Shown here: piece after piece, positions 1 to 64,000 of the stretch | How the letters are laid out: each line of letters begins with the position of its first letter | Numbering within the stretch: the first letter of the stretch is position 1 | Origin: Candidatus Latescibacterota bacterium | GTDB taxonomy: Bacteria > Latescibacterota > UBA2968 > UBA8231 | Direction of reading: 5' to 3' | Assembly (NCBI GenBank): GCA_965243025.1 | Contig: CBDETY010000003.1 | Coordinates: 544,001-608,000, forward strand | DNA length: 64,000 nt | The notes under the pieces: generated by a model | Told to the model about the DNA's origin: nothing | What the model saw: only the letters and a program-made list of their open reading frames with translations | Database searches by the model: none | Position numbers and translations under genes: made by a program

Positions 1-858
1 CTCAACCTCTACACCAACTGCATGATCGCCCTCGACCCGGATACCGGGGAGCGGCAGTGGCACTTCCAGGAGATCCCCTACGACGTCTGGGACTGGGACG
101 CGGCGTACGAGCAGATCCTCGTCGACCTGCCTGTGGAGGGGAAGATGCGCAAGCTGCTGATCAACCCGAACAAGGGGGGCTACACCTACGTCCTCGACCG
201 CACCAACGGCGAGTTCATCGGCGCCTGGCCGCACGCCGACAACATCACCTGGATCACCGGGGTCGGGCCGAACGGAGAGCTGCAGGGACGGAACGAGCCG
301 CCCCCGAACGAACCTGTCTACCTCTGCCCCTCCATCTGCGGGGGAAGGAGCTGGAACCACGCCGCCTACAGCCCGAAGACCGGGCTGCTGTACCAGACCG
401 GCCTCGAGTTCTGCCAGGAGGTTACCGCCGAGAAGCAGGAGGTGGAGAAGGGGGACGAGTGGATCGCCGCCGAGTTCGAGCTGCGCCCGCCGCCCGGGGG
501 TGAGCCGTACAGCCACTTCGACGCCTACGACCCGGTAACGGGTGAGAAGAAGTGGAGTTACCGGTCGAAGTACGCCCTGCTCGCCTCCTCGCTCGCCACG
601 GGCGGCAACCTGGTGTTCACCGGCGACCCGGAGGGGCGGTTCCTCGCCTTCGACGCCGAGAGCGGCGAGGTGCTGTGGAGCTTCAACACCGGCTCCGGCC
701 ACCGCGGCTCGCCGATCACCTACGCCGTGGACGGCACCCAGTACATCGCCGTGCCCTCCGGCTGGGGCTCGGCGGTCGGGGGTCTGCTGCCGCAGATCTG
801 GCCGGAGATGGAGGACTTTCCCGGCGGCGGGGCGCTCTTCGTCTTCTCCCTGAAGTAG
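1..858 (+). CDS. PQQ-dependent dehydrogenase (quinoprotein alcohol dehydrogenase family), 5'-truncated by the window edge
   Basis: Frame open from base 1. PQQ propeller Trp-docking repeats (ALDPDTGERQW, AYDPVTGEKKW, AFDAESGEVLW), active-site YDVWDWDA, and the typical C-terminus SPITYAVDGTQYIAVPSGWG. Confidence 0.92.
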   Translation, partial: LNLYTNCMIALDPDTGERQWHFQEIPYDVWDWDAAYEQILVDLPVEGKMRKLLINPNKGGYTYVLDRTNGEFIGAWPHADNITWITGVGPNGELQGRNEPPPNEPVYLCPSICGGRSWNHAAYSPKTGLLYQTGLEFCQEVTAEKQEVEKGDEWIAAEFELRPPPGGEPYSHFDAYDPVTGEKKWSYRSKYALLASSLATGGNLVFTGDPEGRFLAFDAESGEVLWSFNTGSGHRGSPITYAVDGTQYIAVPSGWGSAVGGLLPQIWPEMEDFPGGGALFVFSLK

Positions 859-900
859 GTGCTTGCCGACCGCTGCGGCGTCCAGGAGAAACTCCGCGGG

Positions 901-1902
901 ATGCGGGCCGTTTCCAGTCGCGGGCTGCTCGCCGTTCTCCTCGTCTGCAGCGGATTGTTAGCTGCGGCACCCGTGGCGGGGCAGGCCGCTTCGGACCCAG
1001 GTGGTTCGCCCGGAGCCGCTGAAGGGCGCTCCAGGCTCGAAGAGCCTTCCAGTCTCACAGCGGCTTCGGCGACGGCCGGCGACTTCCTTCTCTTTCAGGG
1101 CCAGGTGCTGTTCGCCCGCAACTGCTCCGTGGGGTACTGCCACGGCAAGGGGGGGCGCGCCGGCAGGGGGCCGCGGCTGCGCGGCAGGAAGCTGCCCGCC
1201 GACTACCTGACCCGCGTGATCAGGGAGGGCATCCCCAACTCGACCATGGGCAGCTGGGGCGACCGGATGACCGGGGGGGAGATCGCGTCCATCGTCTCGT
1301 TCATACAGGTGCTGGCGGATCTGAACCTCACCGATCCCGACCCGGTGTTCGGAGGCGGCAGATTCTCCGCCGCGGACGTCCGCAGGGTAGGGAAAACAAC
1401 CGAACCAGTCCCGGTTGCCGCCGCGCCTTCCGGCCTCTACGGGGACCCCGGCAGGGGCCGCTCCCTGTTCTTCGACTCCGGCGACGACCACGGCTGCGCC
1501 CACTGCCACGCCATCGGCGGCCGGGGGTCGGCGGCCGCTCCCGACCTCGGACTGCTGGCCTCGGCGCCGCCGCGGATGCTGCTGCGGGAGATCCTGACTC
1601 CGAACGCCTTCGCGATTCCGGGAGGCCGCGTCATCGAGCTGGTGACGGCCGCGGGGGACACGCTCGAGGTCCTCCGTCTCGGAGAGACCGAAACGCGAGT
1701 GAAGGTTTTCGACGTAACCCGTTTTCCCCCGGTGACGCGGAACATCCGCAAGGACCGGATCCTCAGTGAACGGCAAACTTCCCGCTCCGCCATGCCGGAT
1801 ACCTACGCCGGCCGCTACACCGTGCAGCAGCTCCTCGACCTGATCTCCTTCATCAGGGCCGGATCCGGGTCGCCCCCGGCGGCCTTCGAGGACCTGTTTT
1901 AA
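901..1902 (+). CDS. Exported di-heme c-type cytochrome, probable electron acceptor of the PQQ dehydrogenase
   Basis: Signal-peptide-like N-terminus. Heme motifs CSVGYCH (CX4CH, 1123-1143, distal GIPNSTM) and CAHCH (1495-1509, distal SAMP). The second domain resembles the Planctomycete-type putative heme-binding domain. ATG 901 preferred over GTG 859. Confidence 0.82.
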   Translation: MRAVSSRGLLAVLLVCSGLLAAAPVAGQAASDPGGSPGAAEGRSRLEEPSSLTAASATAGDFLLFQGQVLFARNCSVGYCHGKGGRAGRGPRLRGRKLPADYLTRVIREGIPNSTMGSWGDRMTGGEIASIVSFIQVLADLNLTDPDPVFGGGRFSAADVRRVGKTTEPVPVAAAPSGLYGDPGRGRSLFFDSGDDHGCAHCHAIGGRGSAAAPDLGLLASAPPRMLLREILTPNAFAIPGGRVIELVTAAGDTLEVLRLGETETRVKVFDVTRFPPVTRNIRKDRILSERQTSRSAMPDTYAGRYTVQQLLDLISFIRAGSGSPPAAFEDLF

Positions 1903-1905
1903 TGC

Positions 1906-2099
1906 CTGCTGCAATCAGCGCAGGAACGAGGGCGCCGATGTGTCCGGCTCCCCAGGCGCGCCCGACGAGCCCTGCCTGGGGTGTCCCGCGAGCGAAGGCA
2001 AAGGGGCGAGGCCGGATGAAGCGGCGGCTGAATTCACGCTTGGCCAAGCAGTCCAAACCCATGGGGCGCCGCATCGACGCGGGGTTCTGAATGCAGCAG
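1906..2099. repeat. Palindromic intergenic element (MITE-like or structured RNA)
   Basis: Terminal arms CTGCTGCAATCAG (1906-1918) and CTGAATGCAGCAG (2087-2099) are 12/13 complementary. Internal hairpin CCCCAGGC...GCCTGGGG plus further nested arms. Confidence 0.45.
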
Positions 2100-2204
2100 A
2101 TTTTCCCCGGACCGTGAAGCCGCGCCTTCTTCCGCGCAATGCGGAACCGCAGGAGGCCGGACCGCAGTTGCTTCCCGCGCCCAGAAGAACGAAAGGAAGC
2201 GGAC

Positions 2205-3074
2205 ATGTACATCAACCTGGATCCCGATTCGGTGGGAATCGACCTCCCCCTGGAGGACCTGATCCCCCTGGCGGCCCGCCACGGCTACGCGGGGATCGAC
2301 CTTCCGTTGAGCCGCATCGGCGAGGGCAGGGAGGCCTTCTCCCTCGAGCAGATCGATGAGGCGATGGCCTCCGCCGGCCTGAGGTTCGGCAGCTTCGGCG
2401 CGACCTGGGACTACGCCGGAGAGCGGGCGGTCTTCGAACAGCGGATGGAGGAGCTGCGCCGGTGGCTGCCGCCCGCCCGCCGCCTCGGCTGCGACCGCGG
2501 GGTGTCGGGGGCGAGGCCCTGCAGCGACTTCCTCGAGTACGGAGCGAACTTCGAGCTGCACGTCGAACGCCTGGCGCCGATGGCGCGGCTGATGGCCGAC
2601 CACGGCATCCGCCTCGGCCTCGAGTTCATCGGCCCGAAGACGCTGAGGGACGAGATGAAATACGAGTTCGTCCACACCCTTCCGCAGATGCTCGACCTCC
2701 TGGCGGCGATCGCCCCGCCGGGAGGAGAGCAGTACGTCGGGGTGCTGCTCGACAGCTACCACTGGTACACCAGCGGCGGCACCGAGGAGGAGCTGACCCG
2801 GCTCCTCGACAACCGGAAGACCGTCCTCGTGCACATCAACGACGGCGTCGAGGGGCGCGGCCGCGACCAGCAGATGGACCTCGAGCGGCGGCTGCCCTGC
2901 GCCACGGGGATCATCGACGCGGCCGGCTTCGTCCGCTGCCTCGAGAAGATCGGCTACGACGGTCCGGTGACGGTCGAGCCTTTCGACGCCGGGCTGGAGA
3001 AGCAGGAGCCGGAAGAGATCGCGAAACAGGTCATCGATTCGGCGAAGCGGATGCTCGCATCGGGGGAGTCATGA
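2205..3074 (+). CDS. Sugar phosphate isomerase/epimerase family protein (xylose-isomerase-like TIM barrel)
   Basis: Metal ligands intact: LGLEFIG, LLDSYHW, VHINDG, GYDGPVTVEPF. AAGGAAG precedes ATG 2205. Confidence 0.85.
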   Translation: MYINLDPDSVGIDLPLEDLIPLAARHGYAGIDLPLSRIGEGREAFSLEQIDEAMASAGLRFGSFGATWDYAGERAVFEQRMEELRRWLPPARRLGCDRGVSGARPCSDFLEYGANFELHVERLAPMARLMADHGIRLGLEFIGPKTLRDEMKYEFVHTLPQMLDLLAAIAPPGGEQYVGVLLDSYHWYTSGGTEEELTRLLDNRKTVLVHINDGVEGRGRDQQMDLERRLPCATGIIDAAGFVRCLEKIGYDGPVTVEPFDAGLEKQEPEEIAKQVIDSAKRMLASGES

Positions 3075-4300
3075 TAAAGGCGGACAGGGACGAGTTCCTC
3101 GAGCAGGGGTTTGTCATCCTGCGACAGGTGATCCCGCCGGGGGATCTCGAAAGAATGCGGCGGTGCCATGAAATCCTGGTCGAGCGCCAGCGGGAGGTCT
3201 GGGCCCGTCAGGCCGGCCCCGACGATCCCCCCGGGGGCGTCTGGGAGACCTCAAACCAGCCCCGGCTGCACATCAACGGCATGGGGGCGGAGCACGACCG
3301 GGAGACGGCACCGGCCATCGAGCTGTGGCTGCACGAGAACACCCAGGGGGTGAGCAGCCGCCTGCTGGCCGAGGAGGACGCCCCCAACACCGAGATGATG
3401 ATGATGTGCAACCCGGTCTCCGACCGCGGGCCGGCTGCCTGGCACCGGGATTTCTACCCGCCGCTGAACGCGCCGCTGATGGCCTATGCCGACGACATCC
3501 TCGAGAACGGACCGCGCTACGTGCAGTGGAACATTCCCCTCTACGACGACGACGTGCTGTGGGTGGTCCCGGGCAGCCACGTGCGCCCCAACACCGGGGA
3601 GGAGAACGCGTCGATGGCGGCCGACCCGAGGACCCCGGTCCCCGGCGGCGTCCGCACCCGCCTGAACGCCGGGGACGGCGTCGCCTACATCCTGCCGATC
3701 CTGCACTGGGGCAGCAACTACTCGACGAAGATGCGCCGCACCGTCCACGGGGGATTCGCCCGCCTGACCCATTGGGACGACACCCGCTGGATGGAGCACC
3801 TGTCGCCGGCGGCGCAGGAGACCTGCACCCGCTGGCAGCGGCGCTCCCTGAAATACGTCGACTCGGCGGAGGCGGCCTTCCGCGCCGTCCTCGCCCGGGA
3901 CGAGGCGGCCTTCCGCGGCGCCCTCGAAGAGCTGCATCCCGGCCGCGGCGACAAGGGGATCGTCAAGTCCGTCATCTGCCTGAGCAAGACGGCGCGCCAC
4001 ATCTGCAACCAGCGCAGCCGCGACCCGGAGGAACTCACCGAGACGGAGAAGACCCGCATGCAGATGGTCCACCCGATGACCCTGCAGTGGGGCCTGCCGC
4101 TGGGGGAGCGCTTCACCCCGGAGGAGGCGCGCCTGCTGTGGCGGCGGTTCGAGCCGGTCGACGAGGTCATGCAGGGGGAGGAGGAGGCCGTCCTGCCCGG
4201 CTTCCAGGGACGGGGGACCCGCTACCTGTTCGAGGAGGTGTCGGCGGCGATGACGGTGGAGAACTGGTTCGCTTCCTGGGAGAGCGGCCGCCTGGGATAG
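3071..4300 (+). CDS. PhyH-family Fe(II)/2OG dioxygenase with long C-terminal extension
   Basis: EFLEQGFVILR start, AWHRD, LWVVPGSH, ILHWG...R. ATGA overlap with the upstream stop. Confidence 0.85.
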   Translation: MIKADRDEFLEQGFVILRQVIPPGDLERMRRCHEILVERQREVWARQAGPDDPPGGVWETSNQPRLHINGMGAEHDRETAPAIELWLHENTQGVSSRLLAEEDAPNTEMMMMCNPVSDRGPAAWHRDFYPPLNAPLMAYADDILENGPRYVQWNIPLYDDDVLWVVPGSHVRPNTGEENASMAADPRTPVPGGVRTRLNAGDGVAYILPILHWGSNYSTKMRRTVHGGFARLTHWDDTRWMEHLSPAAQETCTRWQRRSLKYVDSAEAAFRAVLARDEAAFRGALEELHPGRGDKGIVKSVICLSKTARHICNQRSRDPEELTETEKTRMQMVHPMTLQWGLPLGERFTPEEARLLWRRFEPVDEVMQGEEEAVLPGFQGRGTRYLFEEVSAAMTVENWFASWESGRLG

Positions 4301-4305
4301 GGCCA

Positions 4306-4339
4306 GGCCCACAAGGCGCTTCAGCGAGTCGTACCGAGG
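4306..4339 (-). repeat. Partial copy of the MITE at 61973-62138
   Basis: 31/34 identity to the reverse complement of 62054-62087. Lies between convergent genes. Confidence 0.75.
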
Positions 4340-4369
4340 ATTGCCCCCGCTCGCCCGGAAGGACGGGCT

Positions 4370-5155
4370 TCAGGCAGCCTGCTGGGGGTTCAGGGCCCCT
4401 TCCCCGAAGATCACCGGAAAAGAGCCGCTGCCGTCCAGGGTCCTGGTAGCGGCGTCCATGTAGGCGATGCTGAAGGCGCGCCGCGGCCTGCCGGTCCGGT
4501 TGACCCCGGAGCGGTGCAGGACCCAGTTGTGGATCAGCACCGCCTCGCCCGCCTCCACCTCGAGATCGATGACCTTGTCGGGTGAGCAGTGGGCGGCCTC
4601 GTCCTCCTCGGAGGTGTAGTGACCTTCGTTGAGGATCCCCAGCTTGTGGCTGCCCGGCACGATCTGCATGCAGCCCGAGGCCGTGGTGGCGTCGTCGAGG
4701 GCGGTCCATACCGTGGTGGTCGGGTTGGAATCGATCCCCCAGCCCTTGCCGACGTCCTGGTGCCAGGGCAACTCGGTCCCCCTGGTCGCCGGCTTGTTCA
4801 TGAACATCGAGCGGAACACCGAGACGTTCTCGCCGATGCGGCGGCGGGTGAGGTCGCGGAACAGCGGGTGCTGCATGTAGGCGAGGAACAGCGGGTCGAG
4901 GTGGAGCTCGTCGACGCGCCGGTAGTCGAGGGTGCGGAGAGAAACCCCGGTGGTTCTCCCCGGCAGGTCCCGGTAGCGGTGGCTTTCCGGGTCGAGCTGA
5001 AAGGCGATTCCGTCGATGACGACGTTGCCGAGCATCAGGTCGTCGATGCGCCGGCACAGCGCCGACAGCTCGTCGTCGGAGAGCAGGCGCCCGAGGCGGA
5101 CGTACCCCTCCTCCTCGAAGCGGGCTTCGAGATGGTCTGCGAATGACGTGGTCAC
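4370..5155 (-). CDS. PhyH-family Fe(II)/2OG dioxygenase
   Basis: FEEEGYV, MFMNKPA, LPWHQD, VWTALDD, GCMQIVPGSHK, VLHRSGVNRT..PRRA. Confidence 0.92.
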   Translation of the reverse strand: MTTSFADHLEARFEEEGYVRLGRLLSDDELSALCRRIDDLMLGNVVIDGIAFQLDPESHRYRDLPGRTTGVSLRTLDYRRVDELHLDPLFLAYMQHPLFRDLTRRRIGENVSVFRSMFMNKPATRGTELPWHQDVGKGWGIDSNPTTTVWTALDDATTASGCMQIVPGSHKLGILNEGHYTSEEDEAAHCSPDKVIDLEVEAGEAVLIHNWVLHRSGVNRTGRPRRAFSIAYMDAATRTLDGSGSFPVIFGEGALNPQQAA

Positions 5156-6042
5156 GATCCGGTTCCTCCGTTTGCTGGAAGGGTCTCCGCCTGGGTTCCA
5201 AGGTCTCGCCGTTTTCGCTGCACTTTGTAGCGCGCTTCCCCGGTAAGGAGGGCGCGGTGTTCGTCGGACAGGGTGGCGACAAAATCGGCGCTAGGCTCGT
5301 ACCCGCGCCAGGTCTGAAACATCGCCGGGGTGTAGCCGCCGAGCACGAGCACGCGCTCGCGGTCGGAGCGCATGATGCCGTGGGAGTGCATCAGCGACTC
5401 GAAGAAGAGCAAGGTCGAGCCGGCAGGGGCCTCGACCTGGTAGATAAGGCGGGGGTCCTCAAGGGCCGCGGTGATGATCTCTTCCGCGCCGACTTCGGGG
5501 GGCACCTTGTGGGTGCCGGGGACCACCGCGGTGCCGCCGTCGTCCGGACCCAGGTCGGTGAGGTTGGTCAGCGCCTTGACGAACGAGTAGTGGTAGAGCC
5601 CGGACTCGCCGACGTGGGAGTAGCCGTTGGAGATGCTGCGGTGGAACTCGTAGCTCTCGTTGGCCGCGCCGGGCCTGCGCACGTGGGCGTCGGACTGCTC
5701 CAGGCGCACGTTTTTTCCCGTGATCTCCTCGGCCGCGGCGACGATCCGGGGATCGGTGAGGTAGTCGAAGAAGCAGGGGGCGAGGTGGGGCAGGTTGTCG
5801 ATGCGGAAGTAATCCTCGTCCGTGGCCGACAGGTGGCAGTCGGGCCCGGGAAGTTCGCCTGTCGCGCGGTACTCCGCCTCCATCCGGTGGATGGTGTCGA
5901 GCAGCTCCCGCACCCGCTCGCGTGAGATGAACTCCTCGAGAACGACGTACCCGTTCACCTCGATGTGCATCCGCTGTGCCGGGGTCAGGACCGGGAACGG
6001 GGAACAGCCGCCGGTTTCGCTTTCGTTGCTCGCGTCGCTCAT
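5152..6042 (-). CDS. PhyH-family Fe(II)/2OG enzyme with atypical H-R-S metal motif
   Basis: LTPAQRMHIEVNGYVVL, NLTDLGPDDGGTAVVPGTHK, APAGSTLLFFESLMH...R. Proximal motif is FHRS instead of WHxD. Four-base overlap with the next gene. Confidence 0.85.
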   Translation of the reverse strand: MSDASNESETGGCSPFPVLTPAQRMHIEVNGYVVLEEFISRERVRELLDTIHRMEAEYRATGELPGPDCHLSATDEDYFRIDNLPHLAPCFFDYLTDPRIVAAAEEITGKNVRLEQSDAHVRRPGAANESYEFHRSISNGYSHVGESGLYHYSFVKALTNLTDLGPDDGGTAVVPGTHKVPPEVGAEEIITAALEDPRLIYQVEAPAGSTLLFFESLMHSHGIMRSDRERVLVLGGYTPAMFQTWRGYEPSADFVATLSDEHRALLTGEARYKVQRKRRDLGTQAETLPANGGTGS

Positions 6043-6099
6043 GGCTCCGGGTAGCGCTTCGGGTAACGAACAGCTCGATCACTTAGAATTACGGTACTA

Positions 6100-7971
6100 A
6101 TGGGACCGGATGAAAAACCAGGAGCGGACCGCTCCACCTTGCTGAATCCCGGGTCAGACCCCGGGGTGTCCAGAGGCTCCCTGGGCGATGCCCGGACCTT
6201 CCGCGCGCGGCCTTCGAATCGAAGGGCTCCGGCGCGCCTCGTCCTTGTGGGGGCGCACCTGCTGGCTTTCCTGGCCTTCCCCTCGGCGGCCGCGGCGCAG
6301 ATCCGATTCAGCGACCAGGCGGAAGCCGCCGGCGTCACCGCCCTCAACGTCTTCGGAGGCATGGAGAAGCGCTACATCCTGGAGGCGCACGGCAGCGGCG
6401 CCGGTTTCTTCGACAGCGACAACGACGGCGACCTCGACCTCTACCTCGTCAACGGAGCCACCTTCGAGACCTGGGAGGAGCGCTCCGGGCCGGGGAACTC
6501 CCTCTACCGCAACAACGGCGACGGCACCTTCTCGGACGTGGCCGCGGCCGCCGGGGTCGACGACGCCGGGTGGGGGGCCGGGTGCGCGGTCGGGGATATC
6601 GACAACGACGGCAACCGCGACCTCTACGTGACCAACTACCGCGCCAACCTCCTGTACGGGAACCGCGGCGACGGCGCTTTCGCCGACCTCACCGCGGACG
6701 CCGGGGTGGCCGGCGACGATTACAGCGCCGGGGCCGCCTTCTTCGACTACGACAACGACGGCGATCTCGATCTCTACGTCGCCAACTACCTCCGCTTCGA
6801 CCTGCGCGACAATCCCCGGGTCGACTGCGACTACGTCGGCGGCATCAAGACCTACTGCGGGCCCCTCGGCATGGAGGGGGCCGCCGACGTCCTCTACCGC
6901 AACGACGGCGGCGGCCGTTTCGCCGACGTCACCGCAAGCTCCGGGGTCGGGGCCTCGGCGATCCATTTCGGGCTCGGCGTGCTCCCGGGGGATTTCGACG
7001 GCGACGGCCTCGTCGACCTCTACGTGGCCAACGACCAGACGCCGAACCTGCTTTTCCGCAACCGCGGCGACGGCACCTTCGGCGAAACCGGCCTGGTTTC
7101 CGGGGTGGCCTACAGCGGCGACGGGGACGAAGAGGCCGGCATGGGGGTCGACAGCGGCGATTTCGACGGCGACGGCGATCCCGACCTCTACGTCACCAAC
7201 TTCTTCCGCGAGAGCAACACCCTCTACCGGAACGAGGGGAACGGCCGTTTCTCCGACTTCACGGTGCAGGCCGACCTCGAGGCGGCGACCCTCACCATGC
7301 TCGGCTGGGGCGCGGCGTTCTCCGATCTCGACAACGACGGCGACCTCGACCTGTTCGTCGCCAACGGCCACGTCTTCCCCGAGGTGGACGACGCCCCGAC
7401 CGGCACCAGCTACCGCCAGAAGAACCAGGTCTTCCGCAACGACGGGAGCGGGTTCGCCGACGTCAGCGCCGCCGCCGGACCCGGGCTGAAGGTCGACAAG
7501 GTCAGCCGCGGCGCCGGTTTCGGCGACTACGACGAGGACGGCGACGTCGACATCCTGGTGGTCAACCTCAACGACACCCCGACCCTGCTGCGCAACGACC
7601 GGGAGGAGGGGAACTGCCTCGTGGTGGAGGTCGAGGGGACGGGGTCCAACCGCGACGGGGCCGGCGCGGAGATCCGGGTGCGGGCCGGAGACCGGACCCG
7701 GGTGCGGGTCGTCGACAGCTCCGGCAGCTACCTGTCGGCCAGCGACATCCGCGCCCATTTCGGACTCGGCGCCCTGGAGGCGGTCGAATCGGTCGCCGTC
7801 AGGTGGCCGGACGGCAGCGAGCAGATTGTCGGGGCGGTCCCCGCCAACAGGCTGCTGTTCGTCCGTCAGGGGGCGGAGGCGGAGATCAGGGGGCTGAAGG
7901 GCCTGCGAGGATCCGGGCGTAGCGGCGAAGCGGTTCCCGGAGAAGCCCCCGACGGCTCGCGGCAGCGCTAG
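6100..7971 (+). CDS. CRTAC1-family protein (FG-GAP/VCBS repeats plus C-terminal ASPIC/UnbV domain), exported
   Basis: Repeated DxDNDGDLDLY and LYRNxGDGTF.DV motifs. C-terminal SNRDGAGA...GSYLS....RAHFGLG...VRWPDG. Signal peptide ends AAAA|Q. True start may be downstream (e.g. GTG 6247). Confidence 0.9.
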   Translation: MGPDEKPGADRSTLLNPGSDPGVSRGSLGDARTFRARPSNRRAPARLVLVGAHLLAFLAFPSAAAAQIRFSDQAEAAGVTALNVFGGMEKRYILEAHGSGAGFFDSDNDGDLDLYLVNGATFETWEERSGPGNSLYRNNGDGTFSDVAAAAGVDDAGWGAGCAVGDIDNDGNRDLYVTNYRANLLYGNRGDGAFADLTADAGVAGDDYSAGAAFFDYDNDGDLDLYVANYLRFDLRDNPRVDCDYVGGIKTYCGPLGMEGAADVLYRNDGGGRFADVTASSGVGASAIHFGLGVLPGDFDGDGLVDLYVANDQTPNLLFRNRGDGTFGETGLVSGVAYSGDGDEEAGMGVDSGDFDGDGDPDLYVTNFFRESNTLYRNEGNGRFSDFTVQADLEAATLTMLGWGAAFSDLDNDGDLDLFVANGHVFPEVDDAPTGTSYRQKNQVFRNDGSGFADVSAAAGPGLKVDKVSRGAGFGDYDEDGDVDILVVNLNDTPTLLRNDREEGNCLVVEVEGTGSNRDGAGAEIRVRAGDRTRVRVVDSSGSYLSASDIRAHFGLGALEAVESVAVRWPDGSEQIVGAVPANRLLFVRQGAEAEIRGLKGLRGSGRSGEAVPGEAPDGSRQR

Positions 7972-7978
7972 CACCCCC

Positions 7979-10624
7979 TTGGCACCCGAAGCGGAAATCC
8001 GCTCCCCGGGCCCGGGAAAGCCCGGCGGAACCCTCGCAGCCCTCCTCGTACTGTTCTTCGTCTCCGGGGCCTGCTCCCTCGTGTACCAGCTGATCTGGGC
8101 GCGCATGCTGGTCGTGGTGTTCGGGGTCGGCACCTGGGCGGTGAGCACGGTGCTGGCGGCCTTCATGGCCGGCCTCGCCCTCGGCAGCTTCGGTTTCGGA
8201 CGCCTCGCCGACAGGCGCGGGGATCCGCTGCGGATTTACGGCCTGCTCGAGATAGGGATAGCCGCCGCGGCCCTGCTGATTCCGGCCGGCATCGCCGGGC
8301 TGGAGGGGGTCTGCGCCGCCCTGTCCCGGGTTACCGGGGACGCGGGGTTCGCCGCGGCGCGGTTCGCCCTGACCTTCGCCCTGCTGCTGGTGCCGACGAC
8401 CCTGATGGGGGCGACCCTGCCGGTGCTCAGCCGCTTCGCCGTCGTCAGGGCGAGCGAGGCCGGGCAGGGGGTCGGCAGGCTCTACGCGGCAAACACCTTC
8501 GGCGCCGCGGCCGGCTGTCTGCTGACCGCCTTCGCGCTGCTGCCCCACACCGGAACCTGGGGGGCGACCGCGGCGGCGGCGGCCGGGAACGCCCTCGCCG
8601 GCATCGCCGCCATTCTTCTGAACAGGGCATGCCAGGGGCGGCCAGGGGCCGTGGTTACCGGAAAACCCACCGACGCCGCTAAAGGAATGGGCGGGGCCAC
8701 CGCAGCCGGTAGTTCCGGCATCCCTCCGGACACGGGCGACACCTCCGGTATCCCCCCCGGGGCCGGCAGCCAGGACAGCCCCGGACAAGAGCCGCTCCCG
8801 GGCTGGGTCGGCCCCGCGGTCCTCGCCGCAATGGCGGTGTCCGGGTTCGCCGCCCTCGGGTACGAGGTGGTCTGGACCCGGCTCCTCAGCATCCTCAACC
8901 GGACCACGACGGCGCAGAGCCTCTCGGTCATCCTGATCGCCTTCCTGCTCGGCATCGCCGCCGGGGGAGCAGCGGGGGCGCGGCTGTCGGTCCGCCTCCG
9001 GGACGCCGTCCTCGCCCTGGGAACGGCCCAACTGCTGATCGGCCTCTTCGGACTGCTGTCGACGGCGCTGCTGGGCGGGGTTCCGGCGTACTTCAAAATC
9101 CTCGGAAACCTCTTCGGCATCCCGCCGCTCGCCCAGCTGTTTCTCGCCGCCCTCGTGGTCACCATCGTCCCGACCTGCCTGATGGGGGCCGCCTTTCCGA
9201 TCGCCGGCCGCCTCAACGTCCGCCGTCTCGACCGCGTCGGCCGCTCCGTCGGCGACCTGTACGCGGCCAATACCGCCGGGGCGATCGCCGGCGCCCTCGC
9301 CGCCGGCTTCCTCCTCGTCCCCTGGCTCGGCACCCAGGGCTCGGTGGAGGCCCTGGCCTGGTGCAACATCGCGGCGGGGACCGCCCTGGCCGCACTGTCC
9401 CCGCAGTCGCGCCCGGCCGGGAGGCTCAGGGCGCTCGTCCTCGCCGGGGCGGCCGCGGCGGCTCTCCACGTGGCCATTCCCGGAGACCTGTTCGTCCGCC
9501 TTCTCTCCGGACTGGAGGCGAAAGGGAGGCTCCTCTACTACAGCGAGAGCACCGCCGGCACCGTGACCGTTCACGAAACCAGGGAGGGCCAGCGCTCCCT
9601 GAGGGTCAACGGGACCGGCGAGGTGCGCAGCGACTTCGCCTCGATCCAGACCTTCCGCATGCTCGGCAACCTCGCCCCCCTGCTCCATCCCGACCCGCGG
9701 CAGGTAGCGGTCGTCGCCTTCGGCGGCGGCGTCACCCTGTCCTCGGTCGAGCTCCACCGCCCCACGCACCTGGCCTGCGCCGAGGTCGTCCCCGGGGTCT
9801 TCGGCGCCGCCCCGCTCTTCGCCGAGTACAACAACCGCATCGCCGACCGCTTCGGCGCCGGTCACCTGCGGCTGATAGCCGAGGACGGCAGGAACCACCT
9901 GCTGCGCACCGGGAACCGCTACGACGTCATCATCTGCGACTCGACCCATCCGACCACCGCCGACAGCTGGCTTCTGTACACGCGCGAGTTCTACCGACTC
10001 TGCCGGCAGCGCCTCGAGCCGGGGGGCATGGTGGCCCAGTGGGTGCCGTCCCACGGGCTGTCGGTCGAGGAGTACCGGACCATCGTCCGCACCTTCTCGC
10101 AGGTCTTCCCGCACACATCCCTCTGGATCAACCAGGTCTACACCATCCTGCTGGCGACCCCGGGGCCGCTCGCCGTCGACATGAAGGATCTTGCCGGGAA
10201 GCTGACGCGGCCCGCCATCGCCGCCAACCTCGGCAAGGTCGAGCTCGCCGATCCGGTCGCCTTCCTCGGCACCATCGGGCTGGATGAACGGGGGGTTGCC
10301 GGCTACGCCGGCGAGGGCAACGTGAACACCGACCGGAGGACCCGGGCGGGGTACCGTCAGCAGGGGGAGCGGCTCGACGGCTCCGGGGTGCTCGAAAGTC
10401 TGAGGCCCTGGCTCGTCGGCGAGGCGGGGGGCTGGCTGAAGGCAGGTCCCGGGGACCTGCTGGATGTCGAGAGGAGGCTGCGGGCCCGGGAGCGCAGCCT
10501 GGCGGGGCTGGTCCGCATGATGAGGGGTGAGAACGCGGAGGCGGGCGAGCTGTTCGAAGCCGCCACGGCCATCGACCCGGGGGAGGCCATGGCCCTGCGG
10601 CTGCAACGGATCCTCCGGAGGTGA
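7979..10624 (+). CDS. Fused MFS-like/spermidine-synthase-like membrane protein with C-terminal TPR-like helices
   Basis: FFVSGACSLVYQLIWARML, FMAGLALGS and LYAANTxG repeats. Rossmann-like domain with AFGGGVT, CAEVVP, EDGRNHL, YDVIICD..HP, LYTREFY. Confidence 0.9.
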   Translation: MAPEAEIRSPGPGKPGGTLAALLVLFFVSGACSLVYQLIWARMLVVVFGVGTWAVSTVLAAFMAGLALGSFGFGRLADRRGDPLRIYGLLEIGIAAAALLIPAGIAGLEGVCAALSRVTGDAGFAAARFALTFALLLVPTTLMGATLPVLSRFAVVRASEAGQGVGRLYAANTFGAAAGCLLTAFALLPHTGTWGATAAAAAGNALAGIAAILLNRACQGRPGAVVTGKPTDAAKGMGGATAAGSSGIPPDTGDTSGIPPGAGSQDSPGQEPLPGWVGPAVLAAMAVSGFAALGYEVVWTRLLSILNRTTTAQSLSVILIAFLLGIAAGGAAGARLSVRLRDAVLALGTAQLLIGLFGLLSTALLGGVPAYFKILGNLFGIPPLAQLFLAALVVTIVPTCLMGAAFPIAGRLNVRRLDRVGRSVGDLYAANTAGAIAGALAAGFLLVPWLGTQGSVEALAWCNIAAGTALAALSPQSRPAGRLRALVLAGAAAAALHVAIPGDLFVRLLSGLEAKGRLLYYSESTAGTVTVHETREGQRSLRVNGTGEVRSDFASIQTFRMLGNLAPLLHPDPRQVAVVAFGGGVTLSSVELHRPTHLACAEVVPGVFGAAPLFAEYNNRIADRFGAGHLRLIAEDGRNHLLRTGNRYDVIICDSTHPTTADSWLLYTREFYRLCRQRLEPGGMVAQWVPSHGLSVEEYRTIVRTFSQVFPHTSLWINQVYTILLATPGPLAVDMKDLAGKLTRPAIAANLGKVELADPVAFLGTIGLDERGVAGYAGEGNVNTDRRTRAGYRQQGERLDGSGVLESLRPWLVGEAGGWLKAGPGDLLDVERRLRARERSLAGLVRMMRGENAEAGELFEAATAIDPGEAMALRLQRILRR

Positions 10625-10630
10625 CTTGCC

Positions 10631-11575
10631 ATGAACCGCCCCTTCGATCCCCTGACCGCCGTCCACTTCCACGAGCGCGACCCCGGAACCGGCTGGACCA
10701 GGGACCCCTGGATCGCCCTCGATCTCGACAGCCCCCTCGATTCGGTCAGCATCCTGACCCCCAACGTCGTCCGGCTGCCGGCGGGGGGCTACCGCATCTA
10801 CTACACCGGCCTCGGGCCCGCCCATCCCGATCCGGATGCGGTCGGCTACATCCTCAGCGCCCGCTCCGACGACGCCGGGCGCTGGACGAAGGAGGAGGGG
10901 ATTCGCGTCGACCTCCACGGCCCCCACGCCGCCACGCGCACCCTCTGCCCGGACGTCATACCGCTGCCCGGCGGCGGCTGGCGGATGTACTACGAGGCCC
11001 GCAGCGGCGACGAGCCCACGGTCATCCTCAGCGCCGTGTCGGCGGACGGCCTGTTCTGGGAGCTGGAGGAGGGGGTGCGCGTCGGCGACGGGGAATGGTC
11101 CTACGGCACCCCCCGCTGCCTCTATCTCGAAGACGGCCGGCGCCGTCTCTACTTTCACCGTTACGTCCATCCCCGCAGCCCCGACCCGAACGGAGGCAGG
11201 CAGATCCTCAGCGCCCTGTCGAGCGACGGGCTGGAGTGGGAGCTCGAGCCGGGCGTGCGCATCGCCCAGGAGACGGCGCGCGAGACCTTCGCGGTCTACT
11301 CGCCCGAGGTCGTCCGCCTCGGCGACGGCAGTTACCGGATGTACTACGCCGCCTGGAGCGAGGGGATGAACGGCGGCGTCTTCACCGCCACTTCGACGGA
11401 CGGCCTGGCATGGCGCAAGGAACCGGAGCCCTGCCTCGACCTCGGGGGGCCGCTGGACGGCAACATGGTTTCCGAGCCCTGCGTCACCGAGCTGCCCGAC
11501 GGCCGCTTCCGCCTCTTCTACGAGGCGAGCGACGGCAGGGGCAAGCGCATTCTCTCGGCGACCTCGATCCCCTGA
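10631..11575 (+). CDS. Five-bladed beta-propeller, glycoside-hydrolase-like protein (GH32/43/130 clan-like)
   Basis: Repeats of P.V..LP.GGYR.YY...ILSA.S.DG..W..E.GVR. Confidence 0.7.
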   Translation: MNRPFDPLTAVHFHERDPGTGWTRDPWIALDLDSPLDSVSILTPNVVRLPAGGYRIYYTGLGPAHPDPDAVGYILSARSDDAGRWTKEEGIRVDLHGPHAATRTLCPDVIPLPGGGWRMYYEARSGDEPTVILSAVSADGLFWELEEGVRVGDGEWSYGTPRCLYLEDGRRRLYFHRYVHPRSPDPNGGRQILSALSSDGLEWELEPGVRIAQETARETFAVYSPEVVRLGDGSYRMYYAAWSEGMNGGVFTATSTDGLAWRKEPEPCLDLGGPLDGNMVSEPCVTELPDGRFRLFYEASDGRGKRILSATSIP

Positions 11576-11638
11576 TTTCGGGATCCGGTTCGGCGAAGCA
11601 TCTTTCGGGGGGAAGCCTCGACAATGGGAGACATTGAC

Positions 11639-12670
11639 ATGGAACGGAGAATCGTCACGGCCGGTGAGCTCGATCTCGAGAGCCCGGGGCGGCGCGACTA
11701 CCGGGTCGGTCTGCCCCACACCAGCGTCTGGGGAAGCCACCTGATCCCCCTGACCGTCATCGTCGGCCCGCAGGCGAGGCCGGGGGAGGGCCTGGTCGCG
11801 TTCGGCTCCTGCCACGGCAACGAGTACGAGGGGCCGGTGGCGATCAAGCACCTGCTCAGGGAGATCCGCACCGGGGACGTGCTCGGCCGCATGGTGCTGG
11901 TGCCGGTCCTCAACGCCGCCGCCTTCCGGGTCGGGGCCCGCGAGAGCGCGGGGGACGACGGCTTCAACCTCAACCGGGTCTTCGTCGAGGGGGCGGGCAC
12001 CACCCCTGCCATGGCGGGAATCACCCACCGCATCGCCCGCTTCGTGCGCGAGCACATCTGGCCGCACGTCCACATCTGCATCGACCTGCACTCCGGGGGC
12101 GAGGTGGCCCGCTTCGCCCACTGGGCCGGCTTCTTCACCTGCGGCGATCCAGACCTGAACGAGCGCCGGGAGCAGATGGCGCGCTGGTTCGGGGTGCCCG
12201 TGGTCATGGCGTCGTCCAACTCGCCGCCGGACGGGATCTCGCGGGGACTATTCCAGGATGCGGACGACCTCGGGAAGTACTCCATCGGCACCGAGCTCGG
12301 GTACGGGTCGTCGGTCGACGTCGCCGGCGTCCGCTACGCCCGCCAGGGGGTGCTGGCCGCGGCCATTCACCACGGCCAGCTCCAGGGGCAGATCGAGCCT
12401 ATCGGACACCATGCCGACGGCACCCAGCGCCTGGTGCGGGGAGGCGCATCCGAGCTGGCCCCGTACCCCGGCCATTACGAGCCCCTGCTCGAATGCGGGG
12501 AGCGCGTGAGCGAGGGGCAGACCGTCGGGCTGCTGCACGATTTCCAGCGCCTCGACGAGGAGCCGTTCGAGGTCAGGGCGGGGACCGGCGGCATCGTCGT
12601 GACCCAGGCCTGGGGGGCCCGGGTCGAGCAGGGGCAGATGATCCTGATGGTAGCCGAGGAGATCGGGTGA
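11639..12670 (+). CDS. Succinylglutamate desuccinylase/aspartoacylase family deacylase (M14, DoeB-like)
   Basis: GSCHGNEYEGP, NLNRVF, IDLHSGG, TELGYG. GGAGA RBS before ATG 11639. Confidence 0.88.
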   Translation: MERRIVTAGELDLESPGRRDYRVGLPHTSVWGSHLIPLTVIVGPQARPGEGLVAFGSCHGNEYEGPVAIKHLLREIRTGDVLGRMVLVPVLNAAAFRVGARESAGDDGFNLNRVFVEGAGTTPAMAGITHRIARFVREHIWPHVHICIDLHSGGEVARFAHWAGFFTCGDPDLNERREQMARWFGVPVVMASSNSPPDGISRGLFQDADDLGKYSIGTELGYGSSVDVAGVRYARQGVLAAAIHHGQLQGQIEPIGHHADGTQRLVRGGASELAPYPGHYEPLLECGERVSEGQTVGLLHDFQRLDEEPFEVRAGTGGIVVTQAWGARVEQGQMILMVAEEIG

Positions 12671-12676
12671 GGGCGG

Positions 12677-13876
12677 CTATCCCCCTGAAGAACCGTAGTC
12701 GAACGGAGACAGCTGGTCGAGAGTGATCTCGACCCCGAAGCCGGGGGCGTCGGACGGTTTCATCCGCCCCTCCTTCGGAATGGCCGCTCCCGGCATCCGG
12801 GCCGCCTGCTCGGGCGGCACCCCGGGTGCCGAGCCGACGAAGCACTCGGTCCAGGGGATGGCCGGCATGGCGTAGCAGGCGTGCTGGCCGTAGGGGGTGT
12901 TGCCCCCTCCGTGCGGAATGACGGAGATGCCGGCCGCCTCGGCGATGGCGCAGATCTTTACGAGCGCGGTCAGGCCGCCCACCCAGTTGATGTCCGGCTG
13001 CAGGATGTCGACGAGGAAGCGGCTCGCCGCCTGCTGGAACGGCGCCGTCGTGTACCAGTGCTCTCCCGTCGCCAGGGTCTGCCAGGGCAGGCGCCGGCGC
13101 AGCTCGGCGTGGGCGTCGAGCTCCTCGGAGCGCAGCACCTCCTCCATCCACTTGAGCTTGCAGGGCCGCATCTCCTCCCCGAGGCGGACCGCGTACTCGA
13201 GGTCGAACGCCATCCAGCAGTCGAGCATCAGCTCGACCTCGTCCCCGACCAGCTCGCGGGTGCCGGCGACCAGCTCGACGTTCTTCCTCAGCCCCTCGAG
13301 GCCGTCGGCCGGTCCGTACGGGCAGGGCAGCTTGGTCGCCCGGAAGCCGAGCTCCATGTACCAGTCGGTGTCGCCGCCGGTCGAGTAGCAGAACAGCTCG
13401 TCGCGGGCCGGACCGCCGAGCAGCTCGTACACCGGGCGCTGCAGCAGCTTTCCCTTGAGGTCCCACAGGGCGAGGTCGATGGCGCTGACAGCGTAGGAGT
13501 GCAGGCCGGCGGCGCCGTAGGGCGCTCCCATGCGCACCATCATGTCGTAGCACTTCTCCGTGGCCAGGCAGGATTCCCCGAGCAGCCGCGGGCCGAGGTA
13601 GTCGTCGATGACCGCAGCCACCGGGCGCCCGTGACTGGCGGTCGCGAACCCCCAGCTGCCGTCCTCGGCCTCGACCAGGCAGCCCAAGCCGCTCCAGGTC
13701 GGGGTCCAGGAAGGGCGGTAAGCGGCGTAGCGCGGGTACCGGGTCATCGGGTTGGCCACCGGGCCGCTCTCCATCCAGGAGGGACGGGGCGCCGTCCTGT
13801 ATTCCTTCTTTTCGGTGCCGGAGGCGGAAGGTTCGGGGAAACTGGCCTGCACGGCGCGGATGCTCCTGATCTTCAT
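12677..13876 (-). CDS. rhmD: L-rhamnonate dehydratase-like enzyme (mandelate racemase/enolase superfamily)
   Basis: VANPMTRYPRY, SAIDLALWDLKGK...PVYELLGG, ATKLPCPYGPADG, LMLDCWM, KWMEE, TGEH, LQPD, PHGG. Confidence 0.82.
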   Translation of the reverse strand: MKIRSIRAVQASFPEPSASGTEKKEYRTAPRPSWMESGPVANPMTRYPRYAAYRPSWTPTWSGLGCLVEAEDGSWGFATASHGRPVAAVIDDYLGPRLLGESCLATEKCYDMMVRMGAPYGAAGLHSYAVSAIDLALWDLKGKLLQRPVYELLGGPARDELFCYSTGGDTDWYMELGFRATKLPCPYGPADGLEGLRKNVELVAGTRELVGDEVELMLDCWMAFDLEYAVRLGEEMRPCKLKWMEEVLRSEELDAHAELRRRLPWQTLATGEHWYTTAPFQQAASRFLVDILQPDINWVGGLTALVKICAIAEAAGISVIPHGGGNTPYGQHACYAMPAIPWTECFVGSAPGVPPEQAARMPGAAIPKEGRMKPSDAPGFGVEITLDQLSPFDYGSSGG

Positions 13877-14359
13877 GTCGTCACCTGGTTCCGGATTGTC
13901 TGCTGGCGGCCGGAGGTCGGTCCGCGGCCTCCTTTACCAACTTCCTAGCAGGGCACCACAGGTTCGTTGGAACGACATGCGTTGTCCATGCTCCGGATGC
14001 AAGCCGGGTTACCCTGTCGCGTAGAAGATCGGTGGGGTTTCTTCCGTTTTCATCGCTAAATTTGTGAGCAGAAAAGACCGGGTTGCAGGACCGGAAACCA
14101 AACTGCCGTCCGGGAAAGGCGGCCGTCAAGGCGAGGGAAGCAGATGAAGACCATGCTGATTGCCGGAATGTGGTTGCACCTGTTCGGGGCGCACGGTCCA
14201 GGAGCCGTCGAGAACTTCCAGATCAGGGAGTCTCAACAAAGCCCCCCCGGCAGCTACCGTTTCTCGAACCAAGCCGTATCGCCAACTTTTCAGGAGGAGT
14301 TCCGCGTCGCCGAAGGCGAGCAGGATCTCCCCCTGCCTTCCACCAAAGGAGCCCCGAAA

Positions 14360-15007
14360 ATGACAACCCCCTCGATCCGCTGTCCCCGGGTTTCCGGAGA
14401 CGTCGAAGACTTCGGCGCCGAGCATCCGGAGAAATACCGGGAATCCGCACTCCTGCCGCTGCGCCAGTACTGGGAGGGGCCTGACGACTTTCCCGCGGAG
14501 AAGGGGAGCGCCCTGGTCGGGGCGTCAGAGGAGGGCATCAGCTTCTACACCTGCTTCACCGACAGCGACATCTTCTCGACCGCGACCGCCGACAACCAGC
14601 GCATGTGGACCCTCGGAGACGTCGCCGAGTTCTTCGTGAAGCCGGGGGCCGAGCGCAGCGACTACTGGGAGATCCACGTCACTCCCAACGGCTACCTGAT
14701 GGACCTCCACATCCCCGACCGGGAGCGGTTTTCCGCAGGCGAGGTCAGCTGGGATGAGGTGATCGCACCGGACAGCGGGACGCTGCGCCGGGTCTGGCGG
14801 CTCGAGGACAGGTGGGCGGTGGAGGTCCGCATCCCCTGGAAGGCGTTCGGCCTCGATTCAGCCCCGGGCCCGGGGACGGAGTGGTCCTTCGCGGTCTGCC
14901 GCTACAACTACAACGGCGGCCTGGAAGACCCCGAGCTCTCATCCATTGCCCACCTCGGCAGGCCGAGCTTCCACCAGTGGGAGGATTTTACCCGGCTGGT
15001 TTTCTGA
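14360..15007 (+). CDS. CBM9-like/DOMON carbohydrate-binding family protein
   Basis: MWTLGDVAEFFV, YWEIHVTPNG...D, WAVEVRIPW. AAAGGAG precedes ATG 14360. An in-frame upstream ATG at 14144 would add a signal-like leader. Confidence 0.75.
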   Translation: MTTPSIRCPRVSGDVEDFGAEHPEKYRESALLPLRQYWEGPDDFPAEKGSALVGASEEGISFYTCFTDSDIFSTATADNQRMWTLGDVAEFFVKPGAERSDYWEIHVTPNGYLMDLHIPDRERFSAGEVSWDEVIAPDSGTLRRVWRLEDRWAVEVRIPWKAFGLDSAPGPGTEWSFAVCRYNYNGGLEDPELSSIAHLGRPSFHQWEDFTRLVF

Positions 15008-15107
15008 GGCGGCGGCGACTGGGAATGGGATATCCCGGGCTGGGCGGCAATCGCAAGCACGCCGGAAAATGTGCTCGGAAGGGCATCAGCGTAGTCCGGT
15101 TTCAAAT

Positions 15108-15905
15108 CTATCGCTCGGTCCCAACCTTCCGGGCTCGCAGCAGGCAGTCGTCGCTCAGGGGCTCGATCGGCCGGAAGTCGCGGTGGGCGATCCACTCCGG
15201 GCGCTTGAACCGGCGGATGTGGTTGTCGACGCGGCACAGGCTGAGATAGACGATAACCCGGCCCCAGGGGCTGATGTTCGGAGGCGAGGCGTGCACGATG
15301 TTCGAGTGGAACATCAGGACCGCCCCCGGCTTCCCCTTGGGCGCGGCGATCCCCCCTTCGTCCGCCAGGCGGGCAACCGTATCCCCGTCGAGGGTCCACA
15401 ACGGGTACGAGGTCGTCAGGGTATCGTGGCCCGCCTCGATTACCCCCTGCCTGTGGCTGCGCGGGATGATGTACAGAGGCCCGTTGAACTCGCTCACCTC
15501 GTCGAGGAAGAGGGCTGTGTTCATCGCCCTGGCTTCCGGCATCCCGTCGTCACGCGCCCAGGTTCCGTAGTCCTGGTGCCACTGCCAGACATCGCCGCTG
15601 AAGGCGGCCTTGCCGTTGATCTTGTACTGGTGCATGTATACCGGCCCGTCGAGGAGCTGCATAACCGGGCCGATCAGGCGCGGATGGCGCCCGAGTCGGG
15701 CGAAGGCATCGTTGTAGGTATGGGCGGCGAACGCCGTGCGCACCGCCTCGCCGTCCTTCTCGCGCCAGACTTCCTCCCGTTGCATGGCGAAAATCACCGG
15801 CAGCTCGGCTTTCAGGACGCCGACCTCCTCGGAGGTGAAGAGATCGGGAAGGAACAGCCAGCCTTCCGTGTCGAACTGGCGCAGCTGGTCTTCGTTCAAT
15901 CTCAT
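15108..15905 (-). CDS. PhyH-family dioxygenase, proline 4-hydroxylase/ectoine hydroxylase-like
   Basis: VYMHQYKINGKAAFSGDVWQWHQDYGTWARDDGMP, NGPLYIIPRSH, VHASPPNIS...R. Confidence 0.88.
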   Translation of the reverse strand: MRLNEDQLRQFDTEGWLFLPDLFTSEEVGVLKAELPVIFAMQREEVWREKDGEAVRTAFAAHTYNDAFARLGRHPRLIGPVMQLLDGPVYMHQYKINGKAAFSGDVWQWHQDYGTWARDDGMPEARAMNTALFLDEVSEFNGPLYIIPRSHRQGVIEAGHDTLTTSYPLWTLDGDTVARLADEGGIAAPKGKPGAVLMFHSNIVHASPPNISPWGRVIVYLSLCRVDNHIRRFKRPEWIAHRDFRPIEPLSDDCLLRARKVGTER

Positions 15906-18178
15906 CGGAAGGCGAATCTCCTTTTTTCGAGAAGGACAGGCTCGGCCGCATCCTCCACGATCTTCAGGAAGCGGTTGACTTCAATTTGCGAGAAGCTCTG
16001 CCGGGTGCCCGAAGGCCAGGCGATCTCCAGGCGCTCGACCACCTCCGCCGATCCCAGCCCGATCTCCTGTTGCAGGCTGGAAGAGCCGAAGCTTCCTCCC
16101 GTCCCCGCGGTGAGGCAGATGCGCCGCGGCCGGCCGTGCTCGCGGACGTGCGCGGTGATGACGGCGCCGATGCCGTCCCGGTTCGAGCGCACTCCTTCGA
16201 GCTGCAGGGTGAGCCAGCTGTTGCCGTGTCCCGGGTTCTCGAACAGGACGTCCTGGTACACGTCCCCGGAGAAGGCGCCCCCGATCACCTGGTAGATGTC
16301 CTGGTCGCCGTCGTTGTCGATGTCGCCGAAGGAAACGGCGTGGCCCTTTTGCAGGTGGCCGAAGCCCCCCGACGTGGTTACGTCCTCGAAGAAGGCGCCA
16401 CCGGCGTTGCGGAACATGCGGTTGGGCAGCAGCGCCCGCATCTGCGGGTGGCCGGTGCCGATGTAGCAGTCGAGGAATCCATCGTTGTCGAGGTCGCCGA
16501 AGTTGGCTCCCATCGCGGCGATGGCGCGGTGCATGCCGGCTGCCCGCGTCGCGTCGGTGAAGGTTCCGTTCCCCTCGTTGCGATAGAGCCGCGGGCGGTC
16601 GATGACGCTCGGATTGTCGAAGTAGAGGTCGACGATGTCCGCGGCGCTCTCGAACTCGAAGGCTGCGGCGAAGAGATCGAGCCATCCGTCGTTGTCGTAG
16701 TCCCAGAACCAGGTGGGAAAGCTGGCCTGCGGGCCGGCGACTCCCGCCGCGGCGGTGACGTCGACGAACTCGGGTCCGGCCGTTGTGCCGCCATCCGTCC
16801 ATTCCCCAAGGTTGTTCCGAAAAAGGACGTTGTCCGAGTGCAGTATCGAGACGTAGAGATCGAGCAGCCCGTCGTTGTCGTAGTCCCCCCAGGCCACCCC
16901 CTTGACGTACCCCGCGAGATCGACCCCGGCAATCTCGGCGCGGTCGGTGAAGGTGCCGTCCCCGTTGCTGTGGAACAGCTGATTCGGATGCAGGCTGGAA
17001 GGCGCCGTGCCGAAGGCGTACAGGCGCGACTCGTTGCCGACGTAGAGATCGAGCCAGCCGTCGTTGTCGTAGTCTCCCCAGGAGGCCGAGTGGGTGGGGT
17101 GGAAGGAGAGCAGGCCGGAAGACCGGGTCGCGTCGGTGAAGAAACCGCGGGAGTCGTTCTCAAGGAGGCTGTTGGGGTGGAGGCCGTGTTCGTCCAGCCA
17201 TGCCCCGCGCAGCACGAGGACGTCGCGGTCCCCGTCGTTGTCGAAGTCGGCGTGGGTGAGGTTGAGGCCTCCGACCTGTCCGGCCAGCCCGGCCCGCCCG
17301 GTGTGCTCGTCGAAGGTGCCGTCTCCATTGCTGCGGAACAGGCGCAACGGGTCGCGGAGCCCCCAGGATGACGCCATGACGTCGAGAAAGCCGTCGCCGT
17401 CGAAGTCCTCCATGACGCTGCCCCCGGAGAGTCCGGCGGCGGCCAGGCCGCTGTGCGGGGCGACGTCGCGGAACCTGCCGGCGTCGCCGTCGGAGGCGAA
17501 GGTCTCCGGAGGAATCAGCCAGGTATCAGGCACCCCGTGCGGGTGCTCCCCGAGGGTCATGTAGGCCAGGTTGGCGAGCCAGAGGGAGCCGAGATCGTCC
17601 GGGTGGTCGGAGAGGAGACTGCCGAAATGGGAGATCGCGGTGCGCGAACCAAGGGGTCTCGCGTGCACTCCGGCCGCCGCTATCGGAAGAATGCAGGAGG
17701 CGGAGGTGTGCGCAACGAGGCAGTTCTGCTGCTCGCCGAGTCTCAGGTACGAAATTCCCAGCATGTCGAGGAGGAGCCGGCGAGACAGCTTTCGCGACCT
17801 GGGCTCGGACACTTCCCCGGCGCGTCCCCGCAGGCGTTCGAGCTCGGCGATCGCTTCTTCGGTGAGGCCGGCGCGAAGCAGCTCCGCGCTCAGAGCGAGG
17901 CCGGCGGCGATTTCCGCCTCGGGCCCCGCGCCCCCGGCAAGCGAGCCGGCCAGCTGTTGCCGCAGCCCGCGGGCCCGCTCGGCGTTCAGGTACTCGTTCC
18001 CGGCCGGGTCGGCGGTGGAGGCGAGATTTTCGAGCAGGGCCGCCATCTCCAGGTTGGATGCCGGCAGGGGCCTGCCAGGCGCCGGATCTGTTGCCCAGAG
18101 CAGCATCGCCAGGACGGGAAGCAGGTGCCGGAAGATGTCGACGGCAGGGGAAGCGGGGGGATGCGAAGAAGGGTTCAA
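15902..18178 (-). CDS. CRTAC1-family protein (helical N-terminus, FG-GAP/VCBS repeats, ASPIC/UnbV domain)
   Basis: YLRLGEQQNC...H.SASCILP, many DxDNDG.LD repeats, GFGHLQKGHAVSFGDIDNDGDQD, SNRDGIGA...GGSFG...QEIGLG...AWPSG. Start uncertain; TTG 18178 chosen. Confidence 0.88.
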   Translation of the reverse strand: MNPSSHPPASPAVDIFRHLLPVLAMLLWATDPAPGRPLPASNLEMAALLENLASTADPAGNEYLNAERARGLRQQLAGSLAGGAGPEAEIAAGLALSAELLRAGLTEEAIAELERLRGRAGEVSEPRSRKLSRRLLLDMLGISYLRLGEQQNCLVAHTSASCILPIAAAGVHARPLGSRTAISHFGSLLSDHPDDLGSLWLANLAYMTLGEHPHGVPDTWLIPPETFASDGDAGRFRDVAPHSGLAAAGLSGGSVMEDFDGDGFLDVMASSWGLRDPLRLFRSNGDGTFDEHTGRAGLAGQVGGLNLTHADFDNDGDRDVLVLRGAWLDEHGLHPNSLLENDSRGFFTDATRSSGLLSFHPTHSASWGDYDNDGWLDLYVGNESRLYAFGTAPSSLHPNQLFHSNGDGTFTDRAEIAGVDLAGYVKGVAWGDYDNDGLLDLYVSILHSDNVLFRNNLGEWTDGGTTAGPEFVDVTAAAGVAGPQASFPTWFWDYDNDGWLDLFAAAFEFESAADIVDLYFDNPSVIDRPRLYRNEGNGTFTDATRAAGMHRAIAAMGANFGDLDNDGFLDCYIGTGHPQMRALLPNRMFRNAGGAFFEDVTTSGGFGHLQKGHAVSFGDIDNDGDQDIYQVIGGAFSGDVYQDVLFENPGHGNSWLTLQLEGVRSNRDGIGAVITAHVREHGRPRRICLTAGTGGSFGSSSLQQEIGLGSAEVVERLEIAWPSGTRQSFSQIEVNRFLKIVEDAAEPVLLEKRRFAFR

Positions 18179-18344
18179 ACCGGTTGATCGCCCGCGGGAC
18201 ACAGGGTTATGTTGGTGCCGCGCAGCGTAAATCAACGGATACCCCCGAACCGGTGACAACCGGAGCCTGCCTGCCGCCTCTCCGCAAAGGCGGGGAAACA
18301 GCAGCCGTTCCAGGGCAGGCCATTCAGCCCCCGGGCGCAGGAAA

Positions 18345-19234
18345 ATGAGCACGCCAGCGACCTTCGATCTGCACCTCCACAGCTACTGGAGCCACGACGC
18401 CTCCGCGGCTCCGGAGAGCCACCTGCGCCGGGCGCGCGAGCTCGGGGTTCGCTGGATCGCTCTCACCGAGCACTACCACCTCGATTCGCTTCCGGAGCTT
18501 CTCGAGGCCGCGGCAGGCTATCCGGAGGTGACTCCGATCCCCTCGACCGAGCTGACCGTCGACACCTCTATCGGCGAGGTCGACCTCCTCTGCCACGGCT
18601 TCCCGCTTTCGCAATCCCCGGAGCTGCGGGAGCTGCTCGACACCTACAGGGAATGGCGGGTCGAAACGGGCAGGGCCGTCGTCAGGGGCCTGCGCGAGCT
18701 GGGTTGCGACATCGACGAGAACGGCTTCATGGACCTGGCCAGGACCTACCGTCCTGCGGATGTCGTCGACCGGCACGGGCTCACCCAGGTAAAGGGGGAC
18801 GCCCTGCGCCGCTACCTCCTCGAAACCGGCAGGATTGCGGGCGAAGCGGAGTTCGCGGGGTTCCGGGCCAGGGCAAAGGAACTGGGAGCCGCTCCCCCGT
18901 ATCCCACCGCGGCAGAGGTGGTACCCGCGGTCAGAAGACTGGGAGCCGTGGTGTCGATCGCCCACCCCACGACAACTTCGGCCAGGGGGACCGCGGCCGC
19001 ATGGATGCCCTGCGGGAGGAGATCGGTTTCGACGGCATCGAGTGCGCCCACCCGATGGTCCCGCCGGAGTTCACCCCGTTCTACCGGGCTTACTGCGTCG
19101 AGCACGGGCTGGTGTCGACCGGCGGCTCCGATTCCCACACCGAGGCGGACATCGCAGCGGGGTTCGCCGGCCACGCGGGAGCAGACGAGTGGATGGAGGA
19201 GCTGCTCGAGCGCCTGCCCGCCGCCCCGAAGTAA
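18345..19234 (+). pseudogene. PHP-domain metal-dependent phosphoesterase split by a single-base frameshift (possibly a sequencing error)
   Basis: N-terminal DLHLHSYWSHD, IALTEH, STEL, IAHP in one frame. DGIECAHP and STGGSDSH in another. One extra C in the C4 run at 18965-18968 rejoins them (AHPHDNF). Confidence 0.8.
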
Positions 19235-19274
19235 CCGAGCCGTCCCGCGGCCCCGGGCCCGGGAGCGGCGTCCC

Positions 19275-22200
19275 ATGCCGCGGCAGGGGGGCAGCCAGCC
19301 TCCTGTTCGCCGCCGTCCTCTGCCTCCCGCTCCCTGAAGTCTCCGCCGCCGGCCAGGCGGCTCGGCTCGCCGCCGACATGGAATTCCTGATCTCGCACGG
19401 CTCGCGCGCCGTCGGTTACCCGGGCGCCGCCGCGGCCGCCCGCCTGATCGAGAACCGTTTCGGCGACCTGGGTCTGAGCGACGTGCGCCGCCGGGAGTAC
19501 CCGGTGGGTATGCCGATGGACCGCGGCGCCTCCCTCACGGTGGCGGAGAGCGGCCTGTCGGCGCCGCTGCTGTGCATGTGGCCCAACCTGGTGCGCACCT
19601 CCACCCTTCCGCCGGAAGGACTGAGCCTGCCGCTGGTGCACGCCGGCAGCGGGGAGTGGGCTGAGCTCAACGGGAGCGAGCTCGAAGGCCGCGCCGTGCT
19701 CATGGATTTCAACAGCGGCCTCAACTGGCTGCGGCCGGCCTCTCTCGGGGCGGTGGCTGTGATCTTCATCGAGCCGGAGGAGACGACCGCCCGCGAGGCC
19801 CAGCGCAAGTACGCAGTCGCCCCCCTCGATGTTCCCCGCTTCTGGATCGACGCAGGCTCGGGGAAGCGGCTGCGCCGGCGCCTCCAGGAAGGAGGGGAGC
19901 TTGCCGTCACCCTGCGGGGGCGCATGGATTGGGAGATGCGCCCGGCCTGGAACCTGTCGGCGCTCCTGCCGGGCTCCGACCCGGAGCTCTCCGGGGAGAC
20001 GGTGGTGCTGCAGGCCTACTACGACGCCGGCTCGGTGGTTCCGGCCCTGGCCCCGGGAGCGACCGCGGCCTGCGGGACCGCCGCCCTGCTCGAAACGGCG
20101 CGCCATCTCGCCGCGCAGCGTCCTGCCCGCAGCGTCCTCTTTCTCGCCACCTCCGCCCACTACCAGGCGCAGCAGGGGATCGTCGACTTCATCAACCGGC
20201 GCGCCCGCACTCACGACGAGTACTCAGCCCGCTTCGGGGAGCCCCTCGACATCGCCCTTTTCGTCGGCCTCGACCTCTCCGGCGGCAGCGATCAGCTCGG
20301 TATCTGGAACAACCTGCGCGGCGATGAGCTGCGCCGCTTCTTCCTTCCCTACTCCCGCGTCTTCATGGCCCACGGGGAAGCGGCCGCAGGGGAGCAGGGC
20401 CGGAATGCGGAGCGCGCCTTCCTCAACGGCGTCAGTCCGGTCCGCGGCAGGAGCTGGGAGTCCCTCGCGCCGGGGGGAATCAACCCGGACGCCGGATGGG
20501 CTCACGCCGCCGGGGTGCCTGCCCTCACCCTGGCCACGGTCAACGACGGCAGGCCGCTGGAGTCCACCCCCCTCGACCGCGGCGTCGACATCCCCAAACT
20601 CGACCGCCAGGTGGAGCTGCTGAAGAGGGCGCTCGCCGGAGTGCTGGACGATCCCGGGCTGTCGTCCGGGCGCGCCGGCCTTGCAGGGGTGGCCAGGGAC
20701 CGCATGCGGGATCTCATCGTTCAGGCGCGCCAGTATCCCCGGCGCAGCCAGGTACCCGACCGTCCGCTCCCCGGCGCCCTCGTGGTGCTCAATACCTATG
20801 ACAAGCAGGTGACCGGCGTGCACGGGCAGCGGGTGGCAATCGCCGACGGAGACGGCAACGCCGTCTTCAGGGGGATTCCCTCCACCGTGGAGAAGCTGGC
20901 CGCCTTCGAGCTCGACCCTGCATCCGGGGCGATCCTCGCAGCCCCCGACCTGGCCAAGCGCGCCATCAAGCACCACGGAAAACCGCTGCCGGACGGTTGG
21001 CTCCCGGCCGCGGCGGCCCGGTCCGTCAACATCAAGACGGTCGTGCTGTTCAGGACTCGAGGCCGGGAGATCTACTCCCTCATCCGTCCGCGATCGCTCC
21101 TGGGCTACGGCGGGCCGACCGTCATGGACCAGGGAGGCGCGGAGCCGCGGCAGTTCGGGTTCCTGCTCAGCAAGTACCCGGAAGAACCGGCCGGTGTCCT
21201 GTTCGGTCCGGCCCTGAGAGGCGAGGAGAACCGCCTGCGGTTCCTGTTCGGGGGACTGCTGGAACAGCGCCTGCTGCTGCTCAACAGCCAGGGGCACGGC
21301 AGCGAGGAGGAGGCGCGCGGCATCGGCTACTCCATGGGGGAGGAAACCCTGACCCGGCTGACGGAGAAAGCGGCCCGCGACATGTGGCGGCTCGACGAGC
21401 AGAGGCTGGTCAAGCTCCGCGAGCACTCGATCAGCAGCCGGGGTCTCGAGCTTCTGCACAAGGGCGCCGGTGACCGGCTGGAGGAGGCCGCCGCCGCGGC
21501 TGAGGAGCTGCGCTGGGACCGCTACGTCGCCATGGCGCGGGAGGCCCTCGGTCTCGAGGCGCGCGTCTATCCCGAGATCCTCGCGACCCTCAACGACGTG
21601 ATCAAGGGGATGGTCTTCTTCCTGGCCCTGCTGGTTCCCGCCGCCTTCTTCGGCGAGCGCCTGTTCTTCGCCGCCGCCGACATCCGCCGGCAGCTCCTCG
21701 GGCTGGCGCTGCTGGTGCTGCTGATCTGGATGATCATCTCGCAGGTGCACCCCGCCTTCGACATCGCCCATCCGCTGGTGATCGTGCTGGCGTTTCTGAT
21801 CATGACCATGGCGGCCCTGGTCATGTGGATGGTCAGCGCCCGCTTCAACAGGACCGCGGCCGAGTACCGCTCCCGGGTTTCCCAGGTGCACCGGGCGGAT
21901 ATATCGCGGCTCGGGGCGGCGTACGTCGCTTTCATGCTCGGCATCTCGAATATGCGGCGCCGCAAGCTGCGCACGGCGATGACGCTGACCACTCTCACCC
22001 TTCTGACCTTCTCGGTGCTGTCGTTCACCTCTTTCGAGGACCGCATCCGCTTTGTGGCGATGCCGGCCCCTTTCGAAGGGGACCGGGAGGGTCTGCTGAT
22101 TCGCGACCGCAACTGGGGGAAGCTCGGCTACCCCGCCCTGGACTACGCCCGGTCCCACTTCGGCGCGGCTGCGGTCCTGGCCCCGCGCTACTGGCACTCC

Positions 22201-25200
22201 GGCCTCGAGGGAGGGGCCAGCTACGTCGAGGTGCGCCGCGGGGAGAGGGTCGCCCGGGCCCTCGGGATGATCGGGCTCGCCCCGGGGGAGCGCCTGGTTA
22301 CCGGCGTCGACCGCTGCCTCGTCGCCGGCAGCTTCTTCGAGGCGGGGGACGAGGCGAGCTGCCTGCTTCCCGACGAAATGGCGGAGGCGCTCGGCATCTC
22401 CGCGGCGGACGCCGGCTCGGCCCGCGTCCGCGTGTTCGGCCGCGACCTCCTGGTGCGCGGGATCTTCTCGGCCGAGGCACTCGACGGCCTGCGCGACCTC
22501 GACGGCGGCAGCCTGACCCCGATCGACACCCGGGTCGCCGCCTTCGACCCGCTCGACCAGCTGCTGGAGCAAGGGAGAGAGGGTGAGGAGGAAGCCGCGG
22601 TGCTGGAGATGACCGCGGCCCTGCGCCTGCCGGGGGCCAACGTCCTCATCACTCCGCACCGGACGCAGCAGGACTTCGGGGGTGCGCTTTTCTCCGTGGG
22701 CGGGCGCTTCCGCGAAGACGCACGGCCGGTCGAGCTCATCGAGAAGTACCTGCTGCGCGTCGCCGCCTTCATGTACGCCGGCATCGACGACGACGCCGGC
22801 GGCATCTCCGTGTACCGCTACAGCTCGGTCGGGTTGACCTCGGTCCAGGGGCTGGGAGCGCTGGCGATACCGGCGGTGATCGCGGCGATGATCGTCCTCA
22901 ACGCCATGCTCGGGGCGGTGTACGAGCGCTTCCGCGAGATCGGCATCTACTCCTCGGTCGGCCTGGCGCCCGTCCACATCTCCGTGCTCTTCCTCGCCGA
23001 GGCGACGGTGTACGCCATCCTCGGGGTGACCATGGGGTACCTCCTGGGGCAGGGGCTCGGCAAGCTGCTGATCGCCCTCGACATGCTCTCGGGGATCACC
23101 CTCAACTACTCCTCGGTCTCCGCGGTGGTCGCAGCCCTTTCGGTGATGGCGATCGTGCTGCTGTCGACGCTCCACCCGGCGCGGGCCGCGGCCCGGGCGG
23201 CGGTCCCCGAGGCGGTCCGGCGCTGGCGCCCCCCGGACCCGGACGGGGACCGCTGGGACTTCGCGTTTCCGTTCAACGTCAGCGAGTCCGAGGCCGCGGC
23301 GACCTGCGGCTTCCTGCACTCCTTCTTCACCGCCCACGGCGGCGCGGTCGGCGGCAGGATGTACACCGAGAAGGTGGTCCTGCGGCGGCATGAGACCCCG
23401 GACGGGCTGGCGTACCGCATCGGCTTCCGCATGTGGCTGGCGCCGTACGACCTCGGGGTCAGCGAGGAGGTGGGCATCGAGCTGGCCCCTGTCGACGACG
23501 CCCCGGGGATGTACGCGATCGCCATCGAAATCGAGCGCCTCAGCGGCGAGCAGCTGAACTGGCGGCGGCTCAACGGCCCGTTCTTCAACACGCTGCGGCG
23601 GCAGCTCCTGATCTGGAACACCCTGCCCGCCGAAACCCGCTCCGGGCACCGGAGCACCGCGGAGCGGCTGCTGGGAGCCGCGGCCGCAAAGCCGGAGGAT
23701 CCGGCCTCGGCGGAACCGTCGCTCCCGGGCTCAACCCCGGGAGAACGGCCGCGGGAGGGAGGCGGCGAGCAGCGCCCGTCCCCCTTCTCGTGGCGGGCCG
23801 TAGGCATAGGTACCGCCGGCGCCATGGCGGTCGGGGTCGGGGCTCCCTACTGCGTCTTCATGCTCAAGGGGTCGTGGATGGCGATCAACAGCACGGTGCC
23901 GATCGCCCTGTTCTACTTCTTCATCGTCGTCGTCATCGCCAACGTCGTCCTCGGCCTGGCCGCGAGGAGGTGGGAGCTCCGCAAGGCGGACCTGATCCTG
24001 ATCTACGTCATGCTGACCATGGCCGCTGCGGTCCCCAACCAGGCCTTCGTCGGCTACGTCATCCCCTGCATCGCCGGGTTCTTCTACTACGCAACCCCGG
24101 AAAACAAGTGGCTGGACATGTACCTCGCGGACGTCCCGAAGTGGATGGTCCCCGAGGTCCGGGCCGCGGAGCTGCTGCACGAGGGCCTTCCCCCGGGCGA
24201 GCCGGTGCCCTGGCAGGGCTGGGCGGAGCCGCTGACCTGGTGGTACCTCTTCTTCCTCGCCCTGAGCCTGATGATGGTCTGCCTGAACGTGATCCTCCAC
24301 CGCCAGTGGTCGGTTCACGAACGGCTCGAGTACCCGATGGTGCAGGTGCCGCTGCACATGATCGAGCGCTCGCAGGGGGCGTTCGCGCCGCTGGGACCCT
24401 TCTTCAGGAACCACTGGACCTGGATCGGCTTCCTCGTGCCGTTCCTGCTGCTCGGCCTGCACGGCCTGCAGCACTACTACCCGGCGGTTCCCGTCTTCAG
24501 TCCGAGCTTCGGCGCCCTGACCCTGATGGACGGGGCCTTCGTCCTCAAGTTCCACACCAACTACGCCTGGATCGGGATTTCCTACCTCGTCAACCTCGAC
24601 GTCACCATGAGCATCTGGGTCTTCTGGATTCTCGGGGTGTTCCAGAAGGCGCTGTTCGGGAAACTGGGGGTCGCCCCGACCGAGACCCTGAGCTTCTACT
24701 CCCTGCACTCGGCCGACCTCGCCCACCAGGCGACCGGCGCCTGCTGGGTCTTCGTGGTCTGGGGCCTGTGGGTCGCCAGGCGCCACCTGGGGCAGGTGCT
24801 GTCCAACGCCTTCGGCCGCAAGGCGGTCGACGACTCGGAAGAACTGATCTCCTACCGCGCCGCGGTCCTCGGGTTCGCCGCCAGCCTCCTGTTCATCGGC
24901 GCCTGGCTGTGGAAGTCGGGGATCCCGCTGGTGGTGCTGCCGATGTTCCTCGTCTCGGCGCTGATCTTCTACATCCTGGTCACGCGCGTGGTGGCGACCG
25001 CCGGGGTGGCCACGGCGCGCTCGCCGATGATCTCGGCGTTCGTCGTCATCTCCGGCCTCGGCAGCGCCTTCATCGGCACCAAGGGGCTGGTGGCGCTGAC
25101 ATTCACCTACCTTTGGCACTCGGAGATGCGCCTGTTCCCGATGGTCGTGTGCGCCCAGAACCTCAAGCTCGCCGAGACCGTCCGCGGCCCCAAGGGGAGG

Positions 25201-25698
25201 CTGTTCTGGGCGATCTGCATCGCCCTGGTTGTCAGCCTGCTGGCGGCGACCTGGATCATCCTTCACCTGTGCTACACGTACGGGGGCATCAACCTGCACA
25301 CCTTCTTCATGCAGAGTCAGTCGGTTCGCCTGTTCAACGACATGGCGCGCCACATCCAGCACCCGGTCGGCCCCGACCTGCGCGGCTGGGGGTTCACCGG
25401 CGCCGGCGCCGCCATCGAGGCCGGCCTGATCTACGCCCAGAAGCGGTTCTTCTGGTGGCCGCTGCACCCTGTGGGCTTCGTGATCGCCAACGGCTGGCTG
25501 ACCAGCCAGATCTGGTTCGCGGTCTTTCTCGGCTGGCTGGCGAAGCTCGTCATCATCAGGAACGGCGGCATGCAGCTGTTTCTCGCGGCGCGCCCCTTCT
25601 TCATCGGGCTGATCCTCGGGGAGGCGACGGCGGCCGGAACCTGGCTGGTCATCGACTATCTCGCCGGCAGCACCGGCAACCACATCACCCACATGTAG
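19275..25698 (+). CDS. Giant membrane protein: PA/M28 peptidase-like ectodomain + FtsX/MacB-like permease + DUF6785/DUF6784-type polytopic domain
   Basis: Uninterrupted frame to TAG 25698. M28-like GSRAVGYPG, NLSALLPG, AYYD...APGA. FtsX-like ISNMRRRKLRT and LNAMLGAVYERFREIGIYSSVGLAP...FLAEA. From ~23779, FYYATPEN.W, HRQW..HERL.YP, WWPLHP.GF. Start ambiguous: ATG 19275 needs a 1-base shift; first in-frame ATG is 19378. Confidence 0.85.
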
Positions 25699-25704
25699 CT
25701 GCCG

Positions 25705-27408
25705 ATGCGGGAGCGCCTGACACGCCTCGGGAGGGGAACCGCCGCGCCGATTGCCGCGGTAGGCCTGGCGTACCTGCTGACCCTGCTCTGCTTCGAGCGG
25801 GACGGCATGTGGACCACGGACAACGCCGCCAAGTTCCTGCAGGTGCGGGCCCTGCTGCAGAGCGGCTTCGCGAGCTTCGCCATTCCGTGGCCGGGCAGGA
25901 GCATCGACCCGGAGTTCGTCTACAACCCCCTGCCGTTCCACTTCTCGTCGGTGCGCGGCGGCGAGCTGTACTCGGTGTTCTCTCCCGCCTTCGCCATGGT
26001 GTCGGCGGTTCCGTACGCGCTCCTGGGATACTGGGGGCTCTACCTGCTGCCGTTCGCCTCGGCGCTGCTGATGCTGCGGGCGGTGGCGGAGCTCTGCGCT
26101 CTCGCCGGCGGCGGCGCCGGGGCCCGGCGGGCGGCGGTGCTGGTCGCCGGCCTCGCCACCCCGGTGTGGTTCTACGGCGTCGCCTTCTGGGAACACTGCG
26201 TCGCGGCCTGTCTCTGCCTGTGGGCGCTGCTGTTCTTCGCCCGCTTCGTCGATTCCGGCGCGAGCCGGGACCTGGTGCGGGGCGCGGTGCTCGTCAGCCT
26301 CGCGGTCTATCTCAGGGACGATCTCTACCTGCTGTGCGCGCTGCTGGCCCTGTCGGCAGCTGCCGCCCGCAGAGCGAACCGGCTGTCGACCGCGCTCCGG
26401 TGCGGGGGCGCCATGGCGGTCTGCCTGGCTCCCCTCTGGATCTGGCAGTGGCAGGTCATGGGCAGCCCGCTCGGGCAGCACCTGTCGACCCACCTGTTCT
26501 CTTCGGCGGGAATCCCGGGGCACCTCCTCGACCGTCCGAAGGTGTTCTACAACCTGCTGGCCGCCGCGAGCCCGGCCCCGATCGTTTCCATTTTCCTGTC
26601 GGCGCCGTTCCTCTACGCCTGGCTGCGCCGGCCGCGCTTCGACGACGCCGGCTTCGGCGCCGCCCTGCCCCTGTTCGCCGCCGCAGCGACGGTGAGCGCC
26701 CTGATCTCCTACGGCGGCTACCTCCTCTTCGACAGCACCCTGGCCTACCTGCTGGCCTCGTCGAACAGCCTGTTCGCGGCCGCGCCCCTGGTGATTCTCG
26801 CCTTCCCGCGCTGCGGGGAAGAGGGAGGAACGCGCCGGTGGCTGGGGCGGCTGGCGGCCGCCTACGCCCTGCTCTACGCGGCGGCCGCCCCCGATCTCGG
26901 CTCCTCCGGCCTGCACTGGGGCAACCGCTTCCTGCTGATCCTCTACCCGGTCTGGTCGCTGCTGGCCGCGGTCAACGTCGAGCAGTGGCGGCGGCGGGAA
27001 GGAGGCGGCCGGCGGTCCTGGAGGGACTGGAGCCTCGCCGCGGTCGTCGCCGTCAGCGTCGGGGCGCAGCTGTTCTCCGTCGAGCTGCTGCGCCGCAAGA
27101 AGGAGTTCTCCCACCGGCTCAACGACTTCGTCGCCGCGAGCCCGGAGCAGGTCGTGCTGACGAGCGAGCGCTGGGCGGGGCACGAGCTCCACCGCGTCTT
27201 TTTCGATAAGCCGGTCTTCTACGTCGAGTACCCCCACGCCATGGACGCCCTGCGGCAGAAGCTGAGGCAGGCGGGGTACGACAGCTTCCTGTTTCTGACG
27301 CGGCGGCAGCGAGTCGCCGCGCGGCAGCCCGGGGTCGAAATCGGGGACGGCGGCTTGAACTGGTACGGGATGAAGGCATTTTCAGTCGGCATGGCGTCGC
27401 CGCGGTAG
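25705..27408 (+). CDS. Polytopic membrane protein, putative GT-C-fold glycosyltransferase
   Basis: TDNAAKFLQ acidic loop after TM1, YSVFSPAF...P..LLGYWGLYLLP, TPVWFYG..FWEH, LRDD, HWGNRFLL. About 12 hydrophobic segments. Confidence 0.65.
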   Translation: MRERLTRLGRGTAAPIAAVGLAYLLTLLCFERDGMWTTDNAAKFLQVRALLQSGFASFAIPWPGRSIDPEFVYNPLPFHFSSVRGGELYSVFSPAFAMVSAVPYALLGYWGLYLLPFASALLMLRAVAELCALAGGGAGARRAAVLVAGLATPVWFYGVAFWEHCVAACLCLWALLFFARFVDSGASRDLVRGAVLVSLAVYLRDDLYLLCALLALSAAAARRANRLSTALRCGGAMAVCLAPLWIWQWQVMGSPLGQHLSTHLFSSAGIPGHLLDRPKVFYNLLAAASPAPIVSIFLSAPFLYAWLRRPRFDDAGFGAALPLFAAAATVSALISYGGYLLFDSTLAYLLASSNSLFAAAPLVILAFPRCGEEGGTRRWLGRLAAAYALLYAAAAPDLGSSGLHWGNRFLLILYPVWSLLAAVNVEQWRRREGGGRRSWRDWSLAAVVAVSVGAQLFSVELLRRKKEFSHRLNDFVAASPEQVVLTSERWAGHELHRVFFDKPVFYVEYPHAMDALRQKLRQAGYDSFLFLTRRQRVAARQPGVEIGDGGLNWYGMKAFSVGMASPR

Positions 27409-27465
27409 CCGGAAGCGGATCGGCGGCGCCTCGCGCACCCCATTGACAGAAACCGGAGGAACCAC

Positions 27466-28560
27466 GTGTCCGAGCGCAGATTCACCCGTCGCAGCGACCG
27501 CGACCTCGTCCGGGTCGGCGTCATCACCGGAAACGGCGGCCACACCCTGGGCATCTGGGGGGAGAAGATGAACCCCACCGGCGATTTCATCCGCACCACG
27601 GGGATGATCCTGACCCACGTGTGGAGCGTGCGCCCGCAGTTCGCCGCGCAGGTGGCCGGCAAGTTCCGGGAGACGGTCGCCGTCGAGGACCCGCGCGACA
27701 TGATCGGCCAGGTCGACGGCGTCATCGTCGACGACATCACCGCGATCTCCCTCTACCCGGCGCTGTCGCGGCCCTTCCTCGAGGCCGGGATCCCGACCTT
27801 CGTCAACCGCCCCTTCGCCACCTCCCTGGCCAAGGGCCGGGAGATGATCGACTGCGCCGAAAAGCACGGCGCGGCCCTGTACACGATGTCGTCCTGGGAG
27901 GCTTCGGAGAGCATCGGCGACCTGCGGCTCAAGCTGGCCAACATGGGGGCGATCAAGGGGTACGTCGCCCACAACTCCGCCAGCGACTACTACTCCCACG
28001 GCCTGCACGGGGTCTGGTACATCTACGCCGCCCTCAAGGAGGAGATCGAAAAGGGCCGGGTGCGCCTGGCCGCGGCGGCGTACCACACGCATGACTGGCG
28101 GACCCCGGGGGGCGTGATCGTCTTCGAGCACGAGGGCCCGCAAGGCCCCTTCCACGGGGCCCTGCACCAGGTTTCGGGAGCGGACGGAAACGGGTACATG
28201 CGCGTATTCGGACCGGCGGAGTTCGGCGACGCCGAGGGCCGCGTCCCGGCGAGCCCCCAGCATTTCATGTACAACACCTGGAACTCGGCGCAGCTCGTGC
28301 TCCAGGAGATGTTCGAGACCGGCAGGTCGCCGGAAACCGCGGAGACGATGATGGAGAAGCTGCGCATGTTCCTGCTGCCGTTCTACTCCGTTCTCGAGAA
28401 GGGAGGGGAGATGGCGAGGCTGGAGGAGATCGAGGACTGGGAGCTGCCGCGGCCGTCGGAGGCGCTGATGAAGGACGGCCATCCGACAGACAGCGCCTTC
28501 GGGGTCCTTTACAGCGACGGCGAGATCGAGGCGGTCGCCCGCCGGCTCGGGGCGGCTTGA
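27466..28560 (+). CDS. Gfo/Idh/MocA-like oxidoreductase (divergent)
   Basis: VRVGVI, DMIGQVDGVI, PFLEAGIPTFVNRPFA.SL..GREMI, YYSHGLHG. GGAGG RBS before GTG. Confidence 0.72.
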   Translation: MSERRFTRRSDRDLVRVGVITGNGGHTLGIWGEKMNPTGDFIRTTGMILTHVWSVRPQFAAQVAGKFRETVAVEDPRDMIGQVDGVIVDDITAISLYPALSRPFLEAGIPTFVNRPFATSLAKGREMIDCAEKHGAALYTMSSWEASESIGDLRLKLANMGAIKGYVAHNSASDYYSHGLHGVWYIYAALKEEIEKGRVRLAAAAYHTHDWRTPGGVIVFEHEGPQGPFHGALHQVSGADGNGYMRVFGPAEFGDAEGRVPASPQHFMYNTWNSAQLVLQEMFETGRSPETAETMMEKLRMFLLPFYSVLEKGGEMARLEEIEDWELPRPSEALMKDGHPTDSAFGVLYSDGEIEAVARRLGAA

Positions 28561-28697
28561 GGACAGGATTTTCGGGAGCTGTCCCCTTGCCCTTGTTCCG
28601 CGAACCCCGGTCGCAGCGGCCGCTCCCTTCTGTCCGCGCCGGCGGTAAATTCCCAGAAGGGCCAAGAGGATTCTGACCGACCTGATGGAACGAACCG

Positions 28698-30317
28698 ATG
28701 CCGGTAACCCTGGCTGAAGAGCACCGCCGGGCCGCCGCCCGGCGCCGGCGCATCGTCGTCAACTTCGACGTCACCTTCGCCATCAACGTCCACCACCGGA
28801 AAAACGGCGGCGCCGTCGACCTGCCGCGGCTGATCGATCACCTGTTCGAGTTCGCCGACGCCGGGGGCTCGCAGATCGACGCCGTCTGGTGGAACTGGGG
28901 AGAGGGGAACCAGGCCCCGTACCCCAGCGGCCGGCTGCCGCTTTACGACCACCCGCTGTACCGCGGCTGGGCCGAGGAGGGGACCGATATCGTCGGCATC
29001 CTGCTCGAGGAGACGCGCCGCCGCGGCCTCGAAGCCTTCTTCTCGCACCGCATGAACGGCTCCGACAACGACCTCGGGCCGTTCGCCGTCATTCCCGCCA
29101 AGGCAGCGCACCCGGAGTGGACCTTCCGCACCCCCTGGTGCACCCACGAGCACAACCGCTACTGGGACTTTTCCCACCCCGAAGTGCGGGAGTACGTCCT
29201 GGAGAACCTGCGGGAGGTCGCCGGGCGCTGGCCGTTCGACGGCTTCGAGCTCGACTTCGCCCGCGGGGTCTGTTTCCCGGAGGGAACCGCCTGGCTCCGG
29301 CGCGACTGCATGACCGGTTTCGTGCGCAGCATGCGGGAGATGCTGCTGCAGACCGGGAAGGAGCGCGGGCGGCCGATGCTGCTGGCGGCGCGGGTCCCCG
29401 AAAACCTCGCCGGCTGCCGCTTCGACGGCCTCGACGTCGAGACCTGGGCGCGGGAGGAGCTGGTCGACCTGCTGGTGCCCGGGGTGCGCTCCCTCGACGT
29501 CGACCTCGCCGGTTTCCGGAGGATCTGCGGGGGCACGCAGATCCGGCTCTACCCCAGCATCGACGACCACCACGCCTCGGACGGGTACCAGAACCCTGGG
29601 ATCGAGCTGTTCCGCGGGCTCGCGGCCACCTGGCGGCGGGACGGCGCCGACGGCCTGCACACCTTCAACTTCAACTTCGGCGCCGATGCGCCGTACGCCG
29701 GCCAGGACTGGCGCAGCCACCTGCAGGCGTACCGGGAGCTGGGCAGCCCGGATACCATCAGGGGAAAGGACAAGCTGTTCGTGGTCCAGCGCCGCGGCGG
29801 CGGCCACGGCCCCTCGGTGATCCCCAACCCCGAGGACTGGTACACCCCCCGCTACTGGTACGCCAACACCAACATGCTGGCGCCGCTGCCTGCCGACCTC
29901 GACCACAGCGGCAGGACCGACACCCTGCTGCCCCTGCGGGTCGGGGACGATGTCGAAGCAGAAGCGGAGGCGGCTTCCCTGTCGTTGCGCCTGCTGCTCT
30001 CGGATCCCGACGCCGCCAGGCTACCCGAAAACCAACGCCTTCCGGCGGTGGAGATAGCGGCCATCGGGCATGCCGGAGGCCTGATGAACGAACCGCCCGC
30101 AACCGGCATAGCGGAAAGGATCGAGGTGCGCCTGAACAACTGCCTGCTCGAGCGTTGCGAGGCGGTGGACGGCTGGCTGGTCTTTCCGGTCGAACCGCGG
30201 CTGGCAGCGGCCGGGGAGAACCTTGTCGGGGTCCGCCTCCTCGGAGGGGAGGAGGCGGCGGAGCCGGTGCGGGTCGAGAAGCTCGAGCTCCTGGTGCGTT
30301 ACTCAGGGCAGGGGTGA
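28698..30317 (+). CDS. Glycoside-hydrolase-like TIM-barrel protein (GHL10-like)
   Basis: RRRIVVNFD, GLEAFFSHRMN, HPEW, WDFSHPEVRE, DGFELDFAR, GLDVETWA, GADGLHTFN. Confidence 0.65.
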   Translation: MPVTLAEEHRRAAARRRRIVVNFDVTFAINVHHRKNGGAVDLPRLIDHLFEFADAGGSQIDAVWWNWGEGNQAPYPSGRLPLYDHPLYRGWAEEGTDIVGILLEETRRRGLEAFFSHRMNGSDNDLGPFAVIPAKAAHPEWTFRTPWCTHEHNRYWDFSHPEVREYVLENLREVAGRWPFDGFELDFARGVCFPEGTAWLRRDCMTGFVRSMREMLLQTGKERGRPMLLAARVPENLAGCRFDGLDVETWAREELVDLLVPGVRSLDVDLAGFRRICGGTQIRLYPSIDDHHASDGYQNPGIELFRGLAATWRRDGADGLHTFNFNFGADAPYAGQDWRSHLQAYRELGSPDTIRGKDKLFVVQRRGGGHGPSVIPNPEDWYTPRYWYANTNMLAPLPADLDHSGRTDTLLPLRVGDDVEAEAEAASLSLRLLLSDPDAARLPENQRLPAVEIAAIGHAGGLMNEPPATGIAERIEVRLNNCLLERCEAVDGWLVFPVEPRLAAAGENLVGVRLLGGEEAAEPVRVEKLELLVRYSGQG

Positions 30318-30483
30318 GATCGAGGCTGCCATTGTGCTGGTACTGAGATACTGGTGCTCGAGTTTGTTTTGTTGACGAGATTTTCAATGGGCGGGATAGC
30401 AAGGCTGCCCGAAAGTTTTGTCCGCGCTCCATTTGGCCGATAGCCGTTCGAAAGCTGCCACCGATAGACGAGGTCAAGGGAAC

Positions 30484-30804
30484 ATGGTGCGCATTCCCAC
30501 ACATCGAGAACCTGTTCATCCCGGCACGATGCTCATCGAGGAGTTCCTGAAGCCGATGGGGCTTACTCAGCAGGAGTTGGCGGATGGGATTCGCGTTCCT
30601 TACCAGCGAGTCAACGAACTGGTGAACCGGCGTCGAGGAGTCACACCCGGTACTGCTCTGAGACTGGCCAGGTTCTTCCGGATGACGCCAGACTTCTGGC
30701 TGAACCTCCAACTCCGTTGGGATCTCTACCACGCCATGCAGTCCGAGGCGTCGGAGTTGAAAAAGATCCACCCCAGCCATGCTGCGGGTGGGCAGGCAGC
30801 ATAA
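30484..30804 (+). CDS. higA: HigA-family antitoxin (XRE HTH), orphan
   Basis: PVHPGTMLIEEFLKPMGLTQQELA...RVNELVN.RRGVTP.TALRLARFF.MTPDFWLNLQ..WDL. Confidence 0.93.
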   Translation: MVRIPTHREPVHPGTMLIEEFLKPMGLTQQELADGIRVPYQRVNELVNRRRGVTPGTALRLARFFRMTPDFWLNLQLRWDLYHAMQSEASELKKIHPSHAAGGQAA

Positions 30805-30830
30805 GCCCGGGTCGCGGGCGACCCAAAGGC

Positions 30831-31040
30831 CGGGCCCTGTTGCTGGGCGAGGTCAAATGGCGGGAGCGGCCGGATCAGGGCGTCCTTTTCGAGCGTTTAC
30901 GGTACTGTGCCGGGAACTTTCCCCGGTCACGGGGAAGGAAGGTGATTCTGGGTGCCTGGTTGAAGCAGGGTGGAGGAGCTGATCCCGGGCCCGGGGAATT
31001 CGTGGTCGATCCGGAGGGAACACTCGCCGTGCTGCGCTGA
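30831..31040 (+). pseudogene. 3' remnant of an ATPase/PD-(D/E)XK (DUF234-like) gene
   Basis: LLLGEVKW motif followed by a short alpha/beta tail. No start and no ATPase part. Confidence 0.45.
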
Positions 31041-31328
31041 GGTGGAGCTTACACCGGTGCGGATCGTCTGGCTGACGTTGGATATGCGGGTGAGCGGTTC
31101 CTTGCTACGTCCTGAACAAAGGCAGCCGCTTGTCGGAGGAATTCGGGGTGGATCCGGAGGCGGGAAATCGAAGTGCCTGTCAACGCGCTGTGCAGGACGT
31201 CAGGTTCTGCTGCTATCTGTCTCGATCACGTCGATAATCGGTATCGCCTCCTTGGCAATTTCAATGAACCTGTCCATGATGTTGGATTTCCCTCGTATGG
31301 CGAATTGATTCCGGCCGAGCCGGTTCCC

Positions 31329-31679
31329 TCATTCCGGGGGAAGGCGGAGGGGCAATGCGGCCCGCAGCGCGCCGATTACTCTGCGCTGATCATTCTTCTC
31401 CAAGCGACCCACCGTGCCGAGGATGAGTCCGTTGTCGAGCGTGAACATCTTCATCCGGGCAATGCAGGGTTTTCGCAAGCCGGCCTCGCTCCACTGATCG
31501 AGGGACACGTCGAGATGCCAGGCGCTGCGGCTGGCGCTGGTGATCATCATGAGCAGGGTTGAGGCGTTTTTTCGGTTGAATGTCCGGTCGGACAGAACCA
31601 GTGCCTTGCGGCGTTTGGAGCGGGGCAGGTCGCTGAACGGAAAAGGCACGTCGACGACGTCGAATTGGCTACAAGTCAT
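31329..31679 (-). CDS. Type II toxin, PemK/MazF family
   Basis: FDVVDVPFPFSD...KRRKALVLS...N...LMMITS, AGLRKPC..R.K.FTLD. Confidence 0.92.
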   Translation of the reverse strand: MTCSQFDVVDVPFPFSDLPRSKRRKALVLSDRTFNRKNASTLLMMITSASRSAWHLDVSLDQWSEAGLRKPCIARMKMFTLDNGLILGTVGRLEKNDQRRVIGALRAALPLRLPPE

Positions 31680-31890
31680 CGTCTTCCCCGTCCTGCCACT
31701 CCGTCAGGGTCCGTTCGAGGGCTCTTGCCCACTCCAGGTCGATCCTCGAAGCCTTGTGGATTCTGACCTTGTCGCCGTCAACTTCGTAGGCGATGGCGTC
31801 TCCCGGATGCAGATCCAGGGAACGGCGGATGGCTACGGGAACCGTGGTCTGTCCCTTGGATGAGATTGTGCTGATTCTGACCGGATCCAA
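31669..31890 (-). CDS. AbrB/MazE/SpoVT-family antitoxin
   Basis: STISSKGQTTVPVAIRRSLDLHPGDAIAY, acidic EW...EDD tail. Overlaps the toxin start. Confidence 0.9.
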   Translation of the reverse strand: MDPVRISTISSKGQTTVPVAIRRSLDLHPGDAIAYEVDGDKVRIHKASRIDLEWARALERTLTEWQDGEDDDL

Positions 31891-31916
31891 ATGGGGAGGT
31901 CCTCGCAGGTAGGGAA

Positions 31917-31943
31917 AGTAAAGCTTTCTTTGTATTCTTTACT
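31917..31943. promoter_or_regulatory. Putative operator of the AbrB-PemK operon
   Basis: Inverted repeat AGTAAAG-N13-CTTTACT in an AT-rich patch just upstream of the antitoxin. Confidence 0.45.
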
Positions 31944-31991
31944 GGTAAGGTGCAGTTGGCCGGGGCGAATTGCAAGTCACCGGCTTCCCGG

Positions 31992-32834
31992 TCACCCGGC
32001 CTGCACCTCCACCGTCATCGGCACCTCCTCGACCGGCAGGCCGTTCTCCCGCGCCCACTCCTTCAACGTGTCTGGCAGGGCTTCCCCGGGGAAGCCGCCC
32101 AGCAACTGCTGTTCCACCGGGCCGGCCGCCCCGGCGAGTCCGGCGTCCGGCAGGCGCAGGCTTGGATCGACGCGCATCCAGCGGTAGGAGTACCCGTAGA
32201 TGACGACCTTGGAGACGCGGCCGGCGGTGTTGGGGGCGACGCTGTGGAAGGTGCGGTTCTCGAACAGCACCGCGTCTCCCGCCCTCGGGGTCAGCTCGAT
32301 CATCGACGGCGGATCGACCTCCCCCTCGGGAATGCCGAGGGGCTCCTGGAGCCGGTGGCTGCCGCGCGCGAACATGGTGATGCCGCAGCGGGGCGCCGGG
32401 AAGTCGGTGAGGCAGTAGCAGACCTTGACGCCGGCGCGCACCTGTCCGGCGTGGCCGAGGTCCGGGGTCAGCCCGATGTCGCGGTGCCAGGTCCGCAGGC
32501 CGTTGTCCTCGCCTTCGGGATCCTTGTAGACGACCGCGGCGGTGTGCAGGTGGATGTTCGGGCTGAGGAGCTGGACGATGTAGGGCAGCCCCGGGGAGTG
32601 GGCGAGCAGCGGGCGCAGTCCCGGTTCCTGGACGACGCTGTCCCGCAGCTGCAGGTAGGCGCTGCCCGGGTCGGGCTTCTGGCGGAAGCGGCCGGCCCGG
32701 AAGTCGGCTATCAGGCGGTCGCACGCTTCGGTAGAGCGCGCGATCTCGGCTTCGCTCAGCACCCCCGGAACATGGAGGTACCCGTCGCGCTCGAAGGATC
32801 CGCGCCGGTCTTCGGAAAGGAAAGCCATATCCAT
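31992..32834 (-). CDS. PhyH-family Fe(II)/2OG dioxygenase
   Basis: FERDGYL, TWHRD, KVCYCLTD, GSHR, AGDAVLFENRTFHSVAPN. Confidence 0.88.
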   Translation of the reverse strand: MDMAFLSEDRRGSFERDGYLHVPGVLSEAEIARSTEACDRLIADFRAGRFRQKPDPGSAYLQLRDSVVQEPGLRPLLAHSPGLPYIVQLLSPNIHLHTAAVVYKDPEGEDNGLRTWHRDIGLTPDLGHAGQVRAGVKVCYCLTDFPAPRCGITMFARGSHRLQEPLGIPEGEVDPPSMIELTPRAGDAVLFENRTFHSVAPNTAGRVSKVVIYGYSYRWMRVDPSLRLPDAGLAGAAGPVEQQLLGGFPGEALPDTLKEWARENGLPVEEVPMTVEVQAG

Positions 32835-32942
32835 CGGAGTTCAATCCTTTCGAGGTTGCCTGCAACCTGCCGGGTGGCAAGATTCGGACCGAATGCCGAA
32901 AGCTCAAGTCAGCGAAAACATCCGCACATGAAAGGAAGGGAA

Positions 32943-33731
32943 ATGATCGATACCCTGCTCATCGGGGGTAAGGGCCGGATCGGTTCCGGGCTGCGAACGT
33001 GGCTGCCGCGGCTCGACCCGGACTACGAGACCGCCTCCGTCGACCTGCCGGGTGCGCCGGACCATGCGCAGGAGGCGTCGGCGCAGGGCAAGCTCGTCGA
33101 AATGGACGTCTGCGCCGATCCTGACGGTCTGCGCGGCCTGCTGGAGGGGCGGGATCTCGTCGTCTACCTCGCCCGCAAGAGTCCGCTGCGGGCGATGAAC
33201 GCGATGACGGACCTGGTCTTCGAGTCGGTGCGCGAGGTCTGTCCGCAGGCGCTGCTCATCGGCTCGAGCTCGGTGCATTCGGTGGACCGCGCCTACTGGC
33301 CGTTCGACCGGGAGCCGTACGCGACGCTGGCGGCGCGGCGCTTCGACCGGCTGGAGTCGCCGCCCGAGCCGATTTCGGCGCTGATGGAGGCCTGCCCCGC
33401 CGGCGACTACGGGGAGGAGAAGGCGTACGTCGAGCGCTGGGCCGAGCGTTTCGCAGCCGATGGGCTGGCCGCGGTCGCCACGAGGTGGGGGGGCGTCAAC
33501 ATTCACAACCGGATGGTCGAGGAGATCGGGTACTTCGCGGTCTGGTGCCACCAGGAGGATGCGGCGCGCATGGTCGACAGCTGTTTCAAGACCCACCGGG
33601 ACGGCAGGCTGCGCAGCGGCGCCCACTACTTCGTCATTTCCGGCAACAGGCACAACATCTTCGACATCGAGACGCCGCGGCGCGAGGTCGGGTACGCGCC
33701 GGTCCACGACTCCGAGGTCTTCTTCGAGTAG
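32943..33731 (+). CDS. NAD-dependent epimerase/dehydratase (extended SDR, uronate dehydrogenase-like)
   Basis: LLIGGKGRIG, DLVVYLA, SSSVH, YGEEK (YxxxK), WCHQEDAAR, GYAPVHDSE. AAGGAAGG RBS. Confidence 0.8.
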   Translation: MIDTLLIGGKGRIGSGLRTWLPRLDPDYETASVDLPGAPDHAQEASAQGKLVEMDVCADPDGLRGLLEGRDLVVYLARKSPLRAMNAMTDLVFESVREVCPQALLIGSSSVHSVDRAYWPFDREPYATLAARRFDRLESPPEPISALMEACPAGDYGEEKAYVERWAERFAADGLAAVATRWGGVNIHNRMVEEIGYFAVWCHQEDAARMVDSCFKTHRDGRLRSGAHYFVISGNRHNIFDIETPRREVGYAPVHDSEVFFE

Positions 33732-33741
33732 CCGGTCCTGT

Positions 33742-36402
33742 TCAACGGTTCAACAGCTCGTAAAGCAGGTCGCCGTAGTAGGCGGCCGTCCACTCCAGGG
33801 GGTTGATCCGCAGCGCTCGCCCATAGGCGTGGAGGGCTTCCCGCCGCTGCTTGCGGAATCGCAGCACGTCTCCCTCGATGACCGACTCCCTTGCCCTGAA
33901 CCAGACAGCGAGGGTGTCGCCGCGGCCCGGGGTCCAGGCGGGGTCGGCCCGGTCGAGCCAGGGGAGGAGTTCGACGGGGCGGCGCGCGATCTCGCGGGCG
34001 AGATCCACGAGCACCATCCAGGTCCTGGCATGAAATCCGCGCGGTCCGACGAAGCTCAGGTGGGGATGATCGTCGGTGTTGAGGGGCCCCTCCCCGACGT
34101 ACCGCCGAAAGGCGTCCGAACCGAAGAAGAAACAGCCGAGGACGGCGAAGGGGAGGTCGAGGTCGACTTCCTCGAGGCTCTCCCGCACACGGGGGGAGGC
34201 GTATTTCTCCCGAAGCCGGCTGTAGGAGATCGACAGGGGGTCGAGGGTCCCCACCATGATCGCGTAGTTGTTGGTGCGCCACAGGCTGGCGTGCGGGAAG
34301 ACGGACTGGAAGGTCCGCAGGATGGTCTTGAAGTCCGCGACCGGAAGTCCGTGGAACGGCAGCCACTGCACGAGGATGCCGCCCGGTTTCAGGCGCGACC
34401 TGCACAGCTCGTAGAACTCCCGCGTGTAGAGCAGCCAGCTGTCGGTGCTGGTGGGATGGGTCGCGTCCCCGGTGATGACGTCGTAGCGCCCTCCTGTCCG
34501 CAGCATGAAGTTGCGGCCGTCGTCGACGATCAGCTCGATCGGGTAATCTCCGAGGCGCTCGAGGATCCGGTGGTTGTAGGGTCCGAACTCCTGGCGCGCC
34601 GCCTCGACGACTTCGGGCACGAGCTCGACGCACTGGATGCGGTCGGCGTCGTGCTGCGCGACCGCCCCCAGGGCGATGCCGCCGCCGAGGGCCACGACGA
34701 GGACGTCGCGGGGGTCGGGATGCAGCAGCATCGGCAGGTGTCCGAGCAGGCGGAAGAGCTGGAAGGAACCGTACTCGGAGGGGACCTGTCCGCCGCCGTT
34801 GAGAAGCATCTTGCGGTAACCGTCCCGCTTGCCGGTGACGGTGATGATCCCCTCGGCCCCTTCCTCGTAGTAGAGCAGGCTGGACCCGGGCTGCGACGGA
34901 CGGGACAGCTCCCTCATCACTTCCCCGGGAGAAGCGAGGATCACCGCGGCTGCGGCGGCCGCGGCCAGGGCCAGGGTTCCCAGCTTGCGGCCCGGCCGAA
35001 GCAGGGGATTGACGGCGATGACCGCGATCCCGACCAGCACGTTGAGGACGCCGAGGAGGCGGAAGGTGCCCTCGGTGCCGAAGAGGGGGATCAGCAGGAG
35101 GCCGGCGGCGAGGGAGCCGGCGAACGCGCCGAGGCTGTTGGCGGCGTTGACGTCGCCGACGCCGCGGCCGACCTGCCGGAAGCTCCGGGTCCAGATGCGG
35201 CTCACCACCGGGAAGGAGGCGCCCATCAGCAGGGTCGGAACCAGCATGATGCCGAAGGACATGGCGAAGATGCCCCCCCGGTAACGCCACCAGGTGCTCG
35301 CCCCCTGGATCTCGCCGACCCAGCCCGAGGCAGCGGCGAAGAGGGCGACCGAGGCGATCCCCATGAGGCCGACGGCGATCTGGAAGCCCCCGAACATCGA
35401 CAGCAGGTCGCGGCGCCTGTCGAGAAGGAGGCCGCAGAGGAAGCTTCCGAGGCTGAGGCCGAGCAGGAAGGCCATCAGCACGATGCTGAACTCGTAGTGG
35501 GTGTTGGCGGAGAAGGCGACGATGAACAGGCGCACCCAGGCGACCTCGTAGGCGAGGGCTGCGAACCCCTGGAGGGCGAAGCCGATCAGGACCGCCTTCA
35601 GCGCCAGGGGGGGCAGGGGGAGGACCTCGGCGGCCTCTGGCGGTCGGGGCTGGGGCGCCGGCTCGGGAACCCCTGTCCGGCTCTCCCCTGGAGGGGTCTC
35701 CGGCGCCGGGTCGGAGGCAAGTTCCCGGCTGTCCGCGGCCTCCTCCGCCCCGGGGCCCCGGAGGACGCCGCGCCCGATCAGGCAGGCCAGCGACGCCACG
35801 AGCAGGTTGACCACGCCGACGGCGTAGCTGCTGCCGCGCAGGCCGAGCTCCTCCATCAGGTAGAAGGTGACGCCGGCGACCCCGGCGACGGCGCCGAGGG
35901 TGTTGGCGGCGTACAGCAGGCCGACGCCGCTGCCGAGGCGGCTGAAGCGCCGCACCGCCGACCTCGAGATCACCGGAAGCGTCGCTCCCATGGCCGCGGT
36001 CGGGACCAGCAGCAGCCCGAAGGCGAGGGCGAAGCGGACCGCGGCGAAGGCGGCCGGGTGGCGCCCGGTCCAGTCGGCCTCCGCCAGCCATCCGCTCGCC
36101 CCCAGCAGATGGGGGAACAGGAAGGCGAAGAGGCCGATCCCGGCCTCGAGGGCGGCGAACACGAACAGGGGCCTGCGCACCCGGTCGATCCGGCGTCCGA
36201 AGCAGAAGCTGCCGATGGCGAGGCCTGCCATGAAGGCGCTCAGCACCGTGCTCACCGCCGGGAGGGTGGCGCCGAATACGACGATCAGCATGCGCGCCCA
36301 CAGGACCTGGTAGACCAGCCCGCAGGCGCCCGACAGCAGGAAGAGGGCCGGCAGCCCCCATGCCGCCGGGGCGGAGCCGGTGCGGTTGTCCGGTGCGTCC
36401 AC
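33742..36402 (-). CDS. Fused MFS-like/spermidine-synthase-like membrane protein with C-terminal TPR (paralogue of 7979-10624)
   Basis: FLLSGACGLVYQVLWARML, LYAANTLG, ALGGGIA, CVELVPEV, DDGRNF, YDVITGDATHP, SWLLYTREFY, ALRINP. Confidence 0.9.
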   Translation of the reverse strand: MDAPDNRTGSAPAAWGLPALFLLSGACGLVYQVLWARMLIVVFGATLPAVSTVLSAFMAGLAIGSFCFGRRIDRVRRPLFVFAALEAGIGLFAFLFPHLLGASGWLAEADWTGRHPAAFAAVRFALAFGLLLVPTAAMGATLPVISRSAVRRFSRLGSGVGLLYAANTLGAVAGVAGVTFYLMEELGLRGSSYAVGVVNLLVASLACLIGRGVLRGPGAEEAADSRELASDPAPETPPGESRTGVPEPAPQPRPPEAAEVLPLPPLALKAVLIGFALQGFAALAYEVAWVRLFIVAFSANTHYEFSIVLMAFLLGLSLGSFLCGLLLDRRRDLLSMFGGFQIAVGLMGIASVALFAAASGWVGEIQGASTWWRYRGGIFAMSFGIMLVPTLLMGASFPVVSRIWTRSFRQVGRGVGDVNAANSLGAFAGSLAAGLLLIPLFGTEGTFRLLGVLNVLVGIAVIAVNPLLRPGRKLGTLALAAAAAAAVILASPGEVMRELSRPSQPGSSLLYYEEGAEGIITVTGKRDGYRKMLLNGGGQVPSEYGSFQLFRLLGHLPMLLHPDPRDVLVVALGGGIALGAVAQHDADRIQCVELVPEVVEAARQEFGPYNHRILERLGDYPIELIVDDGRNFMLRTGGRYDVITGDATHPTSTDSWLLYTREFYELCRSRLKPGGILVQWLPFHGLPVADFKTILRTFQSVFPHASLWRTNNYAIMVGTLDPLSISYSRLREKYASPRVRESLEEVDLDLPFAVLGCFFFGSDAFRRYVGEGPLNTDDHPHLSFVGPRGFHARTWMVLVDLAREIARRPVELLPWLDRADPAWTPGRGDTLAVWFRARESVIEGDVLRFRKQRREALHAYGRALRINPLEWTAAYYGDLLYELLNR

Positions 36403-36462
36403 GGGAATTCCGTTGTCCTTACGCCCGGGAGGCGGTTTCGGGGGCCGCGCCCATCACCCCGT

Positions 36463-38382
36463 TCACCAGCGGGTGACGTCCCCGATCATGCCGGTGAAAT
36501 AGTCGACGATCATCCAGCCCCCGTGGCTGGTCACCTGCCCGAGGACCATGCCGAGGAACAGCGGCCTCAGCCTGCGGTAGAGGGCCGAGCCGCCGTAGCG
36601 CAGGATGACGAGCTTGAGAAGCCAGGCGATGAACATGCTCGACCAGGCGAAGAACATCATGTAGGTGCCGCCGACCGGAAACCCGATCGGGTGCAGGGGC
36701 CACCACAGGAAGCGGTGCCGGAGCCAGGTCAGGGCGAGCATCGCCGCGGCGCCGGCCGCGGTGAAGGCGCCGCGCGGGCCGAAGAAATTCCAGTCGTCGA
36801 CCGGTGTCGAGATCGCGGTGGCGACATTGCGGAACGACCAGTCGCCCATGATGTGGTAGAACCAGTAGTGCAGGTTGATGCCGCCGTACTCGTAGGCGAT
36901 GGCGATGACGGTCCAGGCGGAGCTCGCCAGGCTGACGGCGATGGCGAGCATGATCGACCAGAACAGGACCGGGCCGCGAACCCCGGCGAGCTCGGCGAGG
37001 CGGGCGCCGTTGGCGACAGCGGCCATCAGGCTGATCTTGATGTCTCCCGCCCAGCCGTTGCACAACCCGAGCACGGTCAGTCCCTGGGCGCCGATCGGCC
37101 CGTTGCCGAACGCCATGGTGGTGAACGCCGTCGGCGTCATCTGCGCGCGCCCGTACCCCATCCCCCCTTCGGCGACGATCTTGGTCAGCCCGAAGAAGAC
37201 TACGAAGGAGATGCCCATCAGGAACCCGGCGACGATGAGAGGAAGCCCCGCCTGGTTGAGGAACAGGACCGTGTAGGCCGTCGCCGCCAGCAGCAGCCAG
37301 ACCGCGGTGCGGTGTCTGAGCAGCCCGTTTCCGCCCTCCTCGTCTCCCCGGGAGAAGGCGGCGCGAAACCCGGTTTTCAGGTGTCCCCTCGCGGTCCACA
37401 GGGCTACCGCGACGAGGGCGATCATTGCGCCCATGGCCTGCTGGGCGGTGGCGATGGAGCCCTCCGTGTGCATCAGGCGCAGCTCCGGCACCGAGTAGCC
37501 CAGCCGCGCGAACAGGGCGAGCTCGACGTAGTAGAACAGGTAGAAGAACCACAGGCTGAAGGAGATCTCCAGGCTGAGGAAATAGGTCAGGCCGATGACG
37601 ATGAACCAGATGCTGAACAGCAGGTGGCGGACCTCGGGGAGGATCTCCACCGTCGTCGACAGGGCGATCCCCGAAAGGCCGCCGGAGTAGCGGCTCAGGG
37701 CGTTGATGCCGAGCAGCACCATCGGAATGGAGAAGCCGATCCACATCGTCGAGTTTTTCAGGAACGGGTTGATCCTTCCGCCGTCCTCCTGCACCATGTC
37801 GGCCGGCAGTTGCACCAGCGGGTAGATCAGGCGCTCGTGGTGCGCCCACTGCCGGTGCATGAGCGCCACCATCGAGATCATCATCAGGTACAGGGCCAGG
37901 GCGAAGGAGCCCCAGGCGGCCAGGGGGACGAACCAGGCGTCCCAGGGGATGGGATGGCCTTTCGGCAGCCCCTCGAAGAAGTAGAAGACGGCGAGATCGT
38001 CCTGCGGCACCAGCCAGGACTTCAGGTGCGGGTGAATGAGGTCGGCCCAGCCGTTCTCCGGGGTCGCGTAGTAGAAGACCTCGGCGAGAAAGGGGATCAG
38101 CTGCGCGGTCAGGCCGACCGTGGGAATGGCGGTGGCGACGATCATCATCGTGTAGACGAGGACGAGCTCCCGCGACGACAGCGCCCACTGCCGGCGCACC
38201 AGGACCAGCGGGGTGTTGTAGACCAGGATCAGGAGAAAGAGCAGCAGGATCGCCCCGCCGGAGATGAAGTCGCCGGTCCAGTTGAAGGTGCCCATGGCGA
38301 GGACCCCGTACGACATGACGACGTTGATCACCAGGCACATCAGGATGCCGATGAGCAGGGCTTTGACGGGAACTCGTTTCAC
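36463..38382 (-). CDS. DUF6785/DUF6784-type polytopic membrane protein (stand-alone)
   Basis: Colinear with the C-terminal domain of 19275-25698: FYYATPENGW, FFEGLP.G..IPW..W..PL, HRQWAHHERLIYP.VQ.P, YGGINL, RFLWWPLHPIGF. GTG start chosen. Confidence 0.82.
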   Translation of the reverse strand: MKRVPVKALLIGILMCLVINVVMSYGVLAMGTFNWTGDFISGGAILLLFLLILVYNTPLVLVRRQWALSSRELVLVYTMMIVATAIPTVGLTAQLIPFLAEVFYYATPENGWADLIHPHLKSWLVPQDDLAVFYFFEGLPKGHPIPWDAWFVPLAAWGSFALALYLMMISMVALMHRQWAHHERLIYPLVQLPADMVQEDGGRINPFLKNSTMWIGFSIPMVLLGINALSRYSGGLSGIALSTTVEILPEVRHLLFSIWFIVIGLTYFLSLEISFSLWFFYLFYYVELALFARLGYSVPELRLMHTEGSIATAQQAMGAMIALVAVALWTARGHLKTGFRAAFSRGDEEGGNGLLRHRTAVWLLLAATAYTVLFLNQAGLPLIVAGFLMGISFVVFFGLTKIVAEGGMGYGRAQMTPTAFTTMAFGNGPIGAQGLTVLGLCNGWAGDIKISLMAAVANGARLAELAGVRGPVLFWSIMLAIAVSLASSAWTVIAIAYEYGGINLHYWFYHIMGDWSFRNVATAISTPVDDWNFFGPRGAFTAAGAAAMLALTWLRHRFLWWPLHPIGFPVGGTYMMFFAWSSMFIAWLLKLVILRYGGSALYRRLRPLFLGMVLGQVTSHGGWMIVDYFTGMIGDVTRW

Positions 38383-38493
38383 CGCGGGCGGTCCGCCGTG
38401 GGGCGGGGTTTGTAACGGAGGCGGGCGGGGAGTATGCTTGCCGGCCGATCGAGGAATGCCGGGGAAACTCGGCGACATGCGCGGGAAAGGAAA

Positions 38494-39396
38494 GTGGGAA
38501 TCGCCAGGCGCCGGGTTCTATTGGGGGCATCGATACTGATCGGCCTGTGCCTGCTGGCGCTGCTGGCCGCCCGGGTCCACCGGCCGCAGCCGTCGCCCGG
38601 ACACCCTTACTTTGCGGGGGCCGGGTTTCTCGTCGTCGCCCACCGCGGCGGCAGGGGGATGGGTCCCGAGAACACCCTGCCGCTGTTCAGGGAGGCGGTG
38701 AAGGCCGGGGCGGACGTCCTCGAGATGGACGTGCGCCTCAGCCTCGACGGGGTGCTGGTCGTCCATCACGACCGCACCGTGCGCCGCACCACCGGCGCCT
38801 CCGGCCGCGTCGACTCGCTGACCGCCGCCCGGCTGCAGGCCCTCGACGCCGGCTTCGGCTGGAGCCGCGACGGCATGAGCCACCCGTTCCGCGGCAAGGG
38901 GTACCGGATCCCGCGGCTCGCCGAGGTGCTGCGCGCCTTCCCCGGGCAGCGCATGCTGATCGAGCTCAAGCCGCGGCGGCGGCTCGCCGCCGAGGCCCTG
39001 TGCGGGGAGATCCGCGGCGCCGGGATGCAGGACCGGGTGGCGGTGGCCGGCTTCGACGGAGAGACGTTGGGCGCCTTCCGCGGCATCTGCCCGGAGGTCG
39101 CCACCTCCGCCGCCGGCGGGGAGGTGGTCGCCTGGAAGGTTTCGCACCTTCTCGGGCTCGGCAACTTCTACACCCCGGAGTTCGAGCTGTTCGCGGTGCC
39201 GGAACGGGCCGGGCCCCTGCGGATCGTCGACCGCGGCTTCGCCTCCCGGGCCCGGGAACGCAACCTGCCGGTGCAGGTCTGGACCGTAAACGAAACCGGA
39301 GACATGGAGCGGCTGATCGACCTCGGGGCGACCGGCATTCTGACCGACCGCCCGGTACGGCTGCTCGGGCTGCTCCGCGAGAAGGGACTGAGATGA
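38494..39396 (+). CDS. Glycerophosphodiester phosphodiesterase with N-terminal membrane anchor
   Basis: VAHRGG...PENTL, LEMDV, VVHHD, LIELK, VWTVN, GILTDRP. Confidence 0.93.
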   Translation: MGIARRRVLLGASILIGLCLLALLAARVHRPQPSPGHPYFAGAGFLVVAHRGGRGMGPENTLPLFREAVKAGADVLEMDVRLSLDGVLVVHHDRTVRRTTGASGRVDSLTAARLQALDAGFGWSRDGMSHPFRGKGYRIPRLAEVLRAFPGQRMLIELKPRRRLAAEALCGEIRGAGMQDRVAVAGFDGETLGAFRGICPEVATSAAGGEVVAWKVSHLLGLGNFYTPEFELFAVPERAGPLRIVDRGFASRARERNLPVQVWTVNETGDMERLIDLGATGILTDRPVRLLGLLREKGLR

Positions 39397-40100
39397 AGGA
39401 CGAAGTGCTGGCCGCCAGCGGCCTGACCAAGACCTACCGGAGCGGCAACCGCGACCTGACGGTGCTGAGCGACGTCAGCTTCTCGGTGCCGCGCGGCTCA
39501 ACCTGCGCCGTGGTCGGCCCCTCCGGGAGCGGCAAGACCACCCTGCTCGGGCTGTGCGCCGGCCTCGACCGCGCCTCCTCGGGATCGGTGGTGCTCGACG
39601 GCATGGCCCTCGACGAGCTCGACGAAGACCGGCGCGCCCGCCTGCGCAGCGAGAAGGTCGGGTTCGTGTTCCAGACCTTTCAGCTGGTGCCGACCCTGAC
39701 GGCGCTCGAGAACGTGTCGGTGCCGCTCGAGCTGCGGGGGGAGAAGGGGGTGGAGGCGCAGGCGCGGGAGCTGCTCGAGCGCGTCGGGCTCGGCGACCGT
39801 ACCGGCCACTACCCGGCGCAACTGTCGGGAGGAGAGCAGCAGCGGGCCGGGCTTGCGCGCGCCTTCATCAACCGCCCGCGGATCCTGTTCGCCGACGAGC
39901 CGACCGGCAATCTCGACACCGAGACCGGCGGGGTGGTCGCCGACCTGATGTTCAACCTCAACGAGGAGGCGGGCACGGCGCTGGTGCTGGTGACCCACGA
40001 CATCGAGCTGGCGCGGCGGGCGGGGCGCATCATCCGCCTGCACGGGGGCCGCGTCGCCGAGGACTCGGGGGGCCCCGGGGAGGAAGGGGTTACCGCATGA
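39393..40100 (+). CDS. ybbA: ABC transporter ATP-binding protein (YbbA/LolD-like)
   Basis: GPSGSGKT, GFVFQTFQL, LSGGEQQR, FADEPTGNLD, VTHD. ATGA overlap with the upstream gene. Confidence 0.9.
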   Translation: MKDEVLAASGLTKTYRSGNRDLTVLSDVSFSVPRGSTCAVVGPSGSGKTTLLGLCAGLDRASSGSVVLDGMALDELDEDRRARLRSEKVGFVFQTFQLVPTLTALENVSVPLELRGEKGVEAQARELLERVGLGDRTGHYPAQLSGGEQQRAGLARAFINRPRILFADEPTGNLDTETGGVVADLMFNLNEEAGTALVLVTHDIELARRAGRIIRLHGGRVAEDSGGPGEEGVTA

Positions 40101-42631
40101 CGGGTTGGGTCCTGCGCATGGCCTGGCGGGACAGCCGCGGCCGCCGCGGCCGGCTGTTCCTGCACACCGTTTCCATCGCCGTCGGGATCGCCGCCCTGAC
40201 CGGGCTGCGCGGTCTCTCGCGCACCATGGAGGAGAACGTCGACGAGCAGGCCGCGGCCCTGATGGGAGCCGACGTCGAGATCGAGAGCGCCGCCCCTTTC
40301 GAGGGGGAGCTGCGGGGGATCGTCGATTCGCTCGCCGCCCTCGGCGGCCGCATTGCGGAGGAGGCGGAGATGAACTCGATGGTCCTGTTCCCGGCCTCCG
40401 GGGGCAGCCGCCTCGCCCGGGTGCGCGCCCTGCGGGGGGGATTCCCGTTCTACGGGGAGCTCGGCGCCGACCCCCCCGAAGCAGCGGCCTCCTGGCAGGC
40501 GGCGGGCATGGCCCTGGTCGACGACGGCCTGATGCTGCAGTACGGCGTCGACGTCGGGGACACCATCCGCGTCGGCCGCGTGAGCCTGGCCATCGCCGGC
40601 CGGCTGCTGAACCTGCCCGGGGAGACGGCGTTCCGCAGCGACCTGCAGCCTGTCGTCTTCATGCCGCTGGACCGCCTCGGGCAGACCGGGCTGATACAGC
40701 GGGGGAGCCGGGTGCGCTACCGCGTCCACTTCGAGCTGCCGGAGGAAACCGACGCGGCGGCCCTGGCAGCCTCCCTCGACGAACGGCTCGAGCGCCTCGA
40801 CGCCGAAATCGAGACGGTGGAGGACCACAAGCGGCGCCTGGGGCGCACCCTGCGCAACCTCTACCGCTTCCTCGGCCTCGGCAGCTTCGTCGCCCTGCTG
40901 CTCGGGGCGGTCGGGGTCGCCAGCGCCGTCCACGCCCACGTCGAGCAGAAGCTGGAGACCGTCGCCGTCCTGCGCAGCCTCGGGGCCGCCTCCGGGGCGG
41001 CGCTGCGCATCTACCTCGTGCAGGCCTTCGCCATGGGGCTGATCGGCTCCCTCGCCGGGGCCGCGGCCGGCACCGTCCTGCTCTGGCGGCTGCCCTCCCT
41101 GCTCGCCGATTTCCTCCCGAAAGAGCTGGGAGAGCTGCAGGCGGCGCCGTCGCTGCCGGCGCTGGCCGAGGGGGTGGCGGCCGGTTCGGCGATCTCCCTG
41201 CTGTTCGCCGCCCTGCCGCTGCTGGCGGTGCGCCGGGTGTCGCCGCTGCTGGCCCTGCGCGCCTCGTACGAGACCGAGCCGGGCACCGGCGACCGCCTCG
41301 TCCGCGCCCTGCTGCTCGCCCTGGCGGCCGGCGCCACCTTCCTGCTGGCCCGGGCCCTGGCCGGGCGTCCTGACCACGCCCTGTACTTCGCCGGCGGAAC
41401 CCTGGCGGCGCTGCTCCTGCTTGCGGGTTCGGCGCGCCTCCTGCGCGGCGCCCTCAGGCGCTGGCTGCCGTCGGGCTGCGGCTACCTGCTGCGCCAGGGC
41501 CTGGCCAACCTCTACCGCCCCCACAACCAGACCCTGCTGCTGCTGGCCAGCCTCGGCCTCGGCACCTTCCTCGTCGCCGCCCTCTACACCGCGCAGACCT
41601 CCATTCTCGGGCACGTCAACAGCGTCGCCGGGGGCCAGCGGCCGAACATGGTGCTGTTCGACATCCAGAGCGACCAGAAGGAAGCGGCCGCCGCCCTTGT
41701 GAGGGAGATAGGGATGCCGGTGATGCAGGAGGTTCCGGTGGTCGCCATGCGGCTGCGGGAGGTGAAGGACAAGACCGTGGAGGAGTTGCTGAGCGAGGGT
41801 CCGCGCGGGAGCCGCTGGGCCCTGGGCCGCGAGTACCGCGTCACCTACCGCGACACCCTCACCGGGACGGAGGTGATCGTCGCCGGACAGTGGCGGGGGT
41901 CGGCCGCGGACACCGTCTTCGTCTCCCTCGAGCGCAGGCTGGCCGAGGCCCTCGACGTGGACCTCGGTGACAGGCTGCTCTTCGACGTCCAGGGGGTTCC
42001 GGTCGAGGCCGTCGTCGGCAGCCTGCGGCAGGTCGAGTGGCAGCGCATCATGCCGAACTTCCTCGTCCTGTTCCCCGCCGGGGTCCTCGAGGAGGCGCCC
42101 CAGTTCCACGTCCTCGTTACCCGCTCAGGCGACGCCGAGACCCGCGCCGAGCTGCAGCTGCGGGCGGTCGGGGACTTCCCCAACGTGTCGGTCATCGACC
42201 TCGACCTGGTGCTGAGCACCGTCGACAAGGTGCTGGACAAGGTAGCGGTGGTGGTGCGCTTCGTCGCCCTGTTCAGCATCGCCACCGGGCTCGCGGTGCT
42301 GGCCGCCGTGGTTACCGGCAGCCGCTTCCAGCGCCTGCGGGAGAGCGCCCTGCTGCGCACCCTGGGAGCCAGCCGCGGCCAGGTCGGGCGCATCCTGCTG
42401 ATCGAGCACCTGCTCCTCGGCGGGCTCGCCGGACTGGTCGGGCTCGTGCTGGCGATGGCGGGGGGCTGGGCCCTGGCGACCTTCGTCTTCGAGGTGACCT
42501 ACGCCCCCTCGTGGCAGGCCCTGGGGTTCGCCCTGGTCGCCGTGCCGCTCTGCACTGTCCTGGCCGGGTTTATCGGCAGCCGCGGGGTCCACACGGCCAC
42601 GCCCCTCGAGGTCCTGCGGCAGGCCGACTGA
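40097..42631 (+). CDS. ybbP: ABC transporter permease, double FtsX-like (YbbP-like)
   Basis: MAWRDSR, GFPFYGEL, AVLRSLGA, PNMVLFDIQSDQ, RESALLRTLGA. ATGA overlap. Confidence 0.9.
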   Translation: MTGWVLRMAWRDSRGRRGRLFLHTVSIAVGIAALTGLRGLSRTMEENVDEQAAALMGADVEIESAAPFEGELRGIVDSLAALGGRIAEEAEMNSMVLFPASGGSRLARVRALRGGFPFYGELGADPPEAAASWQAAGMALVDDGLMLQYGVDVGDTIRVGRVSLAIAGRLLNLPGETAFRSDLQPVVFMPLDRLGQTGLIQRGSRVRYRVHFELPEETDAAALAASLDERLERLDAEIETVEDHKRRLGRTLRNLYRFLGLGSFVALLLGAVGVASAVHAHVEQKLETVAVLRSLGAASGAALRIYLVQAFAMGLIGSLAGAAAGTVLLWRLPSLLADFLPKELGELQAAPSLPALAEGVAAGSAISLLFAALPLLAVRRVSPLLALRASYETEPGTGDRLVRALLLALAAGATFLLARALAGRPDHALYFAGGTLAALLLLAGSARLLRGALRRWLPSGCGYLLRQGLANLYRPHNQTLLLLASLGLGTFLVAALYTAQTSILGHVNSVAGGQRPNMVLFDIQSDQKEAAAALVREIGMPVMQEVPVVAMRLREVKDKTVEELLSEGPRGSRWALGREYRVTYRDTLTGTEVIVAGQWRGSAADTVFVSLERRLAEALDVDLGDRLLFDVQGVPVEAVVGSLRQVEWQRIMPNFLVLFPAGVLEEAPQFHVLVTRSGDAETRAELQLRAVGDFPNVSVIDLDLVLSTVDKVLDKVAVVVRFVALFSIATGLAVLAAVVTGSRFQRLRESALLRTLGASRGQVGRILLIEHLLLGGLAGLVGLVLAMAGGWALATFVFEVTYAPSWQALGFALVAVPLCTVLAGFIGSRGVHTATPLEVLRQAD

Positions 42632-42661
42632 CCCCTGATTTTCTGTATCAGTGGTGCATAT

Positions 42662-42701
42662 CTCCCATGGCGTGGGTGATTTTCACCCATGGCATGGGGG
42701 A
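42662..42701. terminator. Long hairpin between convergent genes, probable bidirectional terminator
   Basis: CCCATGGCGTGGGTGA-TTT-TCACCCATGGCATGGG, 14/16 complementary arms. Confidence 0.55.
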
Positions 42702-43448
42702 TTACCCGTTCGGTTCTCCCGCCAGGCGGCGCAGCAGCGGTTCGAGGGAAGCCCACACCACCGCGGCGACGCGGGCGTGTCCCGCCGCGTTCGGGTGGAT
42801 GCCGTCGGCGAACATCAACTCCGGATCTCCGCCGACCCCTTCGAGCAGGAACGGAATCAGCAGGGCCCCGCTCCGCTCGGCGAGACGGGGGAAGATGTCG
42901 CGGAAGCGGCCTGTGTAGTCCGGCCCGAGGTTGGGGGGAAGCTGCATGCCGGCGATCACCAGCTCGACTCCGGGGTTCTTCTTCCTTGCCCGCGCCAGAA
43001 TGGCGGCGAGGTTGCTCTCGGTCTGCTGCAGCGGCAGGCCGCGCAGCCCGTCGTTGCCCCCCAGCTCGAGGACGAAGACGTCGACCGGCCGGCGCAGGAC
43101 CCAGTCGACGCGGCGCAGGCCGGCGGCGGTGGTCTCGCCGTCGAGGCCGGCGTTGACGACGCGGAAGTTCCACCCCAGCGAGTCGATGCGGGCCTGCACG
43201 AGGGCGGGGTAGGCCTGCTCGCGATCCAGGCTGTACCCCGAGGTCAGGCTGTCGCCGAAGAAGAGGATGGTGCGCGCGCTGTCCCCCGACGCCAGGGCGG
43301 CGGCGGGGGTATCGGCAAGGCAGAGGGAATTGGAGAGCAGTGCGCAGAGGAGGAAAAGCCCGAGGCCAAGGAACCCTCTTGAGGGATGCGATACGCCTCG
43401 CCGCCTTCCGGCGCTGATATTCCCGATGCCATCGACGGGGTATTTCAC
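42702..43448 (-). CDS. tesA: Periplasmic arylesterase/acyl-CoA thioesterase I (SGNH/GDSL)
   Basis: FGDSLTSGY, NAGLDGETT, LELGGNDGLRG, DGIHPN. Signal-like hydrophobic stretch. Start uncertain. Confidence 0.9.
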   Translation of the reverse strand: MKYPVDGIGNISAGRRRGVSHPSRGFLGLGLFLLCALLSNSLCLADTPAAALASGDSARTILFFGDSLTSGYSLDREQAYPALVQARIDSLGWNFRVVNAGLDGETTAAGLRRVDWVLRRPVDVFVLELGGNDGLRGLPLQQTESNLAAILARARKKNPGVELVIAGMQLPPNLGPDYTGRFRDIFPRLAERSGALLIPFLLEGVGGDPELMFADGIHPNAAGHARVAAVVWASLEPLLRRLAGEPNG

Positions 43449-43757
43449 TTGGCCTCGTCCCACTCGCTCGCCTCGATTTCCGCCTGGGGTGCCGGGCGGG
43501 GTCTCAAAAGTTCCCGAGGATCCCCCGTCGGCCGTCACGTTCCTTTCGCCAGGGGGGCTCGGTGAAGGTGATTGGATTATCATTGAAAGGAATGGTATGG
43601 AGAGGACGTTGGAGAACCACTTCGTTCCTCCAACAGGTCAATTGGACCTGATTCCCGTAAAAATACCGATGCGATAAAACCGATAGGCGGAAGGTGCGGT
43701 GCCGGAGCTGGTGGAGCAATGGGTGGGTTCTGACCGATTCGCCCCGGGTTCAATGAG

Positions 43758-44765
43758 ATGAGCAGGGAAACCCCCGCAACCCCTCCTGAAGGTGAGATCG
43801 CCGTCTACGAAACACCGGATGGCGAAGTGCGTGTGGATGTCCGCCTCGGCCAGGAAACCGTTTGGCTGACCCAACGGCAGATGGCGCAAGTTTTCGACAC
43901 CACCCCCGAGAACGTCCAGATGCACCTGCGAAACGTATTCTCCAGCGGGGAGTTGGAGTCAGAGGCAACTGCCAAGGATTTCTTGGTAGTTCAAACCGAG
44001 GGCAAGCGCCGGGTTCGACGAACCCTCAAGCATTACGACCTCGACGCCATCATTTCGGTAGGCTACCGGGTCAACTCAAAGAAAGGCGTGCGCTTCCGCC
44101 AATGGGCCACCAGAACCCTCCGCGATCACCTGGTCCGGGGCTACACCCTGAACGAGCGTCGTCTCGCCGAGCGCGGACTGCGGGAAGCCCGGGAAACCCT
44201 CGATCTCCTCGCCCGGACTCTTCGGAATCAGGCGCTCGTGGACAATACCGGGCAGGCCGTTCTGGAGCTCATCAGCGGCTATTCAGACACTTGGCGCCTG
44301 CTCCTCGAATACGACGAGGACCGGCTGGCGACGCCGCCCGGGGCAAAGCCGTCCGTTGGGGTGCTCGATGGCGATCGCGCCATCCGGGCAATCGCCGAGT
44401 TCAAGCGGGAACTGATGGCGCGCGACGAGGCTTCTTCCCTGTTCGGCAATCCTCGCGGCGACGCTCTGGAGGCTATTCTCGGGAGCATCGAGCAGACCAT
44501 GTTCGGCGAGTCCCTCTACCGCTCTCCCGAGGAGAAGGCGGCGCATCTGCTCTATTTCATCGTGAAGGATCACCCCTTCACCGATGGCAACAAGCGCATC
44601 GGCTCCCTGTTGTTTCTGCTGTACCTGAAGCAGGAGGGCCTTGACCATCGGCTCAATCCCGAGGCTTTGACGGCGCTCACCCTGCTTATTGCTGAAAGCC
44701 AGGCCGCCGGCAAGGACCTTATGGTCCGCCTCATCATCAATCTGCTGGCGGAGTCTGCCGGGTGA
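43758..44765 (+). CDS. RhuM/Fic-DOC fusion protein
   Basis: ETVWLTQRQMA, YDLDAIISVGYRVNS..G.RFRQWA (RhuM). HPFTDGNKRIG (Fic/DOC motif). Confidence 0.92.
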   Translation: MSRETPATPPEGEIAVYETPDGEVRVDVRLGQETVWLTQRQMAQVFDTTPENVQMHLRNVFSSGELESEATAKDFLVVQTEGKRRVRRTLKHYDLDAIISVGYRVNSKKGVRFRQWATRTLRDHLVRGYTLNERRLAERGLREARETLDLLARTLRNQALVDNTGQAVLELISGYSDTWRLLLEYDEDRLATPPGAKPSVGVLDGDRAIRAIAEFKRELMARDEASSLFGNPRGDALEAILGSIEQTMFGESLYRSPEEKAAHLLYFIVKDHPFTDGNKRIGSLLFLLYLKQEGLDHRLNPEALTALTLLIAESQAAGKDLMVRLIINLLAESAG

Positions 44766-44821
44766 GGGGTCAGTCCGATCGCGAAGCCGCCCCTTGCGAT
44801 GCCGGCAACAGGAGACGGGGA

Positions 44822-45640
44822 ATGTCTGAGGACCTGCTGATTCTGGAACCCGGCCAGAAGCGGTTCTTCGACGACAACGGGTACCTGCTGCTGCCGGGCT
44901 TCTACGGCCCCGGCGAGATGGAGGAGATGCGGCGGCAGTTTCACGAGTTGGTCACCGACAGGGATGGGCGTCCGCGGAACATGAGCTACTCCTTCATGGA
45001 GCCTGTGGAGGGGTACCCTCCCGACGGGTTCAACCCCGGGAACGTCGTCGGCATGATGGACCAGACCCTGGCGAACGACTACTGGTTCGACCAGTTCACC
45101 GAGCCGCGGATCGTGTCGGTGATGGTCGACCTGCTCGGGCCGAACCTAGACTTCCACAACGGCAAGATCCGCAACAAGCCGCCGGGATTCACCAACACCC
45201 AGGGCTGGCACCAGGACTGGCCGTACGTGCTGCACACCGAGCCCGACCTCGCCGCGGCGATCACCTACCTCGACGCGACCGACGCCGGCGCCGGAGCCAC
45301 CGAGGTGATTCCGGGAAGCCATCTCGACGGCTTCCTGCCAACCGTGGAAGACCGGCCGACCCTGGTGCAGGAGAATGTGCCGGAGGAGAGGCGGGAGGTC
45401 ATTCGGGCGCAACCCGGAGACGTGGCCGTCATCCACGTCCTTGTGATTCACCAGGCCGGAAACAACCGCACTTCGACGAGCCGCAACGCCATCATCAACG
45501 AGTACAAGACCGCGGAGACAATCGACCAGTGGAACAACCGCTGCGCCTTCGCCGGACTGCCGCTGGCGCGCAACCGGGAGCTGCTGATGCCGCGCGTCAA
45601 CGAGACGGGGAAGGACAGCCGAAAGGGACAGCCGCCGTGA
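44822..45640 (+). CDS. PhyH-family Fe(II)/2OG dioxygenase
   Basis: FFDDNGYL, NKPPG, GWHQDWPY, YLD, GATEVIPGSH, IHQAGNNRT..SR. Confidence 0.9.
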   Translation: MSEDLLILEPGQKRFFDDNGYLLLPGFYGPGEMEEMRRQFHELVTDRDGRPRNMSYSFMEPVEGYPPDGFNPGNVVGMMDQTLANDYWFDQFTEPRIVSVMVDLLGPNLDFHNGKIRNKPPGFTNTQGWHQDWPYVLHTEPDLAAAITYLDATDAGAGATEVIPGSHLDGFLPTVEDRPTLVQENVPEERREVIRAQPGDVAVIHVLVIHQAGNNRTSTSRNAIINEYKTAETIDQWNNRCAFAGLPLARNRELLMPRVNETGKDSRKGQPP

Positions 45641-45708
45641 CAGGGAGCTGGGAGCGAAGCGACAACGAGGTGCCCGTCGCGCTGCGGAACGTGGCGGCGC
45701 GAACCCCT
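45550..45708 (+). repeat. Direct repeat copy 1: phyH 3' end plus truncated 5' end of the M20 gene
   Basis: Aligns by eye with 49514-49682; both encode ...AGLPLARNR.LLMPRV... and TGSWERSDNEV. Confidence 0.85.
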
Positions 45709-45716
45709 TCCTCTAT

Positions 45717-47273
45717 CAGGCCGTTGAAAATCCGGGTTATTCCGGAAACCCCGGACGTCGCGGATGTATGATTTCCTTTCCCAAGAAAATCGGTTATCAG
45801 GCTAAACATTCCCATTTATAGAAATGGTCCCGAAAAGGACAGCTCAACAATCGCAAATAACCGAAAATTCGACCCAAAAGAGCGTTTGCGCGATCGGCAA
45901 AAGTCGAGAAAACCGATGCCAATCCATACAACCCTTTCGGCGTTCCCTTTCCGGTGAGCTTGCGCATCACCAGCCCGAGATTGAAGGCGCCGCCATGAAT
46001 ACACAGACGCTTGTAGATGTTGGTGTGGCCGCGCAGGTGAGTGCGGCGCATGCCTCCCGTTTCGTAGGTATGAGCGAAACTGCGCTCCACGTGCTCGGCG
46101 CGAAGCCGCTGCAGCCTCTTGCCGCGGTCTCCCCGTATACGCCGACGATTCGCATACACCGCCGTCTTGGCCGGCGCATCCTTCTTCCAGTTGCGCCGAC
46201 CGCGATCCGGTTCGGCCACGTAGCTGCGGATCTCCGCCGTCCTCAGCATCTTCATCGTGTCATTGCTGTGATACCCCCGGTCCGCCACCACTTCGCTCAG
46301 CCTGATCTGCTCATCGACACCGACCTCTTTCAGGCTGCGGTCCGCCTGCACCAGACTCCACAGCAGCGACGCGGTATCCCCTTCATCGGCGCCGCACACC
46401 TGCAGGGCCACCAGCGCCTGCGTGTCCAGATCGACCGTATGTTCGGCCTTGTGGGCCATATGCGTGCGGCCGTCTTTCATCCTGGTTATGCGGGCCTCCC
46501 GATCATGGGGATGCGCCCAGTCCCGGTTGGACGCCTTGTTGGCCCGCTTGCGGTCGAGCCGGGCCACCTCCTGCCGGGTCGGCTCCGGAATGCCTTCGGC
46601 CCGGGCCAACCCTTCCAGATACTCGCGGTAGCCCTGGCCCGTATCCCGGCGCACGATGCTGCGCATCGCCGCGTTGGCCTCCAGCGTGGTGGCGTCCACC
46701 GCCACCGTCTTTCCCTGCAGCAGGTCCCGGTCGGACAACACCTTCAGCACCCAGTCGAAGACCGCTTCGTGCACCGCTTCGGGCAGGCGCTGACGAATAC
46801 GCGACAGGCTCGAATGATCCGGGGTGGACTCGGTCAGGGCGTAGCCGAGAAAGCGACGCAGAGCCAACGAATCGGCGACCCGCCAGGCAATGGCCCGCTC
46901 CGATCCCAGGCCTTCGAAATAGCCGATCATGAGCATGCGGAAATACACCCCGGGAGCAATACTGGGACGGCCCAACCTCTGGGCGTAATACGGGGCGCAC
47001 TGCTCTTCTACAAAGGAATCAAACCCATGCTCTTCCAGCAGCCGGTTGAGTTGGGTGTAAAACGGATGGCTCGGGGTCTCGGGGAGGGTATGGGTCGGCA
47101 CCCAGATCTCCTGCTGCTGACTTTTCCGACGTTTGCTCATCGACATCACCGGCCTCCTTGGGGCATCGGCTCGTTTTTCTTGGATCTTTCATAAATCTAG
47201 AAAAGGGCGGGTACGACGGGCAATCGTCTGAGGCTATGTTTTTATTAGGAAATAGGACTTTTTCAACAGCCTG
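45717..47273 (-). mobile_element. Insertion sequence (IS1182/IS5-like), 1557 bp, apparently intact
   Basis: TIRs CAGGCCGTTGAAAA (45717-45730) and TTTTCAACAGCCTG (47260-47273) match 13/14. 4-bp target duplication CTAT at 45713-45716 and 47274-47277. Confidence 0.92.
45797..47146 (-). CDS. DDE transposase (DUF772-type N-terminus)
   Basis: GRPSIAP...FRML.IGYFEG..SER, PDHSSLSR.R, VDATTLEANA, ADRGYHS, R...VERSFAH. AAGGAGG RBS. Confidence 0.93.
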   Translation of the reverse strand: MSMSKRRKSQQQEIWVPTHTLPETPSHPFYTQLNRLLEEHGFDSFVEEQCAPYYAQRLGRPSIAPGVYFRMLMIGYFEGLGSERAIAWRVADSLALRRFLGYALTESTPDHSSLSRIRQRLPEAVHEAVFDWVLKVLSDRDLLQGKTVAVDATTLEANAAMRSIVRRDTGQGYREYLEGLARAEGIPEPTRQEVARLDRKRANKASNRDWAHPHDREARITRMKDGRTHMAHKAEHTVDLDTQALVALQVCGADEGDTASLLWSLVQADRSLKEVGVDEQIRLSEVVADRGYHSNDTMKMLRTAEIRSYVAEPDRGRRNWKKDAPAKTAVYANRRRIRGDRGKRLQRLRAEHVERSFAHTYETGGMRRTHLRGHTNIYKRLCIHGGAFNLGLVMRKLTGKGTPKGLYGLASVFSTFADRANALLGRIFGYLRLLSCPFRDHFYKWECLA

Positions 47274-47372
47274 CTATATGTGGGCCGGTCGTTACCCCTG
47301 CCCCCTGACCTTGTGGGGCGTTCCCTGGAAGCCAATGAAACGATCCCCAGGTAGATGGTGTGCACGGGACGA

Positions 47373-48245
47373 TCATTGGTACCGGTATAGGGTTCCTTCC
47401 TGCGGGACAGCCTTGGCAGTAAGCACCAGTACGTAGGATCGGCCCTCTATACTGCTTCCCCCGACTATAACTGTGTCGCCGTTCTTCACGTTGAGGGTCG
47501 TCTCCAGCAGTTGAATCCGGAACAGATCTTGTCTTTCTATTGGCACGTTAGAAACTATCGGTGTAACGACCTCGATTCCGAGATGCTCCAACCTGATCAT
47601 GCCCGATCCTGGATCGTAAGAAGGCATGGCATCGAGTTGGAAAATTTCCCTACCACGGTCCGAAGGCCCACGCTGTTTGACAGTCAGCCCGAGATCCTCG
47701 ACCCGTTCCCCGGAGTTAACTGTAATTGAGGCGATACTCAGCAACTGATAGCCCTGCAAGTTGAACGGCGGCCGCATCAATGCCGGGTGGGGTTGCGTGT
47801 TGTACCTGCCTTTCGAGTCTCCGGAATCGCCCGTTTCTTTTTCTACCCCGAGCATTAGCTGGAAGCTCAAGGAGATTGTTGCTTTCGATGGCCGGATCGC
47901 CTCGTATATCCTCGTTGCCCTGGTAGCCATTTCGACGGTTTTCAACCTCAGAAAGAAACGGTCTCCAAGGGTGCCTGAAGTGTCAATCTCGATACCGAAT
48001 ATCGGGAGAGATGCCTTCAGGTTTTCCCAGGCGTCAAGGTCCTCGTCCGGTGCCGAGACGACGACCTCCGGCGGCAGCCATCTTCGGAGTTCCAATTCTT
48101 GAAATGAGCGTTCGATGATGGGGACAGGCCCCTCGGGTTCTTCGGCCCACGCGATCCCGGAAACCGCTGTAAGGCCCAGTCCGGCAAGCGCGAAGACCAC
48201 GGCCACCAATCGCGGCAATCTCCTCCTTGGTGTCATCGGTCTCAT
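47373..48245 (-). CDS. Exported hypothetical protein with secretin-like C-terminal strand motif
   Basis: Signal peptide (RRRLPRLVAVVFALAG...AWA|E). C-terminal LETTLNVKNGDTVIVGG. Last gene of the ECF operon. Confidence 0.6.
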   Translation of the reverse strand: MRPMTPRRRLPRLVAVVFALAGLGLTAVSGIAWAEEPEGPVPIIERSFQELELRRWLPPEVVVSAPDEDLDAWENLKASLPIFGIEIDTSGTLGDRFFLRLKTVEMATRATRIYEAIRPSKATISLSFQLMLGVEKETGDSGDSKGRYNTQPHPALMRPPFNLQGYQLLSIASITVNSGERVEDLGLTVKQRGPSDRGREIFQLDAMPSYDPGSGMIRLEHLGIEVVTPIVSNVPIERQDLFRIQLLETTLNVKNGDTVIVGGSSIEGRSYVLVLTAKAVPQEGTLYRYQ

Positions 48246-48247
48246 GA

Positions 48248-48808
48248 TTACATCTCCTCCGAAATGATCCAGACCACCGTGGTTTCCGGATCCGCCTGGT
48301 AAATGATGTGAGTGCCTTTCGGGAATGAAATCGATTCTACGAGAGGAGGAGGGCCGGCGCCTGGAAGAGGTGAATCGGGATTCAGGCGGCGGACCAGTGC
48401 CATCAACTGCGATCTGTCGATGCCGCCGGGGAACTTCTCCACTGAATCTTCCGCTGAAGGAGCCGGCGCCTCGACCTCCCCGGGCGGCAGGAGGTGAATC
48501 GACAAGGCTCCGATTCCTGCGATCACAAGTACCGCTGCCGCCGCATAACCACGCAGGCCCCAGGACCTTTTCCGTCTTTCCTGCGGGTCGTTCTCGATCC
48601 TGGCGCGCACTTCCGCGGCCAGATCGACCGGGAGCGCCGCTGCCGTCCCCTCTGCAAGCTGCCGCGATATCTCTCGTGAACGGCTGAAGGCGCGGGTTTC
48701 GGCCGCGCAGCCGGGACAGCGCCGCAGGTGCCTGTTCACCGCGCCAGTTGCCAGGCCCGGGAGATCCCCCTGCAGTGGGAGAAGCTTTTTCACCAGCCAG
48801 CAGATCAT
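48248..48808 (-). CDS. Zinc-finger (ZAS/zf-HC2) transmembrane anti-sigma factor
   Basis: HLRRCPGC (HxxxCxxC), single TM segment, overlaps the sigma factor stop. Confidence 0.82.
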   Translation of the reverse strand: MICWLVKKLLPLQGDLPGLATGAVNRHLRRCPGCAAETRAFSRSREISRQLAEGTAAALPVDLAAEVRARIENDPQERRKRSWGLRGYAAAAVLVIAGIGALSIHLLPPGEVEAPAPSAEDSVEKFPGGIDRSQLMALVRRLNPDSPLPGAGPPPLVESISFPKGTHIIYQADPETTVVWIISEEM

Positions 48809-49332
48809 CCGGTATCCTCCAGGCTCCGCCTTATCCTGCGCCGCGCATGGTAGAGGTGCACTCGCACCGTGGCCGCTGTGCAGTCCATGACCGCAGCGAC
48901 CTCCTCGAGAGGGAATTGCTGCAGGTCCCTCAATGTGAAGGCGGTCCGCTGTTTCGGGCTCAGGTCCGCCAGGCAGTTCTCCAGCGACAGCCTCAAGTCA
49001 TGCATCCCGATGACGTCCCGGTCCTGAGGCTCGACCGTCAGCGACACCCTGCGGTCGCGTTTCTCCCTTCTCATGAAGTCGATGGCGGTGTTGACGACGA
49101 GCCTGTAAAGCCAGGCGTCGAAGGAGACCCGGGGGTTGTACCTGCCGAGGTTCTCGTGCAGTTTGAGAAAGCTCTCCTGGCAGACGTCCATGGCATCGTC
49201 GGCGTCGCCCACGATCTGGCACGCGATCCGGAAGCATTTCTCCTGGCGGGACCGCAGGATCCCTTCAAAGGCATCGAGGTCGCCGGCGGCTGCGCGGCGA
49301 ACGAGGCTTTCCAGAGCACGCTCATCTGACAT
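48805..49332 (-). CDS. ECF-family RNA polymerase sigma factor
   Basis: GDLDAFE, DAMDVCQESFLK, FDAWLYRLVVNTAIDF.R, LSPKQRTAF.L......EEVA......ATVRVHL..AR. Confidence 0.93.
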   Translation of the reverse strand: MSDERALESLVRRAAAGDLDAFEGILRSRQEKCFRIACQIVGDADDAMDVCQESFLKLHENLGRYNPRVSFDAWLYRLVVNTAIDFMRREKRDRRVSLTVEPQDRDVIGMHDLRLSLENCLADLSPKQRTAFTLRDLQQFPLEEVAAVMDCTAATVRVHLYHARRRIRRSLEDTG

Positions 49333-49513
49333 TGTGAGTTGCAGCGGCCGGGTCAATCCTCGTTCCGCCAAAGTTCCCTGTCCGGGTTGTCTTCGGGATG
49401 TCAGATCCGGAAGGGGTCGCGACACACCAGTGCTCGCGACACCAGTGGTCGCTCAAGTATAACGCAGCGAAAGTGAGAGATGTTTAGTTTTCCGCCCGGA
49501 TAACGAGCCATTC

Positions 49514-49682
49514 CGCCGGACTGCCGCTGGCCCGCAACCGCAAGCTGCTGATGCCGCGCGTCAGCGAGGCGGGGAAGGACAGACGAAAGGGAAAGCCGAC
49601 ATGACAGGGAGTTGGGAACGAAGCGACAACGAGGTGCTCGCCGCGCTGCAGGACGCAGTGGCGATAGAGAGCGTGAACCCCT
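49514..49682 (+). repeat. Direct repeat copy 2: orphan phyH 3' end plus intact M20 5' end
   Basis: Aligns with 45550-45708. Confidence 0.85.
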
Positions 49683-50773
49683 CGCTGCCCGGGGGCCGGG
49701 ACGGGGAAGGCGGAATGGTCGAGTACCTGTCCGGCTTCTTCGACGGTATCGGGCTGCCGTTCGAGCTGTCGGAGGCGCTGCCGGGCCGCCACAACATCAT
49801 CGCCCGGCTCGAGGGGGAGGATCCGGACCGGGCGCTGCTGTTCGAGTGCCACATGGACACCGCTTCCGTCGAGGTGATGTCGATTCCCCCGTTCGAGCCG
49901 CACATCCGCGACGGCCTGATGTACGGCCGCGGCTCGGCCGACACCAAGGCCGGCGGCGTCGCCATGATGCACGCCATGAAGCGCCTGGTCGAATCGGGGC
50001 GCAAGCCGCCGCGCACCATCCTCTACGCCGGCTCGGTCGACGAGGAGTACCTGATGAGGGGCGCGCGCCACCTCGCCGGCTGGATCGGGGTCGAGGCCGC
50101 CGTCATCGCCGAGCCTACCGACCTCGCGGTGATCCGCGGCCACAAGGGGGTGGTCCGCTTCCACGTCGCCGTCAACGGCAAGGCGGCGCACAGCTCCAAG
50201 CCCTGGCTCGGCGTCAACGCCATCTCCGGGATGGCGCGGCTGGTCGCCCGCCTCGAGGAGGTGATCGGCGCCGACTACGCCAGCCGGAACGACCCGCTGC
50301 TCGGCAACCCGACCATGAACATCGGCGTCATCGAGGGGGGCATGCAGGTCAACTTCGTGCCCGACACCTGCCGCATCGAGGTCGACGTGCGCACCATACC
50401 GGGGCAGACCGCGGAGGAGGTGACGGCGCAGTTCGCCGCCGCCATCGCGGAACTGGACGGAATCGACGCCGTCCTCGAGGAACCGTCCATCACCCTGGCG
50501 GGCCTGGGCACCGGCGAGGAGGCGGAGATCGTGCAGAGCGCCGCCGCCGCCTGCCGCGAGGTCCTGGGAGATGCGGAGATCGACGGGGTGCCGTACGCCA
50601 CCGACGGCAGCCCGTTCGCCGACCGCGGGGTGCCGACCATCATCCTCGGGCCCGGCAGCATCGACCAGGCCCACGGCGCCGTCGAGTGGATCGAGTGCCG
50701 GCAGGTGATTCAGGCGGTCGACGTGTACGAGCGGATCATGCTGAGTCCGGGCAAGGGCTCGCCGGTGAAGTAA
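49601..50773 (+). CDS. M20-family metallo-deacylase (ArgE/DapE-like)
   Basis: CHMDT, MYGRGSADTKAG, VDEE, IAEPT, GKAAHSS.P..GVNAI, NFVPD.C, TDG, GPGSIDQAH. Confidence 0.92.
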   Translation: MTGSWERSDNEVLAALQDAVAIESVNPSLPGGRDGEGGMVEYLSGFFDGIGLPFELSEALPGRHNIIARLEGEDPDRALLFECHMDTASVEVMSIPPFEPHIRDGLMYGRGSADTKAGGVAMMHAMKRLVESGRKPPRTILYAGSVDEEYLMRGARHLAGWIGVEAAVIAEPTDLAVIRGHKGVVRFHVAVNGKAAHSSKPWLGVNAISGMARLVARLEEVIGADYASRNDPLLGNPTMNIGVIEGGMQVNFVPDTCRIEVDVRTIPGQTAEEVTAQFAAAIAELDGIDAVLEEPSITLAGLGTGEEAEIVQSAAAACREVLGDAEIDGVPYATDGSPFADRGVPTIILGPGSIDQAHGAVEWIECRQVIQAVDVYERIMLSPGKGSPVK

Positions 50774-50820
50774 CTGCCTGTGCGGCGACGCCTGGATTCG
50801 GGGCCCGGCCTGGAACCCGC

Positions 50821-51933
50821 TTATTCGCCGGGTGACCCGACCGTCCTGTGGCGCAGGGTCCGCTCGGCCAGCAGCTCCGGGTCGGGGGACGGCAGGCCTT
50901 CGGTGAACGGCTTGAAGACGCAGCCCTCGGCCAGCTCCATCGCCGGCTGCGACAGGTCGCGGGTGTAGAAGCGGGAGGAGGGGAACAGGTCCCCCGGGTA
51001 GGTGAAGTTCTCCAGGGTCGCCAGTTCGACGCAGACCGAGCCCCCGAGGGCGCTCTCCAGCATGCCCCCGACCCAGACCGGAATGCCGGCGTCCCGGGCC
51101 ATGTCGTGCACCGCCAGGGCGTTGGCCAGGCCGCCGATCCTCCCCGGCTTGATGTTGATGTAGCGGCAGGCCCCGATGCGGATCGCCTGCTTGGCGGCGC
51201 GCGCGTCGACGATGGTCTCGTCGAGACAGATCGGGGTCCCGATCCGTTTCGCGAGCTCGGCGTGGTCGAGGAGGTCGTTGTAATGGAGGGGCTGCTCGAT
51301 GAAGGCGAGCCCCATGCCGTCGATCGCCCGGAAGAAGGGGAGGTCGTCGAGGCTGTACCCCGAGTTGCAGTCGATGTGGAAGGTCATGTCCGGGAAGGTC
51401 GAGGTGACGATCTGCAGCATCTCGAGGTCCCAGCCCGGGGCAACTTTCAGCTTGATGCGCGGGAACCCGGCGTCGACCGCCTTCTCGATGTTTCCCAGGA
51501 GCATGTCGTAGGAATCCTGGATGCCGAAGTCGGCGCCGGCGGCCACGTCCCGCGTCTGTCCGCCGAGCAGCCGGTGCAGCGGCGTCGAGGTGATGCGGCT
51601 CTGCAGCGTCCACCAGCCGATCTCGACGGCCGCCTTGGCGAAGCTGTTCCCCTTGAAGATCGCCAGCCGCCGGTTGAGGTCGGCGGCGGTGTCGAACTCG
51701 CGCCCGACCACCCAGGGCCCCATCACCTCGGAGACGTGGTAGAAGACGGAGCCGGCGCTCTCGGTCAGATAGGTCGGCGCGAAGAACGGGGTGCTCTCCG
51801 ACCAGGCGGAGTGTTCGCCGCTGGTAAGTTTGACAAGCACGGAGTGGATGTCGGCGTCCTCGCCGTAGGCGGTGCGCCAGGGATAGATCAGCGGCATCAC
51901 CGCGTAGTACACGTCGAGCCTGTCGATCTTCAT
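50821..51933 (-). CDS. menC: o-succinylbenzoate synthase / N-succinylamino acid racemase (NSAR/OSBS subfamily)
   Basis: RIKLKV, IDCNSGY, FIEQP, ICLDE, NIKPGRIGG, WVGGMLES, PGD...SSRFY. Confidence 0.85.
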   Translation of the reverse strand: MKIDRLDVYYAVMPLIYPWRTAYGEDADIHSVLVKLTSGEHSAWSESTPFFAPTYLTESAGSVFYHVSEVMGPWVVGREFDTAADLNRRLAIFKGNSFAKAAVEIGWWTLQSRITSTPLHRLLGGQTRDVAAGADFGIQDSYDMLLGNIEKAVDAGFPRIKLKVAPGWDLEMLQIVTSTFPDMTFHIDCNSGYSLDDLPFFRAIDGMGLAFIEQPLHYNDLLDHAELAKRIGTPICLDETIVDARAAKQAIRIGACRYINIKPGRIGGLANALAVHDMARDAGIPVWVGGMLESALGGSVCVELATLENFTYPGDLFPSSRFYTRDLSQPAMELAEGCVFKPFTEGLPSPDPELLAERTLRHRTVGSPGE

Positions 51934-52185
51934 CTGCTGCTCCCGTTGTTCAACCTGTGCCGCGCCGGGTATTTTGGCTGGGTGAGGGTCGGCAAGGGCG
52001 GTTTCGGTTGTTGCAGCGGTCCGGCGCGGTGAGCTGATTAAGGCGTTTTCCAGGGCAGGGTCAAGCGGTGCCAGCGGCCGGTCGAGCTGCTTGACCGCGG
52101 AGGGGGACCGGGCGCTGCCATTCATTCGCGAGGGTACTCCCGAGAGCCTGCCCCCGATTCTGCAACAACCGACAGGAGGTGACCG

Positions 52186-53049
52186 ATGATCGTCGATACG
52201 CACGTGCACATCTGGGAGGTTCCGCCCAGGGCCCCGGTGGGCCCCACGGCGCCGCGCTGGTCGACCCTCCCGGACGAGGCGGCGACCGCGGAGCAGCTGC
52301 TCGAGGACATGGACGCCAACGGCGTCGACTGGACCGTCCTCGTGCAGACCTCCTTCTCGACCTGGGACAACGGCTACCTCGCCGACAGCGCCCGCAACTA
52401 CCCCGACCGCTTCGTCGTCCACGGCCTCGTCGATCCGCTGGCCCCCGACAACGCCGGGACCGCGGCGTACTGGATGGACGAGCGCGGGCTCGCCGGTTTC
52501 CGCTTTCACCCGATGTACTACCGGACCGACGACCCGGCCGAGGGCAGCATCCTGACGCGGCCCGAGAACGAGGCGATGTTCGCCGCGATTGCCGGGCGCC
52601 GCGGCATAATCCAGGTCCACGCCTTCCCCGAGCACGCCGCCCAGCTCGATCAGGCCGCCTCCCGCTGGCCGCAGATCACCTGGCTGATCGACCACATGAT
52701 GTACCCGCAGCCGGAGTGGGCGGCGGAGGACTGGGCTCCGTACGAACCGGTTCTGGCCCTGGCCGCCCACCCCAACGTCGCCATCAAGATCTCCGACGTG
52801 CACAACCGCTCGCAGCAGGAGTTCCCGCACGCCGACATGCTGCCGGTGGTCCGCAAGGCGGTGGATGCCTTCGGCGGGGACCGCATTCTCTGGGGCACGG
52901 GGTACCCCGGGTATCACCGCGTCAAGCACGGCTGGCCGACCCTGGCCGGAGAGCTGCGCATCGTCGAGGAGGCGTTCGACTTCCTCAGCCCGGAGGAACG
53001 CTCCGGATTGCTGGGGGACAACGCGGCGCGGATCTGGGGCCTGAAATGA
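52186..53049 (+). CDS. Amidohydrolase_2 family protein (sugar lactonase-like)
   Basis: IVDTHVHIW, TVLVQ......DN.YL, GFRF, IDH, PNVAIKIS, AFGGDRILWGTGYP, LLGDNAARIW. AGGAGG RBS. Confidence 0.88.
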   Translation: MIVDTHVHIWEVPPRAPVGPTAPRWSTLPDEAATAEQLLEDMDANGVDWTVLVQTSFSTWDNGYLADSARNYPDRFVVHGLVDPLAPDNAGTAAYWMDERGLAGFRFHPMYYRTDDPAEGSILTRPENEAMFAAIAGRRGIIQVHAFPEHAAQLDQAASRWPQITWLIDHMMYPQPEWAAEDWAPYEPVLALAAHPNVAIKISDVHNRSQQEFPHADMLPVVRKAVDAFGGDRILWGTGYPGYHRVKHGWPTLAGELRIVEEAFDFLSPEERSGLLGDNAARIWGLK

Positions 53050-53248
53050 GCGCTTTCGAGCTCTGGCGAATGGCCCGTTCCGGCCGACAGCGGGAGGTGA
53101 TACGGGCTAAGCGGTCCGGGGCGTATCAGGCCAGCTTGTTCATCGGCCCCCGCATCCGTCTGTCATCAGCTCGGAGATTCAACTATTTCACCGGTAGCAG
53201 GTTTGAGCAGCATCAGGCATTGCCATTTCATACGAAAGGAGCTGCATC

Positions 53249-53635
53249 ATGAGTAAAGAAACCACGGGAGCATTTGCTTCGCACATAAAGGATGCCGACT
53301 GGGCAGAAGGTCTACGCCCCTACTTCCTCTACCGGGATTTGGGGATCAGCACCGCCACCGACGGCAAGGTATTGGCACACGTCATCCGCGCCAATCAATC
53401 TTGTGACGGACCCATGGGCTACCACTCCCACGCCCTCGACTTTCAAATGAATTACCTGCTCAAAGGCTGGGCACTGCTTGACTTTGAAGACATCGGCCAG
53501 ATTCGCGTTGAAGCCGGCGACGCCTGGTACCAACCGCCCGGAATCAAGCATGAGGTGTTGGAGTATTCCGATGACTTCGAGGTCATCGAGATCACCATGC
53601 CCGCCGAGTTTCCCACGCAGGACGAGTCGCGTTAG
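53249..53635 (+). CDS. Cupin domain protein
   Basis: GLRPYFLYRDLGI..AT.G, HSH..DFQ..Y.LKGW, GDAWYQPPGIKH, EVIEITMPAEF. AAGGAG RBS. Confidence 0.88.
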   Translation: MSKETTGAFASHIKDADWAEGLRPYFLYRDLGISTATDGKVLAHVIRANQSCDGPMGYHSHALDFQMNYLLKGWALLDFEDIGQIRVEAGDAWYQPPGIKHEVLEYSDDFEVIEITMPAEFPTQDESR

Positions 53636-53753
53636 CCACCGCGAATACATTCAAGAAAAAAGCAGGAGCGGTCTCCGAATCGCGACTGTTGGTTACAAGA
53701 AAATTGGGTGTGCGGCAAAGCCAGAAAATCGTAACACCCTATAAGGAATTTAT

Positions 53754-54647
53754 ATGAACGTCGGTTTCATCGGTCTGGGTAATATGGGCAATCCGATGGC
53801 GGCAAATCTCCTCAAAGCCCGATACAACCTGACGGTCCACGACCTCCGCCGCGAAATGGGTCGGTCCCTCGAGGTCGCTGGCGCAACGTGGGGGACGAGC
53901 CCGAAGAACGTAGCGGCCCGATCGGATGTGGTGCTTACCTCCCTGCCGGGGCCCAAAGAGGTCGAAGCTGTTGTTCTGGGTGAAGACGGTATTTTCGCCG
54001 GACTGAGCAGCGGAAGCGCCTATATCGACCTGAGCACCAACTCACCCGCAACCCTGCAGAGAATCGCCGAAATTGGTGCGTCGAGAGGATTCCACGTCCT
54101 CGACGCGCCGATCAGCGGCGGGGTATTCGGCGCGAGGGACGGAACGCTCACGATATATGTGGGCGGCGAGCAGGCGGATTTCGAACGGTTTCAACCCCTG
54201 TTCCGGAGCATCGGCAACCATGTCGCTTACATGGGACCGACAGGCAGCGGACACGTAACCAAGCTGGTAAACAACTTGATCATGTTCATCAATTTTGCAG
54301 GTGTCTGCGAAGGGATGGCGATGGGTGCCAGGGCGGGCCTTCAGCCGCAAGCACTGCTCGATGTGATCAAGACCAGCACAGGCGACAGCATGTACCTGCG
54401 CCGGACAATCGGTTTGCTCCTGGCTGGCGAGGATGTGAACTCCGCTGCAGACCTCGCCGTCAAGGACGTGCACCTGGCGGTCGAACTTGGCAGGGAACTC
54501 GATATTCCGCTGGAACTCGGTCCGCTGGTCGAAGATGTTTTCAGGCGGTTCTGCGATGCAGGGCGCGGGCAGGAGGACCAGCTGGAAATCATGCGGGATT
54601 TCATGCAGAGATCGGGAGTAGATGTACCGGAAAGAAAGCCAGCGTAG
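53754..54647 (+). CDS. NAD(P)-dependent 3-hydroxyisobutyrate/tartronate-semialdehyde dehydrogenase family
   Basis: GFIGLGNMGNPMA, IDLST, LDAPISGG, G...KLVNN, KD. Confidence 0.92.
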   Translation: MNVGFIGLGNMGNPMAANLLKARYNLTVHDLRREMGRSLEVAGATWGTSPKNVAARSDVVLTSLPGPKEVEAVVLGEDGIFAGLSSGSAYIDLSTNSPATLQRIAEIGASRGFHVLDAPISGGVFGARDGTLTIYVGGEQADFERFQPLFRSIGNHVAYMGPTGSGHVTKLVNNLIMFINFAGVCEGMAMGARAGLQPQALLDVIKTSTGDSMYLRRTIGLLLAGEDVNSAADLAVKDVHLAVELGRELDIPLELGPLVEDVFRRFCDAGRGQEDQLEIMRDFMQRSGVDVPERKPA

Positions 54648-54898
54648 TTTCTATCTCAGATAACACCATTTCGTTATTAACTAATTCAAAAGAAAGCACA
54701 CCACGAAAAATGCCGTTTCCCTCAAACGGAAAGCGGTCCGAATCTGAACGACTTTGGAGGTAGTGTGCCAACCGAAGCCTCCGACTCCTGGCGGATTTCT
54801 CCCCCCTACCTATGGAGACGCCGGTGGTGGAGTGGCCGAGAGAACCCAGCTCGTGACTGCTCGTGCTGTCAGGACTGGAACCGCGGCAATGAGGGCGA

Positions 54899-55624
54899 TC
54901 ATTCACGGCGCCGCGGAGTCTGGACGCGTTCATCGTGGCTGGTGAGTTCCCGCTTCAATTCCTCACTCGAAAACGTATTGCCTTCGAGAAAATCGAAGTA
55001 CTCAGATTCGGCTTCCCGAACCACAGCAGCCTGCTCAGCAACGTCTGCCGCGATCGATGCCGGGACGGTCAGCAGTCCATTGGCGTCGCCGTGGAGTAAA
55101 TCGCCGGGGCGAATCGACAGACCGCAGATCGAAACCGTGACGCCGAAATCGAGAAACGCTCCATGCCCGTGCGAGACGACGGGGCCCGGGGCGAACATCT
55201 GGACCTTCGGCGCCCGCTCGGCGATCCCCGCAAGGTCGCGAAACCCACCATCAGTAACGACTCCGACGCCGCCCAGATTCTGAAACCAGGTGCAGAACAT
55301 ATCGCCGACAAAGCAGCTCCGGAGGCGATCCTGCCCAACGTATTGAATGACCAAAACGGCGGGTTTCGGCGCCGCCGCGACCATGTCAACGAGATCCACC
55401 AGACGCAGCGGCCTGCTATCGTCGGGTCGGGTCGTATCAGCCGTGCACGTGATCGCGTACCCAACCATCGAGTCCCGCTCCGGAAACTGACACCGCAGCT
55501 CCATTGAAGCGTAGCCGCTCACTGGATCGCGCACGGCAAACGCCTCGACGGCATTGGCGACAGTGGCACTGTCGAATTGCCGAAGTGCATCGATCACTCC
55601 ATGAGTATCCGATTCTGACGACAT
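54899..55624 (-). CDS. RraA-like / HMG aldolase family protein
   Basis: FDSATVANAVE, MVGYAIT, FVGDM, GVVTDGGFRD, IRPGDLLHGDANG. GGAGGA RBS. Confidence 0.9.
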   Translation of the reverse strand: MSSESDTHGVIDALRQFDSATVANAVEAFAVRDPVSGYASMELRCQFPERDSMVGYAITCTADTTRPDDSRPLRLVDLVDMVAAAPKPAVLVIQYVGQDRLRSCFVGDMFCTWFQNLGGVGVVTDGGFRDLAGIAERAPKVQMFAPGPVVSHGHGAFLDFGVTVSICGLSIRPGDLLHGDANGLLTVPASIAADVAEQAAVVREAESEYFDFLEGNTFSSEELKRELTSHDERVQTPRRRE

Positions 55625-55641
55625 GTTTGCTCCTCCAGAAT

Positions 55642-56574
55642 TCACTGCTCCCGATGGATCTCTCTCTCGGCATCGACGGTCGATTCGATCTGCTTGAGGA
55701 ATTGAAGTTGTTCGGCCATCACTGACCTCACGTCAGGTTTCGGGGCATCGCCATCCTTTGTGCGCGCAAGATGAAAAACATCTTGAGTGGAATACGGCAT
55801 GTAAACCGACAGGAAACCGTCGAATTCGATCTCCTTGAGTGTCCTGATGATGGATTCGAGGTCCGCGTGCCCCGACCCCAGGGAGTAGTGGTTGGTCTCG
55901 TTGACATGGATGTGCACAATTCGGTTGCCCGCCGCCCGCAGGGCATCCGGGATCGAGGTTTCCGCGATATTCATGTGGAAGACATCGGGCTGAAGGCCCA
56001 GACGATCGACGCCCACTTCGTCGATCAGGCGGATCCCATCACCCACGGTTGTCAGCACACCCGGGTATGCCTCGTACATGTTGAGCGGTTCGAGAACGAG
56101 ATACACATCACGAGCCGCCGCATATTCGCACAGCTCGAGGGTGGAGTCACGAAAATTCTTCCTCAGAGTTTCGATGGGAAGATCGGGAAATGGAACCTGC
56201 GGGACCGCGGGCTGGGAAGCGCATATGTTGAAGTATCGCGCGTCCAGCGCCGCCGCGAGGTCGATGGACCGCTGAGAGTAATCCATGGCCCGCCGTCGCG
56301 CTTCCGTACTCGAACCGGCAAGGTCGCGATGTTCACCCGAATGTGCCGATCCCCAAACTCCCATCACCGCGGGTACTTTCAATCCGAACGATTCGACGGT
56401 CCGCCGGAGCTTTGTCGGATCCATGCGCTCCGCATCTGCCGGCAGATCGGCCCCCTCATAGCCGGCCTCGCGTACGGCCTCCAGGAGTTGTGGCGCCGCC
56501 TTCACGAAGTCGTACCCCATCCAGGCCGATGTTCCGCAGACCACGGAATAACGGAATTGCATCGGACGGTTCAC
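55642..56574 (-). CDS. Sugar phosphate isomerase/epimerase family (ketose 3-epimerase/IolO-like) with altered active site
   Basis: LEPLNMYE, DVFHMNIAE, HIHVNETN, GSGH. The last metal Glu position reads Tyr (GFLSVY). Confidence 0.8.
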   Translation of the reverse strand: MNRPMQFRYSVVCGTSAWMGYDFVKAAPQLLEAVREAGYEGADLPADAERMDPTKLRRTVESFGLKVPAVMGVWGSAHSGEHRDLAGSSTEARRRAMDYSQRSIDLAAALDARYFNICASQPAVPQVPFPDLPIETLRKNFRDSTLELCEYAAARDVYLVLEPLNMYEAYPGVLTTVGDGIRLIDEVGVDRLGLQPDVFHMNIAETSIPDALRAAGNRIVHIHVNETNHYSLGSGHADLESIIRTLKEIEFDGFLSVYMPYSTQDVFHLARTKDGDAPKPDVRSVMAEQLQFLKQIESTVDAEREIHREQ

Positions 56575-56729
56575 AATTGATTCGGTTCGGCTGCCTCTCT
56601 ATGAAGCGACGCCCCTGGCCGCTGACCTATACTACCGAATGGCACTCAAAACATCCACTCGACACAGCCCCATCTTCCGCGCATACTAGTGCCTTCGTCA
56701 GAATCGAAATCGCCACAAGGAGTGAGCAG

Positions 56730-57716
56730 TTGCCAACAGTGGTGGTGAGAGGGGAGAGCACGAAGCCAACTCATGTACGCATGCTCGAGGAGGCCGGGTT
56801 CGAGTTGCGGGTGCTCGCAGATGAAAGTTTTTCGCGCGGGCTGACCGGTGATGCGCACGTGGTCGAGGTCCTGAGCGGCGCGTCGGCCGTGATCGCTCAC
56901 GGCGAAGTGTATTCGGCCGCAGTTCTGGAAAGCCTGCCCGACCTCCGTGTCGTGGCTCGCTCCGGGGTCGGTTTCGACAGGGTCGATATCGCAGCCGCAA
57001 CGGCAAACGACGTGGTCGTCACCATCACACCCACAGCCAATCACGAGTCCGTCGCCGAGCACGCGCTGACGCTGATCATGAGCCTGGCAAAGTTCCTGGT
57101 GAGCGGGGACAGATCCACTCGCGGAGGCGCATGGAGCAGGGAGCAACGCAGGCCACTGAGAGGCAGCACACTGGGCATCGTCGGCCTCGGCAGGATCGGC
57201 CGAAGTCTTGCCGTCCGGGCGCTTGGATTGAAGTTGCAGGTCATCGCCGCTGAAGTATACCCGGACAAAGCATTCGTCGAGCAGCGTGGGATCGAACTGG
57301 TCGACCTCGACACGCTCCTCGAACGCGCCGACTTCGTCAGCATCCACTTGCCGCTTACGGACGAGACCAGAGGCATCATCGACGGCGGCAAGCTCGGTCT
57401 GATGAAGCAGAGCGCGTTCATCGTGAATACCGCGAGAGGCGAGCTTATCGTCGAGGCCGACCTGGTTGAAGCGATCAGATCGGGCCAGATAACCGGTGCG
57501 GGAATAGACGTCTTCGAGCGGGAACCAACAGATTCAAACAACCCGCTGTTCGAACTGGACAACGTGATTGTGTCGCCACATGTGGCGGGGATCGACGACG
57601 TGTCAACCGAGGATATGGGCACAGAGGCCGCCAAGTCGATCATCGACCTGTCTCAGGGCAGGTGGCCCGAAGGCGCCGTCGTCAACGCCGATCTGAAAGG
57701 GGACTGGCGCTGGTGA
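56730..57716 (+). CDS. D-2-hydroxyacid dehydrogenase (phosphoglycerate dehydrogenase-like)
   Basis: ARSGVGFDRVD, SVAEH, GIVGLGRIG, HLPLT.ET, VNTARG, DVFEREP, SPHVAG. AAGGAG before TTG. Confidence 0.92.
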   Translation: MPTVVVRGESTKPTHVRMLEEAGFELRVLADESFSRGLTGDAHVVEVLSGASAVIAHGEVYSAAVLESLPDLRVVARSGVGFDRVDIAAATANDVVVTITPTANHESVAEHALTLIMSLAKFLVSGDRSTRGGAWSREQRRPLRGSTLGIVGLGRIGRSLAVRALGLKLQVIAAEVYPDKAFVEQRGIELVDLDTLLERADFVSIHLPLTDETRGIIDGGKLGLMKQSAFIVNTARGELIVEADLVEAIRSGQITGAGIDVFEREPTDSNNPLFELDNVIVSPHVAGIDDVSTEDMGTEAAKSIIDLSQGRWPEGAVVNADLKGDWRW

Positions 57717-57876
57717 CCCAGGCCACCAGGAAGGGGGATGAATGATATCTGATCTGGATGAGGATAAGCGATTCATCAGGGACCCTGATGGACCCATGCG
57801 CTCGTTCTCAGCGAACGGCATAGTACCGGTATGTGCCTGATTTTTCCTATGCTCTCAGCCCCATCGGAGGAACCCC

Positions 57877-58680
57877 ATGTTGACAGACCAGCAACTGCAT
57901 CACTTCCGAACCTTCGGCTTCGTCACCCTGCGCAAGCTGTTCACCCTGGAAGAAGTCGAGATCCTGCGCGAGGAGTACGAGTCCGAGCTCGATCACGTGT
58001 ACGCCGATCAGCCCTTCACGGGGGAGACGCGCTACTGGACGATGATGCTGCACCCGCGCACCCCTCTGTACGCCAGCCTGCTCGAAGACGATCGCTTCTG
58101 CGGCGTGGCCGAGCAGCTCTACGGCGACGACGTCATCGGCATCGGCACCGATGCCAACCGCTATGTCGGCGATACGAGATGGCATCCCGACCACAAGGCC
58201 GATCCATCAGCGGACTGTTTCGGCGTCAAGTTCGCCTTCTACCTCGACCCGGTCGATGCCGGGAGCGGTGCCCTGCGGCTCATCCCCGGGTCGCACCGGC
58301 GCGAGTTCCACTATCAGTTGCACGACTCCCTGAACTCCCTCGAGCTCGACGTGGCCGACGTCCCCGCCTACGTCTGCCGGTCGGAGCCGGGCGACGTGGT
58401 GGCCTTCGACATGCGCTGCTGGCACGCCAGCAGTGGCGGCGCTGCGGGCCGCCGCATGTGCACCTGTGTGTACTACAACAATCCCAAGGGCGAAGTCGAA
58501 GAGGCCGCCACTCGTGAACGCGCCGTCCGCTCGAAGGAGACGCCCGCGCACTTCGGGCGGGATGAACAGTCCATGTACCCGCTCGAATGGCTGCGGAATC
58601 CTTCCGGCAGCCCCAGGCGAGGACGCTGGCTGCGGCGCATGGCTGAGCTCGGGTACTTCGAATTGCCCGCCGTCTCTTGA
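57877..58680 (+). CDS. PhyH-family Fe(II)/2OG dioxygenase
   Basis: MLTDQQLHHFRTFGF, RWHPD, KFAFYLD, GALRLIPGSH, PGDVVAFD...WHAS.GG...RR. GGAGG RBS. Confidence 0.9.
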   Translation: MLTDQQLHHFRTFGFVTLRKLFTLEEVEILREEYESELDHVYADQPFTGETRYWTMMLHPRTPLYASLLEDDRFCGVAEQLYGDDVIGIGTDANRYVGDTRWHPDHKADPSADCFGVKFAFYLDPVDAGSGALRLIPGSHRREFHYQLHDSLNSLELDVADVPAYVCRSEPGDVVAFDMRCWHASSGGAAGRRMCTCVYYNNPKGEVEEAATRERAVRSKETPAHFGRDEQSMYPLEWLRNPSGSPRRGRWLRRMAELGYFELPAVS

Positions 58681-58755
58681 GCGTCCAGGTCGCAGCAAAG
58701 CATTGATGCGACAGTCATACAGTCTATAAACCATATCCCGCAGAAGCGTTGTGGT

Positions 58756-58878
58756 ACATATCTCTGGACCGCGGCTTGCTCGAGGCAATCGACGACGAGG
58801 CGAAGCAGCGCGGCATGACCCGGTCGGCCTTTCCTGGCGACGGCGGCCAGGCCGAGATCGGGGCCACCTGACCGGAGG
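58756..58878 (+). repeat. Degenerate duplicate of the hicB 3' end (62462-62584)
   Basis: Near-identical CTGGACCGCGG..TGCTCGAGGCAATCGACGACGAGGCGAAGCAGCGC.GCATGACCCGGTCGGCCTT...GCCACCTGACCGGAGG, with indels. Confidence 0.88.
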
Positions 58879-59066
58879 GAACGGCACGGCGTAGGCAGGA
58901 GCCTGCCTCCCCTGGCGGGCGCCGCGAGTCCGTGGCCACGGTGCTGGCCGCCCGAGATCCGTCCCCGAGGTGAGCGAGGCCGTTGCCGTGAACGCCGTCG
59001 ACAAGGCGTGGCCGCGCGGGGTATCTTGGGTGAAGATGCCTCACCGGAGCATAGGGGCTGACCATC

Positions 59067-59705
59067 GTGAGCAACTGGAATGTGAAAGGGCTCATCCTGG
59101 AAGGCGTTCCAGGGACCGGGAAGACGACACTTCTCAACTCTATACTGCGTTCGCGGCGCTATGTCGATCGTTCCTTCCTCAGTACGATGGTCCTCTCGGA
59201 CCATCAGACTCAACGGGTACTCGAGGCCAAGGAGGAGGAAGAGGGCCTCGATCGACATGACAACGTAGCCCTTCTGGAGAGTCACCTCACCTACCTCTGC
59301 GGAATCCAGGAGCGATTGAAAAACATGCCGTGGTGCGCGAATGGGAGGACCAATCAGCGAGCGACCTACCTGATCGAGCGCTTTCACTTCACCCATGTCT
59401 GCCACTACGCCCATATGGACTGGCAGGATGTCGCTCATGTTGACTCGCAGCTCGGCGATCTCGGATGCAAACTGTGCCTGGTCGTCGCCGAACCGCAGGA
59501 AATCGTAGATCGAATCATGGGCGATCGCCCCGGGTGGAGGGAGTGGGTCGGAGGGATCGACGGGAGAGAGCACTTTCGCGCACAGCAGGAGTGTCTGTTG
59601 GGCCTTCGAACGAAGTCGAGACTGGAGTCGATGGTCATCGACTCGTCGAATACTGGTGTCAAACGATCCACTGAGCAGGTATTGGAATTCTGGGATGCAG
59701 TCTGA
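59067..59705 (+). CDS. P-loop nucleoside/nucleotide-kinase-like protein
   Basis: LILEGVPGTGKTTL Walker A, YLIERFH, IDSS at the C-terminus (dTMP-kinase-like layout). Confidence 0.7.
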   Translation: MSNWNVKGLILEGVPGTGKTTLLNSILRSRRYVDRSFLSTMVLSDHQTQRVLEAKEEEEGLDRHDNVALLESHLTYLCGIQERLKNMPWCANGRTNQRATYLIERFHFTHVCHYAHMDWQDVAHVDSQLGDLGCKLCLVVAEPQEIVDRIMGDRPGWREWVGGIDGREHFRAQQECLLGLRTKSRLESMVIDSSNTGVKRSTEQVLEFWDAV

Positions 59706-60651
59706 GTACGAGGCCTGGGACAAGGCAGCCTGGGAAGAGGTCTACGGCTTCTATGATTCTGCCGGGACCATGGAGGACGTCTACGGTCCTGGCAATCCTC
59801 AACATCGGCTGGCTCCGGAGTTCTTCGAGTTCTATCGGAGGAACCAACCGGGGAGAGACGCTACCCACGCCCTGAAAAATGCTCTCGTCATGTGGAGCAA
59901 CCTGAAGGGAGTCAGCAATCGCGTTCAGCAGGAGATCAGGCACATCTCTGTTGAAGAGGACGTTTGGGAAGGAATTGCCAACTTGCTGCCTGAAACATTC
60001 TACGCGGATGACAGGGAGGAAGAAGGCCTGGCGCTCCTGCGGGGTCTTGCCGAAAGAGTCGTCCCGCCCAGGAGCCGAACAGCTCTGCTCTTCGAACTCT
60101 CCACACGGCTGATGGAAAGGGGGGAATCAACCGAGGCCCGTGAAGGCTTCGACCGGATCATCGAGTGGAACGCTTCGGAGCGGCATGTCGTCGACGCCCG
60201 GGGGTACATCCACGAACTCGACCGCCTGAACCCCGGGCAGCCGGCCCCCCTGTTCACAAAGGACGCCATCGATGGAGCCGCGATCGATCTCGCCAGCCTT
60301 CGGGGCCGGATCACCCTGCTTCATTTCTGGGGAACGTCCTGCGAATGGTGCAAGTTGATCTACCCTGATCTTCGGTCCCTTGCCCGGGAGTACTCGGAGA
60401 GTGACCTGGTTCTGATCGGTCTTTCATATGACCAGGACCCCGAGTCGCTGAGGTCGACCATTCGGGAGCAGAGATTCACATGGCCGCAGATCTGTGAAGG
60501 GAATGGCTGGAAGGACGAGGTCTTCCGGCTCTACAACGTGAGGGGCGCGCCGACGGCGTATGTGATCGATCGATTCGGCCTCATCGTCCGCAAGATCCCG
60601 GGCGGGAATCGCGGGGAGGAGCTCCGGGAACTGGTTCGATCGCTGGTGTGA
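59695..60651 (+). CDS. TlpA-family thiol-disulfide redoxin with helical N-terminal domain
   Basis: PGQPAPLF, LRGRITLLHFWGTSCEWC, YNVRGAPTAYVIDRFG. Confidence 0.85.
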   Translation: MQSEYEAWDKAAWEEVYGFYDSAGTMEDVYGPGNPQHRLAPEFFEFYRRNQPGRDATHALKNALVMWSNLKGVSNRVQQEIRHISVEEDVWEGIANLLPETFYADDREEEGLALLRGLAERVVPPRSRTALLFELSTRLMERGESTEAREGFDRIIEWNASERHVVDARGYIHELDRLNPGQPAPLFTKDAIDGAAIDLASLRGRITLLHFWGTSCEWCKLIYPDLRSLAREYSESDLVLIGLSYDQDPESLRSTIREQRFTWPQICEGNGWKDEVFRLYNVRGAPTAYVIDRFGLIVRKIPGGNRGEELRELVRSLV

Positions 60652-60771
60652 GGACTGGACGGCGACCGTGGAGGAGACCCTGGCCGAGTTCGTCGAGAAG
60701 TACCAGCGGTTCTACAGCAACGCCGACCTGCTGCGGCTGCCACCGGCGGGTGGATGACGCCTCGCAGCGAG

Positions 60772-60800
60772 TTGATATTCGGACACTTGTGTCCTATGAT
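60772..60800 (+). promoter_or_regulatory. Sigma70-type promoter of hicAB with operator palindrome in the spacer
   Basis: TTGATA-N17-TATGAT. GGACAC-TT-GTGTCC at 60781-60794. Confidence 0.75.
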
Positions 60801-60805
60801 CTGAC

Positions 60806-61021
60806 GTGAAAGGCGGGGAATTCGTGAACAGGGTTTTTGAGCTCGGGGCGGAGCGGGGCGTTTCGGTTCGCCTCGATACCAAGCGCGGCAAGGGCAGTCA
60901 CGTCACGCTGTATTTCGGCTCGCGGAAGACCATTGTGAAGGACCGCCGGAAAGAGCTGCCTCCTGGCCTCCTCTCCGCCATGATCCGTCAGCTTGGTCTC
61001 GAACGCAGCGACTTCCGTTGA
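60806..61021 (+). CDS. hicA: HicA-family toxin
   Basis: RGKGSHVTLY...T.V....KELPPGLL.AM.RQLGL. Confidence 0.9.
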   Translation: MKGGEFVNRVFELGAERGVSVRLDTKRGKGSHVTLYFGSRKTIVKDRRKELPPGLLSAMIRQLGLERSDFR

Positions 61022-61039
61022 ACCAGGAAGGAGATCTTC

Positions 61040-61468
61040 ATGCAGTTCTGTTATCCAGCCAGGTTCGATCCCGATCATTCCGGCTCCATCATCGTCTCGT
61101 TCCGGGACTTTCCCGAATGTCTCACATCCGGCGCCGACATGGACTCCGCCCTCATGGAGGCTCGCGACGCGCTCGAGGAAGCGGTTGCCGGCCGAATCGA
61201 CGACGAGGAGCCCATCCCGGTTCCGAGCCCGCGACGTTCCGGCGAGCAGCTCATCGCCGTGCCCCCGGACATGGCCGCGAAGGCCGCTTTCGCCCTCGCG
61301 CTTCGTGCCAGCGGACATTCGCGTCTTGCTTTCGCCCGCCGCCTCGGTGTCGACGAAAAGGTCGTGAGACGCATGCTCGATCCGCGTCACCACACGGCAG
61401 CCAACCGTATTCACAAAGCCCTGCGAGCCCTCGGGCAGGAACTCATCGTGGAGTCTCGTGCTGCGTAA
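61040..61468 (+). CDS. hicB: HicB-family antitoxin with C-terminal HTH
   Basis: YPARF...VSFRDFPECLTSG....AL.EARDAL...I...PIPVPS; ARRLGVDEK.VRRMLDP.H.T. Confidence 0.92.
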   Translation: MQFCYPARFDPDHSGSIIVSFRDFPECLTSGADMDSALMEARDALEEAVAGRIDDEEPIPVPSPRRSGEQLIAVPPDMAAKAAFALALRASGHSRLAFARRLGVDEKVVRRMLDPRHHTAANRIHKALRALGQELIVESRAA

Positions 61469-61510
61469 TACCTGAATCGCCGCAACTTCGCAGAGCTTGG
61501 AGAGCCAACT

Positions 61511-61735
61511 GTGGGGCTGTCGAACGTGGCGCTGGCGTGGGTGCTCAAGCAGCGGGGGGTGACGTCGCTGTTGGCAGGGGCGCGGAATCCGGATGAACTC
61601 GCACGCAACCTGCCGGCGCTGGCGCTGGATCTGGACGCGGCGACGATTGCCGAACTGGAGCGGCAGAGCGAACCGGTCAAAGAGGCGATCGGGCGAAATC
61701 CGGATATGTGGTTTGCGGAGTCGCGAATGCGGTGA
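61511..61735 (+). pseudogene. 3' remnant of an aldo/keto reductase gene
   Basis: VALAWVLKQRGVTSLLAGARNPDELARN.AL...LD is a typical AKR C-terminus. The N-terminal part is absent. Confidence 0.75.
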
Positions 61736-61759
61736 AGTGCAAAAGAACTGACAGGAGCG

Positions 61760-61798
61760 TTGCCCGGATTTCGGTGTTGTGTATGTTTATACACAACA
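61760..61798 (+). promoter_or_regulatory. Putative promoter/operator of the second hicAB
   Basis: Perfect palindrome TGTTGTGTAT-GTTT-ATACACAACA (61775-61798) overlapping TTGCCC-N16-TATGTT. Confidence 0.65.
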
Positions 61799-61808
61799 AG
61801 GAACAGTT

Positions 61809-62163
61809 GTGGAACGCAACAGCGGCAGGCTCATCCGAATGCTCCAACAGGACGGCTGGGTGCATGTCGCCACAAAGGGCAGCCACTGGCAGTTTACGCA
61901 TCCCGTTAAGCCGGGGCGCGTCACGGTGCCGCACCCGAACAGGACATCCCGCGCGGAACGGTGGCGTCGATATAGTGCCCCGTCGCAGAAATATCTCGAC
62001 ATTGGGATGCCGATCCATCCCGGCTCACGGCGTTGCCTTCGCTCGCCGTACACCCTCGGTACGACTCGCTCAGGCGCCTTGTGAGCCGGGCGCCTCGACA
62101 TCCCAATTTTGTCAATCTATCTCTGCGACGGGACACTAGCGGCAGGCAGGCTGGAAGGGGTAA
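61809..62163 (+). pseudogene. hicA: HicA-family toxin inactivated by a frameshift and a MITE insertion
   Basis: LQQDGW..VATKGSHWQFTHP.KPGRVTVPHP, then a 1-base shift near 61940 to DIPRGTVASI, the MITE, then RQAGWKG-stop. Confidence 0.85.
61973..62138. mobile_element. Miniature inverted-repeat element (MITE), 166 bp including terminal TA
   Basis: TAGTGCCCCGTCGCAGAAATA and TATCTCTGCGACGGGACACTA are 19/21 complementary. Nested internal arms (CCCGGCTCAC/GTGAGCCGGG, CGTAC/GTACG). Interrupts hicA. Confidence 0.85.
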
Positions 62164-62175
62164 GGAGGACGACTG

Positions 62176-62577
62176 ATGCGCTACGTATCCTTCATCCACC
62201 GTGACGACGCCGGCTACGGGGTCAGCTTCCCCGACTTCCCGGGATGCGTCTCGGTCGGCGACACGGTTGACGACGCCGTCAGGCAGGGCGGCGAAGCCCT
62301 CGCGTTTCACGTTGAGGGACTTCGCGACGACGGCGAGCCGATTCCGGCGCCCCGCTCGATCGACGCCATCAAGGCCGACCCGGACCTCGCCGAGTGGCGG
62401 CGAGGCGCCGACTTCGTGCTGATCCCGCTCCTCCTGGACCGCGGATCCTCGCGGCGGGTCAACATCTCCCTGGACCGCGGCCTGCTCGAGGCAATCGACG
62501 ACGAGGCGAAGCAGCGCCGCATGACCCGGTCGGCCTTCCTGGCGACGGCAGCTCGACACGAGATCGAGGCCACCTGA
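62176..62577 (+). CDS. hicB: HicB-family antitoxin with C-terminal ribbon-helix-helix
   Basis: YGVSFPDFPGCVSVGDT.DDA......AL.FH..GL..DGEPIPAP; RVNISLDRGLLEAIDDEA......RSAFL. AAGGAGG RBS. Confidence 0.93.
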   Translation: MRYVSFIHRDDAGYGVSFPDFPGCVSVGDTVDDAVRQGGEALAFHVEGLRDDGEPIPAPRSIDAIKADPDLAEWRRGADFVLIPLLLDRGSSRRVNISLDRGLLEAIDDEAKQRRMTRSAFLATAARHEIEAT

Positions 62578-62598
62578 CCGGAGGCGGAGGAGAGCGAT

Positions 62599-62799
62599 AT
62601 GACCGTGCCCGCATTCATTGCCTATTCGAGAGAGAGCGCCTACAAGCGGATCGATCACAAGAAGCAACTGTTTCTCGACAACGACGTCGTCGGGGTAGTC
62701 AAGAACGTCAAGCGCGGGGTTCACGAGCCGGCCAAATTACTATGGCGGCTCCTCCATGCACCACGCATCGCCGACGAACAATTCAAGCAACCCAGCTAG
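62599..62799 (+). CDS. Small hypothetical protein or gene remnant
   Basis: GGAGGAG RBS before ATG. The N-terminus AFIAYSRES faintly recalls the TIR/SEFIR first strand. Confidence 0.3.
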   Translation: MTVPAFIAYSRESAYKRIDHKKQLFLDNDVVGVVKNVKRGVHEPAKLLWRLLHAPRIADEQFKQPS

Positions 62800-62942
62800 G
62801 GTTGCGTGCCTGCGCCTGAAGCTCACCGATGGGTCGGGCTTCGATGCCATGGTTGCAGCTTCCGATGCCGATTCCGCCAGCCGGCGGCCATCTTGGTTGG
62901 TAGTGAGAGCCGGCCCCTTGTGCAGCTGTTCTATTCGCGGCT

Positions 62943-63956
62943 TCAGATCCGTGTCCGTCCTTGGTAGATGAGAGGATGAACAATCCCGACTTCCTCTATC
63001 GCAGCGTTGAGGTCGTCCGGGAGTACTCCCCGAAGCGCAGCAGACACATTGAATTCGACTTCCTGGAGATTGCTGAAACCGACAACGATGGACTGTTGCT
63101 TCTGCTCTGAAAGCATCCAGCGGATACAGAGTTCCGCCATGGGAATATCAGCGTCCGCCTGAATTTCGAGGAACCTTAAATAGGACGCCCTGAAAGTCTC
63201 GTCCATCCAATCGGGAGGACTCTCCCGCCATGCGAATTGGGGCGCGGCGAGCCAACCTTTCATCAATGGTGCCCCGATCACGACGCCTGCCTGCAGGTCT
63301 GAAGCAGTCGGGAACAGGAATTCGACAGCATTCCTGAAAACAGGGTTGAACTGATGCGCTGTCATGACGGAATCAACCCCGATCACTTTCAGGATGCGCG
63401 CCAGCACGCGTGCATTCTTGGCCGTCAATCCGGTAAAACGGGCCTTGCCGCTGCGCTTCGCATCTGCGAGGAATTTGACCGCCGGCGCATTTGAGAAGTC
63501 GTAGTCCGTGTCATCCTCGATGAGCGCACCCCAATCCACCGCATCTTCATTTTCGGGGATATCGTCAGTCCACCATTTCATGTAGTCCGCTTCGTGAATC
63601 TGAATGATGTCCACGTAGTCGGTCTGAAGCCGCTCGAGGGAATCCTCGAATTGCTCCATGAGCCGGGCGGCGCTGCGATGACTCTCCAGGCGGTAGCGCT
63701 CACGGTTTGTAAATCCCACTTTGGTAGCGAGGACGACCTCGTCTCGTTTTCCTTTCAAGGCCGCCCCCAGCATCGTTTCATCCCTGCCGTCCCCGTAGTT
63801 CGCGGCTGTGTCGAAATAGTTCACGCCGTGGTCGATCGCATGATCCACGCAACGGTTCACACCATCCTGCCCTTGCCCTGCCATAAAAGCAGAACCGAGC
63901 CCGAGCTCACTGACGTTGAGACCTGTCTTTCCCAGTTTGCGTGTTTTCATTGCCAT
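62943..63956 (-). CDS. Aldo/keto reductase
   Basis: RKLGKTGLNVSELGLG, NYFDTAANYG, LATKVG, SLERLQTDYVDIIQIH (D-Y-K-H tetrad). Start 63956 or 63950. Confidence 0.93.
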   Translation of the reverse strand: MAMKTRKLGKTGLNVSELGLGSAFMAGQGQDGVNRCVDHAIDHGVNYFDTAANYGDGRDETMLGAALKGKRDEVVLATKVGFTNRERYRLESHRSAARLMEQFEDSLERLQTDYVDIIQIHEADYMKWWTDDIPENEDAVDWGALIEDDTDYDFSNAPAVKFLADAKRSGKARFTGLTAKNARVLARILKVIGVDSVMTAHQFNPVFRNAVEFLFPTASDLQAGVVIGAPLMKGWLAAPQFAWRESPPDWMDETFRASYLRFLEIQADADIPMAELCIRWMLSEQKQQSIVVGFSNLQEVEFNVSAALRGVLPDDLNAAIEEVGIVHPLIYQGRTRI

Positions 63957-64000
63957 TGTTCGTTCTCGTATTGATTCGTCCGGTCCTTCTGCCTACCTGG

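Follow-up and report, generated by a model that had tools for sequence, protein, structure and literature searches.

A Latescibacterota fusion of a predicted pseudo-peptidase, an FtsX-type permease and a DUF6785/DUF6784 protein points to a multi-component envelope system

The window analysed here, a stretch of 64,000 nucleotides from a Candidatus Latescibacterota genome, carries on its plus strand a single frame without stops (18835-25698, 2287 codons) in which a PA/M28-fold domain, an FtsX-type permease and a DUF6785/DUF6784 protein follow one another; we refer to the M28-FtsX part as N and to the DUF6785 part as D. Long antisense ORFs overlap the gene, for example 20224-23649 on the minus strand, so that ORF length alone is no proof of coding. 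The codon bias of the frame is that of coding DNA throughout, with GC1/2/3 values of 0.69/0.49/0.90. The initial annotation had described an open frame of three modules, which holds, and a start at ATG 19275, which does not, because this codon opens another frame (+2 with respect to the ORF) that is closed by a stop. GTG 19189 is the sole in-frame ATG, GTG or TTG 5' of the signal-peptide core and is preceded by GGGAG. The following features are used below:

19189-25698, plus strand: whole fused gene, GTG start, about 2169 aa including the stop
19291-19359, plus strand: signal-peptide-like hydrophobic core AASLLFAAVLCLPLPEVSAAG, read from the sequence
19360-20694, plus strand: exported PA and M28-fold domain, a predicted pseudo-peptidase (AF2 model, Foldseek, 2anp alignment, columns of 67 sequences)
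20704-21279, plus strand: all-beta domain or domains between M28 head and stalk (AF2 strands, model residues 449-640)
21358-21846, plus strand: long helical stalk, then three predicted TM helices (AF2 helices 667-829, pLDDT 53-70)
21847-23202, plus strand: MacB/FtsX-type module (AF2 model m7274801e75f8, Foldseek, VIA, Pfam FtsX)
22924-22944, plus strand: ERFREIG coupling-helix motif, residues 1364-1370, nearly invariant across the family
23251-23688, plus strand: cytoplasmic alpha/beta domain after TM4 (AF2 pLDDT >90, order beta-alpha-beta4-alpha2)
23689-23784, plus strand: Pro/Gly/Glu-rich linker at the fusion point, stop-free, pLDDT <50
23788-25284, plus strand: DUF6785 domain, complete profile (Pfam PF20581, residues 1652-2150, 373-378 bits)
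25387-25671, plus strand: DUF6784 domain (Pfam PF20580, residues 2185-2279, 97.6-99.9 bits)
25705-27408, plus strand: downstream neighbour, a polytopic putative GT-C-like glycosyltransferase of 567 aa (NCBIfam LA_3751/LA_3752 family)
36463-38478, minus strand: stand-alone DUF6785/DUF6784 paralog (both domains by Pfam), colinear with the fused C-terminal part at 33% identity

The AASLLFAAVLCLPLPEVSAAG stretch also opens the ortholog P0003 (2137 aa, 92% identity to the fused protein). We considered an assembly error in the run of six G at 19286-19291, since one G less would bring ATG 19275 into frame and yield a P0003-like N-terminus, and dropped it because X4 contigs span 19100-19604 with 0 differences and 0 gaps. 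Contigs of X5 and X20 extend just 7 and 15 nt past this run, with no indels listed, and the contigs of X20, an RNA-library run (about 95% alike), cover parts of the fused gene, 23634-23933 not being among them. The downstream gene was rejected as a part of the system, as none of 80 related loci holds a homolog; its product reaches 184 bits against the NCBIfam LA_3751/LA_3752 model, under the cut-off of 200.

Pfam scans together with AF2 models and Foldseek searches of each module bear out the three-module anatomy. The AF2 model of the head (mf1537dad804c, pLDDT 89.5, pTM 0.87) has an M28 fold with a PA domain, for which Foldseek returns 2ek8 (E 3.3e-22) and also BSAP, PaAP, TfR1 (3kas, 4e-19) and GCPII; Pfam Peptidase_M28 matches it partially (residues 373-454, profile positions 1-78 of 193), with 27.5 bits against a cut-off of 21.3. 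In its fold the head thus resembles the PA-domain M28 aminopeptidases and the transferrin receptor, TfR1 being itself without catalytic residues. By alignment to 2anp and across 67 sequences, the checkable zinc ligands and the catalytic Glu of an active M28 enzyme are not in place, the roles of these residues being those known from Aeromonas aminopeptidase. The degenerate motifs that had been read from the window lie exactly where they were reported, with YYD corresponding to Y395 Y396 D397 (20017-20025), TAACG to residues 410-414 and HY to H442 Y443 (20158-20163), and the degeneration is family-wide at checkable positions. The first ligand His is replaced by Tyr395 (Tyr in 64 of 67 members), the bridging Asp by A411 (Q, A, T or M across the 67 sequences), the catalytic Glu by His442 without exception (67/67) and the ligand Glu by Y, F or H at 443. 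One ligand Asp, D480 in a GLDLS motif, seems retained; the last His was not located. In contrast to the PA/M28 enzymes, the metal and catalytic positions hold a conserved set specific to this family (Y395, D397, H442 and, in 60 of 67, E410), and the head is anchored to an FtsX permease. Judged from these ligand positions, the M28 head is predicted to be a catalytically dead pseudo-peptidase.

The head is followed by the all-beta region and by the stalk with its three TM helices, whose hydrophobic stretches are visible in the translated sequence. The FtsX module then shows the architecture of a type VII permease, in which two N-terminal cytoplasmic helices, TM1, a Porter/Sabre-like periplasmic domain, TM2, the coupling helix, TM3 and TM4 succeed each other in the AF2 model. 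Foldseek places it with MacB (5gko, E 2.6e-12) and also matches LolCDE, HrtB and BceAB; VIA gives Z scores of 14-17.7, the best being 17.7, 17.2 and 17.1; and Pfam FtsX covers residues 1344-1454 with 41 bits. Pfam MacB_PCD reaches 20.6 bits at most, below its cut-off, and this in paralog L003 only. The periplasmic domain alone finds 3ftj (Z 13.4, rmsd 3.5, 179 aligned), 5f9q (12.2) and LolE/LolC (about 12) by VIA. The FtsX/MacB permease with its ER.REIG motif had therefore been recognised correctly, in fold and in coordinates, and the family alignment A1 shows E360, R361, I365 and other positions of the coupling helix to be invariant. The alpha/beta domain behind TM4 is weakly similar to SRPBCC, Bet v 1 and KA1 folds (VIA Z 8.8-7.3, middling); with Z at most 8.8 and an atlas score of 0.79, no identity was assigned to it.

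The C-terminal part carries DUF6785 and DUF6784 in order, full-length and above the curated cut-offs, and the stand-alone protein at 36463-38478 carries the same pair, in keeping with the colinearity that had been described. The source genome holds 50 DUF6785/DUF6784 copies, and the free paralogs sit amid sugar and sugar-acid catabolic genes. In size and polytopic nature DUF6785 is like the OPT transporters. However, the fused D part has no OPT match (PF03169) at E <=10 by Pfam, and its free paralogs occupy the sugar-catabolic loci just mentioned. The likeness appears faint and is inconsistent between searches. For one DUF6785 protein, L010, the OPT score of 32.9 bits exceeds the cut-off of 25.8, and a single OPT sequence reaches the DUF6785 profile at E 0.039, while hhalign aligns D with OPT weakly (12% probability, E 2.4e-3, 350 colinear columns). 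The membrane protein that we call C, a distant relative of D, is likewise weakly colinear with OPT (27% probability by hhalign), and the C protein of L009 scores 36 bits against OPT in one search and nothing by hmmscan. Atlas neighbours of the DUF6785 part are named peptide or OPT transporters (scores 0.77-0.79, a lead only), and a PDB profile search with this part gave 0 matches, hence no solved relative.

The fusion of M28-FtsX and DUF6785 is real. Contigs from two studies, X4 (22926-25800) and X5 (23336-24335), bridge the linker with 0 differences and 0 gaps, so the absence of a stop there, claimed from the window, stands. Fused forms free of stops occur in G002 (88% identity) and in G006, another genus (55%); chains of 2088-2146 aa that unite FtsX, DUF6785 and DUF6784 make up 17 of the 120 best database clusters; and in a tree of DUF6785 proteins the fused D parts form a single clade with 98% support. 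One may still ask whether a stop was merely lost between neighbours, leaving an artefact or a decaying gene without functional meaning. A small change would suffice for this, as the unfused paralogous N and D genes of locus L001 in the same genome are just 6 nt apart, and in G001 (82%) the junction is stop-free and the match shifts frame within DUF6785. However, fused forms persist at 49-58% identity in other genera and species, the fused D parts group as one clade, the linker is bridged unaltered and coding bias is kept along the whole frame. This reading is largely refuted, and we give it hardly any weight.

Gene order extends the link. We sampled 80 loci of N relatives from other species, in which the arrangements are N-C (31), D-N-C (23), D-N (10), fused N=D (5), N-D (4), others with C or D (3) and N alone (4); two of the N-alone loci are cut off on both sides and one upstream only. 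N stands beside D, C or both in 76 of the 80, and the count for unfused relatives beside DUF6785 or C is 71 of 80. By hhalign, C is a homologue of D with 94% probability and E 1e-7 (88-91% with scripts). Unfused N directly adjoins D in 39 of 80 loci, and the two are also adjacent and unfused in G015. The proposed Rosetta-stone link between N and DUF6785 thus survives a survey of other genomes, where the modules occur both fused and side by side. D genes adjacent to N are spread over at least five clades among the free paralogs and the fused ones form one clade, which indicates that the N-D link arose or was rebuilt several times. A PqqD-like gene and a protein X of about 340 aa come after C in about 20 of the 80 loci. 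Judged by gene order, C, X and the PqqD-like protein are probably conserved parts of the system beyond those initially listed. The fused paralog of the source genome has none of the three as neighbour. This genome encodes seven N paralogs, and N was found, in several copies each, in 41 of 41 sampled genomes of its class. A complex prediction with N residues 1335-1650 and the D part scored 0.02, with the output 'no answer', and weighs neither for nor against contact.

The same neighbourhoods bear on the idea that N is a regulator or sensor, a mechanotransducer of the FtsEX-EnvC or BceAB type whose head would control an extracytoplasmic enzyme or report the activity of the DUF6785 carrier. FtsX structures are among the best matches of the permease module (FtsX and FtsEX-EnvC at Z 15.5-16; 8tzj 16.0, 8hd0 FtsEX-EnvC 15.8), and BceAB matches as well. 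In EnvC a LytM domain that has degenerated sits on a coiled coil, a layout that the dead metallopeptidase fold on its long stalk resembles, and an FtsX-type transmitter with long helices is common to both systems. However, EnvC has an M23/LytM fold and is a protein of its own, whereas the dead domain described here has an M28/PA fold and is fused in cis. Furthermore, the 80 loci show no recurring hydrolase or kinase next to N, polytopic membrane proteins are its regular partners, and the periplasmic domain is nearer to the Porter/Sabre domains of MacB and LolC than to FtsX ectodomains. A sensor is in our view distinctly improbable.

The operon contains no ABC ATPase, and the closest ABC_tran gene, at a distance of 16.6 kb, adjoins its own FtsX permease (39393-42631). 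All 30 other FtsX permeases of the source genome have an ABC_tran gene within 0.45-6.6 kb, whereas the seven N modules are 16.6-189 kb from any. The initial statement that an ATPase is missing is therefore right for the locus and probably wrong for the machine, as a pair of a mini-FtsX and a LolD-class ATPase clusters with N in Armatimonadota. The source genome holds a candidate pair of this kind:

G000:C3:4455966-4457492, source genome: mini-FtsX (234 aa) followed by the LolD-class ATPase gene g3066, unlinked to N

By bit score the pair is best placed in the MacB/LolD class and not with FtsEX, with 67 bits against 26 (FtsX) for the mini-FtsX and 236 against 157 (FtsE) for the ATPase. The eight ATPases of the 80 N loci all match g3066 best in the source genome (57-73% identity), and in 6 of the 80 the mini-FtsX and ATPase pair lies on the strand of N. 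The mini-FtsX is adjacent to N in 0 of the 56 loci labelled Latescibacterota or Gemmatimonadota, and an ATPase in 2 of these 56. Among 151 Armatimonadota genomes N occurs in 126, mostly single-copy, and the mini-FtsX in 125; both are present in 124, N only in 2, the mini-FtsX only in 1 and neither in 24, counts that come from related genomes of unknown completeness, so that the 24 could be a few clades. N and mini-FtsX lie within 12 kb on one strand in 73 of these 124 genomes. All 41 genomes in the class of the source genome carry the pair once. The ATPase link in the source genome is extrapolated from another phylum, and the pair is a candidate that may serve all seven N paralogs.

The distances just given could also speak for the receptor-transporter of the initial annotation, without an ATPase, with N as a passive anchored binding or scaffold protein, DUF6785 as a proton-driven carrier and the FtsX fold as an anchor or gate. 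All seven N paralogs are remote from ABC_tran genes, 72 of the 80 loci lack an ATPase within about 8 kb, and the alpha/beta domain behind TM4 sits about where a partner is expected. Orphan permeases of the FtsX type are already known as a group; the ADOP proteins (NCBIfam TIGR03434), which match N weakly (14.3 bits against a cut-off of 622), are FtsX-type permeases far from an ATPase and expanded as paralogs. In ADOP proteins, however, the FtsX module is present twice, and they lack the M28 head and the DUF6785 partner that N has. Against a passive role stand the co-occurrence of N and mini-FtsX in 124 of the 127 Armatimonadota genomes with either, close together in 73 of the 124, the single ATPase ortholog in all eight ATPase-bearing loci and the near invariance of the coupling motif, through which solved MacB-type transporters touch their ATPase. 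We regard an ATPase-free machine as unlikely.

The flanks of the mini-FtsX/ATPase pair hold PMT-like, RmlD and GT2 genes, which are among the points for an exporter in envelope building, in which a lipid-linked glycan, a glycolipid or a lipoprotein would be extracted and handed on as in LolCDE, with D or C acting flippase-like. The GT-C-like glycosyltransferase directly downstream of the fused gene (25705-27408), a PAP2 gene after the core operon in 14 loci and the close structural and sequence matches to LolCDE and LolF agree with this, and near-universal, mostly single-copy N in Armatimonadota (126/151) would fit a housekeeping envelope role. However, the 80 related loci lack the glycosyltransferase gene, a single ortholog group may have inherited the remaining neighbours in synteny, and free D paralogs lie in catabolic, not biosynthetic, loci. 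We rate such an exporter lower still, slightly below the sensor.

On balance we favour, as somewhat probable, that the fused protein serves as large subunit in an inner-membrane machine with several components, of the MacB/LolCDE (type VII ABC) kind and hard-wired to a polytopic DUF6785/DUF6784 domain. In its N-terminal 1,450 residues the dead head, beta-domains and stalk lie outside the membrane, joined to three TM helices, the FtsX module and the alpha/beta domain. N and D (or C) would form one complex, in which D or C supplies the path across the membrane and N deals with the cargo at the periplasmic side, the former peptidase pocket being a putative binding site. The LolD-class ATPase and the mini-FtsX subunit would power the FtsX module of N in a LolCDE-like manner, in the source genome as a common engine for all seven N paralogs, and ATP-driven motion of the FtsX helices may be relayed via the stalk to the head, similar to FtsEX-EnvC. 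The weakest step, a guess, is that the cargo might be a peptide or peptide conjugate, based on the M28 ancestry, the faint OPT likeness and the presence of a PqqD-like peptide chaperone among the genes of the core operon. The sugar and sugar-acid loci of free D paralogs speak against peptides and point to carbohydrates. More tentatively, the machine could be a hybrid transporter of a new class. In it the large M28-headed FtsX subunit, the mini-FtsX and the LolD-class ATPase would act as a type VII ABC mechanotransducer in permanent partnership with DUF6785 or C, a protein similar to a secondary carrier; ATP-driven periplasmic motion would load or unload this membrane-crossing carrier; and in Latescibacterota one engine would be common to a number of interchangeable receptor-carrier cassettes, one of them now a single chain of 2,170 aa.

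Compared with MacB, LolCDE and HrtBA, N has the same four-helix FtsX module, a Porter/Sabre-like domain between TM1 and TM2 and the ER.REIG coupling helix, and its linkage in another phylum to a LolD/MacB-class ATPase and a smaller second FtsX recalls LolC, LolE and LolD; in this respect the partners are nearer to MacB/LolD than to FtsEX. Unlike these transporters, N carries about 900 additional N-terminal residues (head, beta domains, stalk and three TM helices) and an additional cytoplasmic alpha/beta domain, lacks an ATPase in its locus and is constantly partnered by, or fused to, a polytopic membrane protein of 640 aa. We know of no solved MacB, LolCDE or HrtBA member with such a constant polytopic partner, and a literature search did not find such a partnership for FtsX-type permeases. 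In the library searched, DUF6785/DUF6784 yielded no paper, and orphan FtsX/M28 permeases and Latescibacter/OPT nothing relevant. The N/D system appears to be a widespread, undescribed envelope system whose candidate ATPase gene lies at another place of the genome. No function is known for the large DUF6785/DUF6784 family, which fusion and gene order now connect with M28-FtsX, the membrane protein C, a PqqD-like protein and an engine of the MacB/LolD class, as one system open to experiment. Should the coupling prove real, mechanotransmission as in MacB, LolCDE and FtsEX would reach a carrier-type partner, and major membrane proteins of several little-studied phyla would gain a first functional handle. 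The head clearly exemplifies, in bacteria, how a peptidase fold can be put to new use as a predicted non-catalytic ectodomain.

An orphan LolD-like ATPase beside uvrB (G000:C3:1351305-1352057) was rejected as the engine, because all eight ATPases of N loci are closer to g3066. A distance of 704 kb separates this uvrB-adjacent gene from any FtsX other than N, and its conservation within the family is 81-98%.

Long open frames run along both strands of the window because its G+C content is ~70%. The frame at 18835-25698 (+) is nevertheless a genuine gene, as it carries a coding signature (GC1/2/3 = 0.69/0.49/0.90), Pfam matches to Peptidase_M28 (partial), FtsX, DUF6785 and DUF6784, in this order, and has close orthologs. 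The motif coordinates of the initial annotation were all correct when checked against the translation and the family columns. Its start codon, ATG 19275, lies in another frame and reaches a stop. Only one ATG, GTG or TTG stands in frame 5' of the signal-peptide core, namely GTG 19189, which follows GGGAG. A homopolymer error in the six-G run at 19286-19291, which would fit the ATG to the N-terminus of the ortholog P0003, was rejected: a contig from the public sequencing run X4 spans 19100-19604 with zero differences, and GTG 19189 is therefore retained. The out-of-frame ATG 19275 stands 5' of the six-G run (window 19275-19337). Given GTG 19189, a PHP-domain ORF lying upstream (18345-19337, +) shares ~150 nt with the beginning of the giant gene. 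Of 23 public runs listed, 20, from 12 studies, contain at least part of window 19100-25800. Several carry the label sponge metagenome, and another, a metatranscriptomic library, has contigs ~95% alike.

The encoded protein joins an M28-headed FtsX permease (N) to a DUF6785/DUF6784 membrane protein (D), and the three modules described initially were recovered by Pfam as well as by AlphaFold2 and Foldseek. Models of residues 176-1005 and 1005-1650 were built from a 67-sequence alignment. The former (pLDDT 89.5, pTM 0.87) contains a PA/M28 fold with the PA-containing aminopeptidases 2ek8 (E 3.3e-22), BSAP and PaAP as top Foldseek matches, the transferrin receptor and GCPII ranking after them. Beyond this fold, all-beta domains are followed by long helices that lead into three hydrophobic helices, a region with a pLDDT of merely 53-70. 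Residues 1005-1650 (pLDDT 82) are modelled as a MacB-type module in the order TM1, well predicted periplasmic domain, TM2, coupling helix, TM3 and TM4, which matches MacB, LolCDE, HrtB, YtrEF, YbbP, BceB and FtsX (best Foldseek E 2.6e-12; VIA Z 17.7-13.4). A cytoplasmic alpha/beta domain of 150 residues is also modelled confidently, with middling best matches of SRPBCC, Bet v 1 and KA1-like type (VIA Z 8.8-7.3). A disordered Pro/Gly/Glu linker connects the N part to complete DUF6785 and DUF6784 domains. The predicted topology is self-consistent, with the head outside, seven TM helices bringing the C-terminal domain inside, and a basic stretch ahead of the first TM helix in stand-alone D proteins.

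The M28 site was read from a phmmer alignment to the Aeromonas aminopeptidase 2anp and from column counts over 67 homologs. The degenerate metal site proposed for this gene is borne out family-wide: Tyr replaces the first zinc His in 64 of the 67 homologs, A, Q, T or M occupies the bridging-Asp position, and the catalytic and ligand Glu-Glu pair has become His (67/67) followed by F, H or Y. One more Asp is apparently retained, and no position was found for the last His ligand in the 2anp alignment or the homolog columns. Hence, the peptidase site is predicted to be dead throughout the family. The replacement residues Y395, Y396, D397 and H442 are themselves conserved, and so is Glu410 in 60/67 homologs (Thr in the gene under study), which suggests that the pocket has been kept for a new use.

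The fusion is genuine and conserved. A query spanning the junction found orthologs without a stop in two congeneric genomes, G002 (88%) and G001 (82%), as well as in G006 (55%), which belongs to a different genus. In the related genome G015 and in the own paralog at locus L001 stops occur at the junction, thus N and D are adjacent there and not fused. Seventeen of the best 120 database clusters are full-domain fused proteins of 2088-2146 aa, and two further ones are partial; they are named 'FtsX-like permease family protein', 'M28 family peptidase' or 'ABC transporter permease' and come mostly from Candidatus Latescibacterota. The linker holds no stop or frameshift, and contigs from two studies (X4, 22926-25800; run X5, 23336-24335) cross it unchanged. 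In G001 (G001:C10:605116-606616) the match of the fused ortholog covers query residues 1-440 in one frame but switches to a second frame for residues 394-500; the change, inside the DUF6785 part, is possibly a frameshift or a sequencing error.

Scanning a single genome for each species gave at least 442 N loci, and home-built profiles were applied to the best 80; several of these share a MAG, and related loci are not independent. Many contain C, a membrane protein distantly related to D (hhalign 94%, E 1e-7, over the N-terminal 200 columns; 88% over 548 columns).

Gene arrangements in the best 80 N loci
N-C: 31
D-N-C: 23
D-N: 10
N=D fused: 5
N-D: 4
D-N-C-D: 1
D-D-N-C: 1
N-C-C: 1
N alone: 4

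C and/or D stand directly beside N on the same strand in 76/80 loci. Among the loci with N alone, L047 and L091 are truncated on both sides and L072 upstream only, so that only L062 has full flanks. The modules thus co-occur elsewhere, mostly adjoining, and the Rosetta-stone reading of the fusion gains support and widens to a multi-gene system. In a FastTree phylogeny of 81 D sequences, from which partial D matches and 4 of 51 own D genes with lengths outside 600-760 aa were omitted, the fused D parts, six in all, group in a single clade (98% support) whose sister comprises nine free own-genome paralogs, and the D genes adjacent to N spread over at least five clades. Such repeated association is stronger evidence of a functional link than a single inherited gene order.

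The own genome (6.8 Mb) has 50 DUF6785 matches and seven N genes.

N paralogs in the own genome
Paralog 1: fused to D (gene under study)
Paralog 2: D 6 nt downstream
Paralog 3: C downstream, then D
Paralogs 4-6: adjoining Pfam-less membrane protein (C), 660-884 aa
Paralog 7: UPF0182 downstream

Most DUF6785 copies are stand-alone genes of ~650 aa in loci for sugar and sugar-acid catabolism and for secreted FG-GAP/ASPIC or T9SS-tailed proteins; their neighbours also include sulfatase, enolase-superfamily, UxuA, Gfo/Idh/MocA, aldo-keto reductase and sugar-isomerase genes. DUF6785 looks like the main carrier family of this organism for sugar-type substrates. One stand-alone copy lies in the window (36463-38478, -), adjoining a protein of 886 aa in which an MFS transporter is fused to a spermine/spermidine-synthase domain (33742-36402, -); seven such fusions occur in the neighbourhoods examined, three of them beside a DUF6785 gene. 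Two N paralogs are flanked by DUF4159, AgmX/PglI/TonB-C-like and DUF4350-like proteins (L001:12297-15208, -; L006:9818-13001, +), and ExbB/ExbD/TonB genes lie close to two others (L004, L005).

The initial annotation had noted no ABC ATPase in the operon. Indeed, each of the seven N modules is 16.6-189 kb away from an ABC_tran gene, and the other FtsX matches of the genome (30/30) lie within 0.45-6.6 kb of one. An ATPase-free mechanism is doubtful, however, since a pair of a mini-FtsX (F) and an ATPase (A) co-occurs with N in Armatimonadota. Just 8/80 N loci contain an ATPase, and all eight best match the own-genome g3066 (57-73% identity; L113:7704-8492), which lies directly 3' of a 234-aa mini-FtsX at L113:6966-7670 (TM1, ~60-aa loop, TM2-4, ERFREIG motif). 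F and A share the strand of N in six loci, mostly from Armatimonadota, as F-A-N-C or N-C-X-PqqD-F-A; the Armatimonadota locus L083 holds N, C, X, the PqqD-like gene, F and A. Of 151 sampled Armatimonadota genomes, 124 have both N and F, 2 have N without F, 1 has F without N and 24 have neither (totals: N 126, F 125). The two genes share a strand and are at most 12 kb apart in 73 of the 124. F stands beside N in 0/56 loci labelled Latescibacterota or Gemmatimonadota, and A in 2/56; in 41/41 genomes of the own class there is a single copy of F, beside A. F is nearest to the MacB TM region (67 bits vs 26 for FtsX), and A to MJ0796, LolD and MacB (236-176 bits vs 157 for FtsE). From this linkage, co-occurrence and MacB/LolD-class affinity we infer that N would serve as large subunit in a machine resembling LolCDE, with the small subunit F and the ATPase A encoded in trans in the own genome and perhaps common to all seven N paralogs. 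The components belong to known superfamilies. The combination of a putatively dead PA/M28 head, a MacB-type permease and a carrier-like partner with the engine in trans is undescribed in the literature searched, where no description of M28-FtsX with DUF6785 was found.

Two further ATPases were noted. At 39393-42631 (+), downstream of a GDPD phosphodiesterase (38434-39396), a conventional ABC ATPase precedes a permease of 844-1025 aa that carries MacB_PCD and two FtsX domains. The two make up an ordinary FtsX system, served by an ATPase of its own and unrelated to the fused gene except as its nearest ATPase. A solitary LolD/MacB-class ATPase lies between uvrB and an SDR gene (G000:C3:1351305-1352057; L112:5305-6057), 704 kb from the nearest non-N FtsX gene, and is 81-98% identical across the genera of the family, unusually conserved for an orphan.

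In ~20/80 loci (among L016-L095) C is followed by X, a protein of 330-346 aa without Pfam match, and a PqqD-like protein of ~140 aa, often with PAP2 next. PqqD-like proteins act as peptide chaperones in RiPP pathways, and the pair looks like a peptide-handling module. In the own genome each occurs once, at locus L003 (2663-4034, -). Three features hint at a peptide cargo: the PqqD-like gene, the descent of the head from aminopeptidases, and a faint resemblance of D and C to OPT. This idea is weakened because the evidence for OPT is weak and in part contradicts itself and because free D paralogs sit among sugar-related genes, which suggests carbohydrate-derived substrates for the D family at large. 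The neighbourhood of the fused paralog contains no C, X or PqqD-like gene; its downstream gene is a putative glycosyltransferase that is not conserved in related loci.
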